NCBI RefSeq assembly: GCF_964188315.1 | Contig: NC_135655.1 | Coordinates: 80,166,001 to 80,230,000, forward strand | Reading direction: 5' to 3' | Source: Podarcis muralis | Taxonomy: Eukaryota | DNA length: 64,000 nucleotides | Shown here: piece by piece, positions 1 to 64,000 of the stretch | Numbering within the stretch: position 1 is the stretch's first letter | How the letters are laid out: the number at the start of each line of letters is the position of its first letter | The notes under the pieces: model-generated | Databases searched by the model: none | What the model saw: only the letters and a program-made list of their open reading frames with translations | Told to the model about the DNA's origin: nothing | Translations under genes and position numbers: made by a program

Positions 1-395
1 CCTTCCTCAAAGCCTGTGTTTTCTGGGAAGCATTTGGCACGACCCCCTGCTCCCCATACACTACTGTAACTAAGACTAAGCAGGCACAATTGGAATAATC
101 TCATATTCTTCCCGTGTTTTCCTGTAGCGCCATTTCCCTCCACATGGTCTATTCTGCCCCCATATGTCAATTTCTACATTTTAAGCAGTGATGTAGGGAA
201 ACTGGGGGTACAAAACTTCACAGCCTTTTTCAGTCAATGAAGTACCAGGGTAATTGACACAATCCTTCTTGCTCTGATTCAAGCTTTACTACCATTTGTG
301 GCGGATTAGCATTGGAGAAGTCAGAGGATAAGGAAAATAATCAAGGAGAGACTTTTCTTTGGTCGGGTTCCTATGCTGCCCTAGCAGTTTGAATA

Positions 396-399
<4 letters not shown>

Positions 400-427
<28 letters not shown>

Positions 428-447
428 TGTTGTTGTTGTTGTTGTTT
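400..447. repeat. Compound (TG)n/(TTG)n microsatellite
   Basis: A (gt)n run followed directly by a (gtt)n run, read from the sequence. Confidence 0.95.
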
Positions 448-1699
448 GTTTTTTTGCATTTCTAATTAAAAGCTAAAGATTGCATTTACAAGTTGAACAG
501 CGCTAGTGCCCCACCCATCCTGCCACTGCCACTAGTGTAGCGGTGATGGCAGCAACAGCAGCAGCGACAAAATCTTGTGCAGTCTCACAAAAATCAATTT
601 CATGCAGTCTGCAATATCTCGCAAGAGCACCACAAGATCTCATCGGAACCCACCACCATCTCTGATGCTTTGTGGGCACCACTGCACAACCTAAGTAAGA
701 GAGGCTTTGACAGGGGATGTTTCAGTGACAGGGTGGCACCTTCCTGTTTCCCTTCAGGCAGCAAAACACCCCTAAATTCAACCTATGCATCCAGCATAAG
801 AATTGCTGAGTTCAATGGAGCTTACTCCAGGTAACTGTGTGTCGGATTGAAGTCATGCTATATGGCTGATCAGGGATGTGAACCCAGGTTTCACCAGCCA
901 AATTCTAACATGTTAACCAATATGCCAGGTATCGTCAACCTTTTCAGTACCCAGGACCCCCTTTTAATCCAAACTTGCATTTGGGGATCCATTTCTTAAA
1001 TCTCTAACATATGTTTGCATGGTAGTAGTGCTCCTGTTATGACCCACTTTTGATCAGGCCGTGCCCCATGAATGGGTCCCGACCCACCAGGTAAAGGACC
1101 AGTGTGCTATACCATCCCTTGTCAATTCACTATTCTAGGACTGCATTTTATTCTGTCACACTTTCCCCCCTCTCCCATACAGACCACCTTAGGATGACAT
1201 CACGCTTGTTCATAGTTCAATGATTGAAATGTTGAGTGATGACTTGTAGGTGTGAAACAACCTTCACAGATCAAAGAATGCAGACTAGAGCTTTCCTATT
1301 AGCTCACATCACCACAGACAATACTTTTCTATGGAGGCAATTCACACCTTCTGGTGCAAGTCATCAAGCAAGGAGACAGGCATATGTGAATCAAGCTTTA
1401 GATCAGGAGTGAAAATGAGGACTATGGGGATAAAATTGGATCACTTTCTATATGGAAAGGTACTTGGTTTTGCAGTAACCCAGGGAGGTCAAGCTTTTCC
1501 TGCCAATACTTTCACTGTATGCTAAAATATTGGTTTTCAACAGGTTTGCTGTGAGCAGCAGTGCAAGCACAATTTAAAAAAAATAAATCGCCCATTGCGG
1601 ATTATGAGGACACGAGTAGAGAAAGTCATGCATAAAATGGAAACTCCCCTTTTATTTTACTGCATCTGGTGGTGGATATAAGAGCCAAACCTAGGACCC

Positions 1700-1925
1700 T
1701 GGATTCCACACTGGCCAACCAGATGCCTATGAGAAGCCCAACACCAGGACCTGAGTGCAACAGCACTCTCTCTATTTTTGTATTTCCCAGCAAATGGTAT
1801 TGAGAGGCATACTGTCTCTGATAACTGAGGTAGTACATAGCCATCAGGACTGGTAGCAGCCATTAAACAGCCTTATCCTCCATGGCTTTTTCTAATCTCC
1901 TTTTGAGGCTGTCCAATTTGGCAGT
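1700..1925 (-). mobile_element. CR1 LINE 3' end fragment (degenerate)
   Basis: Similar to the CR1 tail at 9360-9560 (tatttcccagcaaatggtattgagaggcatactg...agccatcaggac...ccttatcctccatg). Confidence 0.6.
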
Positions 1926-2102
1926 CGTCACTACATCTTATACAATAGGAGCAAGTTCAATAGCTTATGCACTGTGTGAAGAAGCCAGACCTTCTGGCCC
2001 TGAGTTCTAATGAAAACTCCCCTTTATACCTCTTCTGTGATCAGGTACTGCCTAAGCTACAGTCAAATGAGGAAGGGCCCATTGAACTAGCAGCTGACTC
2101 AC

Positions 2103-4288
2103 ATGTCTGGCATGTTCCACATCGACAGAACCTCTTCCATACAACTTGTGCAGGTCAGGGGTATGTTTAGGCTCCAACCCTGTTATAGCTTGGGCTCCCT
2201 GGTCTGCTGTGTCAAAATGGACTTTCTTGACCTGCAAAATGAAGCCCAGCTTGCAATTTGGAAAGTTAAGTATGAATACCACAAATACCAGAACTGAAGT
2301 GATACTGTTCAGGGCTATTGTTGAGAAAGGAGGGGAAAGAACAGTCAAAAGTGAGCAGGAAAAGGCATATATAAAATGCATCTTGTATTTGTCCCCTTCT
2401 CAGAAGTGGTAGGGAGTCATCTTCTTCATGGCTGAGCCCTTGATCACAGCTCTAGTTAAAACATTAGGAAGCCAGTGAGGTCAATCAGTGAAGCTACAAG
2501 GCTTCATGCTCCCATATCTCATTCATTTCTTCATTTTCCTATACACCCCAAACAAAATAATGAGAATTTCAGCTTATGTGTTTCCAACAGAATAAAGATT
2601 TTAATGTTTCCTGTGGCAGTGAATGCCTTGAAAAACATGATTACGGGGGTGGGGTGGGGTGGGGGTCTGAAAGCCCACAATATAGAAGGCAAATCAAAAG
2701 AGAGACACTTTGTTTTTAGTATTCACACAACTGTAAAGCAATTCTGAAATTATAGAGGAACCGGGTTTGGCAGATACTAGGGCTCAGTCCTACTGCACAC
2801 TTCCCAAGTCTCAATCCCTCACACAGCTAAACTGTTCTCAACACAGTGTCTGGGTTTAAAAGGAAGCGATCCTTGTTCAAATGCCTCTTTTCTACCACAA
2901 CATGTTCCACTTGGTATATAACCCAGGTCACAATCATATTGGCATGCACACACATACACCAGCAGCAGCTCTCCTTAGCTCCATCCTGCACTTAATTAGA
3001 ACAATTCATTAATGAGTCCCAGTGCTTTAGGTGCAGAACTGCCAACTGGACAATATTTTACTGATATGTCTAGTAAAAGCATAGTCTGGTAGTATATAGG
3101 CTTCTGAAAACCCCACTAATCTTTCTCAACAAAACCCTAGGCTATCGAGCTTCACCCATGATTACTAGTCTATGTAGCAAGCCTCATATGTGACTCAGGA
3201 ATGTCCACTCTGACTCTCAAAGGTTATGAATGGATCACTAATACTAATGTACACTTATGCACTCCTGCCCCATAACCATCCATATTCCAAACCTTAATTT
3301 ACTTACATGGTGCCTTTATCTATAAATGTATCACATTACAGCACAACTTTATGGGCATTTACTCAGAAGCAAGTTCTACTGTGTTTAATGGGACTAGTAA
3401 GCATATTTAAACTGATCAGAGTGTGACTTAATTCTGAACACCAGCATTTATGGGATTGCACTGCACCTACTGACTTCTTTCTGGCTCCTTGTACCATCAA
3501 AACGTGACTCCTCTTCACATCTTGTATTTCTGAAGCTCTGTTCATTTTGGATCCTCATATACACTTGCCAGATCACATCAGTTTACACATCCTGGCTTTT
3601 GTGTTTTGCCCTGCATCACAGTAGATTCTCTTTGACCTCATGGATATATAGAGAGAAGCCTGGAAATGGAATGACTCCTAAATGCTCAGAATTTAGTCTT
3701 GCAAAACATCCTCCTTCCACACATGCACTGCCACAGTTTTGTGTTGATACATCGGATTGAAATTCACAACGCAGGTGATTCATGTATGCATTATCAGTTA
3801 TGGTAACTATCAGGCACATGGCCCCTTTAAGAGAAAAAGCTATGACCCAGGATGCAGGCTCTTGGAGAGCTGACTCAGAAGGATGGAGAAGCTGCTCGAA
3901 TAAAGGCCTTGCCACTTGCTAGATGGATGTCGGACTTTGAGCTGCCTCATTGCTGAAGCTCTAAGCTCCAGCCTTCCTGAACTGAAGAAATAGCCCAAGC
4001 CATTATTAATGGCACTAGGTGATAATTTTGGCACATTACAAGCATGTTCAATAGCACAACAATCCACCACACAGAGGCAAATCCTAGGTTTGGGATACTT
4101 ACCTCTTTAGTGGTGGGGAAAGAAAGAGGTTTTTCTCGAACATACCCACTCCCTGGCTGGTACACACTCCAGGGAAGAGGATATTTCCCATCTGGGAGCT
4201 CAAGAGGCTGGAAGTGCTTGGTTGTTGTCGATTCATAATTGTCCTGAAGGAGCTTCCTGGTTTCGGAGAAAAGACTAAGCATGAGAGA

Positions 4289-4321
<33 letters not shown>

Positions 4322-6496
4322 AAATTATTTATACTCCACCCATCTGGCTGGGTTTCCCCAGCCACTCTGGGCGGCTTCCAACATAATATTAAAATACAAT
4401 AGTCTATTAAACATTAAAAGCTTCCTTAAATACACAGCATCTGAACTTAAGAGACACAGTGGATTTTAATCAGGTTATGTTTAGGCATGTTAGAATTGTG
4501 CTCTAAAGACAGCCATGCTTTCTATCTCCTAAAGTGATGCGTTAGTCCAGGCAACCCAAAAGATCACTGTCTTTGGCTCTTCCAGTCATCTACACTGCAT
4601 ATGGATACCACGGTGAAGTGCCAAATGCAATTGCCTTGCCATAGACTTTGTTATTGTGCTTTGAGGGAGTACAAGTAAAGCAAATGCAAGCATGTCACTG
4701 ACTCAGATGTGACATGAGCATTATGAGGATGTGATTATGTTTCACAGCTTTCCCCAATCTGGTACCCCCAAAATGCTCTGGGCTACAGCTCCCATCTGCC
4801 AGAGCCAGCACAGCCAATCACCAAGGGTGGTAAGAGCTGGAGCCCAAAACGTCTGGAGGGCAGCGGGTTGGGTGGTATGCAAAGCACAAGACAGTTTCCC
4901 TGTTCTGATCCATCCCAGTTAATTTCCACAAAGTATACGACCAATACCTACCCCACAGTTGGATTATCTATTTTGTCTAGGCTTGGCTTGTAGTGGACGA
5001 CGGGACGGTAATTGGTTTTGTATCCTGCTCCAGAGTGGATGCTGGTCCGAGGACGAAACCCTGCTTGACCTGGCAAAGGAAAGGGAGACAATGGCAGATC
5101 TGTATTGCCTGTTTATATATTCACTTACTTACTGCATTTATAAAGCACTGTTTTCCCACTGCACACTCAATACAGTTTACAATATAAAATAATAACTATC
5201 TAATTGTCAATTTAGGTAGGTAGCCGTGTTGGTCTGATGCAGTCAGGGAAAAATAAATTGTCCAGTAGCACCTTATAGACCAACTAAGTTTGTTCTGGTA
5301 TAAGCTTTCGTGTGCATGCACCAGAACAAACTTAGTTGGTCTATAAGGTGCTACTGGACAATTTTTTTAAAACAATTTTTTTATCTAATTGTCATGACGC
5401 AGAAGGAAAGAGATGGGGAAGGAAAAGGAAAACCAAGTGAATTTGAGTATACTAACTCTTGCATGATTGGAGCGAGGTGTTACATAATGTTCAGGTGGGA
5501 TGATCACTACAGCAGAGGAGTGGAGGAGCTACATGGCAGTTGACCCCAACCGAATCAAGAGAGATGCCGTGGGGCAGCTGCAAATAGTGGCTGTTCCAGG
5601 AGGACAGGGGCCAAATGGTAGTTTGTCTCAGCTAGGCTGATAAAGTGGTCCTCACCTTTCCCCCTAATGCACCAGGTATGATGGCTCCAGATGGAAGCTA
5701 CTCTGGTAGGAAAAAGGCAAATGGAAATTGGTGCCAGCCAAGCTGACAGAGGAGGCCTCACTGCCATTTCTCTCTCTGCAAAAGCCACTGCAAGAATCAA
5801 TTCTGAAGGATGGAAGCTTCATGCATGTTAGAAGGTGGGAAGGGGTGGGGCTTCTCCAAGAACATTCTTGTAATCTTTGGTGCTTTGACCTATGATAATA
5901 TCTAAGCTTCAAATCGAGGCTGGGTCCTAATGTCAAAAATCCCAACTGCATATTATTTCATAGTCTTATGTTTTATATCTATCCATATTGTCCATAATAT
6001 TTGTTACATTACAAGTGGGGTTAAAACCCTGCCAATGTTTTATAAACTTTTCCCATTCTTTCTTGGATTTCTTGTCTTCTTGGTCTCTAAGTTTCCTGGT
6101 CAGTTTTGCCATTTCAGCAGAGTTTCACAGCTTAGTTTGCCAGTCCTCTCTGGTAGGAACTCTTTCTTTCCATCTCTGGGCTAGTAGCATCCATACTGCT
6201 GTTGTCGCATATATGAAAAGTCTTTTCTGTTCCTTTGGAATGTCGGTACCTCATAAAAAGGCTTCTGTTTTTTTAACAAAAGTTTTCAATTTATTTTGAA
6301 TGGGTTCCCAACAATCAAGGCTCAAACGTTACTAAATGTTGCACATGATGGGAGCTTGAATCTCATAATTTTATTGTTATTCATGTTTTTATACCATATT
6401 TTATACTGCTTTTATAATTAAGTGTTTTAAAGTGTTTTAAATTTGTTGTTAGCCATAAGCCCAGTTTTTGAACCAGGAAGGGCGGGGTATAAATAA

Positions 6497-6541
<45 letters not shown>

Positions 6542-6784
6542 GCAGCAACAAGCCTGGGATTGGGATTATGCCTGAACAGCCTACCATCCTTTTGGGCAGG
6601 TAACACTTTCCTTTGTTTGATATGACCAAACTAGCCACAGATAAGATAAATCCCTTCCCTTATTGAAGATGTCCTTACCATAAGCTGTGCCATAGCTGGT
6701 ACAGTAGAATTTCATGGGGTCCATACACCCACCAGAGCTAGTTTTTACATAGGGAGAAACAATCCCTAGGGGGAGACGACCCAT
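2103..6784 (-). CDS. SAXO4: Stabilizer of axonemal microtubules 4 (PPP1R32/C11orf66), first four coding exons; gene continues beyond what can be resolved here
   Basis: Exons 6784-6679 (MGRLPLGIVSPYVKTSSGGCMDPMKFYCTSYGTAYG), 5069-4952 (QAGFRPRTSIHSGAGYKTNYRPVVHYKPSLDKIDNPTVG), 4256-4103 (KLLQDNYESTTTKHFQPLELPDGKYPLPWSVYQPGSGYVREKPLSFPTTKE), 2231-2103 (VKKVHFDTADQGAQAITGLEPKH...ARH). All GT-AG with matching phases 1/2/0/0. Matches recalled human PPP1R32 motifs (GKLPLGVVSPYVK, PDGKHPLPWS, KVHFDT, QAITGLEP) and synteny next to SDHAF2. No further exon was found in 1-2102. Confidence 0.92.
4288..4440 (-). mobile_element. L2 LINE 3' tail ending in an (ATG)n microsatellite
   Basis: Reverse complement reads tggaagccgcccagagtggctggggaaacccagccagatgggtggagtataaaataattt then (atg)n. 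The same tail occurs at 14258-14450 attached to an L2 ORF2 C-terminus. Confidence 0.8.
5214..5370. mobile_element. Penelope-like retroelement fragment with internal inversion
   Basis: Carries ggtaggtagccgtgttggtctg and gtccagtagcacctta.agaccaactaagtttgttc...taagctttcgtgtgcatgca, shared with 52165-52440. Part of it is repeated in inverted orientation. Confidence 0.8.
5990..6300 (-). mobile_element. L1 LINE ORF2 C-terminal fragment (stops present)
   Basis: Minus-strand translation ...RLFIYATTAVWMLLAQRWKERVPTREDWQTKL*NSAEMAKLTRKLRDQEDKK...EWEKFIKHW, typical of the squamate L1 ORF2 end. Confidence 0.75.
6430..6541 (+). mobile_element. L2-type 3' tail ending in (TTA)n
   Basis: gaagggcggggtataaataaa followed by about 14 tta units. 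Confidence 0.7.
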
Positions 6785-7765
6785 CTTCTCTGAAGATACA
6801 GAGGTGGATTTACTGACGAAAGGTTTCCCTGGAGGAATAGAAATGGAAGATGATTGACCACTAATCATTCTGGATAGCAGGAATGTGGCTCAGCCTCTGG
6901 ACAAAGAAATCAGTCTGACTTGAAGCAACTGTTCATGTGCATTGTGTGCATGTCTCCTTAGAAACAGTGAGGTCACACACACAGCATTGTGATGTCACAG
7001 ACTCAGGATTTTTAAAGGGAGCTAATGATACAAACCAGGCCATTTGTGGTCTTAATACATCAGGGTCAGGTCTTAAACGCTCCTTATTGGTTGCAGGTGC
7101 ACTGTGGCTCAAGTGAAGCAATGGAACCAACTCCTTCCACAAAAATGGAGATACCAGAATATACCATTTTACCTGAAGATTGTAAAAATATTCAACCTTG
7201 CTATTCAGTTCCAATTGGCAAGTAAGACACCCTCAGGGAAATCTCTGTTGAAATGGAGGGGAACCACACAAGAGTAGGGTGGCACTTTTCCTTTTTATAG
7301 AGGCTTCTAGAGAAAAGCTTCCAGAAGGATTTGAAACACTGAAGATCAAGTAAAATGTTCAGGGATCTCCCAGTACTGGGTGGGTGGGTGTGAGTGTCCT
7401 TCCCTCTATGAATCAGGAACCAGTTTGTATGATAGTCCCCACCCCATGCTGTAGCACATGGATTCTGCACACTCCACATAAAGCACTAGCTAATCTGTAC
7501 CCCTCCCACAATTTCTGCCTGTCCTTTTTCTAGAACTCTTCTATTGCATCTTTCTTGCTGTTCTTCTGCTGTCAATATATGAGTGCTTGTGGTGATTGTA
7601 GCACTGCACTATTATCAACATGTTTTCAATCTAACCACCTCACATTTACAATAACCTCTGAGTGGGAAATTGTTATGCTCCATATTCATTTCCAAACCTC
7701 CATTTTGTGTCCATTGGTGAGCAGCTGTGAGGAACCACTTTTTCTTATTTTTCCTTCATAAATTC

Positions 7766-8078
7766 TTTTTTTTTTTTGCAAAATTTGTATTAGTTTTTAT
7801 AATATCAACAACAAACAAAACATAACAAACATAAATCATAACCTTATTGAAAATAACAGTTATTTACTTTGTATAACGACTTCCTCGTTTCCCCTTACTT
7901 GAATTTCATTGCATATCCTTATAACGGTTTTCCAAATCCCAATTTTAATACCCTTTAAATTAAACATTAACATCTTTAAATCTTCTCCTTCTTGTATTAG
8001 ACATATTATTTTATCAGTTAACATAAATACAATCCTAAGCCCATTAAGTATCTGGAAGCTATTTCCAATTATTTTAGC
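7766..8078 (-). mobile_element. 5'-truncated poly(A)-tailed retroposon (L1-like 3' UTR) with 19-bp target-site duplication
   Basis: T-run at 7766-7777 (poly-A on minus). Direct repeat atttttccttcataaattc at 7747-7765 and 8079-8097. Confidence 0.8.
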
Positions 8079-9359
8079 ATTTTTCCTTCATAAATTCAAC
8101 TGCTTTGTTGTGAAGTACCACAGAGAACTTTCCATTTTAATTTCTCCGCCCTCCCAACACACCTGAAGTGCTATACATGTCTTGACAAAATAAATGGCAC
8201 CAGTTAATAGGTCAGTTGAGAGACCACCTTACTCCTTATATATACAGCAGATTATTGTGTTCTGCAGGAGTCTCCCTCAAGTTCCAAAGATCTTAGAATC
8301 CCAGTTAACAGTAGCTGAGAGGAAGGCTTTCAGTGTTGCTGCCCCTGTTCTGTAGAACAGCATTTCTGCCAAGATATGGCAGAGGCCACTTTTTGCACAT
8401 TCCAGAAACAATTGAAAATATATTTGTTTTGTTGGGGAAATTTCTCACAGACAATTTAACCAAGCTTTCCCAGCTGGCTGAAGAGGTCTCTGCCTTAGAT
8501 TTAAAAGCAATATGAATGAATACCTATCTCTAGGAGGTTTTTTTGTGTGTTTTTTTTGCATTGTTAGTTTTAAAAGCAATTTTTAGCTGTTTTTATTATA
8601 TCCTGCATTGCAAGGGGTTGGACTCAAAAGACCTTCGGGGTTCCTTCCAACTCTATGAAAATCCAACACACATTTAGAGCTCATTATTTCCCCCAAGGAA
8701 TCCTGGGAACTGTAGTTCTTTATGGGTGAACTGCAGCTCTGTGAAATGGAAACTACAGTTCCCAGGGTTCTTTAAGGGAAGCCATGTGTGTGGCATGTGC
8801 TTTAAATGCATGGTGTGCATCTACCCTAAATCATTTTGGCACACACACATAGGTAATTCGTAAGTAAGTAAATAAATAAATAACCTCCCAGCATGTGGCA
8901 AAGCACGGCTGCCACTTTGGCGGGGGAAGGAGGCTCCAACCATCTTCTGCATTTGGAAGCCATGACCAGCAGCACCACTACTTGGCCAGTCCTGCAGCAT
9001 CTCACCCACGTGGCGAGGCTCTCCTCTTTGGAGCAAGGGCAGGGAGAAGGTGGAGACAACAACAATAAATGTTGCAGATGACGCCTCCTGCTTTGAAGTA
9101 TAGCATACACACAGTTTTATTGTGCTTTTGCATGGGTCGTACACTTTGTGTATTGTCTTGATGGGGGGGATGGGATAGAAAATTACTTATTGCCATTCAC
9201 TGCCCCTTTTGTCAGGGACACTGACGCTAAGATTTTTACCTTCTTAATAAGTTATGTGTCTAGGACACATGCCTTTTTACCATAAGAACTACTGCAAAAT
9301 TATTAACAGTGGTTACAGACTATTCTGCCCATCTGTCTAGTCTGGCTGCTGGCTCCCAT

Positions 9360-9800
9360 GTTCCCTCCTGGGCAGGTGAAGCCAGGAAGCAGGGCAGGTG
9401 TGCAATAGACCCCTCCTGCCACCATTCCCCAGCCACTCGTATTCAGAACCATCCTACCTCTGATCCTGAAGACAGGATGTAGCCATCATGACTAGATGCC
9501 AATGACAGCCTAATCCTCCATGAATTTATTTAATTCCCTTTAAAAAAACATTAAATCGAGCAGCTATCATTTTGTCTTTTGGTAGTGAATTCCATAGTTT
9601 AACCACACGCAGTATGAAAAATACTCCACTTTCAGAATTAACGAGTCCCGAAATGCTAGGACCTTTCCTTGTAAAGTTTGTATTGGCTGCCCCTTTCCCG
9701 AGCCTTTTCCCGCTCTTCTGTATCCTTTTTTGGGCAAGGCAACCAGAACTGCACACTGTATTTTAAAGTGTGGACACACCACATATTTGTATGAAGATGT
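9360..9800 (-). mobile_element. CR1 LINE 3' fragment
   Basis: Degenerate CR1 ORF2 motifs in ORFs 9526-9756 (FFILRVVKLWNSLPKD) and 9567-9863 (YKYVVCPHFK..., compare VRPHLEYCVQFW). Confidence 0.8.
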
Positions 9801-9969
9801 TTCCTTTCGTAACAAAGCAAACTCTGAATTAATATTTTCACGCAGCCGTCTCAACATTTGCACTGAGCGTTTCCTGGTTGGTCGCCATCAGCTCAGACCC
9901 CATCAGCATATAGGATCTTTTTGCCCCAGTGTGCATCACTTTACACATAGGTGGTCATTGTTGTGCTTG

Positions 9970-10158
9970 GAGGTGGACTAGGACCTCGGAGCCAGGCTTG
10001 AAAACCCTGCTCAGCCATTAAGCTGACTGGAAGCCACAGCCTCAGAGTCTAACCTACCACACAGGGTCGCTGGGGATAAAATGGGGAGGAATTGATCCAT
10101 GTACACTATCCTGAGCTCCTTAAGTGGAAATATGGGATATAAATGGAATAAATAAATG
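9970..10158 (+). mobile_element. Squam3-like/MIR-like SINE
   Basis: ctcagccattaagctgactgg...cagcctcagagtctaacctaccacacagggt...ctgagctcctt...gggatataaatggaataaataaa; related copy at 18247-18420. Confidence 0.65.
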
Positions 10159-10815
10159 AACTGCATTTGCCATTTTAATGCCTATTCAGCAAGTTCCACT
10201 TGGAATCCCATTTTGTTTCTATTGACCTGAATAATTTGATGGTCTCAGAAAATAGCCATCATTGTAGGAAACATTGCTGTACACACCAGACATGTTCATA
10301 CACATATCTAGGAACCCAGCAAGAGAAATGAGATGCATACATATGTCCTTACATAGGGTTGTGCACAGAGTGTAGGGGAAAGACCTAAATCAGGTATTAA
10401 ACCACATGACCACATCTAAACAGATTCTCCCAAAACAGCAATTAGCCGTTGCCCCTTATCTTGTCGTTTTTCTAAAAATTAATATTTCTAATCTTCCAAG
10501 CACAGAAAAGGGGGCGGGGGAAGGACTATTTAACTTAGGTACAGAAGCATAGTTCAGGGTCAGACCACATGTTTTGTGTCCAAAAGATCTAAAGTTCAGT
10601 CTCTGGTAGCTCCAACCAAAAAGGTCGTAAGCTTGCAGAGTTGGGGAAATCCTTGGCTAGTCACTTCCAGTCAAAGTACTGAGCCAGTGCAGTGCAAAGG
10701 AGACCAAAGGACACTGCAGAGAAGTTTGTGAGACAACATGAAGCTAAATCCACCATGGACAGCAGCCTGCAGCCACCAACCCCATTTCGCCTCGCGAGGA
10801 TGACATTGTCCTTAC

Positions 10816-10990
10816 CTGTCCCAACCAACGGGGCACTGCTTGCTGGCTGATGGTAGCAAGCAGAACTAGATGTCCAAAAGGAACGAACCATTCATTTATT
10901 TAAGGAACTGAAGTTGGGAACTTGACGGACGAATGCAGAAAGCTGAAGTCTAGCAGCATGTAACCTAGCAACCAGCACCTAGCAACTAGC
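10816..10990 (-). promoter_or_regulatory. SAXO4: Candidate SAXO4 promoter and non-coding first exon with tandem RFX X-box sites
   Basis: GTAACCTAGCAAC at 10960-10972 (reverse GTTGCTAGGTTAC) plus a second CCTAGCAAC half-site at 10978-10986. Minus-strand donor CAG|gtaag at 10816/10815. Matching acceptor cttcag|agaagATG at 6790/6789. Confidence 0.6.
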
Positions 10991-12571
10991 TCGACAACAT
11001 TGCTCTCCTTCCAATGGCCTTATAGTTCAGAGGGTATTGGGAGCAACTGCAGGGGCCCTGAGCACACATGCCCAATACGTACATGAAATCGTTCTGATTA
11101 TTTGGATTCCTAAATATAGCCCTCACGGGGTTGAGGTCTGTGTGTTTCCTGAGCCATTGTCCCATTGTATTCAAGTTGAGCTACTAGATAGGAGCTGGGG
11201 AGGTATGCTGCAGTTGAACAAGGTAGAGTCACCAGAATCAGTGCTGCCCCCACTCCCATGTCCGTAAAACACAGAACAGTACCAAGTGGGCAGAAAGGAA
11301 CATGTGTAAGGCTGCGTGCCTACTAAATGTCTGCAGTCACAGCTGTGCAGTGTAATTCAAGTGTAACTTTAGATGTCCGGCGCACAACTCTTGAGAATTT
11401 AAGCCTTCGCCACCATTATCCCACCTCCCAATGTTCTGCATTTGTATCTGCGAAATAATATTGAAATGCTATTGTAAAGTCTTAGCAATATGAGTTGTGG
11501 GTTTCAGATAGCTCAGTTTTGGTGCTGTGTGATTCTGTTGCTTACCTAGGACTAAAATAAGTGTATTTGTGTTAAGTATATTTTACTCATGTCATTGAAT
11601 GTGGCATTGCTTGACACAGAATCTCTGCAATCTGAACTCTGACACGGAAGAGAAATCTCTGAGCATACAAAATTAAAGATATGTAAGTTACACATCACTT
11701 TTGATCAAGGCTGCATGTGAATATTTAGTACTGAGCAAACATCATCATCATGCTTATAATGACACCATGTGGTAGTTTAAAGGTAATGCCATAGACTAGG
11801 TGGCTGCAAAGAAACATGTAACCTTAAGCATGACTTTTAAAGTTCTGTGTGGTAAGGGGTGGAGGGGAAACCAACTCTAGGAGGGCCAAGCTGTATTTCA
11901 AATTGTCACACAGCTAGCAAGTTTTAATAGGATTTTTTTAATTTAAAAAATGTACATGACATAAACCATGTTCTGTAGAAACCCCTGGGTGTCTGAAAGT
12001 GTTACTTATATGATTATTGAAGAAGTCATTGCTGGCCGGAAGAAAAAGTATTTATGTATCCTAGAACAATTTCAAAAAACTGTTTTGAAAATACCTGACT
12101 CCCAGTAATTGACTGAAAAGTGGAAAAGAGCCTAACAGGGTTAGACACAAGTCACACAGTACTGTTTTCTTCTTTTTGCACCATCAACTTCTAAAAATAG
12201 AATAGCGAAAGTTCATTCAGGTAGGAATGCTAGCAGTTGATTGGGTGAAAAAAGGAAATACAAGCAGACTGAATAAACAGTGTATGTTTATGAAAATTTA
12301 TGAACAGAGACATAGGCTGATCTATTTGCTTTTTTATTTTTTAGTATTTCACATAAAATTGTCAAATGGAAGGGTGGTCCCCTTTGGAATAAGGAATTTG
12401 GAGTGAAGAACCTTGTTTTGTCAGCAAGTGGCACACATTTTTGTGTTCTGGGAAATGATAATGTTCTTTAGTTAAATTCTACTTTCAGCTTCTAATTTTT
12501 TGTTCTCATTTTGTCTATGTTCAGAACTGCCCTGTGATCTTTGAATGAAAGGCACTATAAACATATAATAA

Positions 12572-12790
12572 ATCATAGAATCATAGGGTTGGAAGGGACC
12601 CCAAGGGTCATCTAGTCCAACCCCCTACAGTGCAAAAATCTCAGCTAAAGCATCCATGATAGATGGCCATCCTATCTGTTTAAAAACCTCCAAGGAACAA
12701 GAGCCCACCACCTTTCACGGGAGTCTGTTTACTGCCAAACAGCTCTTACTGCCAGAAAGTTTTTTCAAATGTTTAGTTGGAGATATTCAT
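12572..12790 (-). mobile_element. CR1 LINE 3' end
   Basis: atcatagaatcatagggttggaagggaccccaagggtcatctagtccaacccc, the usual CR1 terminal signature. Confidence 0.85.
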
Positions 12791-14257
12791 TGTTTAACAT
12801 TATATTGTGTACTTCTATATTAAACTTTGCTTGGTATAGCAAGTGGGTGGGAATTATTCTACATCTGGGGGTGGGGGGGAGACAGTGTGAGTATTCACTA
12901 ACTGCCAAACTCATCAAATTACAACAACTACAAAGGACAGACAGTATCCATTTAATGCAGCAGCTGCCACTATATCTGACGGTAGCAAATGAGGAAAGAG
13001 GAGTGAAATGAATAGACACCGATACAGATAGGGTCAGCAGGGAGGAAAACAATAACCATGTGCCACTGGTTTTTACTGACAAGTGCCAGCTAAAACCTTG
13101 AGTCCCAAGTTGGATTAAGGTAGTTGGGTACCCTGGCGCAATTCCCAACATATGACTCTTTTCCCCCCACAAAAAACACATGAAATAAGGTACCACAGAA
13201 TAGGGGCTGCCGTCCACTCTGTGAAGGAATTAGGCCCCTCTGTGCATCCACTGTCACCGAGTAGCAGTAATTACATCTGCCTGTTGCCAATGATGGAAGA
13301 GAAGGAATGTAGGGCCACTCCACTGGGACAGCTGAGAGATCAGAAACTTTTGGCAGCTCCTCTCCTTGCATTTTCCCATCCCAGCTGGTCATTAAAGCAA
13401 CTTGAAAACATGGATTTGAACCAGAGTTTGCTTATTTCCTCCTAGCTCCCTCCATTTCCTTTTGTGTTCTGTATTTTTAGATTGTAAGGCTGAGGGCATA
13501 TATAGTGATTTTAATGATTTGTAAGCTGCTCTGCGAGCCTTTTTTGGCTGAAGAGTGGGATTAAAAAAATAAATAATAAACACACACACACTGCCAAGGA
13601 CATAGACAAGGGCAATATGCAAGGACCAAATCTTCCATATGCAGCTTGTTAATGTTGGCCTCATTGATCTACTGAAGATGTACTAGCAAACAGGACCAAT
13701 ATGTACAAGTTCTGGTGGAGCCTTCAACTGATGTCTCAAAATTCCTGCAAAAATATTTGTGGCTAAGAATAAGAAGAAAGTCTAGGCTAGGGACACAGGA
13801 GTTGTAGCAATTGGACAAAGGCAGTAGCAAATGCAACCTATCAAGCAGAATGGAAGGAAAGTGATGGGCACATCCAACAGTGCATAGGCTGACATAGCTG
13901 AAAACTGGTAAGTACCGTATATCCAGGACAAGGCTGCACTTGTGGGGAGGCCTGAGGCAAACCCATTGCTGTCATGTACTGCATGGAGTCAGATCACTGC
14001 ACCAACTCCAGCAATTGGCTTAAGGAAGGTACCCTCAGCATCTAAGATGCCCAGTAATGAATTACTTATATGGGGTTGCTATGAATATGGATATTCATTA
14101 GTGAAAATACACTTATAGCATAAAGAGTACTATAGACTTCCACAAATCTATGATTCTCAATCATTTGTTCACCTTTTGGACAGAATCATACAATACAGAA
14201 ATCTGCCCAGGAATCCTGGAACTGAGCAGAATATAAAATAATACTACAGTTGTATAA

Positions 14258-14450
14258 GAATAATGATAATGATAATTTATTATTTATACCCCGCCCATCT
14301 GGCTGGATTTCCCCAGCCACTCTGGGTGGCTTCCAACTGAATATTAAAAACAATACAGCGTCAGACATTAAAAACTTCCCTAAACAGGGCCGCCTTCAGT
14401 TGTCTTTTAAAAGTAAAATAGTTGTTTATTGCCTTGACATCTGCTGGGAG
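14258..14450 (-). mobile_element. L2 LINE 3' end (ORF2 C-terminus plus tail)
   Basis: Minus-strand translation LPADVKAINNYFTFKRQLKAALFREVFNV*, then the tail stem-loop and ttatca repeats. Confidence 0.85.
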
Positions 14451-14452
14451 GG

Positions 14453-14702
14453 TCGTACCTTGGAAGTTGAACAGAATCCGTTCCGGAAGTCCATTCAACT
14501 TCTGAAACGTTCAGCTTCCAAAGCGCAGCTTCTGACTGGCTTCAGGAAGTTCCTGCAGCCAATTGGAAGCCGCAGAAGCCCCATCAGACGTTTGGCTTCC
14601 AAAAGAACATTCGAAAACTGGAACATTCACTTTCAGTTTGCAATCATTCGGGAGCCGAAAAGTTCCAACTCTCAAGGCATTCAGGAGCTGAGGTACAACT
14701 GT
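14453..14702. mobile_element. Non-autonomous Tc1/mariner (Tigger-like) MITE
   Basis: Ends gtcgtacct... and ...aggtacaactg are imperfect terminal inverted repeats; related to 16159-16377. Confidence 0.6.
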
Positions 14703-14935
14703 GATTTGTTATGTATAATTTAACAACCATGTGCATTTCTCAATGAACAAGAACACGCAACAATGCCTTTTGTTATCAATCACCCTGCAGTCCTATACCA
14801 GTGGGATTGCTGAAGTGCATTCTGAGTCAGAAAAGGTACTCTGTCAACACTTCTATACCTGTCTTCTCAGAAGTAAGTTGCATTGAATTTAATGGGAGCT
14901 ATAACCAAGTATCTAAAGGACCGCATCACTGAAGC

Positions 14936-14941
14936 TTTATT
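14936..14941 (-). terminator. SDHAF2: Candidate SDHAF2 polyadenylation signal AATAAA
   Basis: tttatt on plus, about 130 nt downstream of the SDHAF2 stop. Confidence 0.55.
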
Positions 14942-15072
14942 ATAGATAAGCAAAGCATGGAAAACAGACCATTCAGGAAATATTTCACAAGAGTGGGACT
15001 CAAGAGGCCTAAATACCACAGTGTGTGCTTCTAGGTTTCAAGAATGTATGGCCTTCTCCAGAAACCACAGGA

Positions 15073-18000
15073 TCAGTGTGAAGCTTCAACAAGATACTCA
15101 AGATCTGGTTGTTGCAGTCTCTTTTCTCTGTTCTTGTTTTTGGTAAACTCTCTAAGCATCTCCATGACTTCATTTTCAAAGATTTCGGGAGCAGGCTTTG
15201 CTTCTTTGGGGAGAAAAAAGGAAGAAGTGAAACAACAGTATAAGCTGTGCTACCAATGTCTGAAGATTCTGTACACTGAGGTGCCCACCAGATGTTGGAT
15301 TCCAACTCAACAGTGCCAGCCAACAAAGATAAGAGTTGTAGTCCAGCAAAATCTGGATGAAAACACATTGGCTACCCCTGCTCAGAACTACAGTCTACAG
15401 ATCTAGTAGGTTTTCAGAGATCTTTTTGTCACTGGACTTAAAATTATTTGTCAAGCCCCATTTCAAAGACATCCCAGTTAGTGTGTTAAGTACAGAAAAG
15501 GAAACAAAATGGAATGCTTGCTTTGCAAACAAGCGAAAGACATTTTTTATGTGACAGGGAGCAAGAATGTTTTTGGAACTTCTTGTAAAATGGCAGTAGG
15601 AAGTCTCGGCCCGTGGCCCTAATTAGGCTGGTGCAGGTCACATGAGGCTGTTGCCCACAACCCACAAGATGTCGTAAGTGAAATGGGGCAGGTATGGGCA
15701 AGAAAAGAACAATCAGGAGTTTAAAGTGAGTTCTCTATTATTTCTTTGAAAGAAGGGTTCTCTGTCAGCACCAATCAGCTGATTAATGCAGACAGGGAGC
15801 CCTGCTGGGAGTCAGTGGCACTCCAAACAGAGCATTTTCTCCTTTGTAGAGAAAAAACGACTAGCTGTTTGGAGCAAACACTTTGAATCCTAATTGCTAC
15901 CTCCAAATGGACTTCAAAGGTTCCCTGTAATGCTCATCAGCTGATTGGTGCTGAAAGTGCATCTTCAAAGAGGATTGTTGTATAGTAACCCATTTGAATG
16001 TTGATAGGTGTTATTTGATGTATTATGCCATCAGGTGACTGACAGTTGGGTGGTCCCATGCATCTGTCAAAGTTGGCCCATGGGAAGCAGGGGGAAGCAG
16101 AGTATTGGCTTACTGGCCAGATCCAGTTCCCCACCCCTGCCATAAAATATATAATATACAGTGGTACCTTGGGTTACAGACGTTTCAGGTTACAGACACT
16201 GCTAACCCAGAAATAGTACCTCGGGTTAAGAACTTTGCTTCAGGATGAGAACAGAAATCGCACGGCAGCAGCATGCCAGCAGCAGGAGGCCCCATTAGCT
16301 AAAGTGGTGCTTCAGGTTAAGAACAGTTTTAGGTTAAGAACTGACCTCCAGAACGAATTAAGGTCTTAACCTGAGGTTATTATCATTATTATGTATTATC
16401 ATTAACTATACAGCAATTCTGCAACCTAAAACTATACTTGTTAAGGAGGATGTTAAGTTATACTAAATTCAAAAAGGGCTTACTGCAAATAAAAATACAT
16501 ATGTTTTAAAGGTAGAGTATACATTAGTTATACTCTTGATCAACCTGACTGCTAGAGTTGGAATGTTTATATGGTGAACATGACAATTTTTAGACCCTGC
16601 TCATAGCTAAAACTGTATTTCGGATTGTCAGTGACAACCTTCTAGGACAATCACACACCTTTTCAGGACAGAGGTCGAAATATTACATGTACTATGCTGC
16701 TGTGTGTGGTCCAGAGGGCAGTAACACGAGAGCAAGCATTTTCTGTGACGGCTCCCCACTTGTGGAATGTTCTCCCCAAAGGGGCTTGCCTGATGCCTTA
16801 TTTACATATCTTTAGGCATCAGTCAAAAACATTCCCGTTCTTCCAGGCTTTTGGCCTTTTTAACTGTGTGCAGGGAGGTTATTGTTTGTTACTATGTTAT
16901 ATATTTTTATATTATGAAATACCCTTCATAAGACACGCCCCCCAAGTCACATAAGAGCCAATAGCAAGTGACCCCAAAATACAGTGTTTTGCTTTACCTG
17001 TTGCCCAGTAGTAGATATCCCAATCATTGCTGGGCTCATTAATCAGGCGATCATAAAGATCTAGCTGTTGCTCATTCATTCGATTCAGATTCTCTTTGGC
17101 AAAGAAACTATGGGAAACAATAAAACAGCATACTGGGAAAACCAGAGTAGGTAGAAAAAAAGATACAGATACCACAATGTAATAAAAATACTACATTCTG
17201 GCTATGCAAGTGTCAGAAATTTCTGCACACCCATTCAGACAAACAAAAGGCATTATTACAGTTCAAGGTCCAATTCTCTCCAGGCAAAAGCACTGAGGAG
17301 CAGGGCCACTGAGGGGTGTGGCCTTTGAAGAAGAGTCCCAGGAGCTGGATAGAGGGTCCCAGAGGGGAGACCACATTCATCCCCAGGTTCCCCTCTACCA
17401 GTTCAAGATAAACCAGTGTCTGACTATACCCTTGATAACAAAGAGAAAACAGAATGGACAATCTTCTCCTTTTTCCTCTATAAGCTGATTTTCAATATTT
17501 CATAACAATGCTTCCTAGTGGTGTCCTTGGATAAGGGTATTTCCAAGTGCAAGGAGAGTGCAACATTTCTTTTTTTAAAAAATGTAGGTTTATAAAATGA
17601 TGCACACTATGGAGAAAGTAGACAACAATGATTAGGTACTCACTGTTTTTCAGCTAAATTTCCAGTTGCATTTTATAAGTTTAAACTGCCCAGAGAACAT
17701 ACGGTAGTTTCATCATTCTTATCTCTGTTTTATTATACATTATAAAGTATAATAATAATAATAATAGAAAAATTCTAATAAAAGGGGGGGGGAGAGATAC
17801 TGGAGTGTGGGAATTTTAAAGACTCGATTCTTAATTTCGTTACCAGGAAACAAGTCCAAGTTGAAAGCAACGAGGAGGTTTAGGAAAGGCAGAACAGAAG
17901 GCGACGGCTCACCTGAGCAGGAGGCAGTTCTCCAGCATGCCCCTCTTGCGGCTCTCGTACAGCAGCCTCGCGCGCTTCCTCGCCGGGGCTTCGTGGGGCC

Positions 18001-18477
18001 GAGCCTGCCAAGGCGGCAGAGGGATCTCCAGCAGATCCCGCCCGGAGTCGGAGGGAGAGTCCCCGCGGTAGCAGCACTTCGACGAGCGGAGGACGCAGGC
18101 GGGGAGCAGAAAGAGGCGCTGCGAGACAAACAGGCAGGGAAGCGGCGTAAGGCAACCAAGGGCGGCAGAAGCAGCGTCCGACCCACCACTCCGTTACTAC
18201 GCGAACGCGCCGGAGCTGCTGCTGGTGCGACGGTTGGGGAGTCGGACTAGGACTCGGGGAGGCCGTGACGCTCAGAGAGTGACCTTGGGGGCCAGTCGCT
18301 GCCTCTCAATCTCAGCCTAGCCCGCCTGGCAGGGTTGGTGTTGTGGGGATTAAACCAGGAGGACTAGGCGCTCCACCCTGAGCTCCTTGGAGGAGAAGCG
18401 GGGGGCACGAATTCAACAAATGCCTAGGTACATAATACACATCTCCCTTTACTCACGCGAACGCTCAACGCCGCCAT
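15073..18477 (-). CDS. SDHAF2: Succinate dehydrogenase assembly factor 2, complete, 155 aa, 4 exons
   Basis: Exons 18477-18457 (MAALSVR), 18118-17913 (...[22 protein letters not shown]...[22 protein letters not shown]), 17107-16998 (FFAKENL...[20 protein letters not shown]), 15203-15073 ([43 protein letters not shown]). 468 nt, GT-AG, SDH5-family RGMLEN motif. Confidence 0.98.
16159..16377 (+). mobile_element. Tigger/pogo-like MITE, 3'-truncated
   Basis: TA then cagtggtaccttgggtt..., with internal aggttaagaac repeats. Confidence 0.7.
16700..16900 (+). mobile_element. L2 LINE 3' fragment
   Basis: Translation [15 protein letters not shown]..., typical of the L2 ORF2 end; lies in SDHAF2 intron 3. 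Confidence 0.7.
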
Positions 18478-19500
18478 CCTGGTTTCCTCCGCAGCCGCTC
18501 TACCCTTCACGGCCCACCATAGACACAGAGCCTCTCAGCTTCTCCACAACGCATGCGCCCTAAAGCCACCTCTCGGCCTCCCGCGCCCGCTTCGGAAAAG
18601 CCTCCTACGGAGAGCGGCCTTTTCTGTTTTTGTTTACTCTTGCGCGAGGCGGCAGAGCAACAAACCGGAAGGGGCGGGGCTCGGCAGGGAGGAAGGGGCG
18701 GGGCAACGGGAGGAGGCGCTGGCTGTAGCGGTGAGAGGAGGAGGGGAGGAGGCGGCCGAGGACGAGGGGGGGTGGGGGTTCGCGCGCGCGTTTTGGGCCT
18801 GCCTGGGATTGCTAGGCCTTGAGCAGTATAACGGGCCCCGAGCGGCGCCGGGGAGGCGGCGGAGCTTCGTGGCCGGGGTGAGCGCGGGGGAAGTGGGCAG
18901 CGGCGGCGGCGGCGTGTCTCCGTCGCAGCGCGGGAAAAAGGAGGCGATGGCGGGCGCGAGCGTCCAGGCGCGCGCAGCTATGGCGGCCCGCGGAGGAGGG
19001 GAGGCGGGGAGGGAGGCGGCGGCGGCGGCGGCCCGGCTCTCGGGTTCTCCGCTGCCGGTGGAAGGCCCCGCCGTCCGAGTGGCACTGAGGCGGCGAGGGG
19101 GGCGGGGCCGCCTGCGCGGGATCCTCGGCGGAGCGGGGCTGCGCGGGAACGGGCCTGGGCTCTGCCGGCGGCGGCCGCGTGAGGCGGCGATCTCACTAAC
19201 CTGCGTCTCCTTCCCGCTTCTCTTTGCTCTGTGACCCCCGCAGTGCGGCTCTTCCTTCTCCCCCCACCCCCGGTTCTCTCGGCGGCTCCCCTGGAGAAAT
19301 ATGTCGGAAGGAGTGGACCTCATCGACATCTACGCCGACGAAGAGTTTAACCAGGTGAGCGCGGCTGCGGACCCCGCTGGGTGGGCGTAAGGGCTGCGCC
19401 ACCGTCTCGGCGGGATGTGGAAGGGCGGCAGGTGAGCGCTAGAAGAAGAGGCGAACTCTCCACGAGCCCCGAAACTTCGGCCCGTGCTGAGGTCTCAAAA
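17800..19500. promoter_or_regulatory. CpG island and bidirectional SDHAF2/CPSF7 promoter
   Basis: Very GC- and CpG-rich. Divergent ATGs at 18477 (minus) and 19301 (plus). ETS CCGGAAG at 18665-18671 and NRF1-like GCATGCGC at 18551-18558. Candidate CPSF7 5' UTR donor at 18731 and acceptor at 19243/19244. Confidence 0.9.
18247..18420 (+). mobile_element. Squam3-like SINE in SDHAF2 intron 1
   Basis: gtgaccttgggggccagtcgctgcctctc...cagcctagcc...agggttg...ctccaccctgagctccttggaggagaag; related to 9970-10158. Confidence 0.6.
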
Positions 19501-22500
19501 GAGAGGTTTGTCCTCAGGTGCGTTGTTAGGCTGCTGGAGCATCCTTTCCTTGCACGGTAGAAATGCGAAAATCTCTGTAGAAGCAAATTCCGTTGTGTGA
19601 AAAGTTCGTTGAGTGAGAAGTGAATAGTGTTAAATCAGCGTTATAACTGGAGATTTCCTAATAAACTCCTCACATTTGCCAATTGGTGTGAATTGTTTTA
19701 CTCTACAGGAAAGAAAACCTCATGAACCAAATGAATGCATGTTGGAAAAAATGTTGAATCACTATTTGTGCGTGTGTGTTTTGGAATGTATGAAGGCTTC
19801 CTTTAAAAAAAAAAGAAATAGGAAGTTACAGCATGATAGAAATAGAAAGTAATAGCATGTTAGTCTCCGTAGTCTCTTAAGTGAGAGGCGCCTTCCTGGA
19901 ATCAAGTTAACATAACAGTTGAGGATGCTGAATCTTTTAGAAATATGTAACCTGGGTCAGTGAGCAGACCAAGATGGTTGGTACAGTAGCTCCTGCATGT
20001 GATTTCAAGTTACATAGTATTCTGTCCCATTCGCCGCACCACATTGACACAAAAAATAAAACATGGAAACTGACAGGCAATTACGCAGTTAATCACAGGC
20101 AATACTAGCACCTTCATAGGAAAAGATCCTTCAGTTTTGTGCACACATTGCTTGCAGTACATATTCTTTATAGCCTAAAAAGTGAACAGTTAAGTGATGT
20201 TAGGGGTGTAGGTAACAGCAACTTTAGTCCACCTTACAGTTCTACTTCCCACGTTTCATGCCTGCTTATACCTAATATTTTTTGTTACAATTATAAATTG
20301 GGTCATCTTAGTTATTGAAATGACTGTGTTTAATGGGAGAAAGAAGTGGGAAGACAGGATAACCTTTTCTGTCTGATGTACTAACTTTGTGTGAGAGTGC
20401 ATTGCACTAGAAATCAAATCTGGTTTGTGGTGTATATTGTTCCCTATTGATTTCAATCCTCAAGGCTTGATTAATGTAGCACACTTTATGTGGGGCTACC
20501 CTTTATCTAGTCCGGAAGCTTCAATTTGTGCAGAATGCAGTGGCCAGACTGCTCAAAGGAGCAACATACAACTGCTGCTGAGGGAGCTGTTGTGGTTGGC
20601 TGTTTGTTACCTGCCTAGGTTCAAGGTACTTACATTAATTCACAAAACCCTAAACAGTACAGGCCTTTGCAATACGATTTTTCTCTTTAATGATGTTTTA
20701 TTGATGCTTTTTGCTGCTTTTATTTTTATATGCTGTTAACCACTTTGGCATATTTTGATGAAAGTGTGGATTATAAATACATAAATAAATAAATAGAAAT
20801 AAACACCCACATGTGTTTCAAGTGTGTGTTTATGTATTACTTTAAATAGAACATTAAGAAGGCCATGCAATTCCATAAGCAGTAGGACTGGAACCAAACT
20901 TACACTGAACAGAATTATACTGTAACCACAGAAACATGGCAACCAGCAGCCAGTTTGTTCATAATAACTCCTTTAGTGGCATTGTTCAGTGGCAGAGCAC
21001 AACAAACCACGCAGGAGGTCCCAAGAGCAGTCCCTGCCATCTCCAGATAGTGACTGACTGCTGTCTGAAGCCCTGGAGAACCTTTGCCAGTTGGTCTAGC
21101 AAATACTAAGCTATATGGACAGTGGTCTGACTTGCCTTAAACCAGCACCCAATATTCCTACAAACCTGGGCTGAAGAACATATAGCTCCATATGCTTTAG
21201 GGCCCCTCTGCTACCTTCCGTCCTGGGCTGCATGGTTAGTGCTCAGGGATGATGGGCATTGTAGTTAAGCACATCTGGGGGGGGTGTCACAGGCTTCCTA
21301 CATGTGCAGTACTCATAGTCCTTACTCCAGGTAAAGATAAAGCATATAGTTTATATTGCCAAGGTCCCAAGTTTGATCTTGCCACCTCCAAGCATCTCCA
21401 TTTTGTCCCGTCATTAATTCCTGGTCACACCCATTCTTTCCTGTTGATTTATTTACTACTATGCATAAGTTTCATTTCACAAGGGTTCTAGTTTATGTTC
21501 ATTAAGTATCCCTGTATGTGGTTATAGCACTAGATTGATTGGTGTACAAGAGACGATTAATACCTATATGTCAGCTTTCCTGTATCTTGGTTTGGGATGT
21601 GTAGGAACATTTCCTTTTTTGGGTTGACGTTAGGGGTGCCCAGTGCTAATTCCCTCCAATGTCAGGTGTACATTCAGGTGTATTCATGTACATGCCATCT
21701 TGCATTCACAACTAGTGCAAAGGCACTTAGCTGTTTTCAGTAATTTTGAATATATGAATGCTGGTGAAGTTGTTGCAACATCACACAGGGTTTCTGCTGC
21801 TGCACTAACTGTTTTTTCTGACTGCATGGCTCTAGGTAATGACCACATTTCATCTCTGGGAGCATTGGATGGATGGATGCTTGTCTCTGGAAGGCGTGGG
21901 GTGTATGTTAAATGTTCCACTTGATCAGGGAAAATTTATTGTATTCTGCCTATAGTACCCCATTTTTAAATATTCTGTTCCCTATCAAGAGTAAAAGAAG
22001 TATAACACGAGTATGTAATGAATTAATTTTATCTATAAGAGTTTTTCATATTTCTACAATAGTTTTCTAGAGTAAAGGACTGTTCTTGTAAACTTGGTAA
22101 TCTGTTCTGGTGAAGGTGTTCTACCCTGAAAAAGTTTTAATTACAACAAATCACTGGTGTAGATGACACCATTATAGCTTTCAGACAAATATGTTTTATA
22201 TATTTATTTAAAATTCCTAGTTGTGGCAAGAGGAGAAACATAAAATATACTGAGGACCAAATCCTCTTGTTCAGGTATTTGTTACATAATTCAAAAACTT
22301 TATATGACTTTTGTGCACATTTATCATGTGTGCTATGTCTATTTCCTGTAGTATTTCTGCCTACCATACACTTCATTCTGTATACCTTCAGCCACTCTCC
22401 TCTTTAATGTGTGCTTACCTAGTCTTCACCCACATTGGCTTGTTCCCCAGTGGATAGATTTAGGCCACATTCGCAGCATACTTTTAAAGTACTATGATAC

Positions 22501-25500
22501 CACTTTAAACTGTCATGGCTTCTCCCAAAGAATTCTGGGAGCTGTCGTTTATCAAGCATGCTGAGAATTGTTAGGAAATCCCCATTCCCCTCACAGAGCT
22601 ACCACAGTTCCCACAGTGGTTTAACAATCAGCCCCTCTTCATAGGGAACTCTAGGAATTGAAGTTATGGGAAGGGAATAGGAGTCTCCTAACAACTTTCA
22701 GCACCTCAAGAGTGCTTTAAATGTATGATTTGAATGTGACCTTACCAGTGTACGTGGTGAGAAAGAAAGAACAGTATTTATAGGCCTATAGTTGCTTCAT
22801 CATGTATTGCCAATGATGTCGTCAGCCACACTTGATCTGTTGCAGGATAAGAAGAATAGTGAAAATGTACTCCCCATTTCTTCACTGTATATATGGATGG
22901 AGCTTCCCTGGGGGCAGGTGGGGGGGGGGGCGTACTCTGGCTGTGGATAGCAACTTCAACTTGGATGGTGGTGTTTTGTGGTGGGTTACCGTATTTTTCA
23001 TTCTATAAGACGCACCAGACCATAAGACGCACCTAGTTTTTGGAGGAGGAAAACAAGGAAAAAAATATTCTGACTCTCAGAAGCCAGAACAACAAGAGGG
23101 ATCACTGTGTAGCGAAAGCAGCGATTCCTCTTGCTCTTCTGGCTTCTGGGATAGCTGTGCAGCCTGCATTCGCTCCATAAGACGCACACACATTTCCCCT
23201 TACTTTTTAGGAGGGAAAAAGTGAGTCTTATAGAGCAAAAAATACGGTATTTGCTACTATGTATGGCTTATTCCCCACACTGCTTACCTTTCATGGGAAC
23301 CTGCTTACTAGTGTGCATCTCCTTTTGTAAGTACAGGAGTTGAACTTCTTAGCTGTTTGTGTACTGAGCAATGAGACAGGCTGCTTCTGGAGAGCCTGAA
23401 AACATAGTAAACATTGGACACCTGCCCTTTCTTCCTTTCTTTTTCTTATTTGAATCTCACCCATGGCCATAGTTGTGACATCTCTGGCTGCTACACAAGT
23501 GCAGAGTTGCACCACCACAATGGTTTTGACAGATGTGAGCTATGTGCAGGTGTAAATGTTCCATTTGTGTAGGAGTAGGGCTCCTTTCCATGGTGCAAAA
23601 CTTGTCAGTTATCACGTGTTTTCCCCACTATGGATAGCAGGGAACTGTCTTCACATTAGATGCTGAATTCCCAGTTCATGATCTGCCCTACCAGTCTGAT
23701 CAGGTTGTGTGCATAGAGCTCATATTTTTTAATACATGTATTCCAGAATAGTTTATGTACTGAGTCTGGTTATGTGTTTGGTGTGTGGCACCTTGTGATT
23801 CCATGTGCTTGTTCAAGAGTATGATGATTAGCTATGCTCTTTTTTTCAGTTGGGGCTGTACCTGAACCTCTGCTTGAGGAACATGGGAAGCTGCCTTATA
23901 CTAAATCAGACCATTTGTCTCTGTAGCTCAGTATTGTCTACAGTGACTAGCAGTGGCTCTCTGAATTTTAAGACGAGGGTATCTCCCAGCCCTATCTGGT
24001 ATGCCAGAGATTGACCTTTTGATATTCTGCATGCAGTGCTGATGCTCTACCTTTCAGCTATGGCCCAGTCCCAGATCCCCTCTGGAGTGGGTTCTGATGT
24101 AATGGATGCTGCTGCCCATGTTATTTCCCCTCGTTTAAGAGTAACTTGGTTCCCATAGCTTTTCAATGGGTTGTCTTTATATGCTAACCCTTTCATTTCA
24201 GAGTTCTGTCCCTGTGTGTTTTGGCAGGAGAGTTATTCATGCTTGTCTAACGGTGGAGGGTGTGTGCTGTTTCCTATGAGGTAGTATGATGGTTATCAAT
24301 GTACACTCATGGTCCTTGGATAGAATGCTAATGAGCAACATATTTTTTTTCATTAGTTTCCTTTTCTTCCATCTTAGCAGCATTAGGATTTGCACACCAC
24401 AACTTCAGTAGTGCAGCAGTATTACATGGATGTGGGAATACACCTTTGGACCCAGAGATGCAAAAGTTGCCTGTAAGCTTTCTTGTCCATAAGAGAATCC
24501 ACTGAAGAACTAGAGAAGGCATGACTAAATAACAAGAACAATTGGACCAAGAGCCTGTGAGCTTACTGTATGTAGGGATTCATCTGGAGGCCTTTGTCAA
24601 CTTAGAGCCTTTTCAGTTGTGGCACACACCTTATTAAATACCTTACCCAATGAGATCAGTCAGGCCTTCACACTGTTTTTAAGTAGCAGGCAGAAACATG
24701 ACTCTTTAAGAAGACTTTTGACTGTCTTCTCCCCACTCTCAGTTTAATTTGTTTAATGTTGTGCCTTTATGTGATTTTCAGGAATTACTTATATTCTTCG
24801 ACCTGGCATGTTAACAATTGCTCATTACCACTATTTTTTAGAATTGCTGCTCTTTTATGTTTTTAGATATCGTATGAAACTTTGTTTTGGAAACCACCCT
24901 GATTCCATTTTTTCCCCTTAAAGGCAGGTTATAGGTTTTTACAATAAATTAATAGTTGAGCCAAGAATATAGCACTGTGTTCTAGGATCAAGTTTTGGAA
25001 ATGGAAATCTCAATGTATGGAAGTAGGCTAAAGATTTGATCAAAGTTTCAGCAAACTATTTGTTTCCTCTTCAGATTCAGAGTGCAAACAAGAATGTGTT
25101 GCAAATGCAGCTTCATGAAAAATACACATTGTAGAGAGTTCAAAGCCTCTGTGCCATGCAGAAGTAAAGAAGCACATACTATGGCTTGGGTCCAGAGTTC
25201 CTGCAGGCAGAACTTTGCTCAATCTGTGCTCCCATTGGAGGAAAGGAAAAGCAATCTCCACTGATGCTTCCTGCCCCCTGAAAAACTGCTCTGAGGCGAG
25301 GGTGTTGAGGAAGACCCTTTGGAACTGCATGGGAGGTGGCAGCAGGAGGAAATCAGCAAAAATGGCCATCTCTGCCTCCCTCCAGCAGGAGCCATCCCTT
25401 CCACAAATGAAGGGAAACTCTTGATGAAGCCTCGTGCATTTAAATTTTGAAGAAAAGGGTCGGGCTTTCCATGGAATTGAGCTTTACTCTGATTGTAAAA

Positions 25501-28500
25501 AGAAATAAGATAGTCATATTTCAAATTTGAAAAGGGTCCAAAGTAATGAAAAGCAAAGTATAAAGCCGGTGAAATTCCAGCTGCATATTTCCTATACGGA
25601 GCTTTTTCTTACTCCAAAAGTTTTAAAACTCACTCTGAAAAATGTCTTAACAGTTCCTGATTCACTTGGAAGTACTGTTGTTTAGTTGTGTCCGACTCTT
25701 CGTGACCCCATGGACCAGAGCACGCCAGGCACTTCTGTCTTCCACTGCCATCCGCAATTTGGTCAAACTCATGCTGGTAGCTTCGAGAACGCTATCCAAC
25801 CATCTCGTCCTCTGTCGTCCCCTTCTCCTTGTGCCCTCAATCTTTCCCAACATCAGGGTCTTTTCCAGGGAGTCTTCTCTTCTCATGAGGTGGCCAAAGT
25901 ATTGGAGCCTCAGCTTCACGATCTGTCCTTCCAGTGAGCACTTAGGGCTGATTTCCTTAAGAATGGAGAGGTTTGATTTTCTTGCAGTCCATGGGACTCT
26001 CAGGAGACTCCTCCTGGAAGTACTAGGGTAGGGGTAAAACAAAAATTAACCCCAAATCTCTTCCTATACTGCTAAAAAAGAAATTGTATGCTGTTGTGTC
26101 TCTGGTTTACCAATTGCATCTAATGGTCTTGATTCACTTTTTCAAGTTCCAATAAATATTGTTTGGCAAAAAAGGAAAAAATTGAGAGCCATCTAGGATG
26201 CAGGGAGAAACTGTGTAAATCATCAATTCTCTATTTGTGGAATTAGAAATGAATAAACACTGGAATTCCCTCTTGCCTTGAAAAAGGGGATATCAGCATT
26301 GTAGTATCAAAAGAATGCCGTTTGAGTCTGAAGAGACACAACGTGTCGCATGTCTCCTTGGGAACCGTGGCCAGTGGAAAGAATCTCTAGGTGTTGCAGG
26401 GAAGTTGCTGAAAATAAATAGGTCTGTATTATTTATTGAGACTATACTGTATTGTGTGTAGGGAAGAACTCTTGTGTCAGGCCTATTGCATGGTTCAATA
26501 ACTGCCCAGAAATACAGCAAATAAAATAAAAGGTGTTACCTGTGTGAGACATGACCAGATAACCAAGAATGTGCAGGTCTTGCTCACATGAATGCTTGCA
26601 AACACATTTAACATGATCTTTGGAAGGTTTCAATAGCATCATCAACAGCCACTACCTTTGTTCCTGATGATCCTAATCAGGAAACTACTTTGTAGTATAT
26701 GTGTGGGTGGTGTTGCTGGATATGCACTGTTTTCTCCTACCCTGTAGCTTATGCGATTCTGTATTAGGTTCCTGGAGGCTATTGGGGACATTCTTCTGGT
26801 GGTGTGGGCTTTTCATTGCCTTGCAATGGCAGTCAGTATTTGCTACAAGGCTAGAGTGGCCTTGTGCCCCTAACTGTCTTAGTTTAGTTGAAAGTGAGTA
26901 TCACAAGCTGTACTGTGGTCTTTACTGAGGAAATCTAAATATATTTTTCTTGATGTCAGGAAGCTAACAATAAGTAAGTTTCCAATCTTCTGCTTTGCAG
27001 ATTTAAGAGGTATCCTAAAAATAGCTTGAAGTGCTGATAGCTTGAAGATGTTGAAGTGACTTGATTTTCCTATCACCCTTTAATATCACTGCTGTTCTTA
27101 ATTGATAACATTTTGTTTAGTAGTAACTTTTCTTTTTCTTATGCGTAATATCCATTCATTATTGCAGATTTGTCTCATACTACTATGTAAAACTATTTCT
27201 GCTGCTAGTAATTTTTTGTAGCATGTACCACTTTCTACTTGAAGACTTCCCAGTATTTGACTTTATAAAGTTTGCTTGAAGCAGGAGCTGCTGTTATGTT
27301 TAAAATAACACCCAAGTTTCTTTTATTCTAGATAATTGGAATGTAACAAGCATATCACTGGTTCTATGAAACCAACAAATGGTTGTGACCTGCATCCCAA
27401 TATATTTACTTTAATCCAATTTAGCATACTCAGGCTAAAGCCCATTGAAAACTATGTAACAGGCTAACTGTGATTAAAAGTTCGACTGATTTCAGTGGAG
27501 TTAAGCACTTCCATCTGAAATTAGACAGTGACCATGATCCAGTACATGCCAGAATGCTGATGTTCTTGATAACATAGGCCAAATAGTTGAATTCAGACCC
27601 ATAACAAATGTTAGAATTTGATTGTTTATATCCTGCATGAGTTTTTGCAGTCTTGCTAGTTTAAAACATTGAAGAATCCTTCAGGTGGGAAGCCATACCT
27701 TACAATAATCTGTGAATTACAGTATATATAATTGTTTGCTTCTGATAGTGACTCCTCTGAAGAAAAATGTAGAGGCTGATTTCTAGTGGGGTTCAGTATA
27801 AATCTTGACACAGCCTGATCACCTTTCATGAACAGCCTACAACACGATACTGCTCAAATAATCCAAAGTAGGGAAATAAACCAAGAGGCCTTTCTGCCAA
27901 TTTGAGTGGCCTCTTATAGAGGTTGGTGGTTATGCTATATATGATAGTCTCCTTCACTGCATATATGCAACAAGGAAACACCCCTCATTGGAGCAGTGAG
28001 GAAAATGAGGTGTGTCTGCACACAGTGTAGATTGGGGGAGGGGGGGATGTAAAAATGTGGTTCGATTACCCAGTCCTCCACAAAGAATGGAGAGGCAAAA
28101 TGCCTTGTGCAGTAATAGATGGCAGTGAAACATTCATTCTCCTCATCTCAGAGAAAACGATGGGGTGCTTGGGGCTACATGAAATAGCTAGTCCTCTTTG
28201 CTCTTCCTTGCAACTAGCAAAAAGTGCATGCTTCTTTTTGAGAAGCAGGTTTTACGTTATTACTTAAATTCTAGAATTTATTATTTGATATAGGTGTGCT
28301 ACTATTCTGTGACGAAAAGAACGAATGTGGAGGATTGGCCCTGCTTTGCCTCTGCGTGTGCTCAGTGATATCTTGTGTCTTCTAGGACTCTGAGTTTAGT
28401 AATGCTGACCAGATGGATCTATATGACGACGTGCTAGCTGCCAGCTCACAACCTTCTGAAAGTTGCCCTAGCAGCTCCGAGCCACCACCCGAAAACCGGC

Positions 28501-31500
28501 AAGAGCAGTCTCCTAAGCCAAACAGCAAATCACCTGCTATCCTGTATACCTACAGTGGGCTGCGTAATAAGAGGGCTGCTGTTTATGTAGGCAGCTTCTC
28601 TTGGGTGAGTGCGTTCCATAATCGGAGCAGAAAGTAAAGGGCCTAACAAAAACAAAACATTTGTGTGGAAAGGCTGCATCTGCACTTTAATCTTACTACA
28701 GATGCACTGTTCTTTAATGTTAATAGAGTATAGAGCCCCATGTGGGTGGGTAGGTTTTCTGCTGCTTGCCAACCTCAGTCCTCACAACACATTGGATAAA
28801 TAACTAGAAGCATTGTTCGTTATGACACATTGCTCTATTTAGAACATTTTTATCCTGCTTTTCTCACAAAGACTCAACAGTGGCTTCAAATAAAGAAGCT
28901 GCAGCAACTGTGAATGAATTTTCTCCAGCAAGTATTCCATACTATGCTAAAAAGCAGCACATCTCAGAGTTGGAGAATATGATGCTCTTGCATTAGCAGG
29001 GTAACTTTTAAGAGAAGAGGATTTAACACATTTAAGATACATCAGAAAATATGATAATAGTAGAATTGGGACCCTTAAGATGCCATGATACAGACATTTT
29101 CACAAAATTTTCTGTAGCCGGCATACAGGTATGAGAGTTTTCTCCTATGAATGAATGTCTTAGGACCTGAGTAAGTCATATTGGGCCTGCTGTGTCATGA
29201 TTTAGGGTGTGTAGACTTATCACTGCCCTAAGTGCACGCAGTTCTCTTGAATACCTGTGGTATGTGTTGGGAAAGGGATTGCTGCTGCTGCTCCTTCAAT
29301 TGCTTAGGTCTGTCTAGAACTTTCATCTTCTAGGAAGATACATGTTCACACATGTACGCGCTCACACATTTGCAGCTCCAAAAGTGACTGTAGTGGGAGG
29401 GGTTTAATCGAATGTTCCTTCATTAGACTATACCAGGAACAGTATAGGAACTTGAGAAGGATGAGTTCTCTTACTAATATAAGATGATGTGGGTTCTCTA
29501 AAAGGTTTCAGGTTATGATGTAATTTTCTGCTTCTTCATACATAGTGGACAACTGACCAGCAGCTGACCCGAATAATCCGTTCTGTGGGTGTTTATGATG
29601 TGGTGGAACTCAAGTTTGCTGAGAACAGAGCCAATGGCCAGTCCAAAGGGTGAGCACTCCAAGACTGCTTCATAAAAGGACCCATCATGAGGGGCTGTAA
29701 TTGTGGGAGGAATGATCTAGGGACCAGTGTGGTTGATAATGGTGTGCACATAAGTCTGGTTTTCTTGCTATTTTTTTAAGGTGGCCTTAGAAGTCCCTGT
29801 TACTGTCCGGTTTGGATGCCACTGCCTTCAAACTAAATGACTACTTGTTATATGTGATTCATGAAGGTGGTGGGCTCTTGTCCAATTCTGCAGAGCGATC
29901 CCTTGTCAATGTGCTATTTGCTGCTACTCTTAATGACAGCTTTATGTTTGGAGGGCATGGAGCTGAAAATTCTGCACTGTTAATGACACTGTGCTTGTGG
30001 ACAGCGGGGTTGGCCTGAGAAATCAATCAAATCAGGAATGGGAGAACCTTGGGCCTGTGGGCCACATCTGGCCGCCAGAGGATTCCCATCCAGCCTCCAC
30101 AGCCTCTTGTCCTTGGCTCCTGGGCTGGCCGTGGAGGGCAGTGTTAGAAACTGGGATAGGAATACTAGGAGCCATGTGGGTGCCAAACCAAAATGTGTAG
30201 TGGGCCATTTTTATTGCTCCCCCCCTCACCAGACCAGGCAGCCCCACAGCAATAAAAATTAAAATTGCTGCTGGGTGACTCAGGAGGTCTGCTGTGTAGT
30301 GTGGCAGCAAAAGACAAGTCTTTTGCTACCTCTCTACCCTGCCAAACACCTGGTTCACCTAGCAGCGGGGCAGCAGCAAAAAACAAAGACAGATGGAGAT
30401 GTTAGGCACTAAAAGTGGCACCTGGACATCTCCATCAAGTTGCAAAAGGCCAATTGCAAAATGTGACTGGTACCCGCTAATTTCAAACCCTGGTGGAACG
30501 AGCTCTCTGTCTCCCATGCTATCACAGAAGTGCAGCAGATTGGAGGCACAGGAACTTCATCTGGATAAGTACTGCAGTGGGAGATAAAGGGATGAAACCC
30601 CTTACCTCTTGTTCCTGACATGGATTGGGCCCCCACACCTGCAATTTGCCAGGAGGGAGGCACTCACATAGGAACAAATGGGGGGTTTTCCCTCAGTGCA
30701 TCTGTGTGTATGCGAGAGCGATAAATGTAATGATGTGAGCTCATATGTGTGAGCAGATGAGGATGGGTGGGGGGGTGAGAGCAGGAGTGGTGTGGCCCTG
30801 TCTAATTTTTCCTCCCGTCCCACCCACCAATGCTACATAGCAGTGACATTTTTTAGACCTTGGGTGGGGGAAGATTTCTTGTCTTGGATTAGATGGTTTT
30901 CCTTACTAGAAGTTGCTGACAGTCTTCAGTTCTTTTTCCTCTGTGACCAGGTACGCAGAAGTGGTGGTTGCCTCTGAGAACTCCGTCCACAAACTTCTGG
31001 AGCTGCTACCAGGAAAGATTCTCAATGGAGATAAAGTGGAAGTGAAGTTGGCTACCCGGCAGAACCTTGCACAGTTTGAGGCTCAGGCTCGAAAAAGTAA
31101 GTTTAGATGGGGGTTGCATTTGCTAAGTAGGGAACAAGGCAGAAATACAGGGCATTGGTTAGGTCGCAGAGAAACCTGAGCAGAGCTTTAAGCCAGAAAC
31201 AATTTGGATGTGTGTGAATATCCAGGGAGTGTCCATGTATATTTTCTTTTTCTGTTGCTGCTGAGTGACGCCCAAGTAGATTTTATTATCCCCTTCTATA
31301 TTGCATGATTTGAGGCACGCTTCAAACTGAATGGGCTTAAGCTATTGAAGCTGCCATAGCTAGGACCACCCCCAGCTCCTCTCTGAACCTTCTCCAGAAT
31401 TTGTGCAGCCCTGAAGGGGTAAGGTGCCCTGTATTGGATGCAGTGCTCCAGCTGGGGCCTTACCTCTTGGTCATATAATTCATTTACTATTATTTATAAA

Positions 31501-34500
31501 ACACATATCCCACCCTTTCTCCCAAAGGAGCCCAGGGTGGCAAAGGAGGACCATAATAGATGGCCCTGTTTGTCAATTTCTGTGAAAGGTATGCTGTTGA
31601 ATGTACTATCTGACTTAGTAAGTGGAGAAGAGGACAGTTTCCTCTGTTGTTTGCAGAATTAATCTGGACTGTTAGGATCCACCGTTTTGTATGATCCTGT
31701 CATAGTGTCAACTGACTATAGAGTTGCAGCCTTGTCAGCTTTAGCACAGCTGCGTTTTAATGGCCTCCATGTTCTGCCCTAGAAATTGACTGAAATTCAG
31801 TGCAGAAAGTCATGTTGGCCCTATGTCCCTAATCTCCACGGGGTGTCATGGTGCTGTGGTCCATTTCTCTGTGGTAGGAAGGTCAGTCAGTGTTGCTGAA
31901 TCATAAGATGAAGCAGAGCTGCTTTTAGCCCTCATCAAGCTTTTCCCTGTGAAAAACTGCTTAAAGGGGCTTATCTTATCTTCACTAGGAGGTCGCGCTG
32001 GTGAATGGCAACGCCTGACAGTAACCATGGCACGTCACCATTTTTGACAAGGCCTTCGTTAATGACTTCCACCACTTTGTGATTCCTCGCCCAAAGGGCC
32101 TGAGAAATACAAATTTGTTGTTTCTAGTAATTTTATTTACACTCTGCCTCTCTCTAGCCCCCAAAGTGGCGAACTGTAAAGCAGACAAGCCAGTACGATA
32201 AAGAAAAACACATGCACAAGTTAAACGTTTGAAGTTCTCTTTATTGCACTCTCCTATTTATCACAAAGGAAACCTAAAAGTGGCTTCCGTTCGGTGACCA
32301 TGAAGTGAATTTTTAATGTAATTCAGACACATGCTGAGTTTGAAATATGAATGTTATTAGATTATCCCAAACTTGCTGTCACCAAGTATCATGTGGTGAT
32401 GGTATAACAGATTTCTGTGTCCCTAATTATTGTGTGTCATTGCAATTGTATGATCATGGTTTTTTTCTTTTGAAATGTTTCTCAGTTATATTTGCAATTA
32501 ATTAATTTTGCCACATTGGGACAAGATCGCAATATGTTTCAAAATCCATCTTCTCAACATTCTCTCCATTATTTTTTTTAGTTCTTTTGATTATTGATTT
32601 CTTTCAATTATGTTTAGGTTCTCTATCTTGAATAAAGGTCTTAATTTTTTTAAAAATGTATCAAATCTCATAACATACTATAGTTGAGCTTATTGTACAT
32701 TGAAATTCTAAATTAAGATGACACAGCTTTTTTTAACCTGGAGTTTTTGAAATAATATATTTTTGCTTTACGCAGACATTGTAAATCTTTGTAAATACTT
32801 CCTGTAATGCCCTTCCATATTATTGCCATCTTGGTTTGTGTCAAATAAAGTTGACTCTAAGTACAGTACTTTGGTCAGCATGGCTTGATTATTTCTCTGG
32901 GGTCAATAGCTCTTCATTGGGAAGAATAAAGGAGTCACGTTTCCAGATTTAGGAAGCTTTCTGACTTTGAGGCCAAGCAACTGGCCTGGTGGAGCAATGG
33001 TGGATAGTATTAATTGCCTTCCAGTACTTGGGTATTGTCCCCTTGTTTTTCTAACGTTGCATTTATTAAGAATGTCGATTTCTTAATTATAGCCAGAAGT
33101 ATTCATGGCAACTGAATCTAGTTTAATTCATTAGTCAGGATCTGCTGATGTATCTAAAACTATATTGCTCTCAGAAGGACCATAAGTTTTCTTCCATTCC
33201 ACAGATAATTGCTTATTTCAGTTGCTTATTTTATGTAGAAGGAGATGCGGTTTGTATTACAGATTAAGGTTCAGAGACTTCTCTGCATCTACATTTTGTA
33301 TTCTGTGAGAATGGAAATGTTGATTATTTTCTGGATGTAGTAGAAAACACTCAGTTTGCAGTAGGTGTTCAGGAAGTAGTTCAGTGACTTAAAAGCAGCA
33401 ATATATATATAAGCCTGTTGATATTTGCCTTTATGTAAAGCAACGTATCCTCATATATTGCAAGGTAGTTGATATTGGCATATTAGGTTTTAATATTTCA
33501 CTTTATTGAAGAATTCTACTAAAAGAACCAAATGTTCTGCTGAGTGCATTCACTAAGCAGTAGGTTCCTGAGGTCATTATTTCAGGGGACGGGGAGGAGT
33601 GGGAGTTAAGCATATCTCCCAAAATTATGGGTCTGGAGGATTCTGTATAATTGTGTAGTGTTAGAATGTTCAGGTTTCCACTCATTAGAATACTTATAAT
33701 AGGAAAGGAGTAGGGATAACACTATAGCCAATTAGTGATTTTACTGAAGACCATTCTTGCATAATCCAGTGCTTGTATAGTGTTAGCTAGAATTTCAGAC
33801 ACATTTTACATCATTAGTTAGGAGAATTAGATCAGTGAGAAGGCCATTCATGTACAGTTTTGTGGCTGTTGCCTGCAGTTTTCAGAGGGTAGAACAATTG
33901 CTTTGTCTGCAGAAGTTTCCATATTTAATCCCTGGCATCGCCATGTAGGATTGGAAAGAGTCTTCTCTGAAGTCCCAGAGAGCTACTGCCAGTCAGTGTA
34001 GACTATACTGAATAAGATGTGTTGATCACAGAATCAGAATTGTAAATGTTCTGACTTGGATTAAGTCAACTTCCGAGTTCCTACTCATCAAATGATAACC
34101 CATTTGTGGTGTTACGTTTGCACAGTGGACTTCCATTAACACATTGAACTCTGCTCATGCAGCATTGGATACAACACCGTCTATTTTAGTTGTCACTGTA
34201 CCAAAGAGTGGGTTAGTCAAATATTTCCCTTATATTCAGCATGGTTTGATTAATTTTTATGCTGTCACATTTTCGTTCTTTTCTCTTGAAGCTTCCTGAT
34301 TTTGCTTTTCCTTAAATGAGAAAGTTCAATACATTTGTCTCTGATAGTATGTGATGTTCTAATCAGTTACATTAAAAATGAATATTTTAATATATCTTTA
34401 TATATAATATAACATACTGACTATGGCTGAGATGTAAACAACATAGACACCAGTTCAGATTTCCCCTTGGCTATAAGCTCAGTTACTAGGTAATATTAGG

Positions 34501-36701
34501 TAAGCCACACTTTTTCAGCCTAAACACCTATCTAGAATCTTTGCGATAAAGATCTGTCAAGTAGGATTATTAGCAAGTTTACTGTGCTAATACATAAAGC
34601 ATTTTGAACACACTATAAGCACTATATGAATGATAAGTATTACTTGAATGCTCAGGCAAAATTTATTTCACTGAAACTGAACAGTGTAAAATACACTCAA
34701 GACATTCTAAGACCATAAATGAAATGTTCTCAGTTCAGTTTGGACACACTGCTATTGTAAATTGTAATTAAAGTTAAGCATTGATTTAGCATGTTATGCT
34801 GCCTGTCCATCTTACTCATAATCAGTGCATAATACAACTATCTGTCAACTCAGCACACAATACTTAAGAGAGCTCTTACAGGTCTCTTGGCCAAGACTGG
34901 GAACGCCCAGTTCCAGAGCAGGAAGGTATCTCTCTAGATACCTCAACATTGCCCAAATCAACCCAAAAGTCTGTGTGCACATACTAGTGAAACCCACTTT
35001 TTCTCACATGTATGAGATAAGAGTTCTGATATTTGGGCAAGGTGTTATTGCAATTCAGAGGCATGATGGTTGACATGGGTGTACTTACTGGAAAGCGGGG
35101 AGAGGGTTATTTTGTCAGAAAACTGACCTACCCGACTGCTACAGTGTTGAGCGCTTTTCCTCTTCTGTGATGTCTGACAGGGGTGCCTCCGAGGGCTCAC
35201 TCAAGGGATTCCTCCGACTCGGTAGATGGCCGAGCCACTCCGACAGAGAATGCTGTGCCGCCGCCACGCATTGAGAAGCCTCCTGTGTTGCCTTTCTTCA
35301 ACCGCCCTCCTTCTGCGCTTCCTCTCATGGGGCTGCCACCTCCACCCATACCACCCCCTCCTCTTTCCTCAAGCTTCGGGGTTCCCCCTCCCCCTCCAGG
35401 AATCCACTACCAACACCTCATGCCCCCTCCCCCTCGACTTCCTCCACACCTCACTGTGCCACCTCCTGGGGCCGTGCCACCTGCGCTGCACCTCAACCCA
35501 GCCTTCTTCCCCCCACCCAATGCAGCAATGGGGCCCCCGCCAGACACCTATAACAAGACCTCTGCAGCATACAACCACAGCAGGTGAGAGCAAGCCCATT
35601 CCCGGGAATCTGAGAAGAAAAAAATCAAAACTAAGCAGTGCAAAGAACAGTAGCTAAGCCTCTTGTTTAGCAAGGGCTTAGTTATTTTGTTTTTATGCAA
35701 AGAGTGATGGTTCAACTAGACATGAAACCACCTTCTCGTTGGTGGTAGAAAATGCCTCGCATAGCTCTAGGGCACGACAGCTGACAACTTGCTTCTTGAA
35801 GGATGCTACTTAATGCCTGCTTTGGGGAGGGGGGCAGTACCTGGTCAACCACACATTTCTGTTTTGAAAGGCCTTGAATTGCCTTGTCTATGAATAAGGA
35901 ACTGTGTCATAGTTCTGCTTGAAGCTGTTTATCCTCTGTGTGTGATGGGTGTGTGTTTGTGTACTACAGCAGGGAACTGGGCCCATTGCCGCCTCCTGTC
36001 AGTGAAGCTGAATTTGAGGATATCATGAACAGGAATCGAGCAATTTCCAGCAGTGCCATTTCCAAAGCTGTGTCTGGTGCCAGTGCAGGTAACCAGAGCT
36101 GGCTTTTGCTACCTCTTGCCATTTCTCGCTCCTGGCCTCATTCTTACCATGGCACCTTTGCTCTGTTATATTGCAGGGGACTACAGCGATGCCATTGAGA
36201 CCCTGCTCACAGCCATCGCTGTGATTAAACAGTCACGTGTCGCAAATGATGAGCGGTGTAGAGTCCTTATCTCTTCACTCAAGGATTGTCTTCATGGCAT
36301 TGAAGCCAAGTCTTACAGCATGGGCACCAGCAGCAGCTCTTCCAGGTGAGCTTCAGGCACAGTTATTGCCAAGTCATCCAGCTACTGTCACTCATGTTGC
36401 TGATGGGCGAGTCTCAGTTGTGCTCTGGTCCCCTTCCTGGGCTTTGTACAGCCAGGTAGGAATAAGTGCTTTTGGTAGGGGAAAGGGTCTTGTTACAGCT
36501 TGCCAGTAACTAGATACCTCATTGTTTTCCAGAAAACGGCACCGGTCTCGGGATAGATCACCCAGTCGGTCTCGTGAGAGCAGTAGGAGGCACCGAGACG
36601 TCGTCCATAATGAAGATCGGCATGAGGACTATTTCCAGGAAAGAAGCCGGGAGCATGAGCGACATAGAGACAGGGACAGAGAAAGAGACCGACATCACTG
36701 A
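19301..36701 (+). CDS. CPSF7: Cleavage and polyadenylation specificity factor 7 (CFIm59), complete, 460 aa, 8 coding exons
   Basis: Exons 19301-19354 ([18 protein letters not shown]), 28386-28604, 29546-29649, 30951-31096 (RRM), 35181-35583 (Pro-rich), 35970-36088, 36177-36345, 36533-36701 (RS/RD tail ...RERDRHH*). 1383 nt, all GT-AG and in phase. Confidence 0.98.
20975..21150 (+). mobile_element. tRNA-derived squamate SINE (Squam2-like)
   Basis: gttcagtggcagagcac...gaggtcccaag...ccctgccatctccag...gtctgaagccctggagaac...tgccag; further copies at 23875-24070 (minus), 33870-34020 (plus) and 10530-10685. Confidence 0.6.
22989..23247. mobile_element. Tc1/mariner MITE with TA target-site duplication
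   Basis: ta-CCGTATTTTT...ATAAGAC at the left and GTCTTAT...AAAAAATACGG-ta at the right. Confidence 0.9.
23875..24070 (-). mobile_element. tRNA-derived squamate SINE (Squam2-like)
   Basis: gggaagctgccttatactaaatcagaccatt...agctcagtattgtctacagtgactagcag...gctctacctttcagctatggccc. Confidence 0.7.
25677..26014 (-). mobile_element. RTE-BovB LINE 3' fragment with 10-bp target-site duplication
   Basis: Open [60 protein letters not shown]...[22 protein letters not shown] at 25667-25676 and 26015-26024. Confidence 0.93.
31989..32870 (+). other. CPSF7: Candidate CPSF7 alternative terminal exon / intronic poly(A) site (intron between coding exons 4 and 5)
   Basis: Acceptor ttatcttatcttcactag|GA at 31988/31989 with in-frame TGA at 32045-32047. 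Second acceptor tttttgctttacgcag| at 32775/32776. TGTA at 32780, 32790 and 32803; AATAAA at 32844-32849. Confidence 0.5.
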
Positions 36702-37180
36702 GAGAAGTGAGAGATGTTTCCAGTTTGCTTTACCTTTCCCATCCCCTCCAGCCCCACCCAGTGTATTTTCCTTTCCAAAAAAAGCGCCTTCTCTTCAAGT
36801 TGAGTATCATCCCTCTTGTAGATGCTGGCTAGGTAAGGTTGATTTCCCTTATGCTCTGGAAGACTTTCCATGGCAGAATCTCACACTTCTCTCCAGTGAG
36901 TGGACTGGTTATGCATGGATCTTAAGCTACCAGGGCAAATACATATTGTATTGTGTTCTCCATGCAGTATGTTCTGCTAGGTAAGATTTTTCAAAAAATA
37001 AGGGAGTTGTCTGCTCCCTGATTGACTTGCACTTTGAGTACATGCTTGAGCTGTTTATTTTCTAACTTAGTAGATTTTTAGTATATTCAGCTGGGCTCTG
37101 AATAACTGTGTGTTTCAGGCCAACTATGCAATTTTGTTAGGGTACTTTTCCTTATTCCTTGTACTGTGACCAGTGGATTG

Positions 37181-37954
37181 CCGTATTTTTCGCTCCATAA
37201 GATGCACTTTTTTCTTCCTAAAAAGTAAGGGAAGATGTCTGTGGTCCCTGGAGCCGAATTGCCCGGGGCGAAAAGCAGATCATGATTTCTTTCTTTCTTT
37301 TGAAAGAGGGAAGTGGGTGTTGAAACAAAGCCGCTGATCAGCAAGCGATCAGGAGGGAGATGAGGGACGCTAGCAATAAAGGAGGCTGTCTGGGAGGGGG
37401 GAGGTAAAGACAGCGAACTTGGAAGGAGAGGAGACAGGAAGACTAAAGCACTGAGGAGAGAAATTAGAAGAAAAGAGAAGCAAAAAACTGCTCCAGCTAA
37501 GGAAAAGACACTAAGGCAAACAAGAGGGAAGGGAGTGTTGAAAGGAAGCAGCTGATTGGCAAGCGATCAGGAGGGAGATAAGGGACGCTAGTGATAAAGG
37601 AGGCTGCCTGGGAGGAGGGGGGGGTAAAAGCCCATGGATCCTCAGGATTTTTGCATTGGGTCACCCGAAATCACATCAGATCACATAGCATGTCCATGGC
37701 TACAGCCTGCACCCAAAAAAATCCTGCACCCACTGTTGTGTGGGGCCGCAATGGCGCAAAAATGTGGTTACAAAGCACAGGTCCACATGGATCCTCAGGA
37801 TTTTTGCTTTGGGTCACCCCAAACTCGCTGTCAAATCACATGTCTGTGGCCACAGCATGAACCACAAAAATCATACATCCACTGTTTCATTCAGAATATT
37901 TTTTTTCTTGCTTTCCTCTAAAAACTAGGTGCGTCTTATGGAGCAAAACTACGG
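37181..37954. mobile_element. Long Tc1/mariner MITE (same family as 22989-23247) with internal duplications
   Basis: Terminal repeats ccgtatttttcgctccataagatgcac and gtgcgtcttatggagcaaaactacgg. Internal direct repeats at about 37338-37400/37558-37620 and 37634-37730/37787-37880. Confidence 0.85.
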
Positions 37955-39023
37955 TGTTTCTGTAGGTTAGAATCAGATGCCCTGGTAAATGTGTCAAGGG
38001 CCCAGTCTATATATTGCAATAAGTCCTGGTTACTGTGAACTAGTAGCATGCTAATGCAAACTGCTCAGTAGCTGCCAGTTTGCTGCTGCCCTGCTATGAA
38101 TGACAGCAATAATCTGATCAAGACACAATCCGCAATCCAAAGTTTGTTCTTGACTTACCGACCATTGTTCAAGAGAAACAAGCTGTGATTCCAATGTGCA
38201 TGTTAATGACAAGCCAATCTCCATGGCTTATTGCTCCCATCCATGCCATGGGAAAGTGCGAGTGCTTGGGCAGTTTTGTTTTTAAGTTTGTGCGGAAAGC
38301 TACTTTTGCCCTTCCTGACTGTATTGATTGTGTCTGAGGCTGTACCTCTGCAAGCATTAAATTCAGATTCAGTCATCATTAGTGTGTTTGATTTATGGAA
38401 TCCCTGATGAGCCCAGCTATGACTCACAGACGTAACTATCTCTTTGAAGAGTTTTTACCATCTCTGTGTTCATGTTTGCTGGTCTTGTTTGCCTCTTTGT
38501 AAAGCAAACCAACAACAAATCCAACTGACTTTGAATTCTCAGACCTAGCATAAGGGAGAGAAATTGCAAAAAAAAAGAGTTCAGATCTTTTAATTCAAGA
38601 GGAGCATCACAGACTAGTATTGGTAGAATAACTTCTCTAACTTGAAAATTAGCCATTTTTCCCCAATGGCAATCTGCCTTGGGTGCCCTGGAATAAAAAG
38701 TGGAGTAGAAACTACAAAAATAAGTAAAACATAGCCTTGCAATCTCACCACCCTCTTTGCTTTATGAATGTGACTAGCACCTAAGGTGGTGATGAGTCTG
38801 ACTTGAGAGTAAGTTTGATTCAGTGGGTAAAGTGCTGAGTCTAGTCCAGTTCAACCATGAGCTAAGACAACCCTGTAGCTTTGGTTCCCTATTGCATGTG
38901 GAAATAACTGTGACTTCCCCATGGAGTTACAGTCCAGGGTTAATGAACAAAATTCTCAACAAACCTCTTTGAAAGTGCTATAGAACTTACTGGCGTTTCC
39001 AATTTTGTTTTGTCTCTTTCTAG

Positions 39024-41250
39024 GAGCGTGGGAAGCATTCAGTGTTTTTATGGACTCTTATCTCCTCTCCTTAATCAAGACTAAAATATGGAGGCTTCTC
39101 CACCCCCTCCTTCCCACTGCCCTCTGCTCTTTCCGGACCCCTTGGAAGGGACTTTGCCTGCAGAACTCCATCTGGCACACCATGGTATTGGGACCTGAGC
39201 TCTGCCTGTGTGCTGTCGCTGCTGCTTGATGGAGAAGCACTGAATGACTTGGAGGGTGGGAGGGGTTGGTTGTCTGAGCCACCGTGACCAGGGGGCCACT
39301 TCAATCCATGGATTCTTGGACCCAAAGAGAATGGTGCTTTCCACAGAGGTCTCTCGCCTCTTTCCTTTCCGTGGCTTTTTTAGGAGCACTGGGGAAGCAG
39401 CCCATCCAGCTCATCTCCTGCGAGAAAAACTGGTGCTTCAGCACAGTATGAGATGTCTGACCCTATTCTCCCCGGAACTCGTGTCCACGGTCCACGTTGC
39501 ATTGTTTTCTTAGGCATCGAGGCATCCATTCCTCCTTAAATCTGATCCTTTTCCCCAAGCAGCTTCAGTCTCGCCCTCCAGCACCGTTGTACACAGCTTA
39601 GAAAACAGTATTTCCCTGCTAGGGTGGAAGGCAGGCTGGCTGCTTCTTCGGGTGACCCCTCTTCTCCCTTCCTCCTTTAGTTGCGGGAAAATGTCACCTC
39701 CTTTCTACCTGGCTTCTTCTAGAGGGGCCTGCGTTGGTCAACCGGCTCACAACATTGAATCTCCCTTAAAAAATAGATCTGGCTACTGCAGGTCCGCTTT
39801 CCACTGATTTGCTAACCATTTTTCCTTGCTTTGTTTCATGCAATAGCTGCTCCAGTTGTAACTTCTGATGTAAACCTTTGTTTCTGGGGCCAGCCCCTCC
39901 CAGATTGCCGCCTTCCTTGTTGTAGAGGAAGTGTTGTGAACGGAGACCATAGAATGGAAAGGGGCAAAGTCAAGCTGGGGCTACCTGGAAGTTACCGAAT
40001 GCAGCACACCCTAAGCATTTTTAAAATTCTATGTGATGTACTTGTTGAACGTGTTGATTTAAGGTCCAGAGCTTTCCTTGGCCCCTGCCTCCTTTTAAAA
40101 GGAGTTCCTTTTTGGAGTGGTTCACTCATGAGTTTGCTTCAGATAGCACCATACCTCACTGATCTCTGGCATGCCAGTCTAGGGAGACGATTAGAGACAG
40201 TGGGAGGTGTCTCTTCACACCACCATATTTAGCTGTGTTATGTAATCGTAAGTAGGGTTTCTGGAGCCACTCTAGTCACCAGGCAGCCCTTTGAGACCAG
40301 TTGCAGCAAAAACCTGCGTGTTTGGAGCATTATGGGACAAAAGCACCTGCAGAGTTCTTGACTAAGCTCTCATCTTTGAGTTGCAACCCTTCGGGTGTTC
40401 ATTTTCAGCTTTCATTGCTCCATCCTAGCCTGAGCACCCAGTTACTTAAAATCAAGGTAACACGTTACACCCTGGAATATGCAGTCTCCAGCAACTGGAT
40501 CTCGGTAGTGAGGCCAAGCATCTGTTGTGTTCACGAACACTTAATGTGATTGTTCAGCTGCATGGTGAAGCCTCCCTTGTAGAAGGACCCTGTTTTGTCT
40601 CGCAGAACAATGTTGTGGGCGGAGGGGGTGGTGTCTGGCAAAGGATGTTCTTGTGTGATGTGGCACCTCCTTTTGTACTGTTGATCACAGAGGTGCTCAG
40701 CTCTAAATGTGGTTTTTTTTAAAAAAAATAAAACGGGGAAAGTTGTGTAAGCAATGGAGTGACAACTTAAACTGTAAAATATATTAAAAATTGATGATTG
40801 GAAAAGTTGCTTTTTACATAATGGACATTTTTAGTTTGTTTTGAAATAATGGAAGTAAGAAAAGAAAGAAATGAAACAACAGAAACATAGCCTTGGTTCC
40901 TCTCAACTCACCCACCCCTGTTCTTCGTGATTTGATTTGTTTGTCTTTTTCTGATAGGTTGGAAATTGTGTAATAAACTTGATGATATTGTCAATCTTTT
41001 ATACTGCATTGTATGGCTTCTTTTCATTTTGTAACTATTTTGAATGCTGGGTGAGCTGTTTTCTAGAATCTCCACTAAATATGAGCGGGAGCAGGGGGGA
41101 GACCTTGATATGGAAAAGAAGATGGATAGATAAGACAAGTGCCATATTTTGGGTAGTAGCCCTTGTACAACCATGGTTTTATGTACTGCTAAACTAGTTC
41201 CAAACCCACTTTATGTACACATATTAAAATGATTTTTTAAAAGCTTCTAT
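39024..41250 (+). other. CPSF7: CPSF7 non-coding terminal exon (3' UTR) after a 3'-UTR intron
   Basis: Donor GAA|gtgaga at 36706/36707, 5 nt after the stop. Acceptor ttttgtctctttctag| at 39023/39024. AATAAA at 40972-40977; ATTAAA at 41223-41228 preceded by TGTA motifs. End coordinate approximate. Confidence 0.65.
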
Positions 41251-41722
41251 CTCTCAGTCATCTCCATTTAAAGGGGAGTGTCTGGTAGCAAGCCAAGGAA
41301 AGATTTGAGACCCTTGAGAATTTCTGCCAGTGTGAAATCAGTACACTGAATGAAGATTTGATGCTCAGCATCATTTTAAGGAGCTCCTTTAAAAAATATT
41401 TGCTCTGGAAAACATGAACAGAAATCACAGGTTTCATAAAAAGGGATAAGCATTATGCTGAACAGAGATGGGGAAATGAAGCCATGATGGAAACTGATGA
41501 AACTCAAACACTTTGAAAGGGGATTGTGCCTTTCACGTGAAATTGAATATTATCAGGCAAGGATGCAAGGAAATATAATAGCATATAAGGGCTTTCTGTC
41601 TATGGCAGGAAAAGGTTCAGTTACAAGAATATTGTCCTGATTGCTAGTGGTATTCAGTGAAATGTTTCTGGGGATCATAGGCTTGCACAGATGGTTTGTG
41701 TTTCACCTTCCTGAAGGTTTGT

Positions 41723-41850
41723 CATAAAAGGGCATTTGCCTGTGACTGGCGGATGAGGTGGTAGTACTTTCAGAATGCAGCTTGAGTGGTGAACAGTCTG
41801 TGGGAGGGGCTTAATGCTGAGTGGGTGGGTTTACCTGGTTGCTAGGTGAT
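41723..41850 (+). promoter_or_regulatory. Candidate promoter of the fascin-like gene: CATAAAAG TATA-like box and X-box-like GTTGCTAGGTGAT
   Basis: CATAAAAG at 41723-41730; GTTGCTAGGTGAT at 41838-41850; no CpG island. Confidence 0.4.
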
Positions 41851-41943
41851 GATTGTGATCTAAGGGACCAGGATTAATCTCAAGTGAGCCCAGATAACTG
41901 GTCTGATGAATGGGTACCATTCAAGTCTCTTGTCATTCTCACC

Positions 41944-44900
41944 ATGACATACTCACTAGAATTTGGCCTTGTTAATGCGGCCAACCGGTACCTGACTGCT
42001 GAACCTTTCCGTTTCCAGGTGGCAGCCACAGGCAAGCAACTGAAGCCTCGCCAGTTGTGGGTACTGCAGTTTGTGAGCCCACAGGGAGCTGGGGCAGCTG
42101 GCCCAGGAGAAGGGGCTGGCCAAAAGCTTCACCTGATCAGTGCACTGAAACGCTACTTGGCGGCTGACGCAAATGGAAAAGTCACCTGTGACCAGGACAA
42201 ACCAGGGCCTCAGACCTTCTTTCTCTTGCATCAGTATCCAGATGGCAAGGTGCTATCTCTCACCCAGGCACAAGCATCCTATCTCTCAAGTGTAGCTTAT
42301 GTTTGATATTATCGGGCTGGAATTCTGGACAAAGGGTTGGGTGGGTGGGTGAGACGGAGGGCAGAAGGTAGGAAAACAATGTTTAAAGTTGCCTCAATAG
42401 GGCCTCAAAACTATTCCGCTATTGACCAAATGTGGACCTCTTGTTTTGCTTACAAATGTTTTTTACAATTAAGAGGCAGAAATGAGGGCAGGATTGAGCT
42501 CGATTTGCAGACTAGTTTGCTGTGGTGAGAAGCAGGGTTTTTCTAGATTCTTACAGGTAAGTTCAGGCAGCAGATTCCTGCACTCCAGTGCTGTAAAGTG
42601 CATCAGGAAGAGTGCAAAATGTCCCTGGACTCTTCCCCCCCGCCAATGGTCTCCTTGGGAAGCTCTTTGCCCCGTGGCCAAACAGTATGATAGCCACTAT
42701 GGGCTGAAGGGGAGAGAATGTGTCTGAATAGCTTATTTGAGTCCCTGTGCTAAGAGTTGCCTGGTGTATCCTTCAAGGTGCCCTAGCCACTTCCTATCCA
42801 CAACTGGAAACAGCTGTTGCACAATGGAATTTAGGTGATCATGGCAACTCCATAAGCCCAAAGGTGTAACGTAATTGGTGTAATGATACCTGAATTTTAT
42901 TCTGCCATGTTCTTTGCTCATTGACAGTATTCTTGCTTTTCTTGTCTTGGGCAATGTAGCTGACCAGACATCCTTCCCTCCCTGCAGGTGTCCTTGCAAA
43001 ATGAACAGTCCAAGCGCTACCTGGGTGGAGCAGAGGAGAACGTCACTTGCTTTGCCCAGGCTGCCACCGAAACTGAAAAATGGACCCTCCACCTGGCTGT
43101 GCACCCCAATGTTGCCATGTACAACCCCAACAGGAAGCGTTATGTGCGGTGTGACGATAAAACGGGGGTGCTGCGCTGTGACCGTGACATGCCCTGGGGG
43201 GCTGAATCAGTCATCACTATCTACTATGATTTCAGAGGTGGGTGGTGGCATTTTCCTATTTTGTTTTCAATTGATATGTCAATTTTTCTCTCTAATACTG
43301 TAACACACATCTCCCCCCCCCCCTTTGTTGGGGGAGCGTGTTAAAGAAGCAAAACAAGCTTTCATTCTGCTGTAGGGTTACACACACACACACACACTTA
43401 CAGTAATTCGTATTGCAGATGAGGACTTATAGCTACCATACTAACAAGAAAGTTGCTGCTTCTGAACTAAGGATTGTTTAAAGTTTTCTGTTATCCTCTC
43501 CAACTATGGAGCAGACAACCTGGGGTAAGTCTGAACACCTGGAAAGACTTAAGAAATTTGAGAGTTGGAGAAAGTCTGTACCGGTCACAGGCTTTCTCCT
43601 CCCACAGTGAGAAAGTTGCTACTTTATTCTACAGATGTTTGTCTGCTTGTGATTTTACCTGTACCTGAGGATTTCTAAGTGCTACAGGTGGGTGGGGTGG
43701 CCTGGGAAGGCAGTAAGTGCTTCTAAGTGGAAGGTCTTAATTCAAAAAGTTTGAGTGACACTGCCTTATTTACACATCTCTATCCAAAAGCCACCCAAGC
43801 ACCTTCTAAGATAGTCCTCTGTTATTGATGTGTGAAAAAGTTCAGTTTGAGTCATTTGCATCTCCTCCAATAGGTCTGGAGTCCAATGGTGAGAGAAGGC
43901 AATTTTCCCCATACATACCAGGTGAATTCAAATTCTGTTTACCCAAGAAGTCACTGTGGCTGGCAGGAATTTTGATTTCCTTAACATCATTAATTAGCTT
44001 GGGTAATTCTTAGAACTACTAATTGCCCTATGCAAGACTTTCTGGTAAGTTAGACACCAGTGCAAACTTTCCAAATAAGGCAAGAAAGGGAATTGTCTGT
44101 GCAGAGAAGTTTCCAAGTGCAAATCCTCTTTCCTGACCGTATTGATGTTGGAGGTTCCCCACTCTCACACACACACTTTTAAGTGAAATTGCACACTAGG
44201 CTAAAGAATCTAGTACAACCAGTTTTTAAAACACGCATGTAGTGTGGATAAAGGTGTGTATTAGTGCAGATGGGAACATGACTTCAATCCCGATCTCAGC
44301 CTGCATGTGCCCATGGCACATCTCACTATACCTGGGTAGGGCCTCATGGCCTCTAGCTTTATCAAGCACACATGTAAACCCCCAAAGTAACTATGCAAGA
44401 AAAATAGGGTGTAATCTACGAGGAAACAAATGCAGTATCAGCACCACCAATGCTGTACAAAGCTGAGGCCCAATGAACCTCAACTTGCCTATCAGAACAA
44501 AGCACAGGGGGCTGTTTACACACATGTACAAATGATATATGAGATTCTGGGTAAGGGAAATACAATGGGAAATGTTAAGGGCGAACAGGACTAGTGTGCT
44601 CTAAAGGGTTAGTGTTTGGAACTGCAGGCAGGGTGGGCCTGTGTGGCAATTCTGCAGTGAAACAAGCATCAGCCCTGATGCTGCTTTGTAAGACAATTGA
44701 TTTGGAGATTCTTTTCCAGGACTGAACACCAAGCTGCTGTCAACCTCTCATCTCTCTCGCCTTTGTCTCCAGCAAAGAAGTATGGATTGAGGAATGGGGC
44801 TGGCAAACTGTTGGCTTCCAACGGCTCACTGGTACCAGATGTTACCCCACAAACTTTGTACTCCCTGGAGGTGCATGGCGGCTTGGTCGCTCTGCGGGAT

Positions 44901-47900
44901 GAGGAGGGAAAGTACTTGACTGGGCGAGAGGGTAGCATGAGAACCGTAAAGATGGACAAACCTGGACGGGAGGAACTCTTCAGCATGGAATCCAGCCCTG
45001 CCCAGGTCTCTATGCGCTCTTCTTCTACTAACAAGTTCATTTGCTGCAGGCCAGGTAAGTCAGGAGAAAACAGCACTATCTATATTGCATTGCACTTTGT
45101 GAAGCCTCTGCAGCTGATTGGCTTTTCCGGTCTGATGAGATGGAATGTTTGTGACCATTCCACCTGCTCAGGAAATGAGGCACAGTGGTAGTCCACATTC
45201 TGCGAGCAATGGGGCAGTTGTCAGTTTGGTTGGGTAAAACTGAGATAAGACTGACTTGGGAGGCAGGGTGAAGGCTGGGAGGAGTTCTTAGAAGGCAGGT
45301 AAGCTTAGATGCTGGGACCTCAGAGGCAAGATGGCTGAAGAGAGGGTGCAGAAGTAAGAAGCAGAAAAAGGGCACATACAATTGAAGTAGCAAGGATCGA
45401 GTAAGATTACGGTCCCTGAAAAAAACCACAGCATTTCTTATTAAAAGTGGTGTGACAGAAGTGCTAGGGAGGCTAACCAGAATACAAGATGGCCAATCGA
45501 AATGGGGCTAAGTAGGTTGTGAGCTGAAAAAGCAAAAACCTGAGGAAATGAATGGTGTAGCTATAGAACTAGGGCAAGAAGACTGGAAGAAAACCACACA
45601 AAGTGCTTTGACTAGAGAAACCCAGGATGGAATTCAATGTCACTTTAAGGCGATTGTTCTGCTTCCCAGATGAAGTGATTTCACCTTTCCCACATACACT
45701 GTTCGGGGGTTGTCTTGAACCTGCAGTGCAGATTTGGGGGGCCATGGGAGAAGCCATGTAGCCAGAGATCTTCCATCGGGCTCCCCTGGTGAGACAGGTT
45801 ACTTGAATCCACACACTGCACTCCTTTGGAAGAAACAAAGTACAGCAAGCCAGCAACTTACGGCACATTTAACTTGTGCACAATTAATCCAGATCTGAAA
45901 GAGGATTTGAATTTAGGCTTGCACGTGATGTTTTGTCTTCCTCCAAAGATAAAGATAGGAAGGTCCAAATGATCCTAGGTCAGTTGACACACAAACAATG
46001 CCCCCATTCTCTGCACAATGTTTTCCTCTTTCCATCCATGAAGCACTGATTTCAGCCTGCAAGGAGTGGGCAATGGCATATGTAGGAATGCTGACCTCGG
46101 GTGTTTCTTCCTTGCCCCCTGCAGGTGCTGATCTCTATGCCAATGCTATGGCTGTTGGCAACACCGAGATCTTCCAGGTGCTGTTTGATGACACCACAAA
46201 GAAGGTCTGCTTCCGTAGCCACAGCGGCGCGTATATGTCCTTGGTGAGTGTGCCTGCCACGCATTACGAGGAACAGCAGTGATCAGGCAGGACCAGCTAT
46301 TTCAAATTGTTTCCTAACTATGGAGAAGGACTGCAGTTCGTAGGTGGTAGAGCACCTGCTTTGCATGCAGAAAGCCCCAAGCTTTTTTCAGCCACAGCCA
46401 CTCATTCCAGTCTTGTCCCCAACCTCCTTCTGACTATATTCTACAATGGGCAACACTGAGACTAAGGAGGGAGGAAGCTGACAGGCAGCCCCACCCCACG
46501 ACTGGTTGTAAGTGAGAATGGGGGGACTGATCAAGGGCAGAGTGAGGATGGTGGGGCAGGGCCCCTTTTGCCCAAGTGGATCAGCTTCCACTGGATACAT
46601 CTGTGCCCAGATTGTGGTGCACTAACTTAATCTGGAATTCTTTTAAATGTGAGCAAGGAGGTGGGTGAGTACTGATAAAAGGAGGCTTGTTAAATAGCAG
46701 AAGATAGCTCTTGGTCCTGGACTTGTTTGTTAATGTTAGTAAGGGCTGTCTCAGTCCTTTTCCAAAATATTTTTGTCAACTTTAGTGCGGGTGGGGGGAG
46801 TTACTCTATTCTACAAAGCAAATTATACACAATCCTCCTTGTGGAAAAGTGAAAATTTGTTTTTTGTACACTGAGGATGGAGAACCTGTGGCTCTCGAGT
46901 TGTTGTACTCAAATGCCTATTGTCCTTGATCATTGGCTGGCAGTTATTACTCCAACATATTGAGGGCCTCAGGTTTCTCATCCCTGCCACAGATGAAATA
47001 TGTAAGTGTGCAGTAGGAATGCACATCTTCCTGAACAACCTCTTAAGAAAAAGCTAACTGATTAAGCCCGGAGCGCTGGAGACATCTTTTTCAGGTCTGC
47101 TATTCACTTACCTAGGAGTAAAACTTGTTGAACTAAATGAAACTTATAAGTAGAGTTGAAGGTGGTCTTCTGGCTGTATTGTTCATGGTGTGCACTTACA
47201 CTATCTGCTATGAACCCTAGTCAGAAATTTTGCAGATTTTTGTTGTGCTTCAAAACCTATACTGCACATCTAACATACCATTTAGAAATCTTATAGTTTG
47301 GCTTCAGTCTGGGCTATGGTTCACATAGTGCAACTTGAAGTGTGAAGTCAACAATAAAGTGGCTTTGAATAAAGCCAAGGTCCACCACCATCCCTAGCTT
47401 GCTGATGTTAGAAACCTTCCCCTTTTGGAGGTAACTACTGCTGGACTAACCTCCCTGGTATTGAGAAGCTCATGCATTGCTGTACTCTTGTGTTGCGTCA
47501 CCTACCACAATGGAATTCTCAGTCTTGATGCAGCACCAAATACCTTCCACTGAAAATATATCAACATGGATCTCAGAACGTAGCTGATAAAGGGACTGCT
47601 ACAGAAGGTTTCTATCAGTCAAAGTAACCCAAAAACACAAAAAGCACTTTCCAACGAATGCATCCTGTCTTTTGCAGGGTCCTAATGACTGTATTAACAG
47701 CAACACCAAACAGGACAGGAATGTCTGGTTCGACATCCAGTACCAAGACCAAAAGGTGTGTCTCCGCATAGCAGACAAGCAAGTGTCCATGCGGCCCAAT
47801 GGACAGCTCCTGGCAATTCCCAAAGCTGCAGGTACAAGTTGGTAGAGAGCTTCTCTTACAAGCACCAGGGCATCAGTGTGGACAGGTGAACACGGCTAGG

Positions 47901-49643
47901 GTGGGAAGAGACTGCACACTGCCAGCTGCAAATTAGCTTTAGGTAGTTCTAGGGGAAAGGAATGGAAGCGACAGCCTTGCACTAGATAGCTCTCTAGAGG
48001 AATAATGTGGGGAAAGTCTTTGCACAGAAACCAAGCTGTCCCTGGATATAAAATTGGAACATGGGGAGCCAACCTTAAGCCCATCCTATGAAATGGCTTT
48101 TTAGACACCTCAAGGGCTTCATGTTGGAAACCAACAACCAAAACTTTCATAATCTTGCTCTTGCAAGATGGAATGAGTTCTGTTTACACTCCCTTACGCT
48201 TTGGAGTAGCTAACATCACTACAAATACAGCCTAGATGAAAGAGAAAAAAACATCCTAAGACTCACAAAACACTGCCCCTCTGTGCATATAATCCTGGCC
48301 CCCAGAACTGCATACCAAGTAGGTTGACATTGCTTCTGTAATATGATCTGGGAAGCAGTCAGAGAATGAGTTCCAGTTTGGGGGGAACCACCACCAGAAA
48401 TAGCTGTGCAGTTGTTGTCCATAGTGGTTACTTGAATGAACTTGGGGCAAATGCCACTGACAGTAGAAATCGGGATAAAACCCAAGGGAAGAACAGTATT
48501 TCTGTTACAACACTCAGCCTGGCTTCTCAGTGTGGGGTGATTTTTCCTGATCTTTAGCACTGAAGTTGACTTTCCCTGGGGAGCTGATTCCCTCTTGAGA
48601 GCAAAAGGAAGGGTGGCAAAATAGTTCTCTTTGAAAGCCAGGTGCGGCCAATGCTAAAGGTTTCCCTTGTACCTTCAGGGAAGAGTGAAGATTTCCTGCT
48701 GGTGCTGGTGAACCGGCCACTGCTTGTCCTGCACAGTGATGCCGGCTACGTGGGTCTGTGTTCTGACATGAGGAAGTTGGAAGGGAACTGCGTCAGCTAT
48801 GTTGCCAGCAGCCTGTCGCTCACCGAGGAAGGCTACTACAACTTCCAAGTTGGTTAGTATGTTTCCAGGTGGGACTAAGTATATTCCAAGGGGTTGGGGT
48901 CTCCTAGTATCTGTGTTGCGAGAGAAACATGACCTACTCATAAATGGGAGCTGCCATCAAAGGGTTTTTATAAAAACAAGCCTAGTTTATATGTAGCCAT
49001 AAGAGGGAGCCAAAACTTGCTTTCCCAAACCAAAACAATGCAAAAGAGCGCATCGTCACTATTCCCCACCCCCCTTTGCTATTTGTTTTGCTCCATGACC
49101 CCTGGACAATAGTTTCCTAGGCCCAATTAAGGATAAACTACTGTTCAGGTTGGATGGCCATCTGTCATGGTTGATTTAGCTGTGATTCCTGTGTTGCAGG
49201 GGGTTGGACTAGATGACCCTTGGGTCCCTTCCAACTCTATTATTCTAGGTGTCAGTCATGTTTTCACTTTATACATGGTTTCTTTCTAAACCATACCTAG
49301 TATTGCCATGACAAGCACATCCTAATTACCTGTGATTCTTTTACCTCGTAAAAGTCGGAGAGATCCAAGAGCTGGTCTTGCCACACCTCTACCTTCCCTG
49401 ACCCTCACCCTTCCTTCCACTAATTCTGCCACTTGACCTGCAGGCAGCAAGTACTGGGCTCTGGATAACGATGGACAAATCTTGGTAAACAGTGACCGTC
49501 CCAGCAATTTCACCATCCAGTTTGCATCCTCCAGCTGCCTGATCATCAAAGCACCCAACAACAAGTTTTTTGTGGCTGAGCAAGGAGGCCGACTATGGGC
49601 AGGGGCTTCAGACGCATCTGGAGCAACACTGTTCCATTTCTGA
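41944..49643 (+). CDS. Fascin-family actin-bundling protein (divergent paralogue, four beta-trefoils), 494 aa, 7 exons
   Basis: Exons 41944-42249, 42988-43237, 44773-45054, 46125-46243, 47678-47831, 48679-48852, 49444-49643. 1485 nt, all GT-AG, phases 0/1/1/0/1/1, no internal stop. Collinear with recalled FSCN1 (FGLVN..RYLTAEPFRF, RYLAAD.NGKVTC, RYLGGAEENVTCFAQ, WTLHLAVHP, DRDMPWG, LVNRPLLVL, SKYW, LFHF*). Start context accATG. Confidence 0.95.
49139..49228 (+). mobile_element. CR1 LINE 3' tail
   Basis: gttgcagggggttggactagatgacccttgggtcccttccaactcta; a similar tail lies at about 8600-8660. Confidence 0.85.
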
Positions 49644-49669
49644 GAGCATCTGACCCTGCTCTTCCCACC

Positions 49670-49675
49670 AATAAA
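49670..49675 (+). terminator. Polyadenylation signal of the fascin-like gene
   Basis: AATAAA 27 nt after the stop, followed by a T/GT-rich downstream element. Confidence 0.75.
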
Positions 49676-51811
49676 CTTTTTCTGTGTGGGCTTATTTCAT
49701 GCTTATCTCAACTGATGCCCAATTGGCCCCTGTGTTAGACCTCTTGGAAATGACCCTTCCTCCGTAGATCCTCCCTCACACAGGGCATACTTGAACTCTA
49801 AATGAAAGCTCTGCTACCTACAGCAGACCCAAGCCAGGACCCTTGAATGTGAATTTCCTTATGCAAAAACTTTCTGTGCCCATGAGGTCCCTTCTGAACC
49901 GCCTTCATGCAGTTAGGATTATTTGCAAAGCCTCAGTTATCTTAAAGATGTGTACCTCTCTTCACCCCAAGAGGGTTCCCCCATGCTTCTAGGAGCACCG
50001 CTGTTCTCCCATTGTACCAATGTTTGTCTGAAGCTCCACATAGCTACAGTAGTTTAAAAATAAATATTTATTCCTAGGATGCAGTAGAAAACCAAGTATC
50101 ACAAATTGTCAATACACACCAATAACAACACTGGTTTGGGGGGAAGGGGCACAAGGCCTGCTGCCCTTATCCCTACCCCCATTCAGGAAAAGGGCACAGG
50201 AGGTAACACAACACTTAGAGAGGATGAGCAAGACTGCCCTCCTGAGTCACTGCACACATGCTAGAGTCTTGAGTTGTTAGAATGTACCACGCTGGGGAAT
50301 TCAAAGGACACACCAGCTGCAGGCAAAGTCTGATTATTAGGTGGCATTCACTGGCCCATAGTCTTTTGACTTGTGAGAGTCAATTACCCAAGGTACAAAG
50401 TTGGAATGGATCAATTGGCACCCTCCAGGAGGATTGCAAGCTTAGTTAGGGTGGGTGGGTCTGTCATCTCATGAAAACTGTTTCCAGACACTGGAGACCC
50501 TGCTAATGGTTGCTCTACCTGAATGAGCTTGAAATGAGAAGTTGAGCTTCTTTCAGCTTATTGGGGGAATTGGACCCACACCTCATCTTGTTCCAGCCAC
50601 AGAAATGGAGGGTTCATGCAGCCTCTCTCCAATCTGAAGAGCACACGGTTCCATACATTGCAGCCCACAAAGGTTCTCAGTAAGAGTCCAAACTGCAGAA
50701 ATTAGAGAGCGAAACGTGAGGATCTTAGCAACAGCGACAGCAAATACCTCTGCCTTCTTACCCAATTTACATTGGAACAGACTGAACACCTATTCTAAGG
50801 ATGGGGAACCTGCAGCCCTCCAGATGTTGGAATCCAACTCCCACCATAGCCAATAGTCAGTGATGATGGAAGTTGTCTAGCAACATCTGGGGAGCCCATG
50901 TTCTATTCCATTGATTCCCCTGTTTGAAGAAATAAGCCAACCAACATAAATATATGATAAGCCACCTCTGCAATTTAGCATTACATCATTGAGCCTGAAT
51001 CAATCAGAAAAAGAACGTCAAACCTGCATGTTCTCCCACAACAGCCAAGGAGGACTTCAGCAGGATTTTATGTTCTCTATTTAATTCTACTTTTAAAGAA
51101 TCCTAGCTTAGCATTATGTCTGAACCAGGAATCCTGGTTTAAAACTCTGGTAAGTGCCATAATAAATCAACTTCACACTATGGGTTATGAAGTTGGCTTC
51201 TTAAACTGATCAGAGTTACAGTATACCAATTTCCAGAGAGTATAACAAAGGTTTGCATTCAACACAGCGCTAAGAAGAAAGATTTCTCCTTGTGCAATTG
51301 AACATTTTCCCCACCTGCATGCCCCTTAAATCTGCTCTGGGAATGGCATGGGGCACAGAGGTCCCACTGTACTAATACTAATCCTTGCACTAGTGTGGAT
51401 ATTTGGTTGAATATTGTCCAGTCTTTGGGGGACATTAAAGGCTAAGCTAACACATTTATTACAGTTTATTACAGTTTAAGCTAGTCCATGAAAACTTATG
51501 CCATAACTAATTTGATACTTTTTAACGTGACACAGGACTTTTGTTGTTTTAAACCAGGATCCTTGGTTCCAACATGATGCTAAACGGGGATTATTTAAAA
51601 GTGAAAGTAAATCCTTCCACGTCCTCCCAGCCATAAAGGAAGAGGATATGGGGACTCACACACGAGCCTGAAACTTCACTTAGACCTTTCCATATAGCAC
51701 TAAACCCAACATTACATGTAAGTACAGTCAGTGTCTTAAAAAACAAAATCTAATCAATGCACATAAAAAAATATTTCCCTAAAATACCATAATGGTAGGC
51801 AAGTAAAGTAC

Positions 51812-54161
51812 CTGGAGAAGGCAGCCAGAGTGAGAACACCCAGTAACAGCTCCACAGCATAGAAGAGGAGGAGGATAGCATTAAGGATGGCCTCTAGCCG
51901 CAGAGCATAAGTCTGCAGCAGCAGATAATAGGCTGCCATCACTGCTGCTGGAAAGGTTAAAGCCAGACTGATAGCAAGTGGTACTTTCCGTTGACAGAGG
52001 TTCCCTTTTGAGCCTGCCATACACAGAAAATATGAAAAAGAAAATGCATAACCTGTTCAGCATAAAAGCCACAATATTTGGAATCTGAGGGCACAAAATG
52101 AATAGCTCTACTTTTCAGGGATCAGTTCTCATTTAACTCATTTAACTAAATAAGTTAAAAAATTAAAAAATTGTCCAGTAGCACCTTAGAGACCAACTAA
52201 GTTTGTTCTGTGTATAAGCTTTCGTGTGCATGCACACTTCTTCAGATACACTGAAACAGAAATCACCAGATCCTTATATATAATGGGAAGTGGGGTGGGG
52301 TATTTCTTGGAAGGGTAGTAGGAGATGGGTGATTGGCTCAATGGGTATGGTAAACCTGTTGATGACTGAACATTTTTTTAATTTTTTAAATATATATATA
52401 TATATTGACTACGTCAGACCAACACGGCTATCTACCTGAATCAAGAATCATTTAACTGAGATTAAGGAATGGGATTTTGCATTTAACATTTGTACTGTAG
52501 TTCATAAGCTAGTCTCAGGTCAGGAAGGACAGTCAGACTGGATGAATGGGATCTCATATTTCCACCCGCATAATGTTGTCTTGCCTCCTACCTACTCCTG
52601 AATGAGGGAATGTACCACAGAGCCCCTTTTTCAGCCTTTGGGCATCATTTCATTGGAGGCACCTATTCCAGTTCAGCAGAATAATTAGGAAGACCTAGAA
52701 TGATGGAGTGAAGGCACTGTCAGCACTTTACACTCTGCTCAACTACTCTACTCTCAAACACCTTTGCTGTTGGAGAAGCAGAATTTATCGATGAGTGAAC
52801 CACATTAACAACAACAACAACAAAATTTTATTCATATCCTGCCCATCTGGCTGGGTTTCCCCAGGAGTCATCTTTTCAGGTCAAGTGCCATCAAAGATGC
52901 TCACAAAATGGCAGGTGAGTGCACTACTTGTGGGAACATTTTTATTGAATACTCACCAAAAAATATCCGGGTCACTTCAATCCCAAGATAGAGAAAAAGC
53001 ATAATCAGGTCCAAAGCCAAATTGGCAGAGGGGTAGGGCAACAGGAGTCCTAAGCGGGTACACAAATGGACATGTGCATTAAGAGAACAGCAAAGCCAGA
53101 TGCCTCTTCCCATTTAATGAATTCCTTAATAAAAGAAGAGGGGCTGATGTTGGTTAACATCTAATGTAGCAGCTAGAATGACAACAAACAGTGGGACATG
53201 GATGGTTCTGAAAAAGGCTGTGAACTCTCAAGCAGCTAGGTGAGGAATAAATAATTACACTATCCACTTTGTTCTTTCACTTTCTTCAGGCGAGAGCCAC
53301 AAGGTAAATGCGTAAAAAAAGCCTGCAGGCAACCCAAACATATCATCCCTTCAAAGACTCACCTTTATAGACAAATATGAAAATCTCCAACAGAAAATAT
53401 GTTGCATAATACCAGCCGTTCAGGAACAGGAGAATCTCCAGAGGGGTGGAGGAGAGCTGGCGATCTAGGTGAAACCAGAATATGATTATCTATGGGGTAC
53501 ACATTTTGTGTTCCACTCTCACCTCTTAAAGAGGAGCAGTACAAACTTTCTTGAGAGACTATATTAGAGTTTATGTACACTTCCTTTGTTGTGAGCTCAA
53601 AACTGGGGTGCTGTGTCCTCACCAGCTTAGCGTGGAACCTCAGCAAATGGTCTAACATACCTCAGGCAAAGGGAAACCAACCAGCAGCAGAGAATAAAAA
53701 CCCCACCGATCTGAGAACCCCTTGGAAGGGTCCAAAACCCCGTATTTGGGCAGCTTTACTAGGAGAGGGTTGCGAAGGGGCAGCCTCCCGCAGGACGTGG
53801 CCTCGAGTCTACCACCCTCCTCTGGCAGAATGGTTTTTCTGGGGAAGCTCAGCGCTAGGCTGAGCGAAGAGGCCCCTCATCAGGCTCTGGGGACCCGGGG
53901 GCCACTCTGCCTCCCTCCCCTTCGCTCCGGGAGCGCTTGGCGGGATGCCGTCAGATCCCCGCCGTCGCTGCCGGGCTGCAGCCGGAGCCCGGTTCCCGTC
54001 CCTGCTGCAGGGCTCGGGGTGTCCTGAGCGGCGGGCCGGGCGAGCGGGGTGGGAATCAAGAAGAGCCGAGCCTTCCACGGGGATCAGTCGCGGTGACGTG
54101 ACCTCGCAGCCCCCAGGGCCCTAGAACACTGCCGGGACCCCGACTTACTGCGAGGCGCCAT
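51812..54161 (-). CDS. TMEM216: Transmembrane protein 216 (ciliary transition zone, MKS2/JBTS2); short terminal coding exon not resolved
   Basis: Exons 54161-54149 (MAPR), 53464-53363 (NRQLSSTPLEILLFLNGWYYATYFLLEIFIFVYK), 53049-52957 (GLLLPYPSANLALD...IFF), 52013-51812 (GSKGNLCQRKVPL...YLLLQTYALRLE...LAAFS). Exon sizes 102/93/202 equal the recalled human sizes. Candidate poly(A) signal at 50067-50072. Confidence 0.95.
52165..52440. mobile_element. Penelope-like retroelement fragment with inverted end
   Basis: Same family as 5214-5370. The cagaccaacacggcta end at about 52415-52430 is inverted relative to the body. Confidence 0.8.
52211..52250 (-). ncRNA. Minimal type I hammerhead ribozyme motif (Penelope-associated)
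   Basis: Minus strand UGUAU-CUGAAGA-A-GUGUG-CAUG-CACAC-GAAA-GCUU-AUACA: stem I UGUAU/AUACA, intact CUGANGA and GAAA cores, stem II GUGUG/CACAC, palindromic AGCU in place of stem III. Confidence 0.8.
52804..52862 (-). mobile_element. L2 3' tail stub ending in (TTG)n
   Basis: (aac)n followed by ttttattcatatcctgcccatctggctgggtttccccag. Confidence 0.7.
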
Positions 54162-54560
54162 CTTCCATCGCCATGGAAACCGCTACGCAGGAAACCCACT
54201 TCCGGCGGAGCTGACTGCACGGAAGCGGGAGAGGGCGGAGTGGCGCGCAGCGTTCGCGGAGGCAGAAAGGTCTGGGTTGGCGAGGCGCGCGCTCGCTCCC
54301 TCGCTCCCAGCACGTTAGACCGAAAGGACGCAGAGCAGAGCCGCTCTATCCCTGGCCTCTTTGTGCCGGAAGACCCGTTAGAAAGGCAAAAAGCTCCATG
54401 CGATACCGGATATCGAGCCGCGTCTCTTTGGGGCGGAGGCCCAGATTCCGAGCGGGGACGGCGTCGCCTCGTCTCCATGGTAACCAATGAATGCTACCCG
54501 CGCTTCCTCCGCGCGAGTTGTGGAGGCAGGAAATAAACGCAGGGGCTCCGTTCTCTCGCC
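53800..54560 (-). promoter_or_regulatory. TMEM216: TMEM216 CpG-island promoter with two RFX X-boxes
   Basis: ATCGCCATGGAAAC at 54167-54180; GTCTCCATGGTAAC at 54471-54484 with adjacent CCAAT; ETS CTTCCGG near 54199; YY1-like AAGATGGCG over the start codon. Confidence 0.85.
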
Positions 54561-55770
54561 TTCTGACAAGGAGCGACACCTATTTCTTTGCTTGTTATGT
54601 AACGTTTTTCTTCCACCCTTTCCTCATACGCACATTTTTATTTTAGATTTTACAAGTTTTTTCCCCGGGAAGTGGGGACAACATACACACACGCACATCA
54701 TACAAAGCACCTCGGATTGCTTAGTTCACATGGCTCAAACGGCACCTAGCTCGTATATATCCGAAAATCCACTCCCAAATCCACCACTTAACAAGTTACC
54801 CAGTATCCCCTCCTGCCCTCAAAAGCTTTTTTATTATTCCATCAAAGGCCCACAGCGTTCCACAATTAATTCTATTGTTAGGAGTCCTGCCCCACATTTT
54901 AGAGTACAAGATTTCTTGGGTATTGCACTTTAGGAACAAGCTTCTATTCCCCCTCCCAGTTTATTTTTTCTGTGAATTTCATTATCTTACCCTAAACCAC
55001 ACACATGCCAGGCATAACGAAAACATTCGTTTCCTGTATTGGAATGTTGCTAAATTATATGGTTTATTTTTAGTATCAACAGCACAACACAGAGAACTGG
55101 TGGTAACAAATCAAGCCTTGGAATGGAAAGAACACCCTTTTATTACCACACATTAGAGGAAAAACAAGAAAGCAAGATCACCACACTATGGTTTCTGAAA
55201 AAGAGCCGATTTATTTTCTCGCCATTTATAAAAATGCAAGTACAAAAGGGGAATCTAACAAGTCAATGAGAGTACATTTGCTCAGGCTGAATACTGCAAA
55301 GCCAAACCATAGTCTTTATGCCTTGTCACACTGTCAGAGGTACTAGTGAAGGCAGGAATCCTTTTCTGTCACAGGGGAGCTTAGGGCAAGAAAATATTCT
55401 CAAGGAGGAAAATGCAGCATTGCTACTCAGTGGGAGTTGTCAGCCAAATCTGTTTGGCACTTCAAATCGTTCCTCAGTAAGGCTGCAGCCAAATCCAGAG
55501 TGCAGTTTGCTGAACTGAAAGGAGGATTGTGGAGTGCTTGGAGACTGAGAAGCATATAGTAGCAAGCAGGGTATCCACAAAAGAGCAGTTCCATTGATGA
55601 GTAGCCTAATGTGCACGAATGTAGGAAAGGGATTAAGTCATTTGACCACATGAGATTTAGAACTTGACTGTAGGAGACAAATTGTAGTGGGAGGAGGGGA
55701 ACTTGCTGCAAGATATTGGTAAAATCTCTGTGGACATTCTAGCAAGCTCCAAATGATCCAGAAGCAGCTG

Positions 55771-58700
55771 TCAACTGTGTGCTTGTGCAAACTCTTTCCG
55801 TAGCCAAAGAGAGTCCTGGTAGAAACGGGGATCTCCCAAGTGCACAGCCGTCCTCTTATAGAAGTAGTAGTACAGCACAGCCACTGCAACCAATCAGAAA
55901 TAAGTCACAAGCCAGCAAGGTCAACACTGTATCAACTTTACTAGTTTTCTTACATTCAACTTCACCATTATCCCCCCAGCTACACTCCCCCTGCTCCCTG
56001 TCCCATCTACTTTCTGTGGGGAAGCACAGATGGAACCAGCCTCATTGATAAATTTTTAAGCTTTGCTCAGAAGTCATAACACAGGGGAGAAATGAAACAG
56101 CCTCGTACCCATTCTCTGGAAAACAAAAAGAGTCTGCAGCCCATCTGTCCACACAAAATAGTTGGAATTTTTCCAGCGGAGGTTCTGTGGGAAAGAAATG
56201 TATGAAATATTAAAGGCAGGAAATAGACTGTTCCTCCCAGAACAACACAAAACAATACCAACCATCCTTTCAGACTTTCTTCAGTGCCCCATCTTTCTAC
56301 CAAATTCCTTCAGAAACATGGCTCCCATTTTCCTACTCCCAATAATTATTTATATATTGGGGAAGCAGCAACATTCCTAACTCCTTCTCTTGAAAGTTCA
56401 GAGATTATTACAATCTCAAATAAACATTCTAGAAACCATGCAACAATCCAGGACAACAAAGAACGCCTGTGGTATCCCATTGATTGGTGTGTCCCCTTCC
56501 TACATCCCACTCAAGGAAGCTTCCACATTTTTTCCAAGTATATTAAACCAGGACTTATGCAACTGTATCTATAAAAATATTTTCACAGATAAAATAAAAA
56601 CCAAAAGTTGACCCACATTAAAATTAGACACAATATTTGTTGAGCTTGTTGGAAAAAAAGAGTAATGATGTTAGTTCCACTACTAGAGAGTTTCCAAAAC
56701 TCATGTTCCCAGTCGTAATAGGCTATTCCAAGTCTTTCTTAACAGTTAAGCAACCAGACACCACATGGAATGGATGCCAGCACTCGGAGCAGCTCAGGGA
56801 GCAAAGAAAGGTTAATCGGATCAGCAGATTTATACAGAACAACCAGACCTATTCTAGCTCTCAACAACTGATCACAGAAAATCCTCTTAAATCCTCCTGC
56901 CTCACCAAGCAAGGTTTAGGAAAGCAGTAGTACCCAACTTTCAAGCTAGATTGCTTCATCTAACTTCAAAGATGAGATATTAATTCCCTAAATATCAGAT
57001 GACAAGATACTGGGACTTAACTACAATATGTACCATTTTGTCCAGTGTATTCTAGGCAGGTTTACCATTTACAAATAATGGCATGCAATCTTAAAAGAGT
57101 AAAAAAAGAGATGGGGAATGAAAAGGAAAATAGGCACACTGGAAATGAGGTGAGATTGAAATAAATCTATTGTTAGCCTCCGTAAAGCCCTCACTCATCT
57201 AAAGAGAGCCAAAAAAATCTATAGGGTGGTACTAGACTATTGAGGCTGTAGATATGAGAAGGTTTTTACCTTCAATGCAGTGGATTCATATCAATGCAAG
57301 CACTGCTTTGGAATTTAAACATTCTGTTCCAAGAAACCAAGGGTACTGTACCACAAACTTTTATGACTCTTTGGCAATATAGCCCATCATCAATGGTAAG
57401 TCAATGCATGTCAGTGACACCTGTTCATTGTAGCTGTTTGCTCCACTGAACAAAACTTGGACTGAATTGAAATATGTATCCTCCAGTTAGGCAGCTGGAT
57501 AGCAAGACACACGAAGAACCAGGAATAAGGACCTAGTTTTTAAATCACAACATCTGTTGATATTTGAAAAGTAAATCACACAGATCACTGCCTATTGTGA
57601 CAACAGCAAAAATGCTGAGTGCTTACAATGGATCAGGGTGTCAAACAGAAAATACAGTTTGATCAACTAAAAGCTCAGAGACCAAATATACTTCCTGGCC
57701 ACTGTTCCAAGACAACTTCTGCACAGCTTCCTGACACTTCCAAATACCCTGGAAACCTACAAATCTTTTGTCCCAAATGCTTTTGTCCTCTTTCCCTTTA
57801 ATTACCCAAATTACAATGACCTCTGTTAAACTTCACAAATCTGTCCAGGAAAAAAGTTGAATGATATAACAGTTATTAAAGCTCAAGATATGTGATATAG
57901 GACAAATGCCCAGGCACACTGCCTAGAAGGACAAGACAAACCTAGGAGGTAACTACAGAACTGAGCAAATAGAGCCAGAACAAAGAATATATTGCTCATT
58001 CTATGAGATTTCAATGATCCAATGGGCTCACACCAATCAACTAATAGCATAGCAAGATTCAATGGAATAATGGGCTGTGAACAATGCTGCAGCCAAGAAA
58101 CTTACTTATACAGCCAATGATCAATAAATTAAGAGAGGCCACCTTTATACAATATTACAAAATAGTAGTAAGCATATAACATTTCAACCAGACTTCACTA
58201 GGACTACACTAATGCCAGTACTGAGCAAATTAGTGAGTCACATTCCAATACTTCATTTGTGTCCATAGCTGCAGCTGCAAATCAGCATGGGTAGTCATGT
58301 AGTCATGACAAAACTGCAGATAAAGTTTGGAAGCCTGTTATAAGAATCTAAATATAAATTTTCTTGTTGGTTCTTTTGAAAATGACATCAGCCTTCCTTA
58401 TTGTTGGGATTGTTTTTGCTTCTTAAAATAAGAAAGAGTTAAAAGATTAAGAAGGGATTCTGCTACAAGCATATTGGGCAGTGTAAAGGAATACAAAGTC
58501 TATACATTACATTGAAAAGATGTGAAGGCAGCATGAAGCAACAAGAGAAACCAGGAAATTGGGCAGTGGGGGGAATCTGAAGGAGGAGCTGTTGCCTACA
58601 CAACTTCCAAATCATAAAAAGTGCCAGTAAACCAAGTCAAACAAATGTTAATAACCACTCAACTTACACATAATCACATGTACACAACAAGCTAGCCCTC

Positions 58701-61413
58701 AGTAAAGACCATAACCTACTGTGATGGAGGATGCAATACATTAACTTAGGGTGCTTTGTGTGATTTGCTATCTCATGAATACAAGTATTAACAAAACGTA
58801 CAATAGACCACTTAAATGACAGCTTAGGCAATTATTGAAAGGCCAATCATTTTTCATGGATCTCAGACACAGATATCTAAAAAGAATAAATTAATGTGAG
58901 CAGAAGTCAGTGTAACAAGATGTCCGAAGAAAACAAGAATAATGGAGCACACTGTAAAATATGCTCATCAAGAGCAAAAGAAAAGTATGCTTGTTCAAAA
59001 AGATCTTAGAAAAAGAAGTGATTGGTATGTATGCAAGAAGTCCAGGGTGTGATGGTGAAGAACGAAGGACAGCTGAGAAAAACTGCCCAACGGGAGGGAA
59101 AAACACTGGTCAAGAAGACTGTAAGGCCTCCTGTATCCAGCTAACCCTATCAATAGGAAATTCTAGCTTTATACTGACAAGATTCTGAAAGGTTGGAAGG
59201 TGAATTAACATGCCAAGCCACAATAATATATTGCATTATAACAGTTGCAACAGCTAGGACCCCTTCCAGTTTATCCTGTTTCATCAGATGAGCTTTTAAA
59301 TGTCTTAAATACTATTTGGTTTATCTAATCCAACTCCTTCCCAGGTCTTTATTCCTGGAAACTCCTCAACCAATTCAATGAGACAGCTACTGTTCTACAA
59401 ATTCTGCACACATTATTTATCACACAGAAGTTGGTACAAAAACCTGAGCTGCTTTAAAAATATAATGAGTGTTGAAACAAATTTGGAAATCCACAGGTGG
59501 TGTTTGCAAGGGATTCCTAGGGTTCAATAGAGAGCACTTCTACTCTTCCACAGCTACCTGTCCTAACCTAACCTGTTAGTTTCTTCTATTCATCCCTGCT
59601 CTTGCACAACATTTCTTCCATTTAGCACTACACAGTGCTAAACCTGGGGGGAGCACAAAATAAAGTTTGTTTCAACGTGTGTTTTCTTTGCTTGCACAAT
59701 TACTCCTGTATTCAGAATCTGGGCTTCCTTGATAACCAGTATAAACAATCCTCTCCTGCCTTACCATGACCCAGATGTGGAAGGATATGCTCAAAGCAAG
59801 GTACGTTGCTGACAAGACAATGGTCCCTTTAAATTTCTGGAACAGAAGATTAACCAGGCCAGCCTGGAAGACGAAGGTATTGAAGAACATGAGGAAGATG
59901 ATGATGACATTGAAGAGGATGGCAATATCCTGAATGCTGTAAGACAGGCAAACATTTTAATGAGACAGAGATTGATAGATACCTTATACACAGAGGTGTA
60001 CCTAGGTTCCCTTGCATCCTTGGCATCACACACACACCCTGGTCCCTTGCACAACTGCATTTCTCCACCGAAGCACCCACAGGAGCCTGCATGCTTTGCC
60101 CAGCCACCCATAGTATTGGAGGAGCAGCCCAAGGAGCACACGAACAGGCAAGCAAGTCCCTAGCCACTCCAAGCCAGAGTGGAGAGGCACAATTTTTGTG
60201 CACACTCTCCAGGCCTGCACCCTTGGCAGGGGCTCACCTAACCAACTCCTAGGTATGCCCCTGCTTGTGGCTCTCCAAATACTACTGGACACCAGCTCCC
60301 CACCACCACCCATGGTCAGAGATAATGGGAGTTGTGGTCCAGCAACGTTTGGAGGGCCACAGGCTCCCCACAATTGTGGCTAAAGCCTAGTAGTTGGAGA
60401 ACAAAAAGCAGATTAACATAGCTGCAGAAGTTTTCACTGTCCATGCTGCCAAGTGAGACATTAGTCCACTAATTACAGAGGAAAGGGAACCCCGAAACCC
60501 TTTCTAGAAGATTACAATGGAAATAATACCTGCTGCAGCTATCTCTATTTCCCCCTGCTTATCACTCATTTTCATAATCTGAGTGTAGAACTTTATGTAA
60601 TGGCAATTGAGCTAACAGCTGCTAATACCCACAGAGAAAAGATAGAATGAATGGATTATAATAGCAACACCCCTTTAAAAATATCATTCAACACAATACA
60701 GCCTACTAACTGCCGATGTTTCAGGAGTAGGGAAAGAATAATAATTTTCTTGGTATCTTTTATTCTACTTCATTCCTCCATTCATCTCTTCTCTGGCACT
60801 CTCTTCTTCCCATTTTCCTAAATGAGAGTGTCCCAAGAAACAAACAGAAAGTGCATTCCTGTGCATGTTTACTCAAAAAAGTTCCACTGTGTTCAATGTG
60901 GCAAATTCTCTGTAATCCTAAGCACATTTACTATGGATCAAGTCCTCTTGTATACATAAAAGCTTAAGCTGCAATCCTATGCACACTTACACAACAGTAA
61001 GCATGACTGAAAACAATGGGACTTCCTTCAGAGTCAACATAATATATAAGATTGCACTGTTGCTCCTGAGTAGACATACTAACCATCTCTTCTCCATTCC
61101 AAATCACTTATTCAAGCACTAGTCTACAGTTCTATCCAAGGACCTGAAGAGTAACCACGTTTTTGATCCCTACAGCTTATTTAAGAGCTCATGGCACTGT
61201 TGAGCATCTTTTCAGAGACAAATGTATACAAGCCCTTTAAAAAAACCCAGACAGTGACAAGCACCCACTGTTGTGCCATACTCACATGAAAAGCACAAGC
61301 TGGATGACGGGCGCCATGCGCAGCAGCTCCGAGAAGGAGTTGACAAAGAGGTCATAGAACAGCAGTAGGAACTGCAAGGAAAGCACCAGGCTATAGTTGC
61401 TGGTTTGGAGCAT
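55771..61413 (-). CDS. TMEM138: Transmembrane protein 138 (JBTS16), complete, 162 aa, 4 coding exons
   Basis: Exons 61413-61286 ([42 protein letters not shown]), 59936-59765, 56184-56109 ([25 protein letters not shown]), 55883-55771 (...[29 protein letters not shown]). Sizes 128/172/76/113 = 489 nt. Candidate poly(A) signals at 55210-55215 and 55139-55144. Confidence 0.98.
60969..61056. mobile_element. Short palindromic non-autonomous element (dispersed family)
   Basis: gcaatcctatg...ataagattgc inverted ends. Related degenerate copies near 800-835, 3355-3410, 14800-14920 and 47095-47150. Confidence 0.45.
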
Positions 61414-61779
61414 CTTCCTTGCCTCAGTGTCTGCATCCCAGATGAGAGGGACACCTCATGCTCACACAACAGAGGGATACAAACTTTTTCCTCCAGCGCA
61501 ATCACTCATAGCTCCCTTTGGGCAGAGACCTGAAACCTGCAGAAACACCAGGTGGGGGGAAAGAGGGAGAATAAGGTGAGCAACACTTGCAATAATAGGG
61601 GGGAGGGGGGCATCACAAATCTGGAGCACACCACACACAATCTATCACTAGAGAGCAAAGATAAACCAGTCAGAAATACAAACAATGAATAAGAATCCCT
61701 TTGTTGAAGTAAGACTGGTTGCACCGTTAACTGCTACTGCCTAACACTGTTCTTAACATTTTTCGGTGATCTAAGAACT

Positions 61780-62330
61780 TTACTCTTGCTGCCCCTCCGC
61801 GGCTTTTCTCCTATTTCTACACAGGGGAAAGCAAAGCACGAGGGTGGGTGGCGAGGGCTGACTGGCCACAGCCACCTCCAAGGGGCTGGAAAAGGCGCCT
61901 TTTCTTCCTGGGCAACACGGATCAAGCGCCACGGACCTCATCTCCTTGGTGATCAAAATTTCGATCCGGGTACACGCGATCTCGTTCTGTGGGCTCCCAA
62001 GCGCCCTCGACCTCACGCTCCCGTGTTAAGTAACGGGGCACGACAGGTCGCGAAAGATAGGCCCGTCGCTGCTCCAGCTCGCTCTTTGCTCCCGGCCCTC
62101 ACCTGGCGCGGCAGTTGCCCGTTCCCATGGAGACGGCGCAGCCACTCAGGGGAGCGTAGGAGGCAGCCTGGCCGGAAGCTGCCGCCCTTGCGGTCACGGT
62201 CACAGAGTTGTAAATGACAGAGCGGACGGAGAATCTCGTTGCCCGGGTAGGAAACTTCCGCCCTGCCTCTGGAAGCCATTTATAAAGTCTTCCATGGGGC
62301 GGAAGTGAATGCATCTGGAAGAAACCCGTG
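61780..62330 (-). promoter_or_regulatory. TMEM138: TMEM138 CpG-island promoter and non-coding exon 1
   Basis: Donor CAG|gtgag at 62103/62102; X-box GTTCCCATGGAGAC at 62121-62134; ETS motifs CCGGAAG near 62172 and GCGGAAGTG near 62299. Confidence 0.8.
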
Positions 62331-63169
62331 ATTCTACAGCGGCTTAGAGGGGACTACTTTTTTTGATGCTTAGTTTAAAAAACAACAACAACAACAACAT
62401 TTAAAACATGGCCCAGCACAGTCGGATGACATTTCACCATTTGTGTGTCGGGGTTTTTGGCTTGGAGAGCTGTTTATAACAGCCCTGCAAGGACACTATT
62501 AATGGTGCAGGTCAGAAGTAGCACGAACGTTTGCATTTCCAGGTTACAGCAGTCTAGTTCATTTGCCTCTTCATACCACCCTCGTCCACTAAACTCCGCA
62601 GACTCCGCGCTACACTCGCAAATGTTTACAGGGGTGTGCGCGCGCCTCTCACCTGATTCAAGACCCCGAGTTAGAAAATTATAGACTCCTCTCTTTGCTA
62701 CTACTTTTTGCTCGTTATGTGGGCACCTGCTTCCCAACTATTGCTAAAGTAAAATCTTCAATTTCTCCTTTGATTTCTATGAGCAGCTGAAATTCCGCGT
62801 GCAGACGACGACCGCTGGCGCTCTTTTTCTCTGTATGATACATGGCGCGGAGGGCGGTTTTTTTTTTTGTTTTTTTTTTTTTGTTTTTTGTTTTTTGTTG
62901 TTTGTTTTGTTTGTTTTGTTTTTTTGCCTTTATTTACCCTTTGCCGCTGATCTGGCTTTTGAGCTTTTCTGGTGGGTTATTACCACTTCGGTGCGAAAGA
63001 AAGAATTCTCTTCCTTCCTTCGGTTTCCTTCAGCGCACTAAACTGGGGCTTCTAGCAGCTGGAAAGGCATTCCACCATTTGATGAAATCAATCCGTGCTT
63101 ACTGCCTCAATTTTTAAAAATGGAGACACTCGTTCCAGTGGAATCAGACCACCAGAGATATATTTTTGT

Positions 63170-63950
63170 TTTGATATCACAGCTACAGGAGCGAAATCCT
63201 GCAGCGCGATTTCAGCAGATTAAGGGGCACCTAACGCCGCTGCCAGTCTACAATAATAACTTACTGGCGTGGAACAGGGAGTTATAGAAAAGGTTGCCAA
63301 CCTGACAAAGCTCCTCCTTTTCCTTCAGCTCTTGCTGTGTGACAGTCAAAACTTCGTCACGTGACGCGTTTCCTATTAATACACCTGTATACATACCGGC
63401 AATATACCTATACCAGCTCAATTTGCCGGGCACTTAGGCATCCAGGAAGTCCCTCATCTCTTTGACGCAAGGGAAAACTTTAATGACGGGTGCACCTAGG
63501 TACATTGCAAAGGCAGAAGCAAACGAAGAGGCTTGTAAAGCTCATTAAATGAGAACTTTCCCGGCTCGATTCCCCGCCGTGTTCATGCCCAGCAATATAC
63601 TGTACAGTACTGTACAGATCTTGCTGAGAAAACTACATTTCCCAGAAACCCGTCTTGGCGTTGGCTGGGCAGTGCCATAAACTGCGTCTAGACTAGTCTG
63701 AAGTGCCTCCTATCATGAGCAGAGACGATGGAGCTGAAGGGGACCTGGAGCTTTGGAACTACTTTTCCCGGCGCTCCCCGCGACTCAGACGGAAGCGAGG
63801 TGTGAGCTGTTGCTTGTATTTCTCGGTTCTTTGAGTGCGTGGACGCAGCTGGGTCGCGAAAGCAAACCTTGACCCTTGTGTGTGCGCAATCCCTCTTGCG
63901 GCTGTTCCCGGCGCTTCCCTGCAAGGGGCGATCCCGCTACCCATTTATAC
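63170..63950 (+). promoter_or_regulatory. CpG-enriched region, probable CYB561A3 promoter/5' UTR (no coding exon seen)
   Basis: CpG-rich, with a perfect GTCACGTGAC at 63356-63365 and ACGGAAG near 63789. Identity inferred only from human synteny (CYB561A3 is divergent from TMEM138). Confidence 0.4.
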
Positions 63951-64000
63951 GTTATGCTGTCTAGCAAATGTCAATTCCTTATTGCTCCTCATATGTGCTT

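What the first reader, a model, noticed from the sequence alone, without database searches (positions are those of the whole stretch)
31989..32870. Candidate autoregulatory intronic polyadenylation exon in CPSF7 giving an RRM-only CFIm59
Seen: right after the last RRM exon (ends 31096, phase 1) the intron holds an apparently repeat-free, 3'-UTR-like block. It has an acceptor at 31988/31989 followed by CpG-retaining sequence that would add [19 protein letters not shown] (stop 32045-32047). A second strong acceptor at 32775/32776 would add [10 protein letters not shown]. There are eight TGTA motifs between 32175 and 32806; three (32780, 32790, 32803) lie 38-64 nt upstream of AATAAA at 32844, with a U/GU-rich tract downstream. 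Established: CFIm (NUDT21 with CPSF6 or CPSF7) binds UGUA upstream of poly(A) signals and activates them; the RRM binds NUDT21 while the RS-like tail is the activation domain. Inference: high CFIm would trigger premature termination of CPSF7 and yield a truncated, possibly dominant-negative subunit, i.e. negative feedback.
Basis: partly seen in the sequence, partly recalled or inferred. Interest (0 to 1): 0.72.

Follow-up and report, generated by a model that had tools for sequence, protein, structure and literature searches.

The report
Conserved alternative last exon in lizard CPSF7
A wall lizard's gene for the polyadenylation factor CFIm59 (CPSF7) has a real, spliced alternative last exon. 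It has been kept for roughly 200 million years in lizards and ends at a poly(A) site carrying three copies of CFIm's own binding motif, so the factor may limit its own production, though that feedback is untested.

Summary

**What is shown**
- The window is Podarcis CPSF7.
- RNA reads and a transcript contig join the last RRM exon (ends 31096) to the predicted acceptor at 31989. This junction makes up about 20-26% of junction reads in two RNA runs, on the CPSF7 strand.
- Against gecko and iguanian CPSF7 loci, only two pieces of the 4.1-kb intron still align. One is 31840/31865-32926, which is the exon plus its flanks.
- The acceptor module, the stop codon, the three TGTA at 32780/32790/32803, AATAAA at 32844, the CA and the GU/U-rich tract are invariant in four lizards.
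- The other five TGTA and the other AATAAA are not conserved.
- A python keeps a decayed copy with the hexamer destroyed. A garter snake has lost the region.
- Turtle, pigeon and a marsupial show no match.
- The mRNA would encode 192 aa: N-terminus, RRM and a 19-aa tail.

**What is not shown**
- No poly(A)-tailed reads were seen, so the cleavage point is inferred.
- No read uses the second acceptor at 32776.
- CFIm dependence, negative feedback and a dominant-negative protein remain inference.

I found no paper describing this. It is a new member of the known class of intronic poly(A) switches in 3'-end factor genes (CSTF3, PCF11, RBBP6).

The same intron also holds a stop-carrying cassette element conserved across sauropsids.

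The parts
30951..31096 (+). CPSF7 exon 4, the last RRM exon; ends in phase 1
   Evidence: Its translation matches PDB 3n9u_C residues 101-148, E 5.9e-22. RNA depth is 18-161 across runs.
31097..31102 (+). Consensus 5' splice site GTAAGT, shared by the constitutive and the alternative junction
   Evidence: Sequence. Joint 31096->31989 and loose ends at 31097 that read the start of exon 35181.
31880..31988 (+). Conserved intronic module upstream of the acceptor (pyrimidine tract and branch region), ending in AG at 31987-31988
   Evidence: 72-90% of columns are invariant in four squamates, against 23% just upstream. Identity to Podarcis is 85-94%.
31989..32865 (+). Alternative last exon. The acceptor is proven; the 3' end is predicted at about 32865 and is bounded by contig ends and the depth drop at 32894-33031
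   Evidence: GT..AG joint 31096->31989 in X23 (5 reads, 5 starts), X21 (1 read) and an X4 contig covering 31989-32894 at depth 17.4, against 0.1-3.4 in the flanks. Aligns to Sceloporus and Eublepharis at 71-73% over about 1120 nt while the rest of the intron does not.
31989..32047 (+). Coding tail [19 protein letters not shown] and stop TGA at 32045-32047
   Evidence: Sequence. The peptide is identical in Podarcis, Rhineura and Eublepharis; Sceloporus has five changes; the stop is invariant.
32780..32806 (+). Three UGUA motifs (32780, 32790, 32803), lying 38-64 nt upstream of the hexamer
   Evidence: Invariant in four lizards, while the other five TGTA vary. Two of the three are lost in python.
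32844..32849 (+). Poly(A) signal AATAAA
   Evidence: Invariant in four lizards and changed to AAAGAA in python. It is the only AATAAA in the intron of each of the four lizards with three TGTA in the 100 nt upstream; Podarcis also has an ATTAAA at 34767 with three.
32864..32925 (+). Predicted cleavage CA (32864-32865) and the GU/U-rich downstream element; conservation ends near 32926
   Evidence: 62-78% of columns are invariant between 32760 and 32919, falling to 33% after 32920. Blast matches end at 32923/32926. A 16-nt deletion covers this spot in python.
35181..35583 (+). Next constitutive exon (proline-rich region). Its acceptor competes with the one at 31989
   Evidence: Sequence. Loose ends at 31097 read its first 30 nt: 14 reads in X23 and 4 in X21.

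Best explanation
Positions 31989 to about 32865 are a genuine alternative last exon of lizard CPSF7 (CFIm59). After the last RRM exon, the transcript splices in one of two ways.

- To 35181, which gives full-length CFIm59.
- To 31989, where it meets a stop after 19 codons and is cleaved at a canonical poly(A) site.

The second route gives an mRNA for a 192-aa protein: N-terminus plus RRM, without the proline-rich and RS-like regions.

**Shown:** the splice, the strand, the conservation and the site anatomy.

**Inferred:** the three invariant UGUA motifs recruit CFIm (NUDT21 with CPSF6 or CPSF7). CFIm then strengthens this internal site and the definition of the terminal exon. High CFIm activity would therefore divert CPSF7 transcripts into the short form and lower full-length CFIm59, which is negative feedback.

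**Further inferred, and weaker:** the short protein still binds NUDT21 but cannot activate, so it damps CFIm.

**My odds:**
- A real, selected alternative last exon: about 0.9.
- CFIm-responsive feedback: about 0.45.
- A functional dominant-negative protein: about 0.25.
For: **RNA**
- GT..AG joint 31096->31989 in two raw RNA runs and one contig, from separate studies.
- In the stranded run, most reads on the exon lie in the same direction as the CPSF7 exon reads.
- Alternative against constitutive junction reads: 5 vs 14 and 1 vs 4.
- Contig depth is 17.4 on 31989-32894, against 0.1-3.4 beside it.

**Conservation**
- Gecko and iguanian introns align to Podarcis only at 31320-31465 and 31840/31865-32926, with E 1e-147 and 1e-170.
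- The acceptor module and the poly(A) module are 62-90% invariant across four lizards. Coding exon 4 is 91-94% identical pairwise between Podarcis and the other three lizards.
- AG, the stop, three UGUA, AAUAAA and CA are invariant. The other TGTA and AATAAA are not.

**Loss**
- Python has lost the hexamer, two UGUA and the cleavage spot. The garter snake intron is 609 nt.

**Protein**
- Exons 2-4 cover residues 22-148 of the 156-residue CPSF7 chain in PDB 3n9u.

**Established knowledge**
- CFIm favours sites with upstream UGUA and recruits CPSF through hFip1, and CFIm59 is the weaker activator (PMC7614891).
- Conserved UGUA pairs confer CPSF6 control on isoform-defining sites (PMC10476966).
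- Intronic poly(A) sites regulate CSTF3, PCF11 and RBBP6 (PMC6428223, PMC3708835).
Against: - No poly(A)-tailed or clustered read ends were seen (tables 6-7).
- In bulk run X23, depth falls to zero after about 32575, well before 32844. Contigs in X4 and X1 run on to 32894 and 32999. The 3' end used may therefore differ by sample, or the AT-rich part is under-sampled.
- The 5' splice site is strong, unlike the weak sites that make CSTF3 and PCF11 sense 3'-processing activity.
- Conservation continues at the same level past the stop and upstream of the acceptor, and Sceloporus changes 5 of 18 tail residues. There is thus no sign of selection on the peptide.
- No protein with this tail is in the searched collections.
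- Read numbers are small (5 and 1).
- No data here bear on CFIm binding or dose response.
- The element is absent from turtle, pigeon and marsupial, so it is not a general vertebrate solution.
Confidence: 0.5

Rival explanations
1. The exon is a conserved unproductive sink. Its use lowers full-length CPSF7 output, but it is set by splicing factors, U1 snRNP, elongation rate or general cleavage activity rather than by CFIm. The short protein has no role.
For: The most conserved part is the acceptor module at 31880-32119, with 72-90% of columns invariant. It has no TGTA and looks like a binding platform for splicing regulators. There is no selection signal on the peptide. No protein with this tail is on record. 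Other 3'-end factor genes use intronic sites as sensors of general processing activity (PMC6428223, PMC3708835).
Against: Exactly the three UGUA next to the hexamer are invariant over about 200 million years, while the five others drift. That position matches where CFIm acts (PMC7614891, PMC10476966). The gene encodes a CFIm subunit, which makes coincidence less attractive.
Confidence: 0.3
2. The short isoform is the point. A tissue- or stage-specific RRM-only CFIm59 has its own function, such as a NUDT21 partner without activation, or a cytoplasmic role, with no feedback loop.
For: The tail peptide and stop are identical in three of four lizards. The isoform keeps essentially all of the crystallised CPSF7 RRM fragment. 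RRM-only CPSF7 products of other origin exist in birds (P0032, P0034, P0061) and in a Xenopus cDNA (P0056). The share is sizeable, about a fifth to a quarter of junction reads.
Against: Tails are unrelated between lineages. Conservation is as high outside the coding part as within it, and Sceloporus changes 5 of 18 residues. There is no protein evidence.
Confidence: 0.12
3. The conserved block is a DNA enhancer or another non-exonic element, and its use as an exon is incidental noise.
For: Deeply conserved intronic blocks are often enhancers. Read support is modest.
Against: Conservation starts about 110-150 nt before the used acceptor and stops about 60 nt after the predicted cleavage site. 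The invariant items are exactly the splice and poly(A) signals. The junction is seen in three independent studies. No Rfam family matches.
Confidence: 0.05
4. The CpG-retaining start of the block is a coding exon of a gene on the minus strand (open frame 31974-32102, preceded by a good minus-strand acceptor).
For: A 43-codon open frame, and the acceptor-like tttgtatttctcag on the minus strand.
Against: No Pfam match. No antisense reads in that bin of the stranded run. Substitutions show no third-position bias (1/3/2, 4/6/5, 1/2/2). Sceloporus has a stop and a frameshift in that frame.
Confidence: 0.02

Closest known systems
CSTF3 (CstF-77) intron 3 poly(A) site (Luo et al. 2013, PMC3708835)
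   Same: A conserved poly(A) site inside an intron of a gene for a 3'-end processing factor. Its use gives a short transcript at the cost of the full-length mRNA. It is interpreted as feedback on processing activity.
   Different: CSTF3 uses a composite exon behind a weak 5' splice site in a very large intron, is conserved across vertebrates, and has no apparent protein product. Here the 5' splice site is consensus, the exon is reached by splicing (a separate last exon), the element is limited to squamates, and the site carries the factor's own UGUA motif.
PCF11 intron 1 poly(A) site (Wang et al. 2019, PMC6428223; Kamieniarz-Gdula et al. 2019, PMC6458999)
   Same: An autoregulatory, conserved intronic poly(A) site in a cleavage-factor gene. 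Deleting it raises the factor and shifts poly(A) site use globally.
   Different: In PCF11 the feedback was shown by knock-down and CRISPR deletion. Here nothing functional has been tested. PCF11's site lies near the promoter and truncates almost everything, whereas this site preserves a folded domain.
RBBP6 isoform 3 (Di Giammartino et al. 2014, as cited in PMC6428223)
   Same: A truncated isoform of a 3'-end factor, made by an internal poly(A) site, that keeps one domain and acts as a competitive inhibitor of the full-length protein.
   Different: The dominant-negative action of RBBP6 iso3 was shown experimentally. For RRM-only CFIm59 it is only an inference from the domain content.
Twin-UGUA, CPSF6-dependent isoform-defining poly(A) sites such as TRIM9-S (Herron et al. 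2023, PMC10476966)
   Same: Evolutionarily conserved clustered UGUA upstream of a poly(A) site that decides between a short and a long protein isoform. CFIm promotes the UGUA-bearing site.
   Different: The twin motif there is contiguous (UGUAYUGUA). Here three UGUA are spaced 10 and 13 nt apart. The host gene here encodes a CFIm subunit, which would close a loop.

Membership tests
Alternative last exon / intronic polyadenylation isoform | Splice junction from an upstream constitutive exon into the intronic exon | tested here: met
   Joint 31096->31989, GT..AG: 5 reads in X23, 1 in X21, 1 contig in X4.
Alternative last exon / intronic polyadenylation isoform | Poly(A) signal with a downstream element inside the intron | tested here: met
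   AATAAA at 32844, CA at 32864, G+T 0.62 downstream, all invariant in four lizards.
Alternative last exon / intronic polyadenylation isoform | Observed cleavage and poly(A) ends at that site | tested here: inconclusive
   No tailed reads or clustered ends. The X4 contig ends at 32894 and the X1 contig at 32999, with a depth drop after them. X23 depth already falls to zero after about 32575.
CFIm-enhanced (UGUA-dependent) poly(A) site | UGUA motifs about 40-100 nt upstream of the cleavage site | tested here: met
   Three UGUA lie 59-85 nt upstream of the predicted CA. This is rare among AATAAA in the window (1 of 55 on the + strand) and conserved.
CFIm-enhanced (UGUA-dependent) poly(A) site | CFIm binding, and dependence of site use on NUDT21 or CPSF6 | not testable with these tools
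   Needs CLIP and knock-down or overexpression in lizard or heterologous cells.
Autoregulatory intronic poly(A) site of a 3'-end factor gene (CSTF3 / PCF11 type) | Conserved intronic site in a gene for a cleavage/polyadenylation factor | tested here: met
   The host is CPSF7. Conserved in gecko, iguanian, amphisbaenian and lacertid lizards. Absent from turtle, pigeon and marsupial, and lost in snakes.
Autoregulatory intronic poly(A) site of a 3'-end factor gene (CSTF3 / PCF11 type) | Weak upstream 5' splice site that lets cleavage compete with splicing | tested here: not met
   The donor is AAA|GTAAGT, consensus at +1 to +6. The competition here is between two acceptors, plus terminal-exon definition.
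Autoregulatory intronic poly(A) site of a 3'-end factor gene (CSTF3 / PCF11 type) | Site use responds to the level of the encoded factor | not testable with these tools
   No perturbation data are available.
Poison cassette exon (splicing coupled to nonsense-mediated decay) | Internal exon with a premature stop, spliced on both sides | tested here: not met
   No donor use or downstream joint was seen from within 31989-32894, and the exon carries its own poly(A) signal. A separate element at 31315-31470 is of this kind in birds.

The most novel reading that the evidence does not exclude
CFIm measures its own activity in squamates through a triple-UGUA poly(A) site inside CPSF7. The output is twofold: less full-length CFIm59, and an RRM-only CFIm59 that occupies NUDT21 without activating.

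More broadly, the intron after the RRM exon would be an old regulatory hub that different lineages solve differently:
- a UGUA-bearing last exon in lizards;
- a stop-carrying cassette exon in birds and turtles;
- read-through products in frog and mammals.
Probability: 0.2. Interest if true: 0.8.

Novelty: new member of a known kind. Interest (0 to 1): 0.64.

Why it matters
Cells hold CFIm levels tightly, and changes in them reshape 3'UTRs genome-wide. How CFIm subunit levels are set is poorly understood, and no feedback through a CFIm subunit's own pre-mRNA turned up in the literature I could search. A poly(A) site that carries CFIm's own recognition motif, sits inside a CFIm subunit gene, has been kept for about 200 million years and decayed in snakes gives a compact, testable model of such feedback. 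It also offers a natural loss-of-element comparison between lizards and snakes. Practically, it adds an unannotated CPSF7 isoform to lizard genomes. It also shows that the intron after the RRM exon is a hotspot for truncating isoforms across vertebrates.

Tried and rejected
- **Minus-strand coding exon (31974-32102).** No Pfam hit, no antisense reads, no codon-position bias, and broken in Sceloporus. Rejected.
- **Repeat or retrocopy origin of the block.** No second copy in the window, no A-tail after the hexamer, and single orthologous matches in other squamates. Rejected.
- **Known RNA family in the intron.** None at E up to 1.
- **Second acceptor at 32776.** The AG is conserved, but it lies inside the invariant UGUA module, and no junction was seen. 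Not supported.
- **AATAAA at 32631 and 32925 as the main sites.** Not conserved.
- **Annotated RRM-only lizard protein.** Two word searches over proteins of about 106-380 aa returned none with this tail. An absence there is weak evidence.
- **Look-ups that failed.** Zootoca isoform X2 and the Xenopus model were not on record, so the Xenopus cDNA tail could not be placed on its genome.
- **Bacterial promoter/terminator scan.** Irrelevant here.
- **Literature.** Five searches gave no CPSF7 intronic poly(A) or poison-exon report. The default word-start match on 'CPSF7' also hits CPSF73, which inflated the early counts.
- **Human and near-human material.** Human and chimpanzee protein hits (P0184, P0035, P0054) and mammal-like Logan proteins (P0030, P0065, P0082) appeared in the tables. 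I did not fetch or compare their contigs.
Full report
**1. What the sequence shows**

The window is a lizard genome. A Podarcis lilfordi CPSF7 model (P0175) reproduces the window's exons and even its upstream open frames, so the species is Podarcis or a very close relative.

CPSF7 lies on the + strand. Its coding exons are:

| Exon | Coordinates |
|---|---|
| 1 (coding part) | 19301-19354 |
| 2 | 28386-28601 |
| 3 | 29546-29649 |
| 4 | 30951-31096 |
| 5 | 35181-35583 |

Three more coding exons lie between about 35.9 and 36.7 kb.

Exons 2, 3 and 4 match residues 22-64, 66-99 and 101-148 of the CPSF7 chain of PDB 3n9u. Their E values are 7e-18, 2e-15 and 6e-22, each far better than the match to CPSF6.

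The eight TGTA overall are not an enrichment (5.6 expected; 12% of windows reach 8). The cluster of three just upstream of the hexamer is rare: 1 of 55 AATAAA on the + strand and 1 of 45 on the - strand.

**2. RNA evidence**

I laid four runs on 30600-35150.

- The joint 31096->31989 (GT..AG) is seen in 5 reads with 5 different starts in a stranded bulk RNA run (X23), and in 1 read in a single-cell RNA run (X21).
- It is also seen in a 936-nt contig of a third study (X4). That contig consists of 29 nt of exon 4 followed by 31989-32894.
- In X23, most reads on the new exon lie in the same direction as those on exon 4. Depths in the CPSF7-sense direction are 4.4-8.3, against 0-1.8 in the other direction. 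The RNA is therefore CPSF7-sense.
- The constitutive junction appears as loose ends at 31097 that read the first 30 nt of exon 35181: 14 reads in X23 and 4 in X21.
- The alternative junction is therefore roughly 20-26% of junction reads. The numbers are small, and the two kinds of evidence are counted by different rules.
- In X4, depth is 17.4 on the exon, against 0.1-8 upstream and 1.7-3.4 downstream.
- In X1 (2017), an unspliced contig covers 31534-32999 at 14.4, with 3-8 downstream. Another contig runs from exon 4 into the intron (31068-31299). That sample therefore also holds read-through RNA that ends in the same neighbourhood.
- No poly(A)-tailed loose ends or pile-ups of read ends were reported.
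- In X23, depth falls to zero after about 32575. I cannot explain this. The stretch is 24-29% G+C, so under-sampling is possible, and so is an upstream non-canonical site.
- No read uses the acceptor at 32776.

**3. Conservation**

I started from an exon-2 query and two word searches. From these I fetched CPSF7 loci of seven species.

| Species | Group | What of the Podarcis intron aligns |
|---|---|---|
| Rhineura | amphisbaenian | all of it, at about 74% |
| Sceloporus | iguanian | only 31322-31439 and 31840-32923 (71% over 1123 nt, E 1e-147) |
| Eublepharis | gecko | only 31320-31465 and 31865-32926 (73% over 1117 nt, E 2e-170) |
| Liasis | python | fragments of 32023-32900, at lower identity |
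| Thamnophis | garter snake | only the last 26 nt before exon 5; intron is 609 nt |
| Malaclemys | turtle | only 31320-31464 |
| Columba | pigeon | only 31320-31460 |
| Dromiciops | marsupial | nothing |

The conserved block starts 110-150 nt before the acceptor that RNA uses. It stops about 60 nt after the predicted cleavage site.

Within the block there are two strongly conserved modules.

- 31880-32119 has 72-90% of columns invariant in four lizards. It holds the pyrimidine tract, the AG, the tail and about 70 nt after the stop.
- 32760-32919 has 62-78% invariant.
- The body between them has 7-55% invariant, and the flanks 23-33%.

Invariant items are the AG, the TGA stop, the TGTA at 32780, 32790 and 32803, AATAAA at 32844 and the CA at 32864. 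The five other TGTA and the AATAAA at 32631 and 32925 vary. In each lizard, the orthologous hexamer has exactly three TGTA in the 100 nt upstream.

Snakes show loss. In the python the acceptor module no longer aligns. Two of the three TGTA are gone, the hexamer reads AAAGAA, and a 16-nt deletion removes the cleavage spot. In the garter snake the intron is 609 nt and nothing remains. Decay in one lineage against near-invariance in its relatives argues that selection, not a low mutation rate, keeps the element in lizards.

Turtle and pigeon introns contain no A[AT]TAAA at all.

**4. What the product would be**

Adding the exons by hand gives 192 residues (18+72+34+1+48+1+18).

The product keeps essentially the whole CPSF7 fragment crystallised in 3n9u. 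From my own knowledge, that entry is the CFIm25-CFIm59 RRM complex. The product lacks the proline-rich and RS-like regions.

The tail is identical in Podarcis, Rhineura and Eublepharis, and differs at five residues in Sceloporus. The flanking non-coding sequence is just as conserved, so the constraint is on the nucleic acid, not visibly on the peptide.

The stop lies in a last exon, so the mRNA should escape nonsense-mediated decay. This follows from established rules and is an inference here.

**5. Mechanism**

The choice between the acceptors at 31989 and 35181 is shown, and so is the anatomy of a strong, canonical poly(A) site with three conserved UGUA.

- Established: CFIm binds UGUA through CFIm25, favours sites with upstream UGUA, and recruits CPSF through hFip1. 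CFIm59 is the weaker activator (PMC7614891).
- Established: clustered conserved UGUA can put an isoform-defining site under CPSF6 control (PMC10476966).
- Established: conserved intronic sites regulate CSTF3, PCF11 and RBBP6 (PMC3708835, PMC6428223).
- Inferred: CFIm bound at 32780-32806 strengthens the site and terminal-exon definition, so more CFIm means less full-length CFIm59.

The strong 5' splice site (AAA|GTAAGT) makes this a spliced last exon, not a composite exon of the CSTF3/PCF11 type. The very conserved acceptor module, which has no UGUA, suggests that splicing regulators also decide the outcome. This is the main rival reading.

**6. Rejected readings**

A minus-strand coding exon, a repeat or retrocopy, a known RNA family and an enhancer-only reading are dealt with under the rivals and under 'tried and rejected'.

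**7. Novelty**

No paper in the searchable library reports an intronic poly(A) exon, a poison exon or autoregulation for CPSF7. A 2019 paper that lists the 3'-end factor genes reported to have intronic sites names CSTF3, RBBP6 and PAPOLA besides its own subject PCF11, and not CPSF7.

The searched protein collections returned the Podarcis muralis isoforms of 460 and 433 aa, and no RRM-only form.

I class the finding as a new member of a known kind. The class is the intronic poly(A) switch in a 3'-end factor gene. The new features are the host gene, the factor's own motif at the site, the spliced-last-exon architecture and the restriction to squamates.

**8. A by-product**

The other conserved piece of the intron (31315-31470) is orthologous to a 164-nt stop-carrying cassette exon of pigeon CPSF7 (L003 7046-7209).

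- A pigeon transcript contig (L002) splices it on both sides.
- A passerine contig (L001) reads through its donor.
- The predicted products are P0034, P0032 and P0061.
- The donor GG|GTAAGGTGCC and about 150 nt are conserved in turtle, pigeon, gecko, amphisbaenian and Podarcis, at the same distance from exon 4 (170-194 nt).
- Podarcis has lost the orthologous acceptor AG and carries a 31-nt deletion, and X23 shows no reads there.

**9. Limits**

- Only one read-laying run was available.
- Junction counts are small.
- The 3' end is not directly seen.
- Human sequence was not examined, by rule.
- Human and chimpanzee hits, and mammal-like Logan proteins, were not followed to their contigs.

Noticed in passing
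window 31315-31470 (+); L003 7046-7209; L002 715-878; L001 644-810: A second conserved element in the same intron. It is orthologous to a 164-nt stop-carrying cassette exon of pigeon CPSF7. A pigeon transcript contig splices it on both sides, and a passerine contig reads through its donor. The donor GG|GTAAGGTGCC and about 150 nt are conserved in turtle, pigeon, gecko, amphisbaenian and Podarcis, 170-194 nt after exon 4. It looks like a sauropsid-wide poison exon. Podarcis has lost the orthologous acceptor AG and has a 31-nt deletion, and no reads were seen there in X23.
   Followed up: partly
window 31322-31470, minus strand: The reverse complement of that element translates to [13 protein letters not shown]...LEKVQRGA. 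From memory, this resembles the C-terminal motif of CR1/L2 LINE reverse transcriptases. RNA contigs of X1 show two variant contigs and loose ends at 31508-31543, which is how a repeat behaves. The cassette may therefore be an anciently exapted antisense LINE fragment. I did not test this against a repeat library.
   Followed up: no
L009 18480-19740 (Liasis); L006 14126-14734 (Thamnophis): Snakes have lost the alternative last exon. In the python the copy has decayed: the hexamer reads AAAGAA, two UGUA are gone, and a 16-nt deletion covers the cleavage spot. In the garter snake the intron has shrunk to 609 nt.
   Followed up: yes
window 32424-32879: In bulk RNA run X23, depth on the new exon falls from about 8 to 0.9 at 32424-32575 and to 0 beyond. 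Contigs of X4 and X1 continue to 32894 and 32999. Possible causes are under-sampling of a stretch with 24-29% G+C, or a sample-specific upstream end. This is unexplained.
   Followed up: no
window 32648-32651: The T/A run TTTTTTTAAAAA is polymorphic. Other individuals (X1, X4, X21) read three or four more A and one inserted A, giving a genomic A-run of 8-9. This could prime oligo-dT internally and mimic a poly(A) site 15-20 nt after the non-conserved AATAAA at 32631.
   Followed up: no
P0056 (Xenopus tropicalis MGC145258, 195 aa): A frog cDNA-derived protein is also RRM-only CPSF7. Its tail begins with S right after ...SRK, as expected if the same 5' splice site is read through (A|GT). This suggests polyadenylation in the same intron in frogs. 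The genomic look-up failed, so this is unverified.
   Followed up: partly
L010 9031-9060 and 9900-9970 (Dromiciops): In the marsupial, the RECVRVPRGG insert comes from a second 5' splice site 30 nt downstream of exon 4. The intron's only AATAAA (9913) has ATTGTAAAT just upstream and a strongly GU-rich stretch downstream, about 880 nt after exon 4. It may be an analogous internal poly(A) site. No RNA was checked.
   Followed up: no
P0055 (Pogona XP_020648001.1) and P0090 (Naja naja hypothetical protein): Short 'CPSF7-like' proteins that run across exon borders, with many substitutions and deletions. They look like products of processed retrocopies rather than of the CPSF7 locus.
   Followed up: no
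window about 18523-19300 and 36514-39226; P0175: The deposited Podarcis lilfordi CPSF7 model (580 aa) carries an N-terminal extension translated from the CpG-island 5' region. Its C-terminus is spliced into the 3'UTR frames. It is probably a mis-annotation.
   Followed up: no
window 32120-32575, minus-strand RNA: Low antisense signal (depth 0.5-1.8) in the stranded run over the body of the new exon. Its origin is unknown.
   Followed up: no

What the first reader, a model, noticed from the sequence alone, without database searches (positions are those of the whole stretch)
41944..49643. Intact fourth fascin paralogue inserted between CPSF7 and TMEM216
Seen: a full-length 494-aa, four-beta-trefoil fascin with canonical splice sites, good start context, no stops and its own AATAAA, so it looks functional. 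Established (recalled): mammals have three fascins, FSCN1 near ACTB, FSCN2 near ACTG1 and FSCN3 on 7q32, and human CPSF7 and TMEM216 are neighbours with no fascin between them. The protein is clearly divergent from all three as recalled, with a Gly/Ala-rich insertion (SPQGAGAAGPGEGAG) in trefoil 1 and a strongly diverged C-terminal half. Inference: an uncharacterised fascin lineage, either ancient and lost in mammals or relocated in reptiles, inside a cluster of ciliary genes (SAXO4, TMEM216, TMEM138). It may be an undescribed cilia- or sperm-associated actin bundler.
Basis: partly seen in the sequence, partly recalled or inferred. Interest (0 to 1): 0.86.

Follow-up and report, generated by a model that had tools for sequence, protein, structure and literature searches.

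The report
Ancient extra fascin gene in lizard
This is a real, expressed and strongly conserved gene for an actin-bundling protein (a fascin) that sharks, sturgeon, coelacanth, some frogs, turtles, crocodilians and lizards keep at the same chromosomal spot; searches found none in mammals, birds or teleosts, and databases label it only 'fascin-like'.

Summary
Window 41944-49643 (+) carries a 7-exon, 494-aa fascin gene with GT-AG introns. Spliced RNA contigs confirm all six introns. dN/dS is 0.05-0.13 among squamates.

It is not a reptile insertion. The same gene lies next to a CPSF6/7-family gene in a sawfish, next to TMEM216 in a frog, and between or beside these genes in lizards, a python and an alligator. 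The locus is therefore ancestral, and mammals, birds and teleosts most likely lost the gene.

In an ML tree the clade (chondrichthyans, sturgeon, coelacanth, two basal frogs, turtles, alligator, squamates) has 100/100 support and a long stem. It falls outside FSCN1, FSCN2 and the cyclostome fascins. Squamates and turtles also carry separate FSCN1 or FSCN2 genes.

I could not obtain a mammalian FSCN3 sequence, so that relationship rests on indirect evidence: 25-26% identity to FSCN3 against 37% to FSCN1, different synteny, and a different exon number at a shared intron. This favours a separate lineage (about 0.6) over orthology (about 0.3).

The gene is already predicted as 'fascin-like' in many genomes, but no paper in the searchable library describes it. 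The protein keeps core actin-contact residues, lacks the Ser39 PKC switch, and has a conserved RFX X-box-like promoter motif.

The parts
41838..41850 (+). Conserved X-box-like (RFX-type) promoter motif GTTGCTAGGTGAT, about 16 nt upstream of the 5' end of the longest spliced RNA contig
   Evidence: It is the only match to GTTGCYAGGYRAY in the 64-kb window (0.04 expected; the pattern was derived after the fact from orthologues). The same core GTTGCYAGGC lies 84-111 nt upstream of the ATG in Lacerta agilis, python, alligator and Ascaphus. The L. agilis and frog copies fit the classical GTNRCC(N0-3)RGYAAC consensus. RFX binding is inferred, not shown.
41854..41943 (+). 5' UTR, at least 90 nt, holding two short out-of-frame upstream ATGs (41906 and 41910). 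The first opens a 13-codon uORF whose TGA overlaps the main ATG.
   Evidence: The X2 RNA contig starts at 41854. The uORFs are seen in the window and in L. agilis but not in python, alligator or frog.
41944..42249 (+). Exon 1 (aa 1-102): trefoil 1 with the sauropsid Gly/Ala-rich loop
   Evidence: RNA junction 42249/42988
42988..43237 (+). Exon 2 (aa 103-185, ends in phase 1)
   Evidence: RNA junctions in X2 and X5
43874..43921 (+). Optional 48-nt in-frame cassette micro-exon (GLESNGERRQFSPYIP) with AG/GT borders, included in the Lacerta agilis RefSeq model (510 aa)
   Evidence: It is not used in the RNA contigs laid here, which join exon 2 directly to exon 3.
44773..45054 (+). Exon 3 (aa 186-279)
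46125..46243 (+). Exon 4 (aa 280-319)
47678..47831 (+). Exon 5 (aa 320-370)
48679..48852 (+). Exon 6 (aa 371-428)
49444..49643 (+). Exon 7 coding part (aa 429-494 plus TGA)
49670..49675 (+). Proximal AATAAA. Further AATAAA signals lie at 50059 and 51161. One RNA contig (X3) runs on past 49998.

Best explanation
The locus is a functional gene for a monomeric four-beta-trefoil actin cross-linker. It belongs to an old jawed-vertebrate fascin lineage, here called FSCNx, that is separate from FSCN1 and FSCN2 and probably also from mammalian FSCN3. It sits at its ancestral position: CPSF6/7-family gene, then FSCNx, then TMEM216. The lineage survives in cartilaginous fishes, sturgeon, coelacanth, basal frogs, turtles, crocodilians and squamates. 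My searches found no copy in mammals, birds or teleosts, which I read as loss. Shown: gene structure, splicing, transcription, purifying selection, fold, clade membership and synteny. Inferred: it bundles F-actin as fascin-1 does, through two opposite actin-binding surfaces. It keeps E27, F29, K43 (as Arg), R149-K150-R151 and D168 of fascin-1. It has lost the Ser39 protein-kinase-C off-switch (Gln here). The basic R398/K399 contact in trefoil 4 is replaced, and a clade-specific Arg sits five residues further on. Its regulation and one of its actin interfaces therefore probably differ from fascin-1. A conserved RFX X-box-like promoter element suggests, but does not show, expression in ciliated or spermatogenic cells.
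For: Gene model and Pfam Fascin hits. All six introns are confirmed by spliced RNA contigs: 1510 nt at depth 33 in X2 and 2133 nt at depth 213 in X3, both from a close relative, and two junctions in X5, which carries the same species label as the best DNA holder of the window. dN/dS is 0.05-0.09 against Lacerta agilis and 0.09-0.13 against the python Liasis. The AlphaFold model of the 89%-identical Varanus orthologue has pLDDT 91 and pTM 0.88, with TM 0.89 to human fascin-1. Orthologues at 40-96% identity occur in sharks, rays, chimaera, sturgeon, coelacanth, Ascaphus, Discoglossus, turtles, alligator and many squamates; no bird, mammal or teleost member was found. In the careful ML tree the clade has 100/100 support and a stem of 0.83, and it lies outside hagfish + lampreys + FSCN1 + FSCN2 (91/79). 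The AU test disfavours FSCNx + FSCN2 as one clade (p 0.04). Pelodiscus has both fascin-2 and this gene, and Crotalus has a separate FSCN1-type gene. Synteny: sawfish has the CPSF6/7-family gene upstream; Ascaphus has TMEM216 downstream; L. agilis and the python have CPSF7-FSCNx-TMEM216-TMEM138; alligator has FSCNx-TMEM216-TMEM138-CYB561. The six-intron structure is identical in frog, alligator, python and lizards, and two of the introns (102/0 and 185/1) are absent from medaka and amphioxus fascins. Versus FSCN3: identity to human and mouse FSCN3 is 25-26%, against 37% to FSCN1 and 34% to FSCN2, while the literature gives FSCN3 28-29% identity to fascin-1 (PMC7698196, PMC10046292). FSCN3 is thus no closer to this clade than to FSCN1, which is hard to square with FSCN3 descending from within a clade that has a stem of 0.83 substitutions per site. 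Residue mapping comes, using the functional residue list in PMC12086090. Promoter motif.
Against: No mammalian FSCN3 sequence could be put in the tree, so separateness from FSCN3 is indirect. It rests on identities in the saturated 25-29% range that were measured by different methods. The distributions look complementary: FSCN3 is reported next to PAX4 and ARF5 in mammals and not in fish (PMC3563606), and FSCNx was found only outside mammals. That pattern is what hidden orthology with relocation and acceleration would produce. One chimaera record names its copy 'fascin-3'. The AU test does not reject FSCNx as sister of FSCN1 (p 0.15), so its exact branching among vertebrate fascins is unsettled. 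Absence from birds, mammals and teleosts comes from searches of limited sensitivity, not from genome scans. The RNA runs are of guessed type and unknown tissue. No biochemical evidence for actin bundling exists. R398, essential in fascin-1, is not conserved.
Confidence: 0.6

Rival explanations
1. The clade is the non-mammalian orthologue of FSCN3. In the mammalian stem the gene moved, or was copied, from the CPSF7-TMEM216 interval to the PAX4-ARF5 interval. It then became testis-specific and diverged very fast. On this reading vertebrates have three fascins after all, and this is lizard FSCN3.
For: The known distributions are complementary: this clade has no mammalian member, and FSCN3 lies beside PAX4 in mammals but not in fish (PMC3563606). 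Both lineages are the divergent fascins that branch outside FSCN1+FSCN2 (for this clade; recalled from the literature for FSCN3). Both have more exons than the five of FSCN1-type genes (seven exons for FSCN3 is recalled). The Callorhinchus member is named 'fascin-3' in nr. Precomputed Pfam PF25490 hits are mostly missing in this clade, as in the Atlas 'fascin-3' cluster, whereas FSCN1 and FSCN2 carry them.
Against: Identity to human and mouse FSCN3 is only 25-26%, lower than to FSCN1 (37%), FSCN2 (34%) and even Drosophila singed (29%). FSCN3 is reported as 28-29% identical to fascin-1. A descendant of the amniote FSCNx gene would share the clade's stem of 0.83 substitutions per site and should be clearly closer to it than to FSCN1. 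Synteny differs completely. In human FSCN3 the exon that starts at c.1121 is called exon 5 (PMC12904016). Its phase-1 Gly-codon intron corresponds in position and phase (inferred, no FSCN3 alignment) to the one preceding exon 6 in every tetrapod FSCNx gene. PAX4, LRRC4 and CALU beside FSCN3 have recalled paralogues on human chromosome 11 (PAX6, LRRC4C, RCN1), which would fit FSCN3 and FSCNx being duplicates from the vertebrate genome doublings rather than one gene. That last point is recalled and was not tested.
Confidence: 0.3
2. It is a reptile-specific duplicate or relocation of FSCN1 or FSCN2 that was inserted between CPSF7 and TMEM216.
For: The sauropsid-only Gly/Ala loop. Exon 1 is about 50% identical to human fascin-1.
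Against: Orthologues at the same locus occur in sawfish, frog, alligator, python and lizards. The clade includes chondrichthyans, sturgeon and coelacanth with 100/100 support and lies outside FSCN1 and FSCN2.
Confidence: 0.01
3. It is a decaying or untranscribed gene copy that only looks intact.
For: None found. There is no CpG island at the promoter (GC 0.41-0.49), and no reads were laid from one deep raw-read RNA run of the species (X23).
Against: There is no stop or frameshift. Splice sites are canonical. Spliced transcripts cover the whole CDS. dN/dS is 0.05-0.13. The exon structure has been identical for more than 300 My.
Confidence: 0.01

Closest known systems
Fascin-1 (FSCN1; human structures 1DFC/3LLP, F-actin-bound 8VO5)
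   Same: It has a similar length (494 against 493 aa) and four beta-trefoils, with TM 0.89 and 37% identity. E27, F29, R149-K150-R151 and D168 are kept, and K43 is Arg. The introns at about aa 279 (phase 1) and 428 (phase 1), and probably 370 (phase 1), match those of a teleost FSCN1-type gene.
   Different: It forms a separate clade with a long stem. Squamates have their own FSCN1. Ser39 is Gln. R389/E391/H392 and R398/K399 are replaced. There are two extra introns in the region that is one exon in FSCN1-type genes. It has a sauropsid Gly/Ala loop. It lies next to CPSF7 and TMEM216, not ACTB (the FSCN1 neighbourhood is recalled).
Fascin-2 (FSCN2, retina and hair-cell stereocilia)
   Same: Same fold and 34% identity.
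   Different: The AU test disfavours a joint clade (p 0.04). The turtle Pelodiscus carries both fascin-2 and this gene.
Fascin-3 (FSCN3, mammalian testis fascin)
   Same: Both are divergent vertebrate fascins outside FSCN1+FSCN2. TM is 0.89. A phase-1 intron in a Gly codon lies at about aa 370-374 in both, going by position and phase without an alignment (PMC12904016). The known taxonomic ranges are complementary.
   Different: Identity is only 25-26%. FSCN3 lies at GCC1-ARF5-FSCN3-PAX4 in mammals (PMC3563606, PMC3759438). The exon numbering at the shared intron differs (exon 5 against exon 6).
Invertebrate and cyclostome fascins (Drosophila singed, sea-urchin fascin, amphioxus, lamprey)
   Same: Four-trefoil architecture, 28-33% identity, and conserved E27/F29/R149.
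   Different: All of them keep Ser39, and most keep a basic residue at the R398/K399 positions; this clade does not. They branch outside or beside the vertebrate paralogues.

Membership tests
Fascin family (Pfam PF06268, four tandem beta-trefoils) | Sequence matches to the Fascin domain model along the protein | tested here: met
   PF06268 scores above its gathering score on exons 1, 2, 3 and 7 and weakly on exon 4. phmmer against human fascin-1 PDB chains gives E 2e-94 over residues 4-509 of the 96-99%-identical L. agilis protein.
Fascin family (Pfam PF06268, four tandem beta-trefoils) | Compact four-trefoil fold | tested here: met
   The AlphaFold2 model of the Varanus orthologue (89% identical to the window protein) has pLDDT 91.1 and pTM 0.88. 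Foldseek gives TM 0.87-0.91 to FSCN1, FSCN2, FSCN3 and singed. The window protein itself was not modelled, because no reference exists for a spliced product.
Fascin family (Pfam PF06268, four tandem beta-trefoils) | Residues shown to be needed for F-actin bundling in fascin-1 (F29, E27, K43, R149, R398; PMC12086090) | tested here: inconclusive
   E27, F29 and R149 are kept and K43 is Arg. R398 is Cys here and non-basic across the clade, with a clade-specific Arg five residues later in the same loop.
Fascin family (Pfam PF06268, four tandem beta-trefoils) | Bundles actin filaments | not testable with these tools
   Needs recombinant protein and low-speed co-sedimentation or EM.
FSCN1 orthologue group | Groups inside the FSCN1 clade and is the species' only such gene | tested here: not met
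   The clade lies outside FSCN1 (amphibian, teleost, mammal, bird and snake rows) in the ML tree. The snake Crotalus adamanteus has a separate FSCN1-type protein (P0030). A sister relationship of the whole clade to FSCN1 is not rejected (AU p 0.15).
FSCN2 orthologue group | Groups inside the FSCN2 clade and is the species' only such gene | tested here: not met
   The FSCN2 clade (hamster, crocodile, tinamou, turtles) has 100/99 support and excludes it. Holding them together costs 14.8 lnL, AU p 0.04. Pelodiscus has both genes.
FSCN3 orthologue group | Groups with mammalian FSCN3 in a tree | not tested
   No FSCN3 sequence could be retrieved. The word-index searches did not reach it, and the single exhaustive search, run with exon 1, returned no protein identified as mammalian FSCN3 among those looked up.
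FSCN3 orthologue group | Closer in sequence to FSCN3 than to other fascins | tested here: not met
   Foldseek identities are FSCN3 25-26%, FSCN1 35-37%, FSCN2 34% and singed 29%.
FSCN3 orthologue group | Conserved neighbourhood GCC1-ARF5-FSCN3-PAX4 | tested here: not met
   In every species examined the neighbours are the CPSF6/7-family gene, TMEM216, TMEM138 and CYB561. The mammalian FSCN3 neighbourhood is taken from PMC3563606 and PMC3759438.

The most novel reading that the evidence does not exclude
Jawed vertebrates began with four fascin genes, not three. This fourth one (a would-be 'FSCN4') is a duplicate from the early vertebrate genome doublings and was kept for more than 450 My at the CPSF7-TMEM216 locus. 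It lacks the Ser39 protein-kinase-C switch that every other animal fascin examined here retains. It is driven by an RFX-type promoter in ciliated, sensory or spermatogenic cells, and it was lost independently in mammals, birds, teleosts and most frogs.
Probability: 0.4. Interest if true: 0.6.

Novelty: new member of a known kind. Interest (0 to 1): 0.5.

Why it matters
Reviews state that vertebrates have three fascins (PMC7698196, PMC10046292, PMC10611713). A fourth, ancient, strongly constrained lineage that model mammals, chicken and zebrafish all lack would change the family's evolutionary picture. It would also give a natural variant in which the best-known regulatory site (Ser39) and an essential actin contact (R398) are replaced while the fold and the other contact residues are kept. 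That makes it useful for asking which contacts fascin bundling really needs. If it instead proves to be the long-missing non-mammalian counterpart of FSCN3, it would explain where the odd mammalian testis fascin came from. Either way the practical value is modest: the gene is already predicted in public annotation and belongs to a well-understood protein family.

Tried and rejected
**Retrieving mammalian FSCN3 for a tree**
- The whole-protein word-index search with the turtle orthologue reached only about 44% identity plus one stray hit.
- A 95-residue region search around a motif I recalled as shared found clade members only.
- A profile search found FSCN1 and FSCN2 but not FSCN3.
- The exhaustive search with exon 1 returned no protein identified as mammalian FSCN3 among those I looked up.
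- The Atlas and AFDB-cluster searches give names but no usable sequences.

**FSCN3 peptides**
- The boar sperm proteome supplements held none.

**Fascin family phylogeny papers**
- J Pathol 2011 and JMB 2010 are not held.

**Loci for FSCN1/FSCN2 intron maps and more squamate CDS**
- P0224, P0230, P0223 and P0143 are not on record as exact products.
- I used medaka, lamprey, amphioxus and Liasis instead.

**Tissue of expression**
- Run metadata are coded and the 'words' filter takes only SRA library terms.
- One deep raw-read RNA run of the species laid no reads (X23).

**Sawfish upstream gene**
- tblastx of its fragment against the window gave nothing, so it is called only 'CPSF6/7-family' from its Pfam domain.

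**Earlier notes of this scan**
- Nothing was found on fascin, ARF5, PAX4, GCC1 or SND1 in this genome.

**Rejected readings**
- Reptile-specific insertion.
- Pseudogene.
- A functional 'ciliary gene cluster'. The adjacency is inherited synteny, and in Ascaphus another gene lies between the fascin gene and TMEM216.


Full report
**1. The observation**

The seven + strand segments 41944-42249, 42988-43237, 44773-45054, 46125-46243, 47678-47831, 48679-48852 and 49444-49643 join into a 1485-nt reading frame of 494 codons plus TGA.
- Every intron is GT..AG and has a pyrimidine-rich acceptor.
- Intron phases after aa 102, 185, 279, 319, 370 and 428 are 0, 1, 1, 0, 1, 1.
- The start codon sits in CACCATGA, and an AATAAA follows the stop by 27 nt.
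- Pfam's Fascin model scores above its curated cut-off on exons 1, 2, 3 and 7.
- Exon 1 alone matches human fascin-1 chains at E 7e-18.

**2. The gene is expressed**

Logan contigs of RNA runs were laid on the locus.
- Run X2 (a close relative, about 1-2% divergent) holds one 1510-nt contig at depth 33. It starts at 41854, 90 nt before the ATG, and carries all six junctions exactly as modelled.
- Run X3 holds a 2133-nt contig at depth 213 with the last four junctions.
- Run X5, which carries the species label of the DNA run that holds 99% of the window's words, shows the exon 2-3 and exon 5-6 junctions at low depth.
- The kind of run is guessed and the tissues are hidden, but spliced contigs can only come from RNA.
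- One deep raw-read RNA run of the species laid nothing (X23), so expression is not ubiquitous.

**3. The gene is under constraint**

I extracted orthologous CDS from fetched loci with an exact spliced mapper.
- dN/dS is 0.05-0.09 against Lacerta agilis (dS about 0.06-0.09).
- dN/dS is 0.09-0.13 against the python Liasis olivaceus (dS about 0.5-0.7).

**4. Who else has it**

The exhaustive search with exon 1 gave six close representatives and then a sharp drop to other fascins. Named members and two further searches give this picture:
- The window protein is 96% identical to RefSeq 'fascin-like [Lacerta agilis]', or 99% once a 16-residue optional exon is set aside.
- It is 84-89% identical to other lizards and snakes, 61% to a sea turtle, 57% to alligator, 47% to the frog Ascaphus and 40-44% to sharks, rays and chimaera.
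- Sturgeon, coelacanth, the frog Discoglossus and the tegu Salvator also have it.
- No bird, mammal or teleost member appeared. The nearest other proteins are teleost fascin (35%), lamprey fascin (33%) and FSCN2.
- The gene is therefore already predicted in public annotation, always under uninformative names ('fascin-like', 'Fascin-like domain-containing protein', 'fascin'). One chimaera cDNA record calls it 'fascin-3'.

**5. Synteny**

| Species | Arrangement |
|---|---|
| Lacerta agilis | CPSF7-like (RRM + RSLD_CPSF6), this gene, TMEM216 (-), TMEM138 (-) |
| Liasis (python) | Same as L. agilis |
| Alligator | This gene, TMEM216, TMEM138, CYB561-type gene |
| Ascaphus (frog) | TMEM216 lies about 5 kb downstream with one unknown gene between |
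| Sawfish | The upstream neighbour on the same strand carries the RSLD_CPSF6 domain |

- The frog TMEM216 exons match the window's at 51852-53459.
- The position is thus older than the split of cartilaginous and bony vertebrates.
- 'Inserted between CPSF7 and TMEM216' is the wrong polarity: the gene was there first and has disappeared from the human arrangement.

**6. Phylogeny**

A careful IQ-TREE run (LG+C20+F+G4 by PMSF, 54 rows, 495 columns) gives the following.
- The clade of 17 rows has 100/100 support and a stem of 0.83 substitutions per site.
- Its sister, at 91/79, is a group holding hagfish, two lamprey fascins, FSCN2 (100/99) and FSCN1 with the teleost fascins (97/97).
- The two groups together are supported at 96/89, with two unnamed proteins next outside them and amphioxus further out.
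- Forcing the clade together with FSCN2 costs 14.8 log-likelihood units (AU p 0.04). Forcing it with FSCN1 costs 8.5 (p 0.15), so sisterhood to FSCN1 is not excluded.
- The gene is not inside either group. Pelodiscus has both fascin-2 and this gene, and Crotalus has a separate FSCN1-type protein.

**7. Gene structure**

- Frog, alligator, python and lizards share the same six introns.
- The sawfish lacks only the first.
- Medaka fascin has four introns (274/1, 326/2, 367/1, 424/1), and so does amphioxus (273/1, 332/2, 386/2, 429/1). Lamprey has seven, at mostly different places.
- Going by protein position and phase alone (I did not check alignment columns), the introns near 279/1 and 428/1, and probably 370/1, are old. 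185/1, and in bony vertebrates 102/0, mark this lineage.

**8. The FSCN3 question**

This is the crux for novelty, and it could not be tested directly. None of the sequence tools could be made to return a mammalian FSCN3, and I did not type one from memory.

Evidence against orthology:
- The Varanus orthologue is 25-26% identical to human and mouse FSCN3, against 35-37% to FSCN1, 34% to FSCN2 and 29% to fly singed.
- Reviews give FSCN3 28-29% identity to fascin-1 (PMC7698196, PMC10046292). If FSCN3 descended from the amniote copy of this gene, it would share the long stem and should be distinctly closer to this clade than to FSCN1. It is not.
- In mammals FSCN3 lies in the GCC1-ARF5-FSCN3-PAX4 block, and in fish other genes follow pax4 (PMC3563606, PMC3759438).
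- A splicing study places human FSCN3 c.1175 55 nt into 'exon 5'. That puts a phase-1 intron in codon Gly374, and its position and phase match the 370/1 intron here, which precedes exon 6 in all tetrapod copies.

Evidence for orthology:
- The taxonomic ranges are complementary.
- Both lineages are deep and divergent.
- The chimaera record carries the name 'fascin-3'.

I put about 0.6 on a separate lineage (possibly the genome-duplication sister of FSCN3), about 0.3 on orthology, and the rest on other branchings.

**9. How it probably works**

- The AlphaFold model has pLDDT 91 and shows four trefoils. Only the Gly/Ala loop (residues 48-56) is disordered.
- I mapped the residues that the F-actin-bound fascin-1 structure and mutagenesis single out (PMC12086090) through the phmmer alignment and a clade alignment.
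- E27, F29, R149-K150-R151 and D168 are kept, and K43 is Arg.
- Ser39, the PKC site that switches bundling off, is Ser in every FSCN1, FSCN2, lamprey, amphioxus, holothurian and cnidarian row. It is Gln in squamates, Val in turtles and alligator and Ile in sharks.
- The trefoil-4 segment LRGEHGF..CRK becomes LHSDAGY..CSD. R398/K399 are lost, and an Arg five residues on (RL[DE]GN) is near-invariant in the clade.
- I infer a fascin-type monomeric cross-linker with an intact trefoil-1 and trefoil-2 contact set, a remodelled trefoil-4 contact and no Ser39 control. None of this is shown biochemically.

**10. Promoter**

- There is no CpG island.
- GTTGCTAGGTGAT at 41838-41850 lies 16 nt before the 5' end of the RNA contig. 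It is the only such site in the window.
- The core GTTGCYAGGC is kept at the same distance in L. agilis, python, alligator and frog. The L. agilis and frog copies fit the classical RFX X-box consensus.
- RFX factors drive ciliary and spermiogenic genes and bind close to transcription starts (PMC4498915).

**11. Literature and novelty**

- Searches for a fourth fascin, for FSCN3 in reptiles or Xenopus, and for fascin together with TMEM216 found no description of this lineage.
- Reviews count three vertebrate fascins.
- The gene is a new, uncharacterised member of a very well-known family and is already visible as automatic predictions. It is of moderate interest.

Noticed in passing
window 43874-43921 (+): An intact 48-nt in-frame cassette exon with AG/GT borders in intron 2. 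It encodes GLESNGERRQFSPYIP and is included in the Lacerta agilis RefSeq model (510 aa). All RNA contigs laid here skip it. Python and gecko models of 512-517 aa are also longer, but I did not locate their extra residues.
   Followed up: partly
window 41906-41947 and 41910 onward (+): Two out-of-frame upstream ATGs in the 5' UTR. The first opens a 13-codon uORF whose stop overlaps the main start (ATGA). They are shared with L. agilis and absent in python, alligator and frog.
   Followed up: partly
window 49194-49240 (intron 6): A short stretch reaches a summed contig depth in the thousands in all four RNA runs, with many differing loose ends. It looks like a piece of a highly repeated, transcribed element, not part of the gene.
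   Followed up: no
window 49644 to about 51100: The X3 transcript contig runs more than 1.1 kb past the stop, beyond the proximal AATAAA. It reaches the region where TMEM216 (minus strand, from about 50670) ends. This means either long 3' UTR isoforms overlapping a convergent gene or an assembly join of two transcripts.
   Followed up: no
window 10960-10972 (+): The only strict match in the window to the classical RFX X-box consensus (GTAACCTAGCAAC). The gene it belongs to was not identified.
   Followed up: no
window 18000-20000: A strong GC-rich island (GC 0.67 and 0.55 in successive 1-kb windows), presumably a housekeeping promoter upstream of the CPSF7-like gene. Not examined.
   Followed up: no
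L004 (alligator) and P0158 (Podarcis muralis): Public models of the orthologue contain errors. The alligator protein has an 84-residue N-terminal extension not shared by any other member. The Podarcis Ensembl protein replaces several exons with intron-derived sequence.
   Followed up: partly
L001 (sawfish) and L005 (lamprey): The sawfish orthologue spans 21 kb and lacks the first intron of the tetrapod genes. The lamprey fascin gene has seven introns, mostly at positions not shared with any gnathostome fascin examined.
   Followed up: partly
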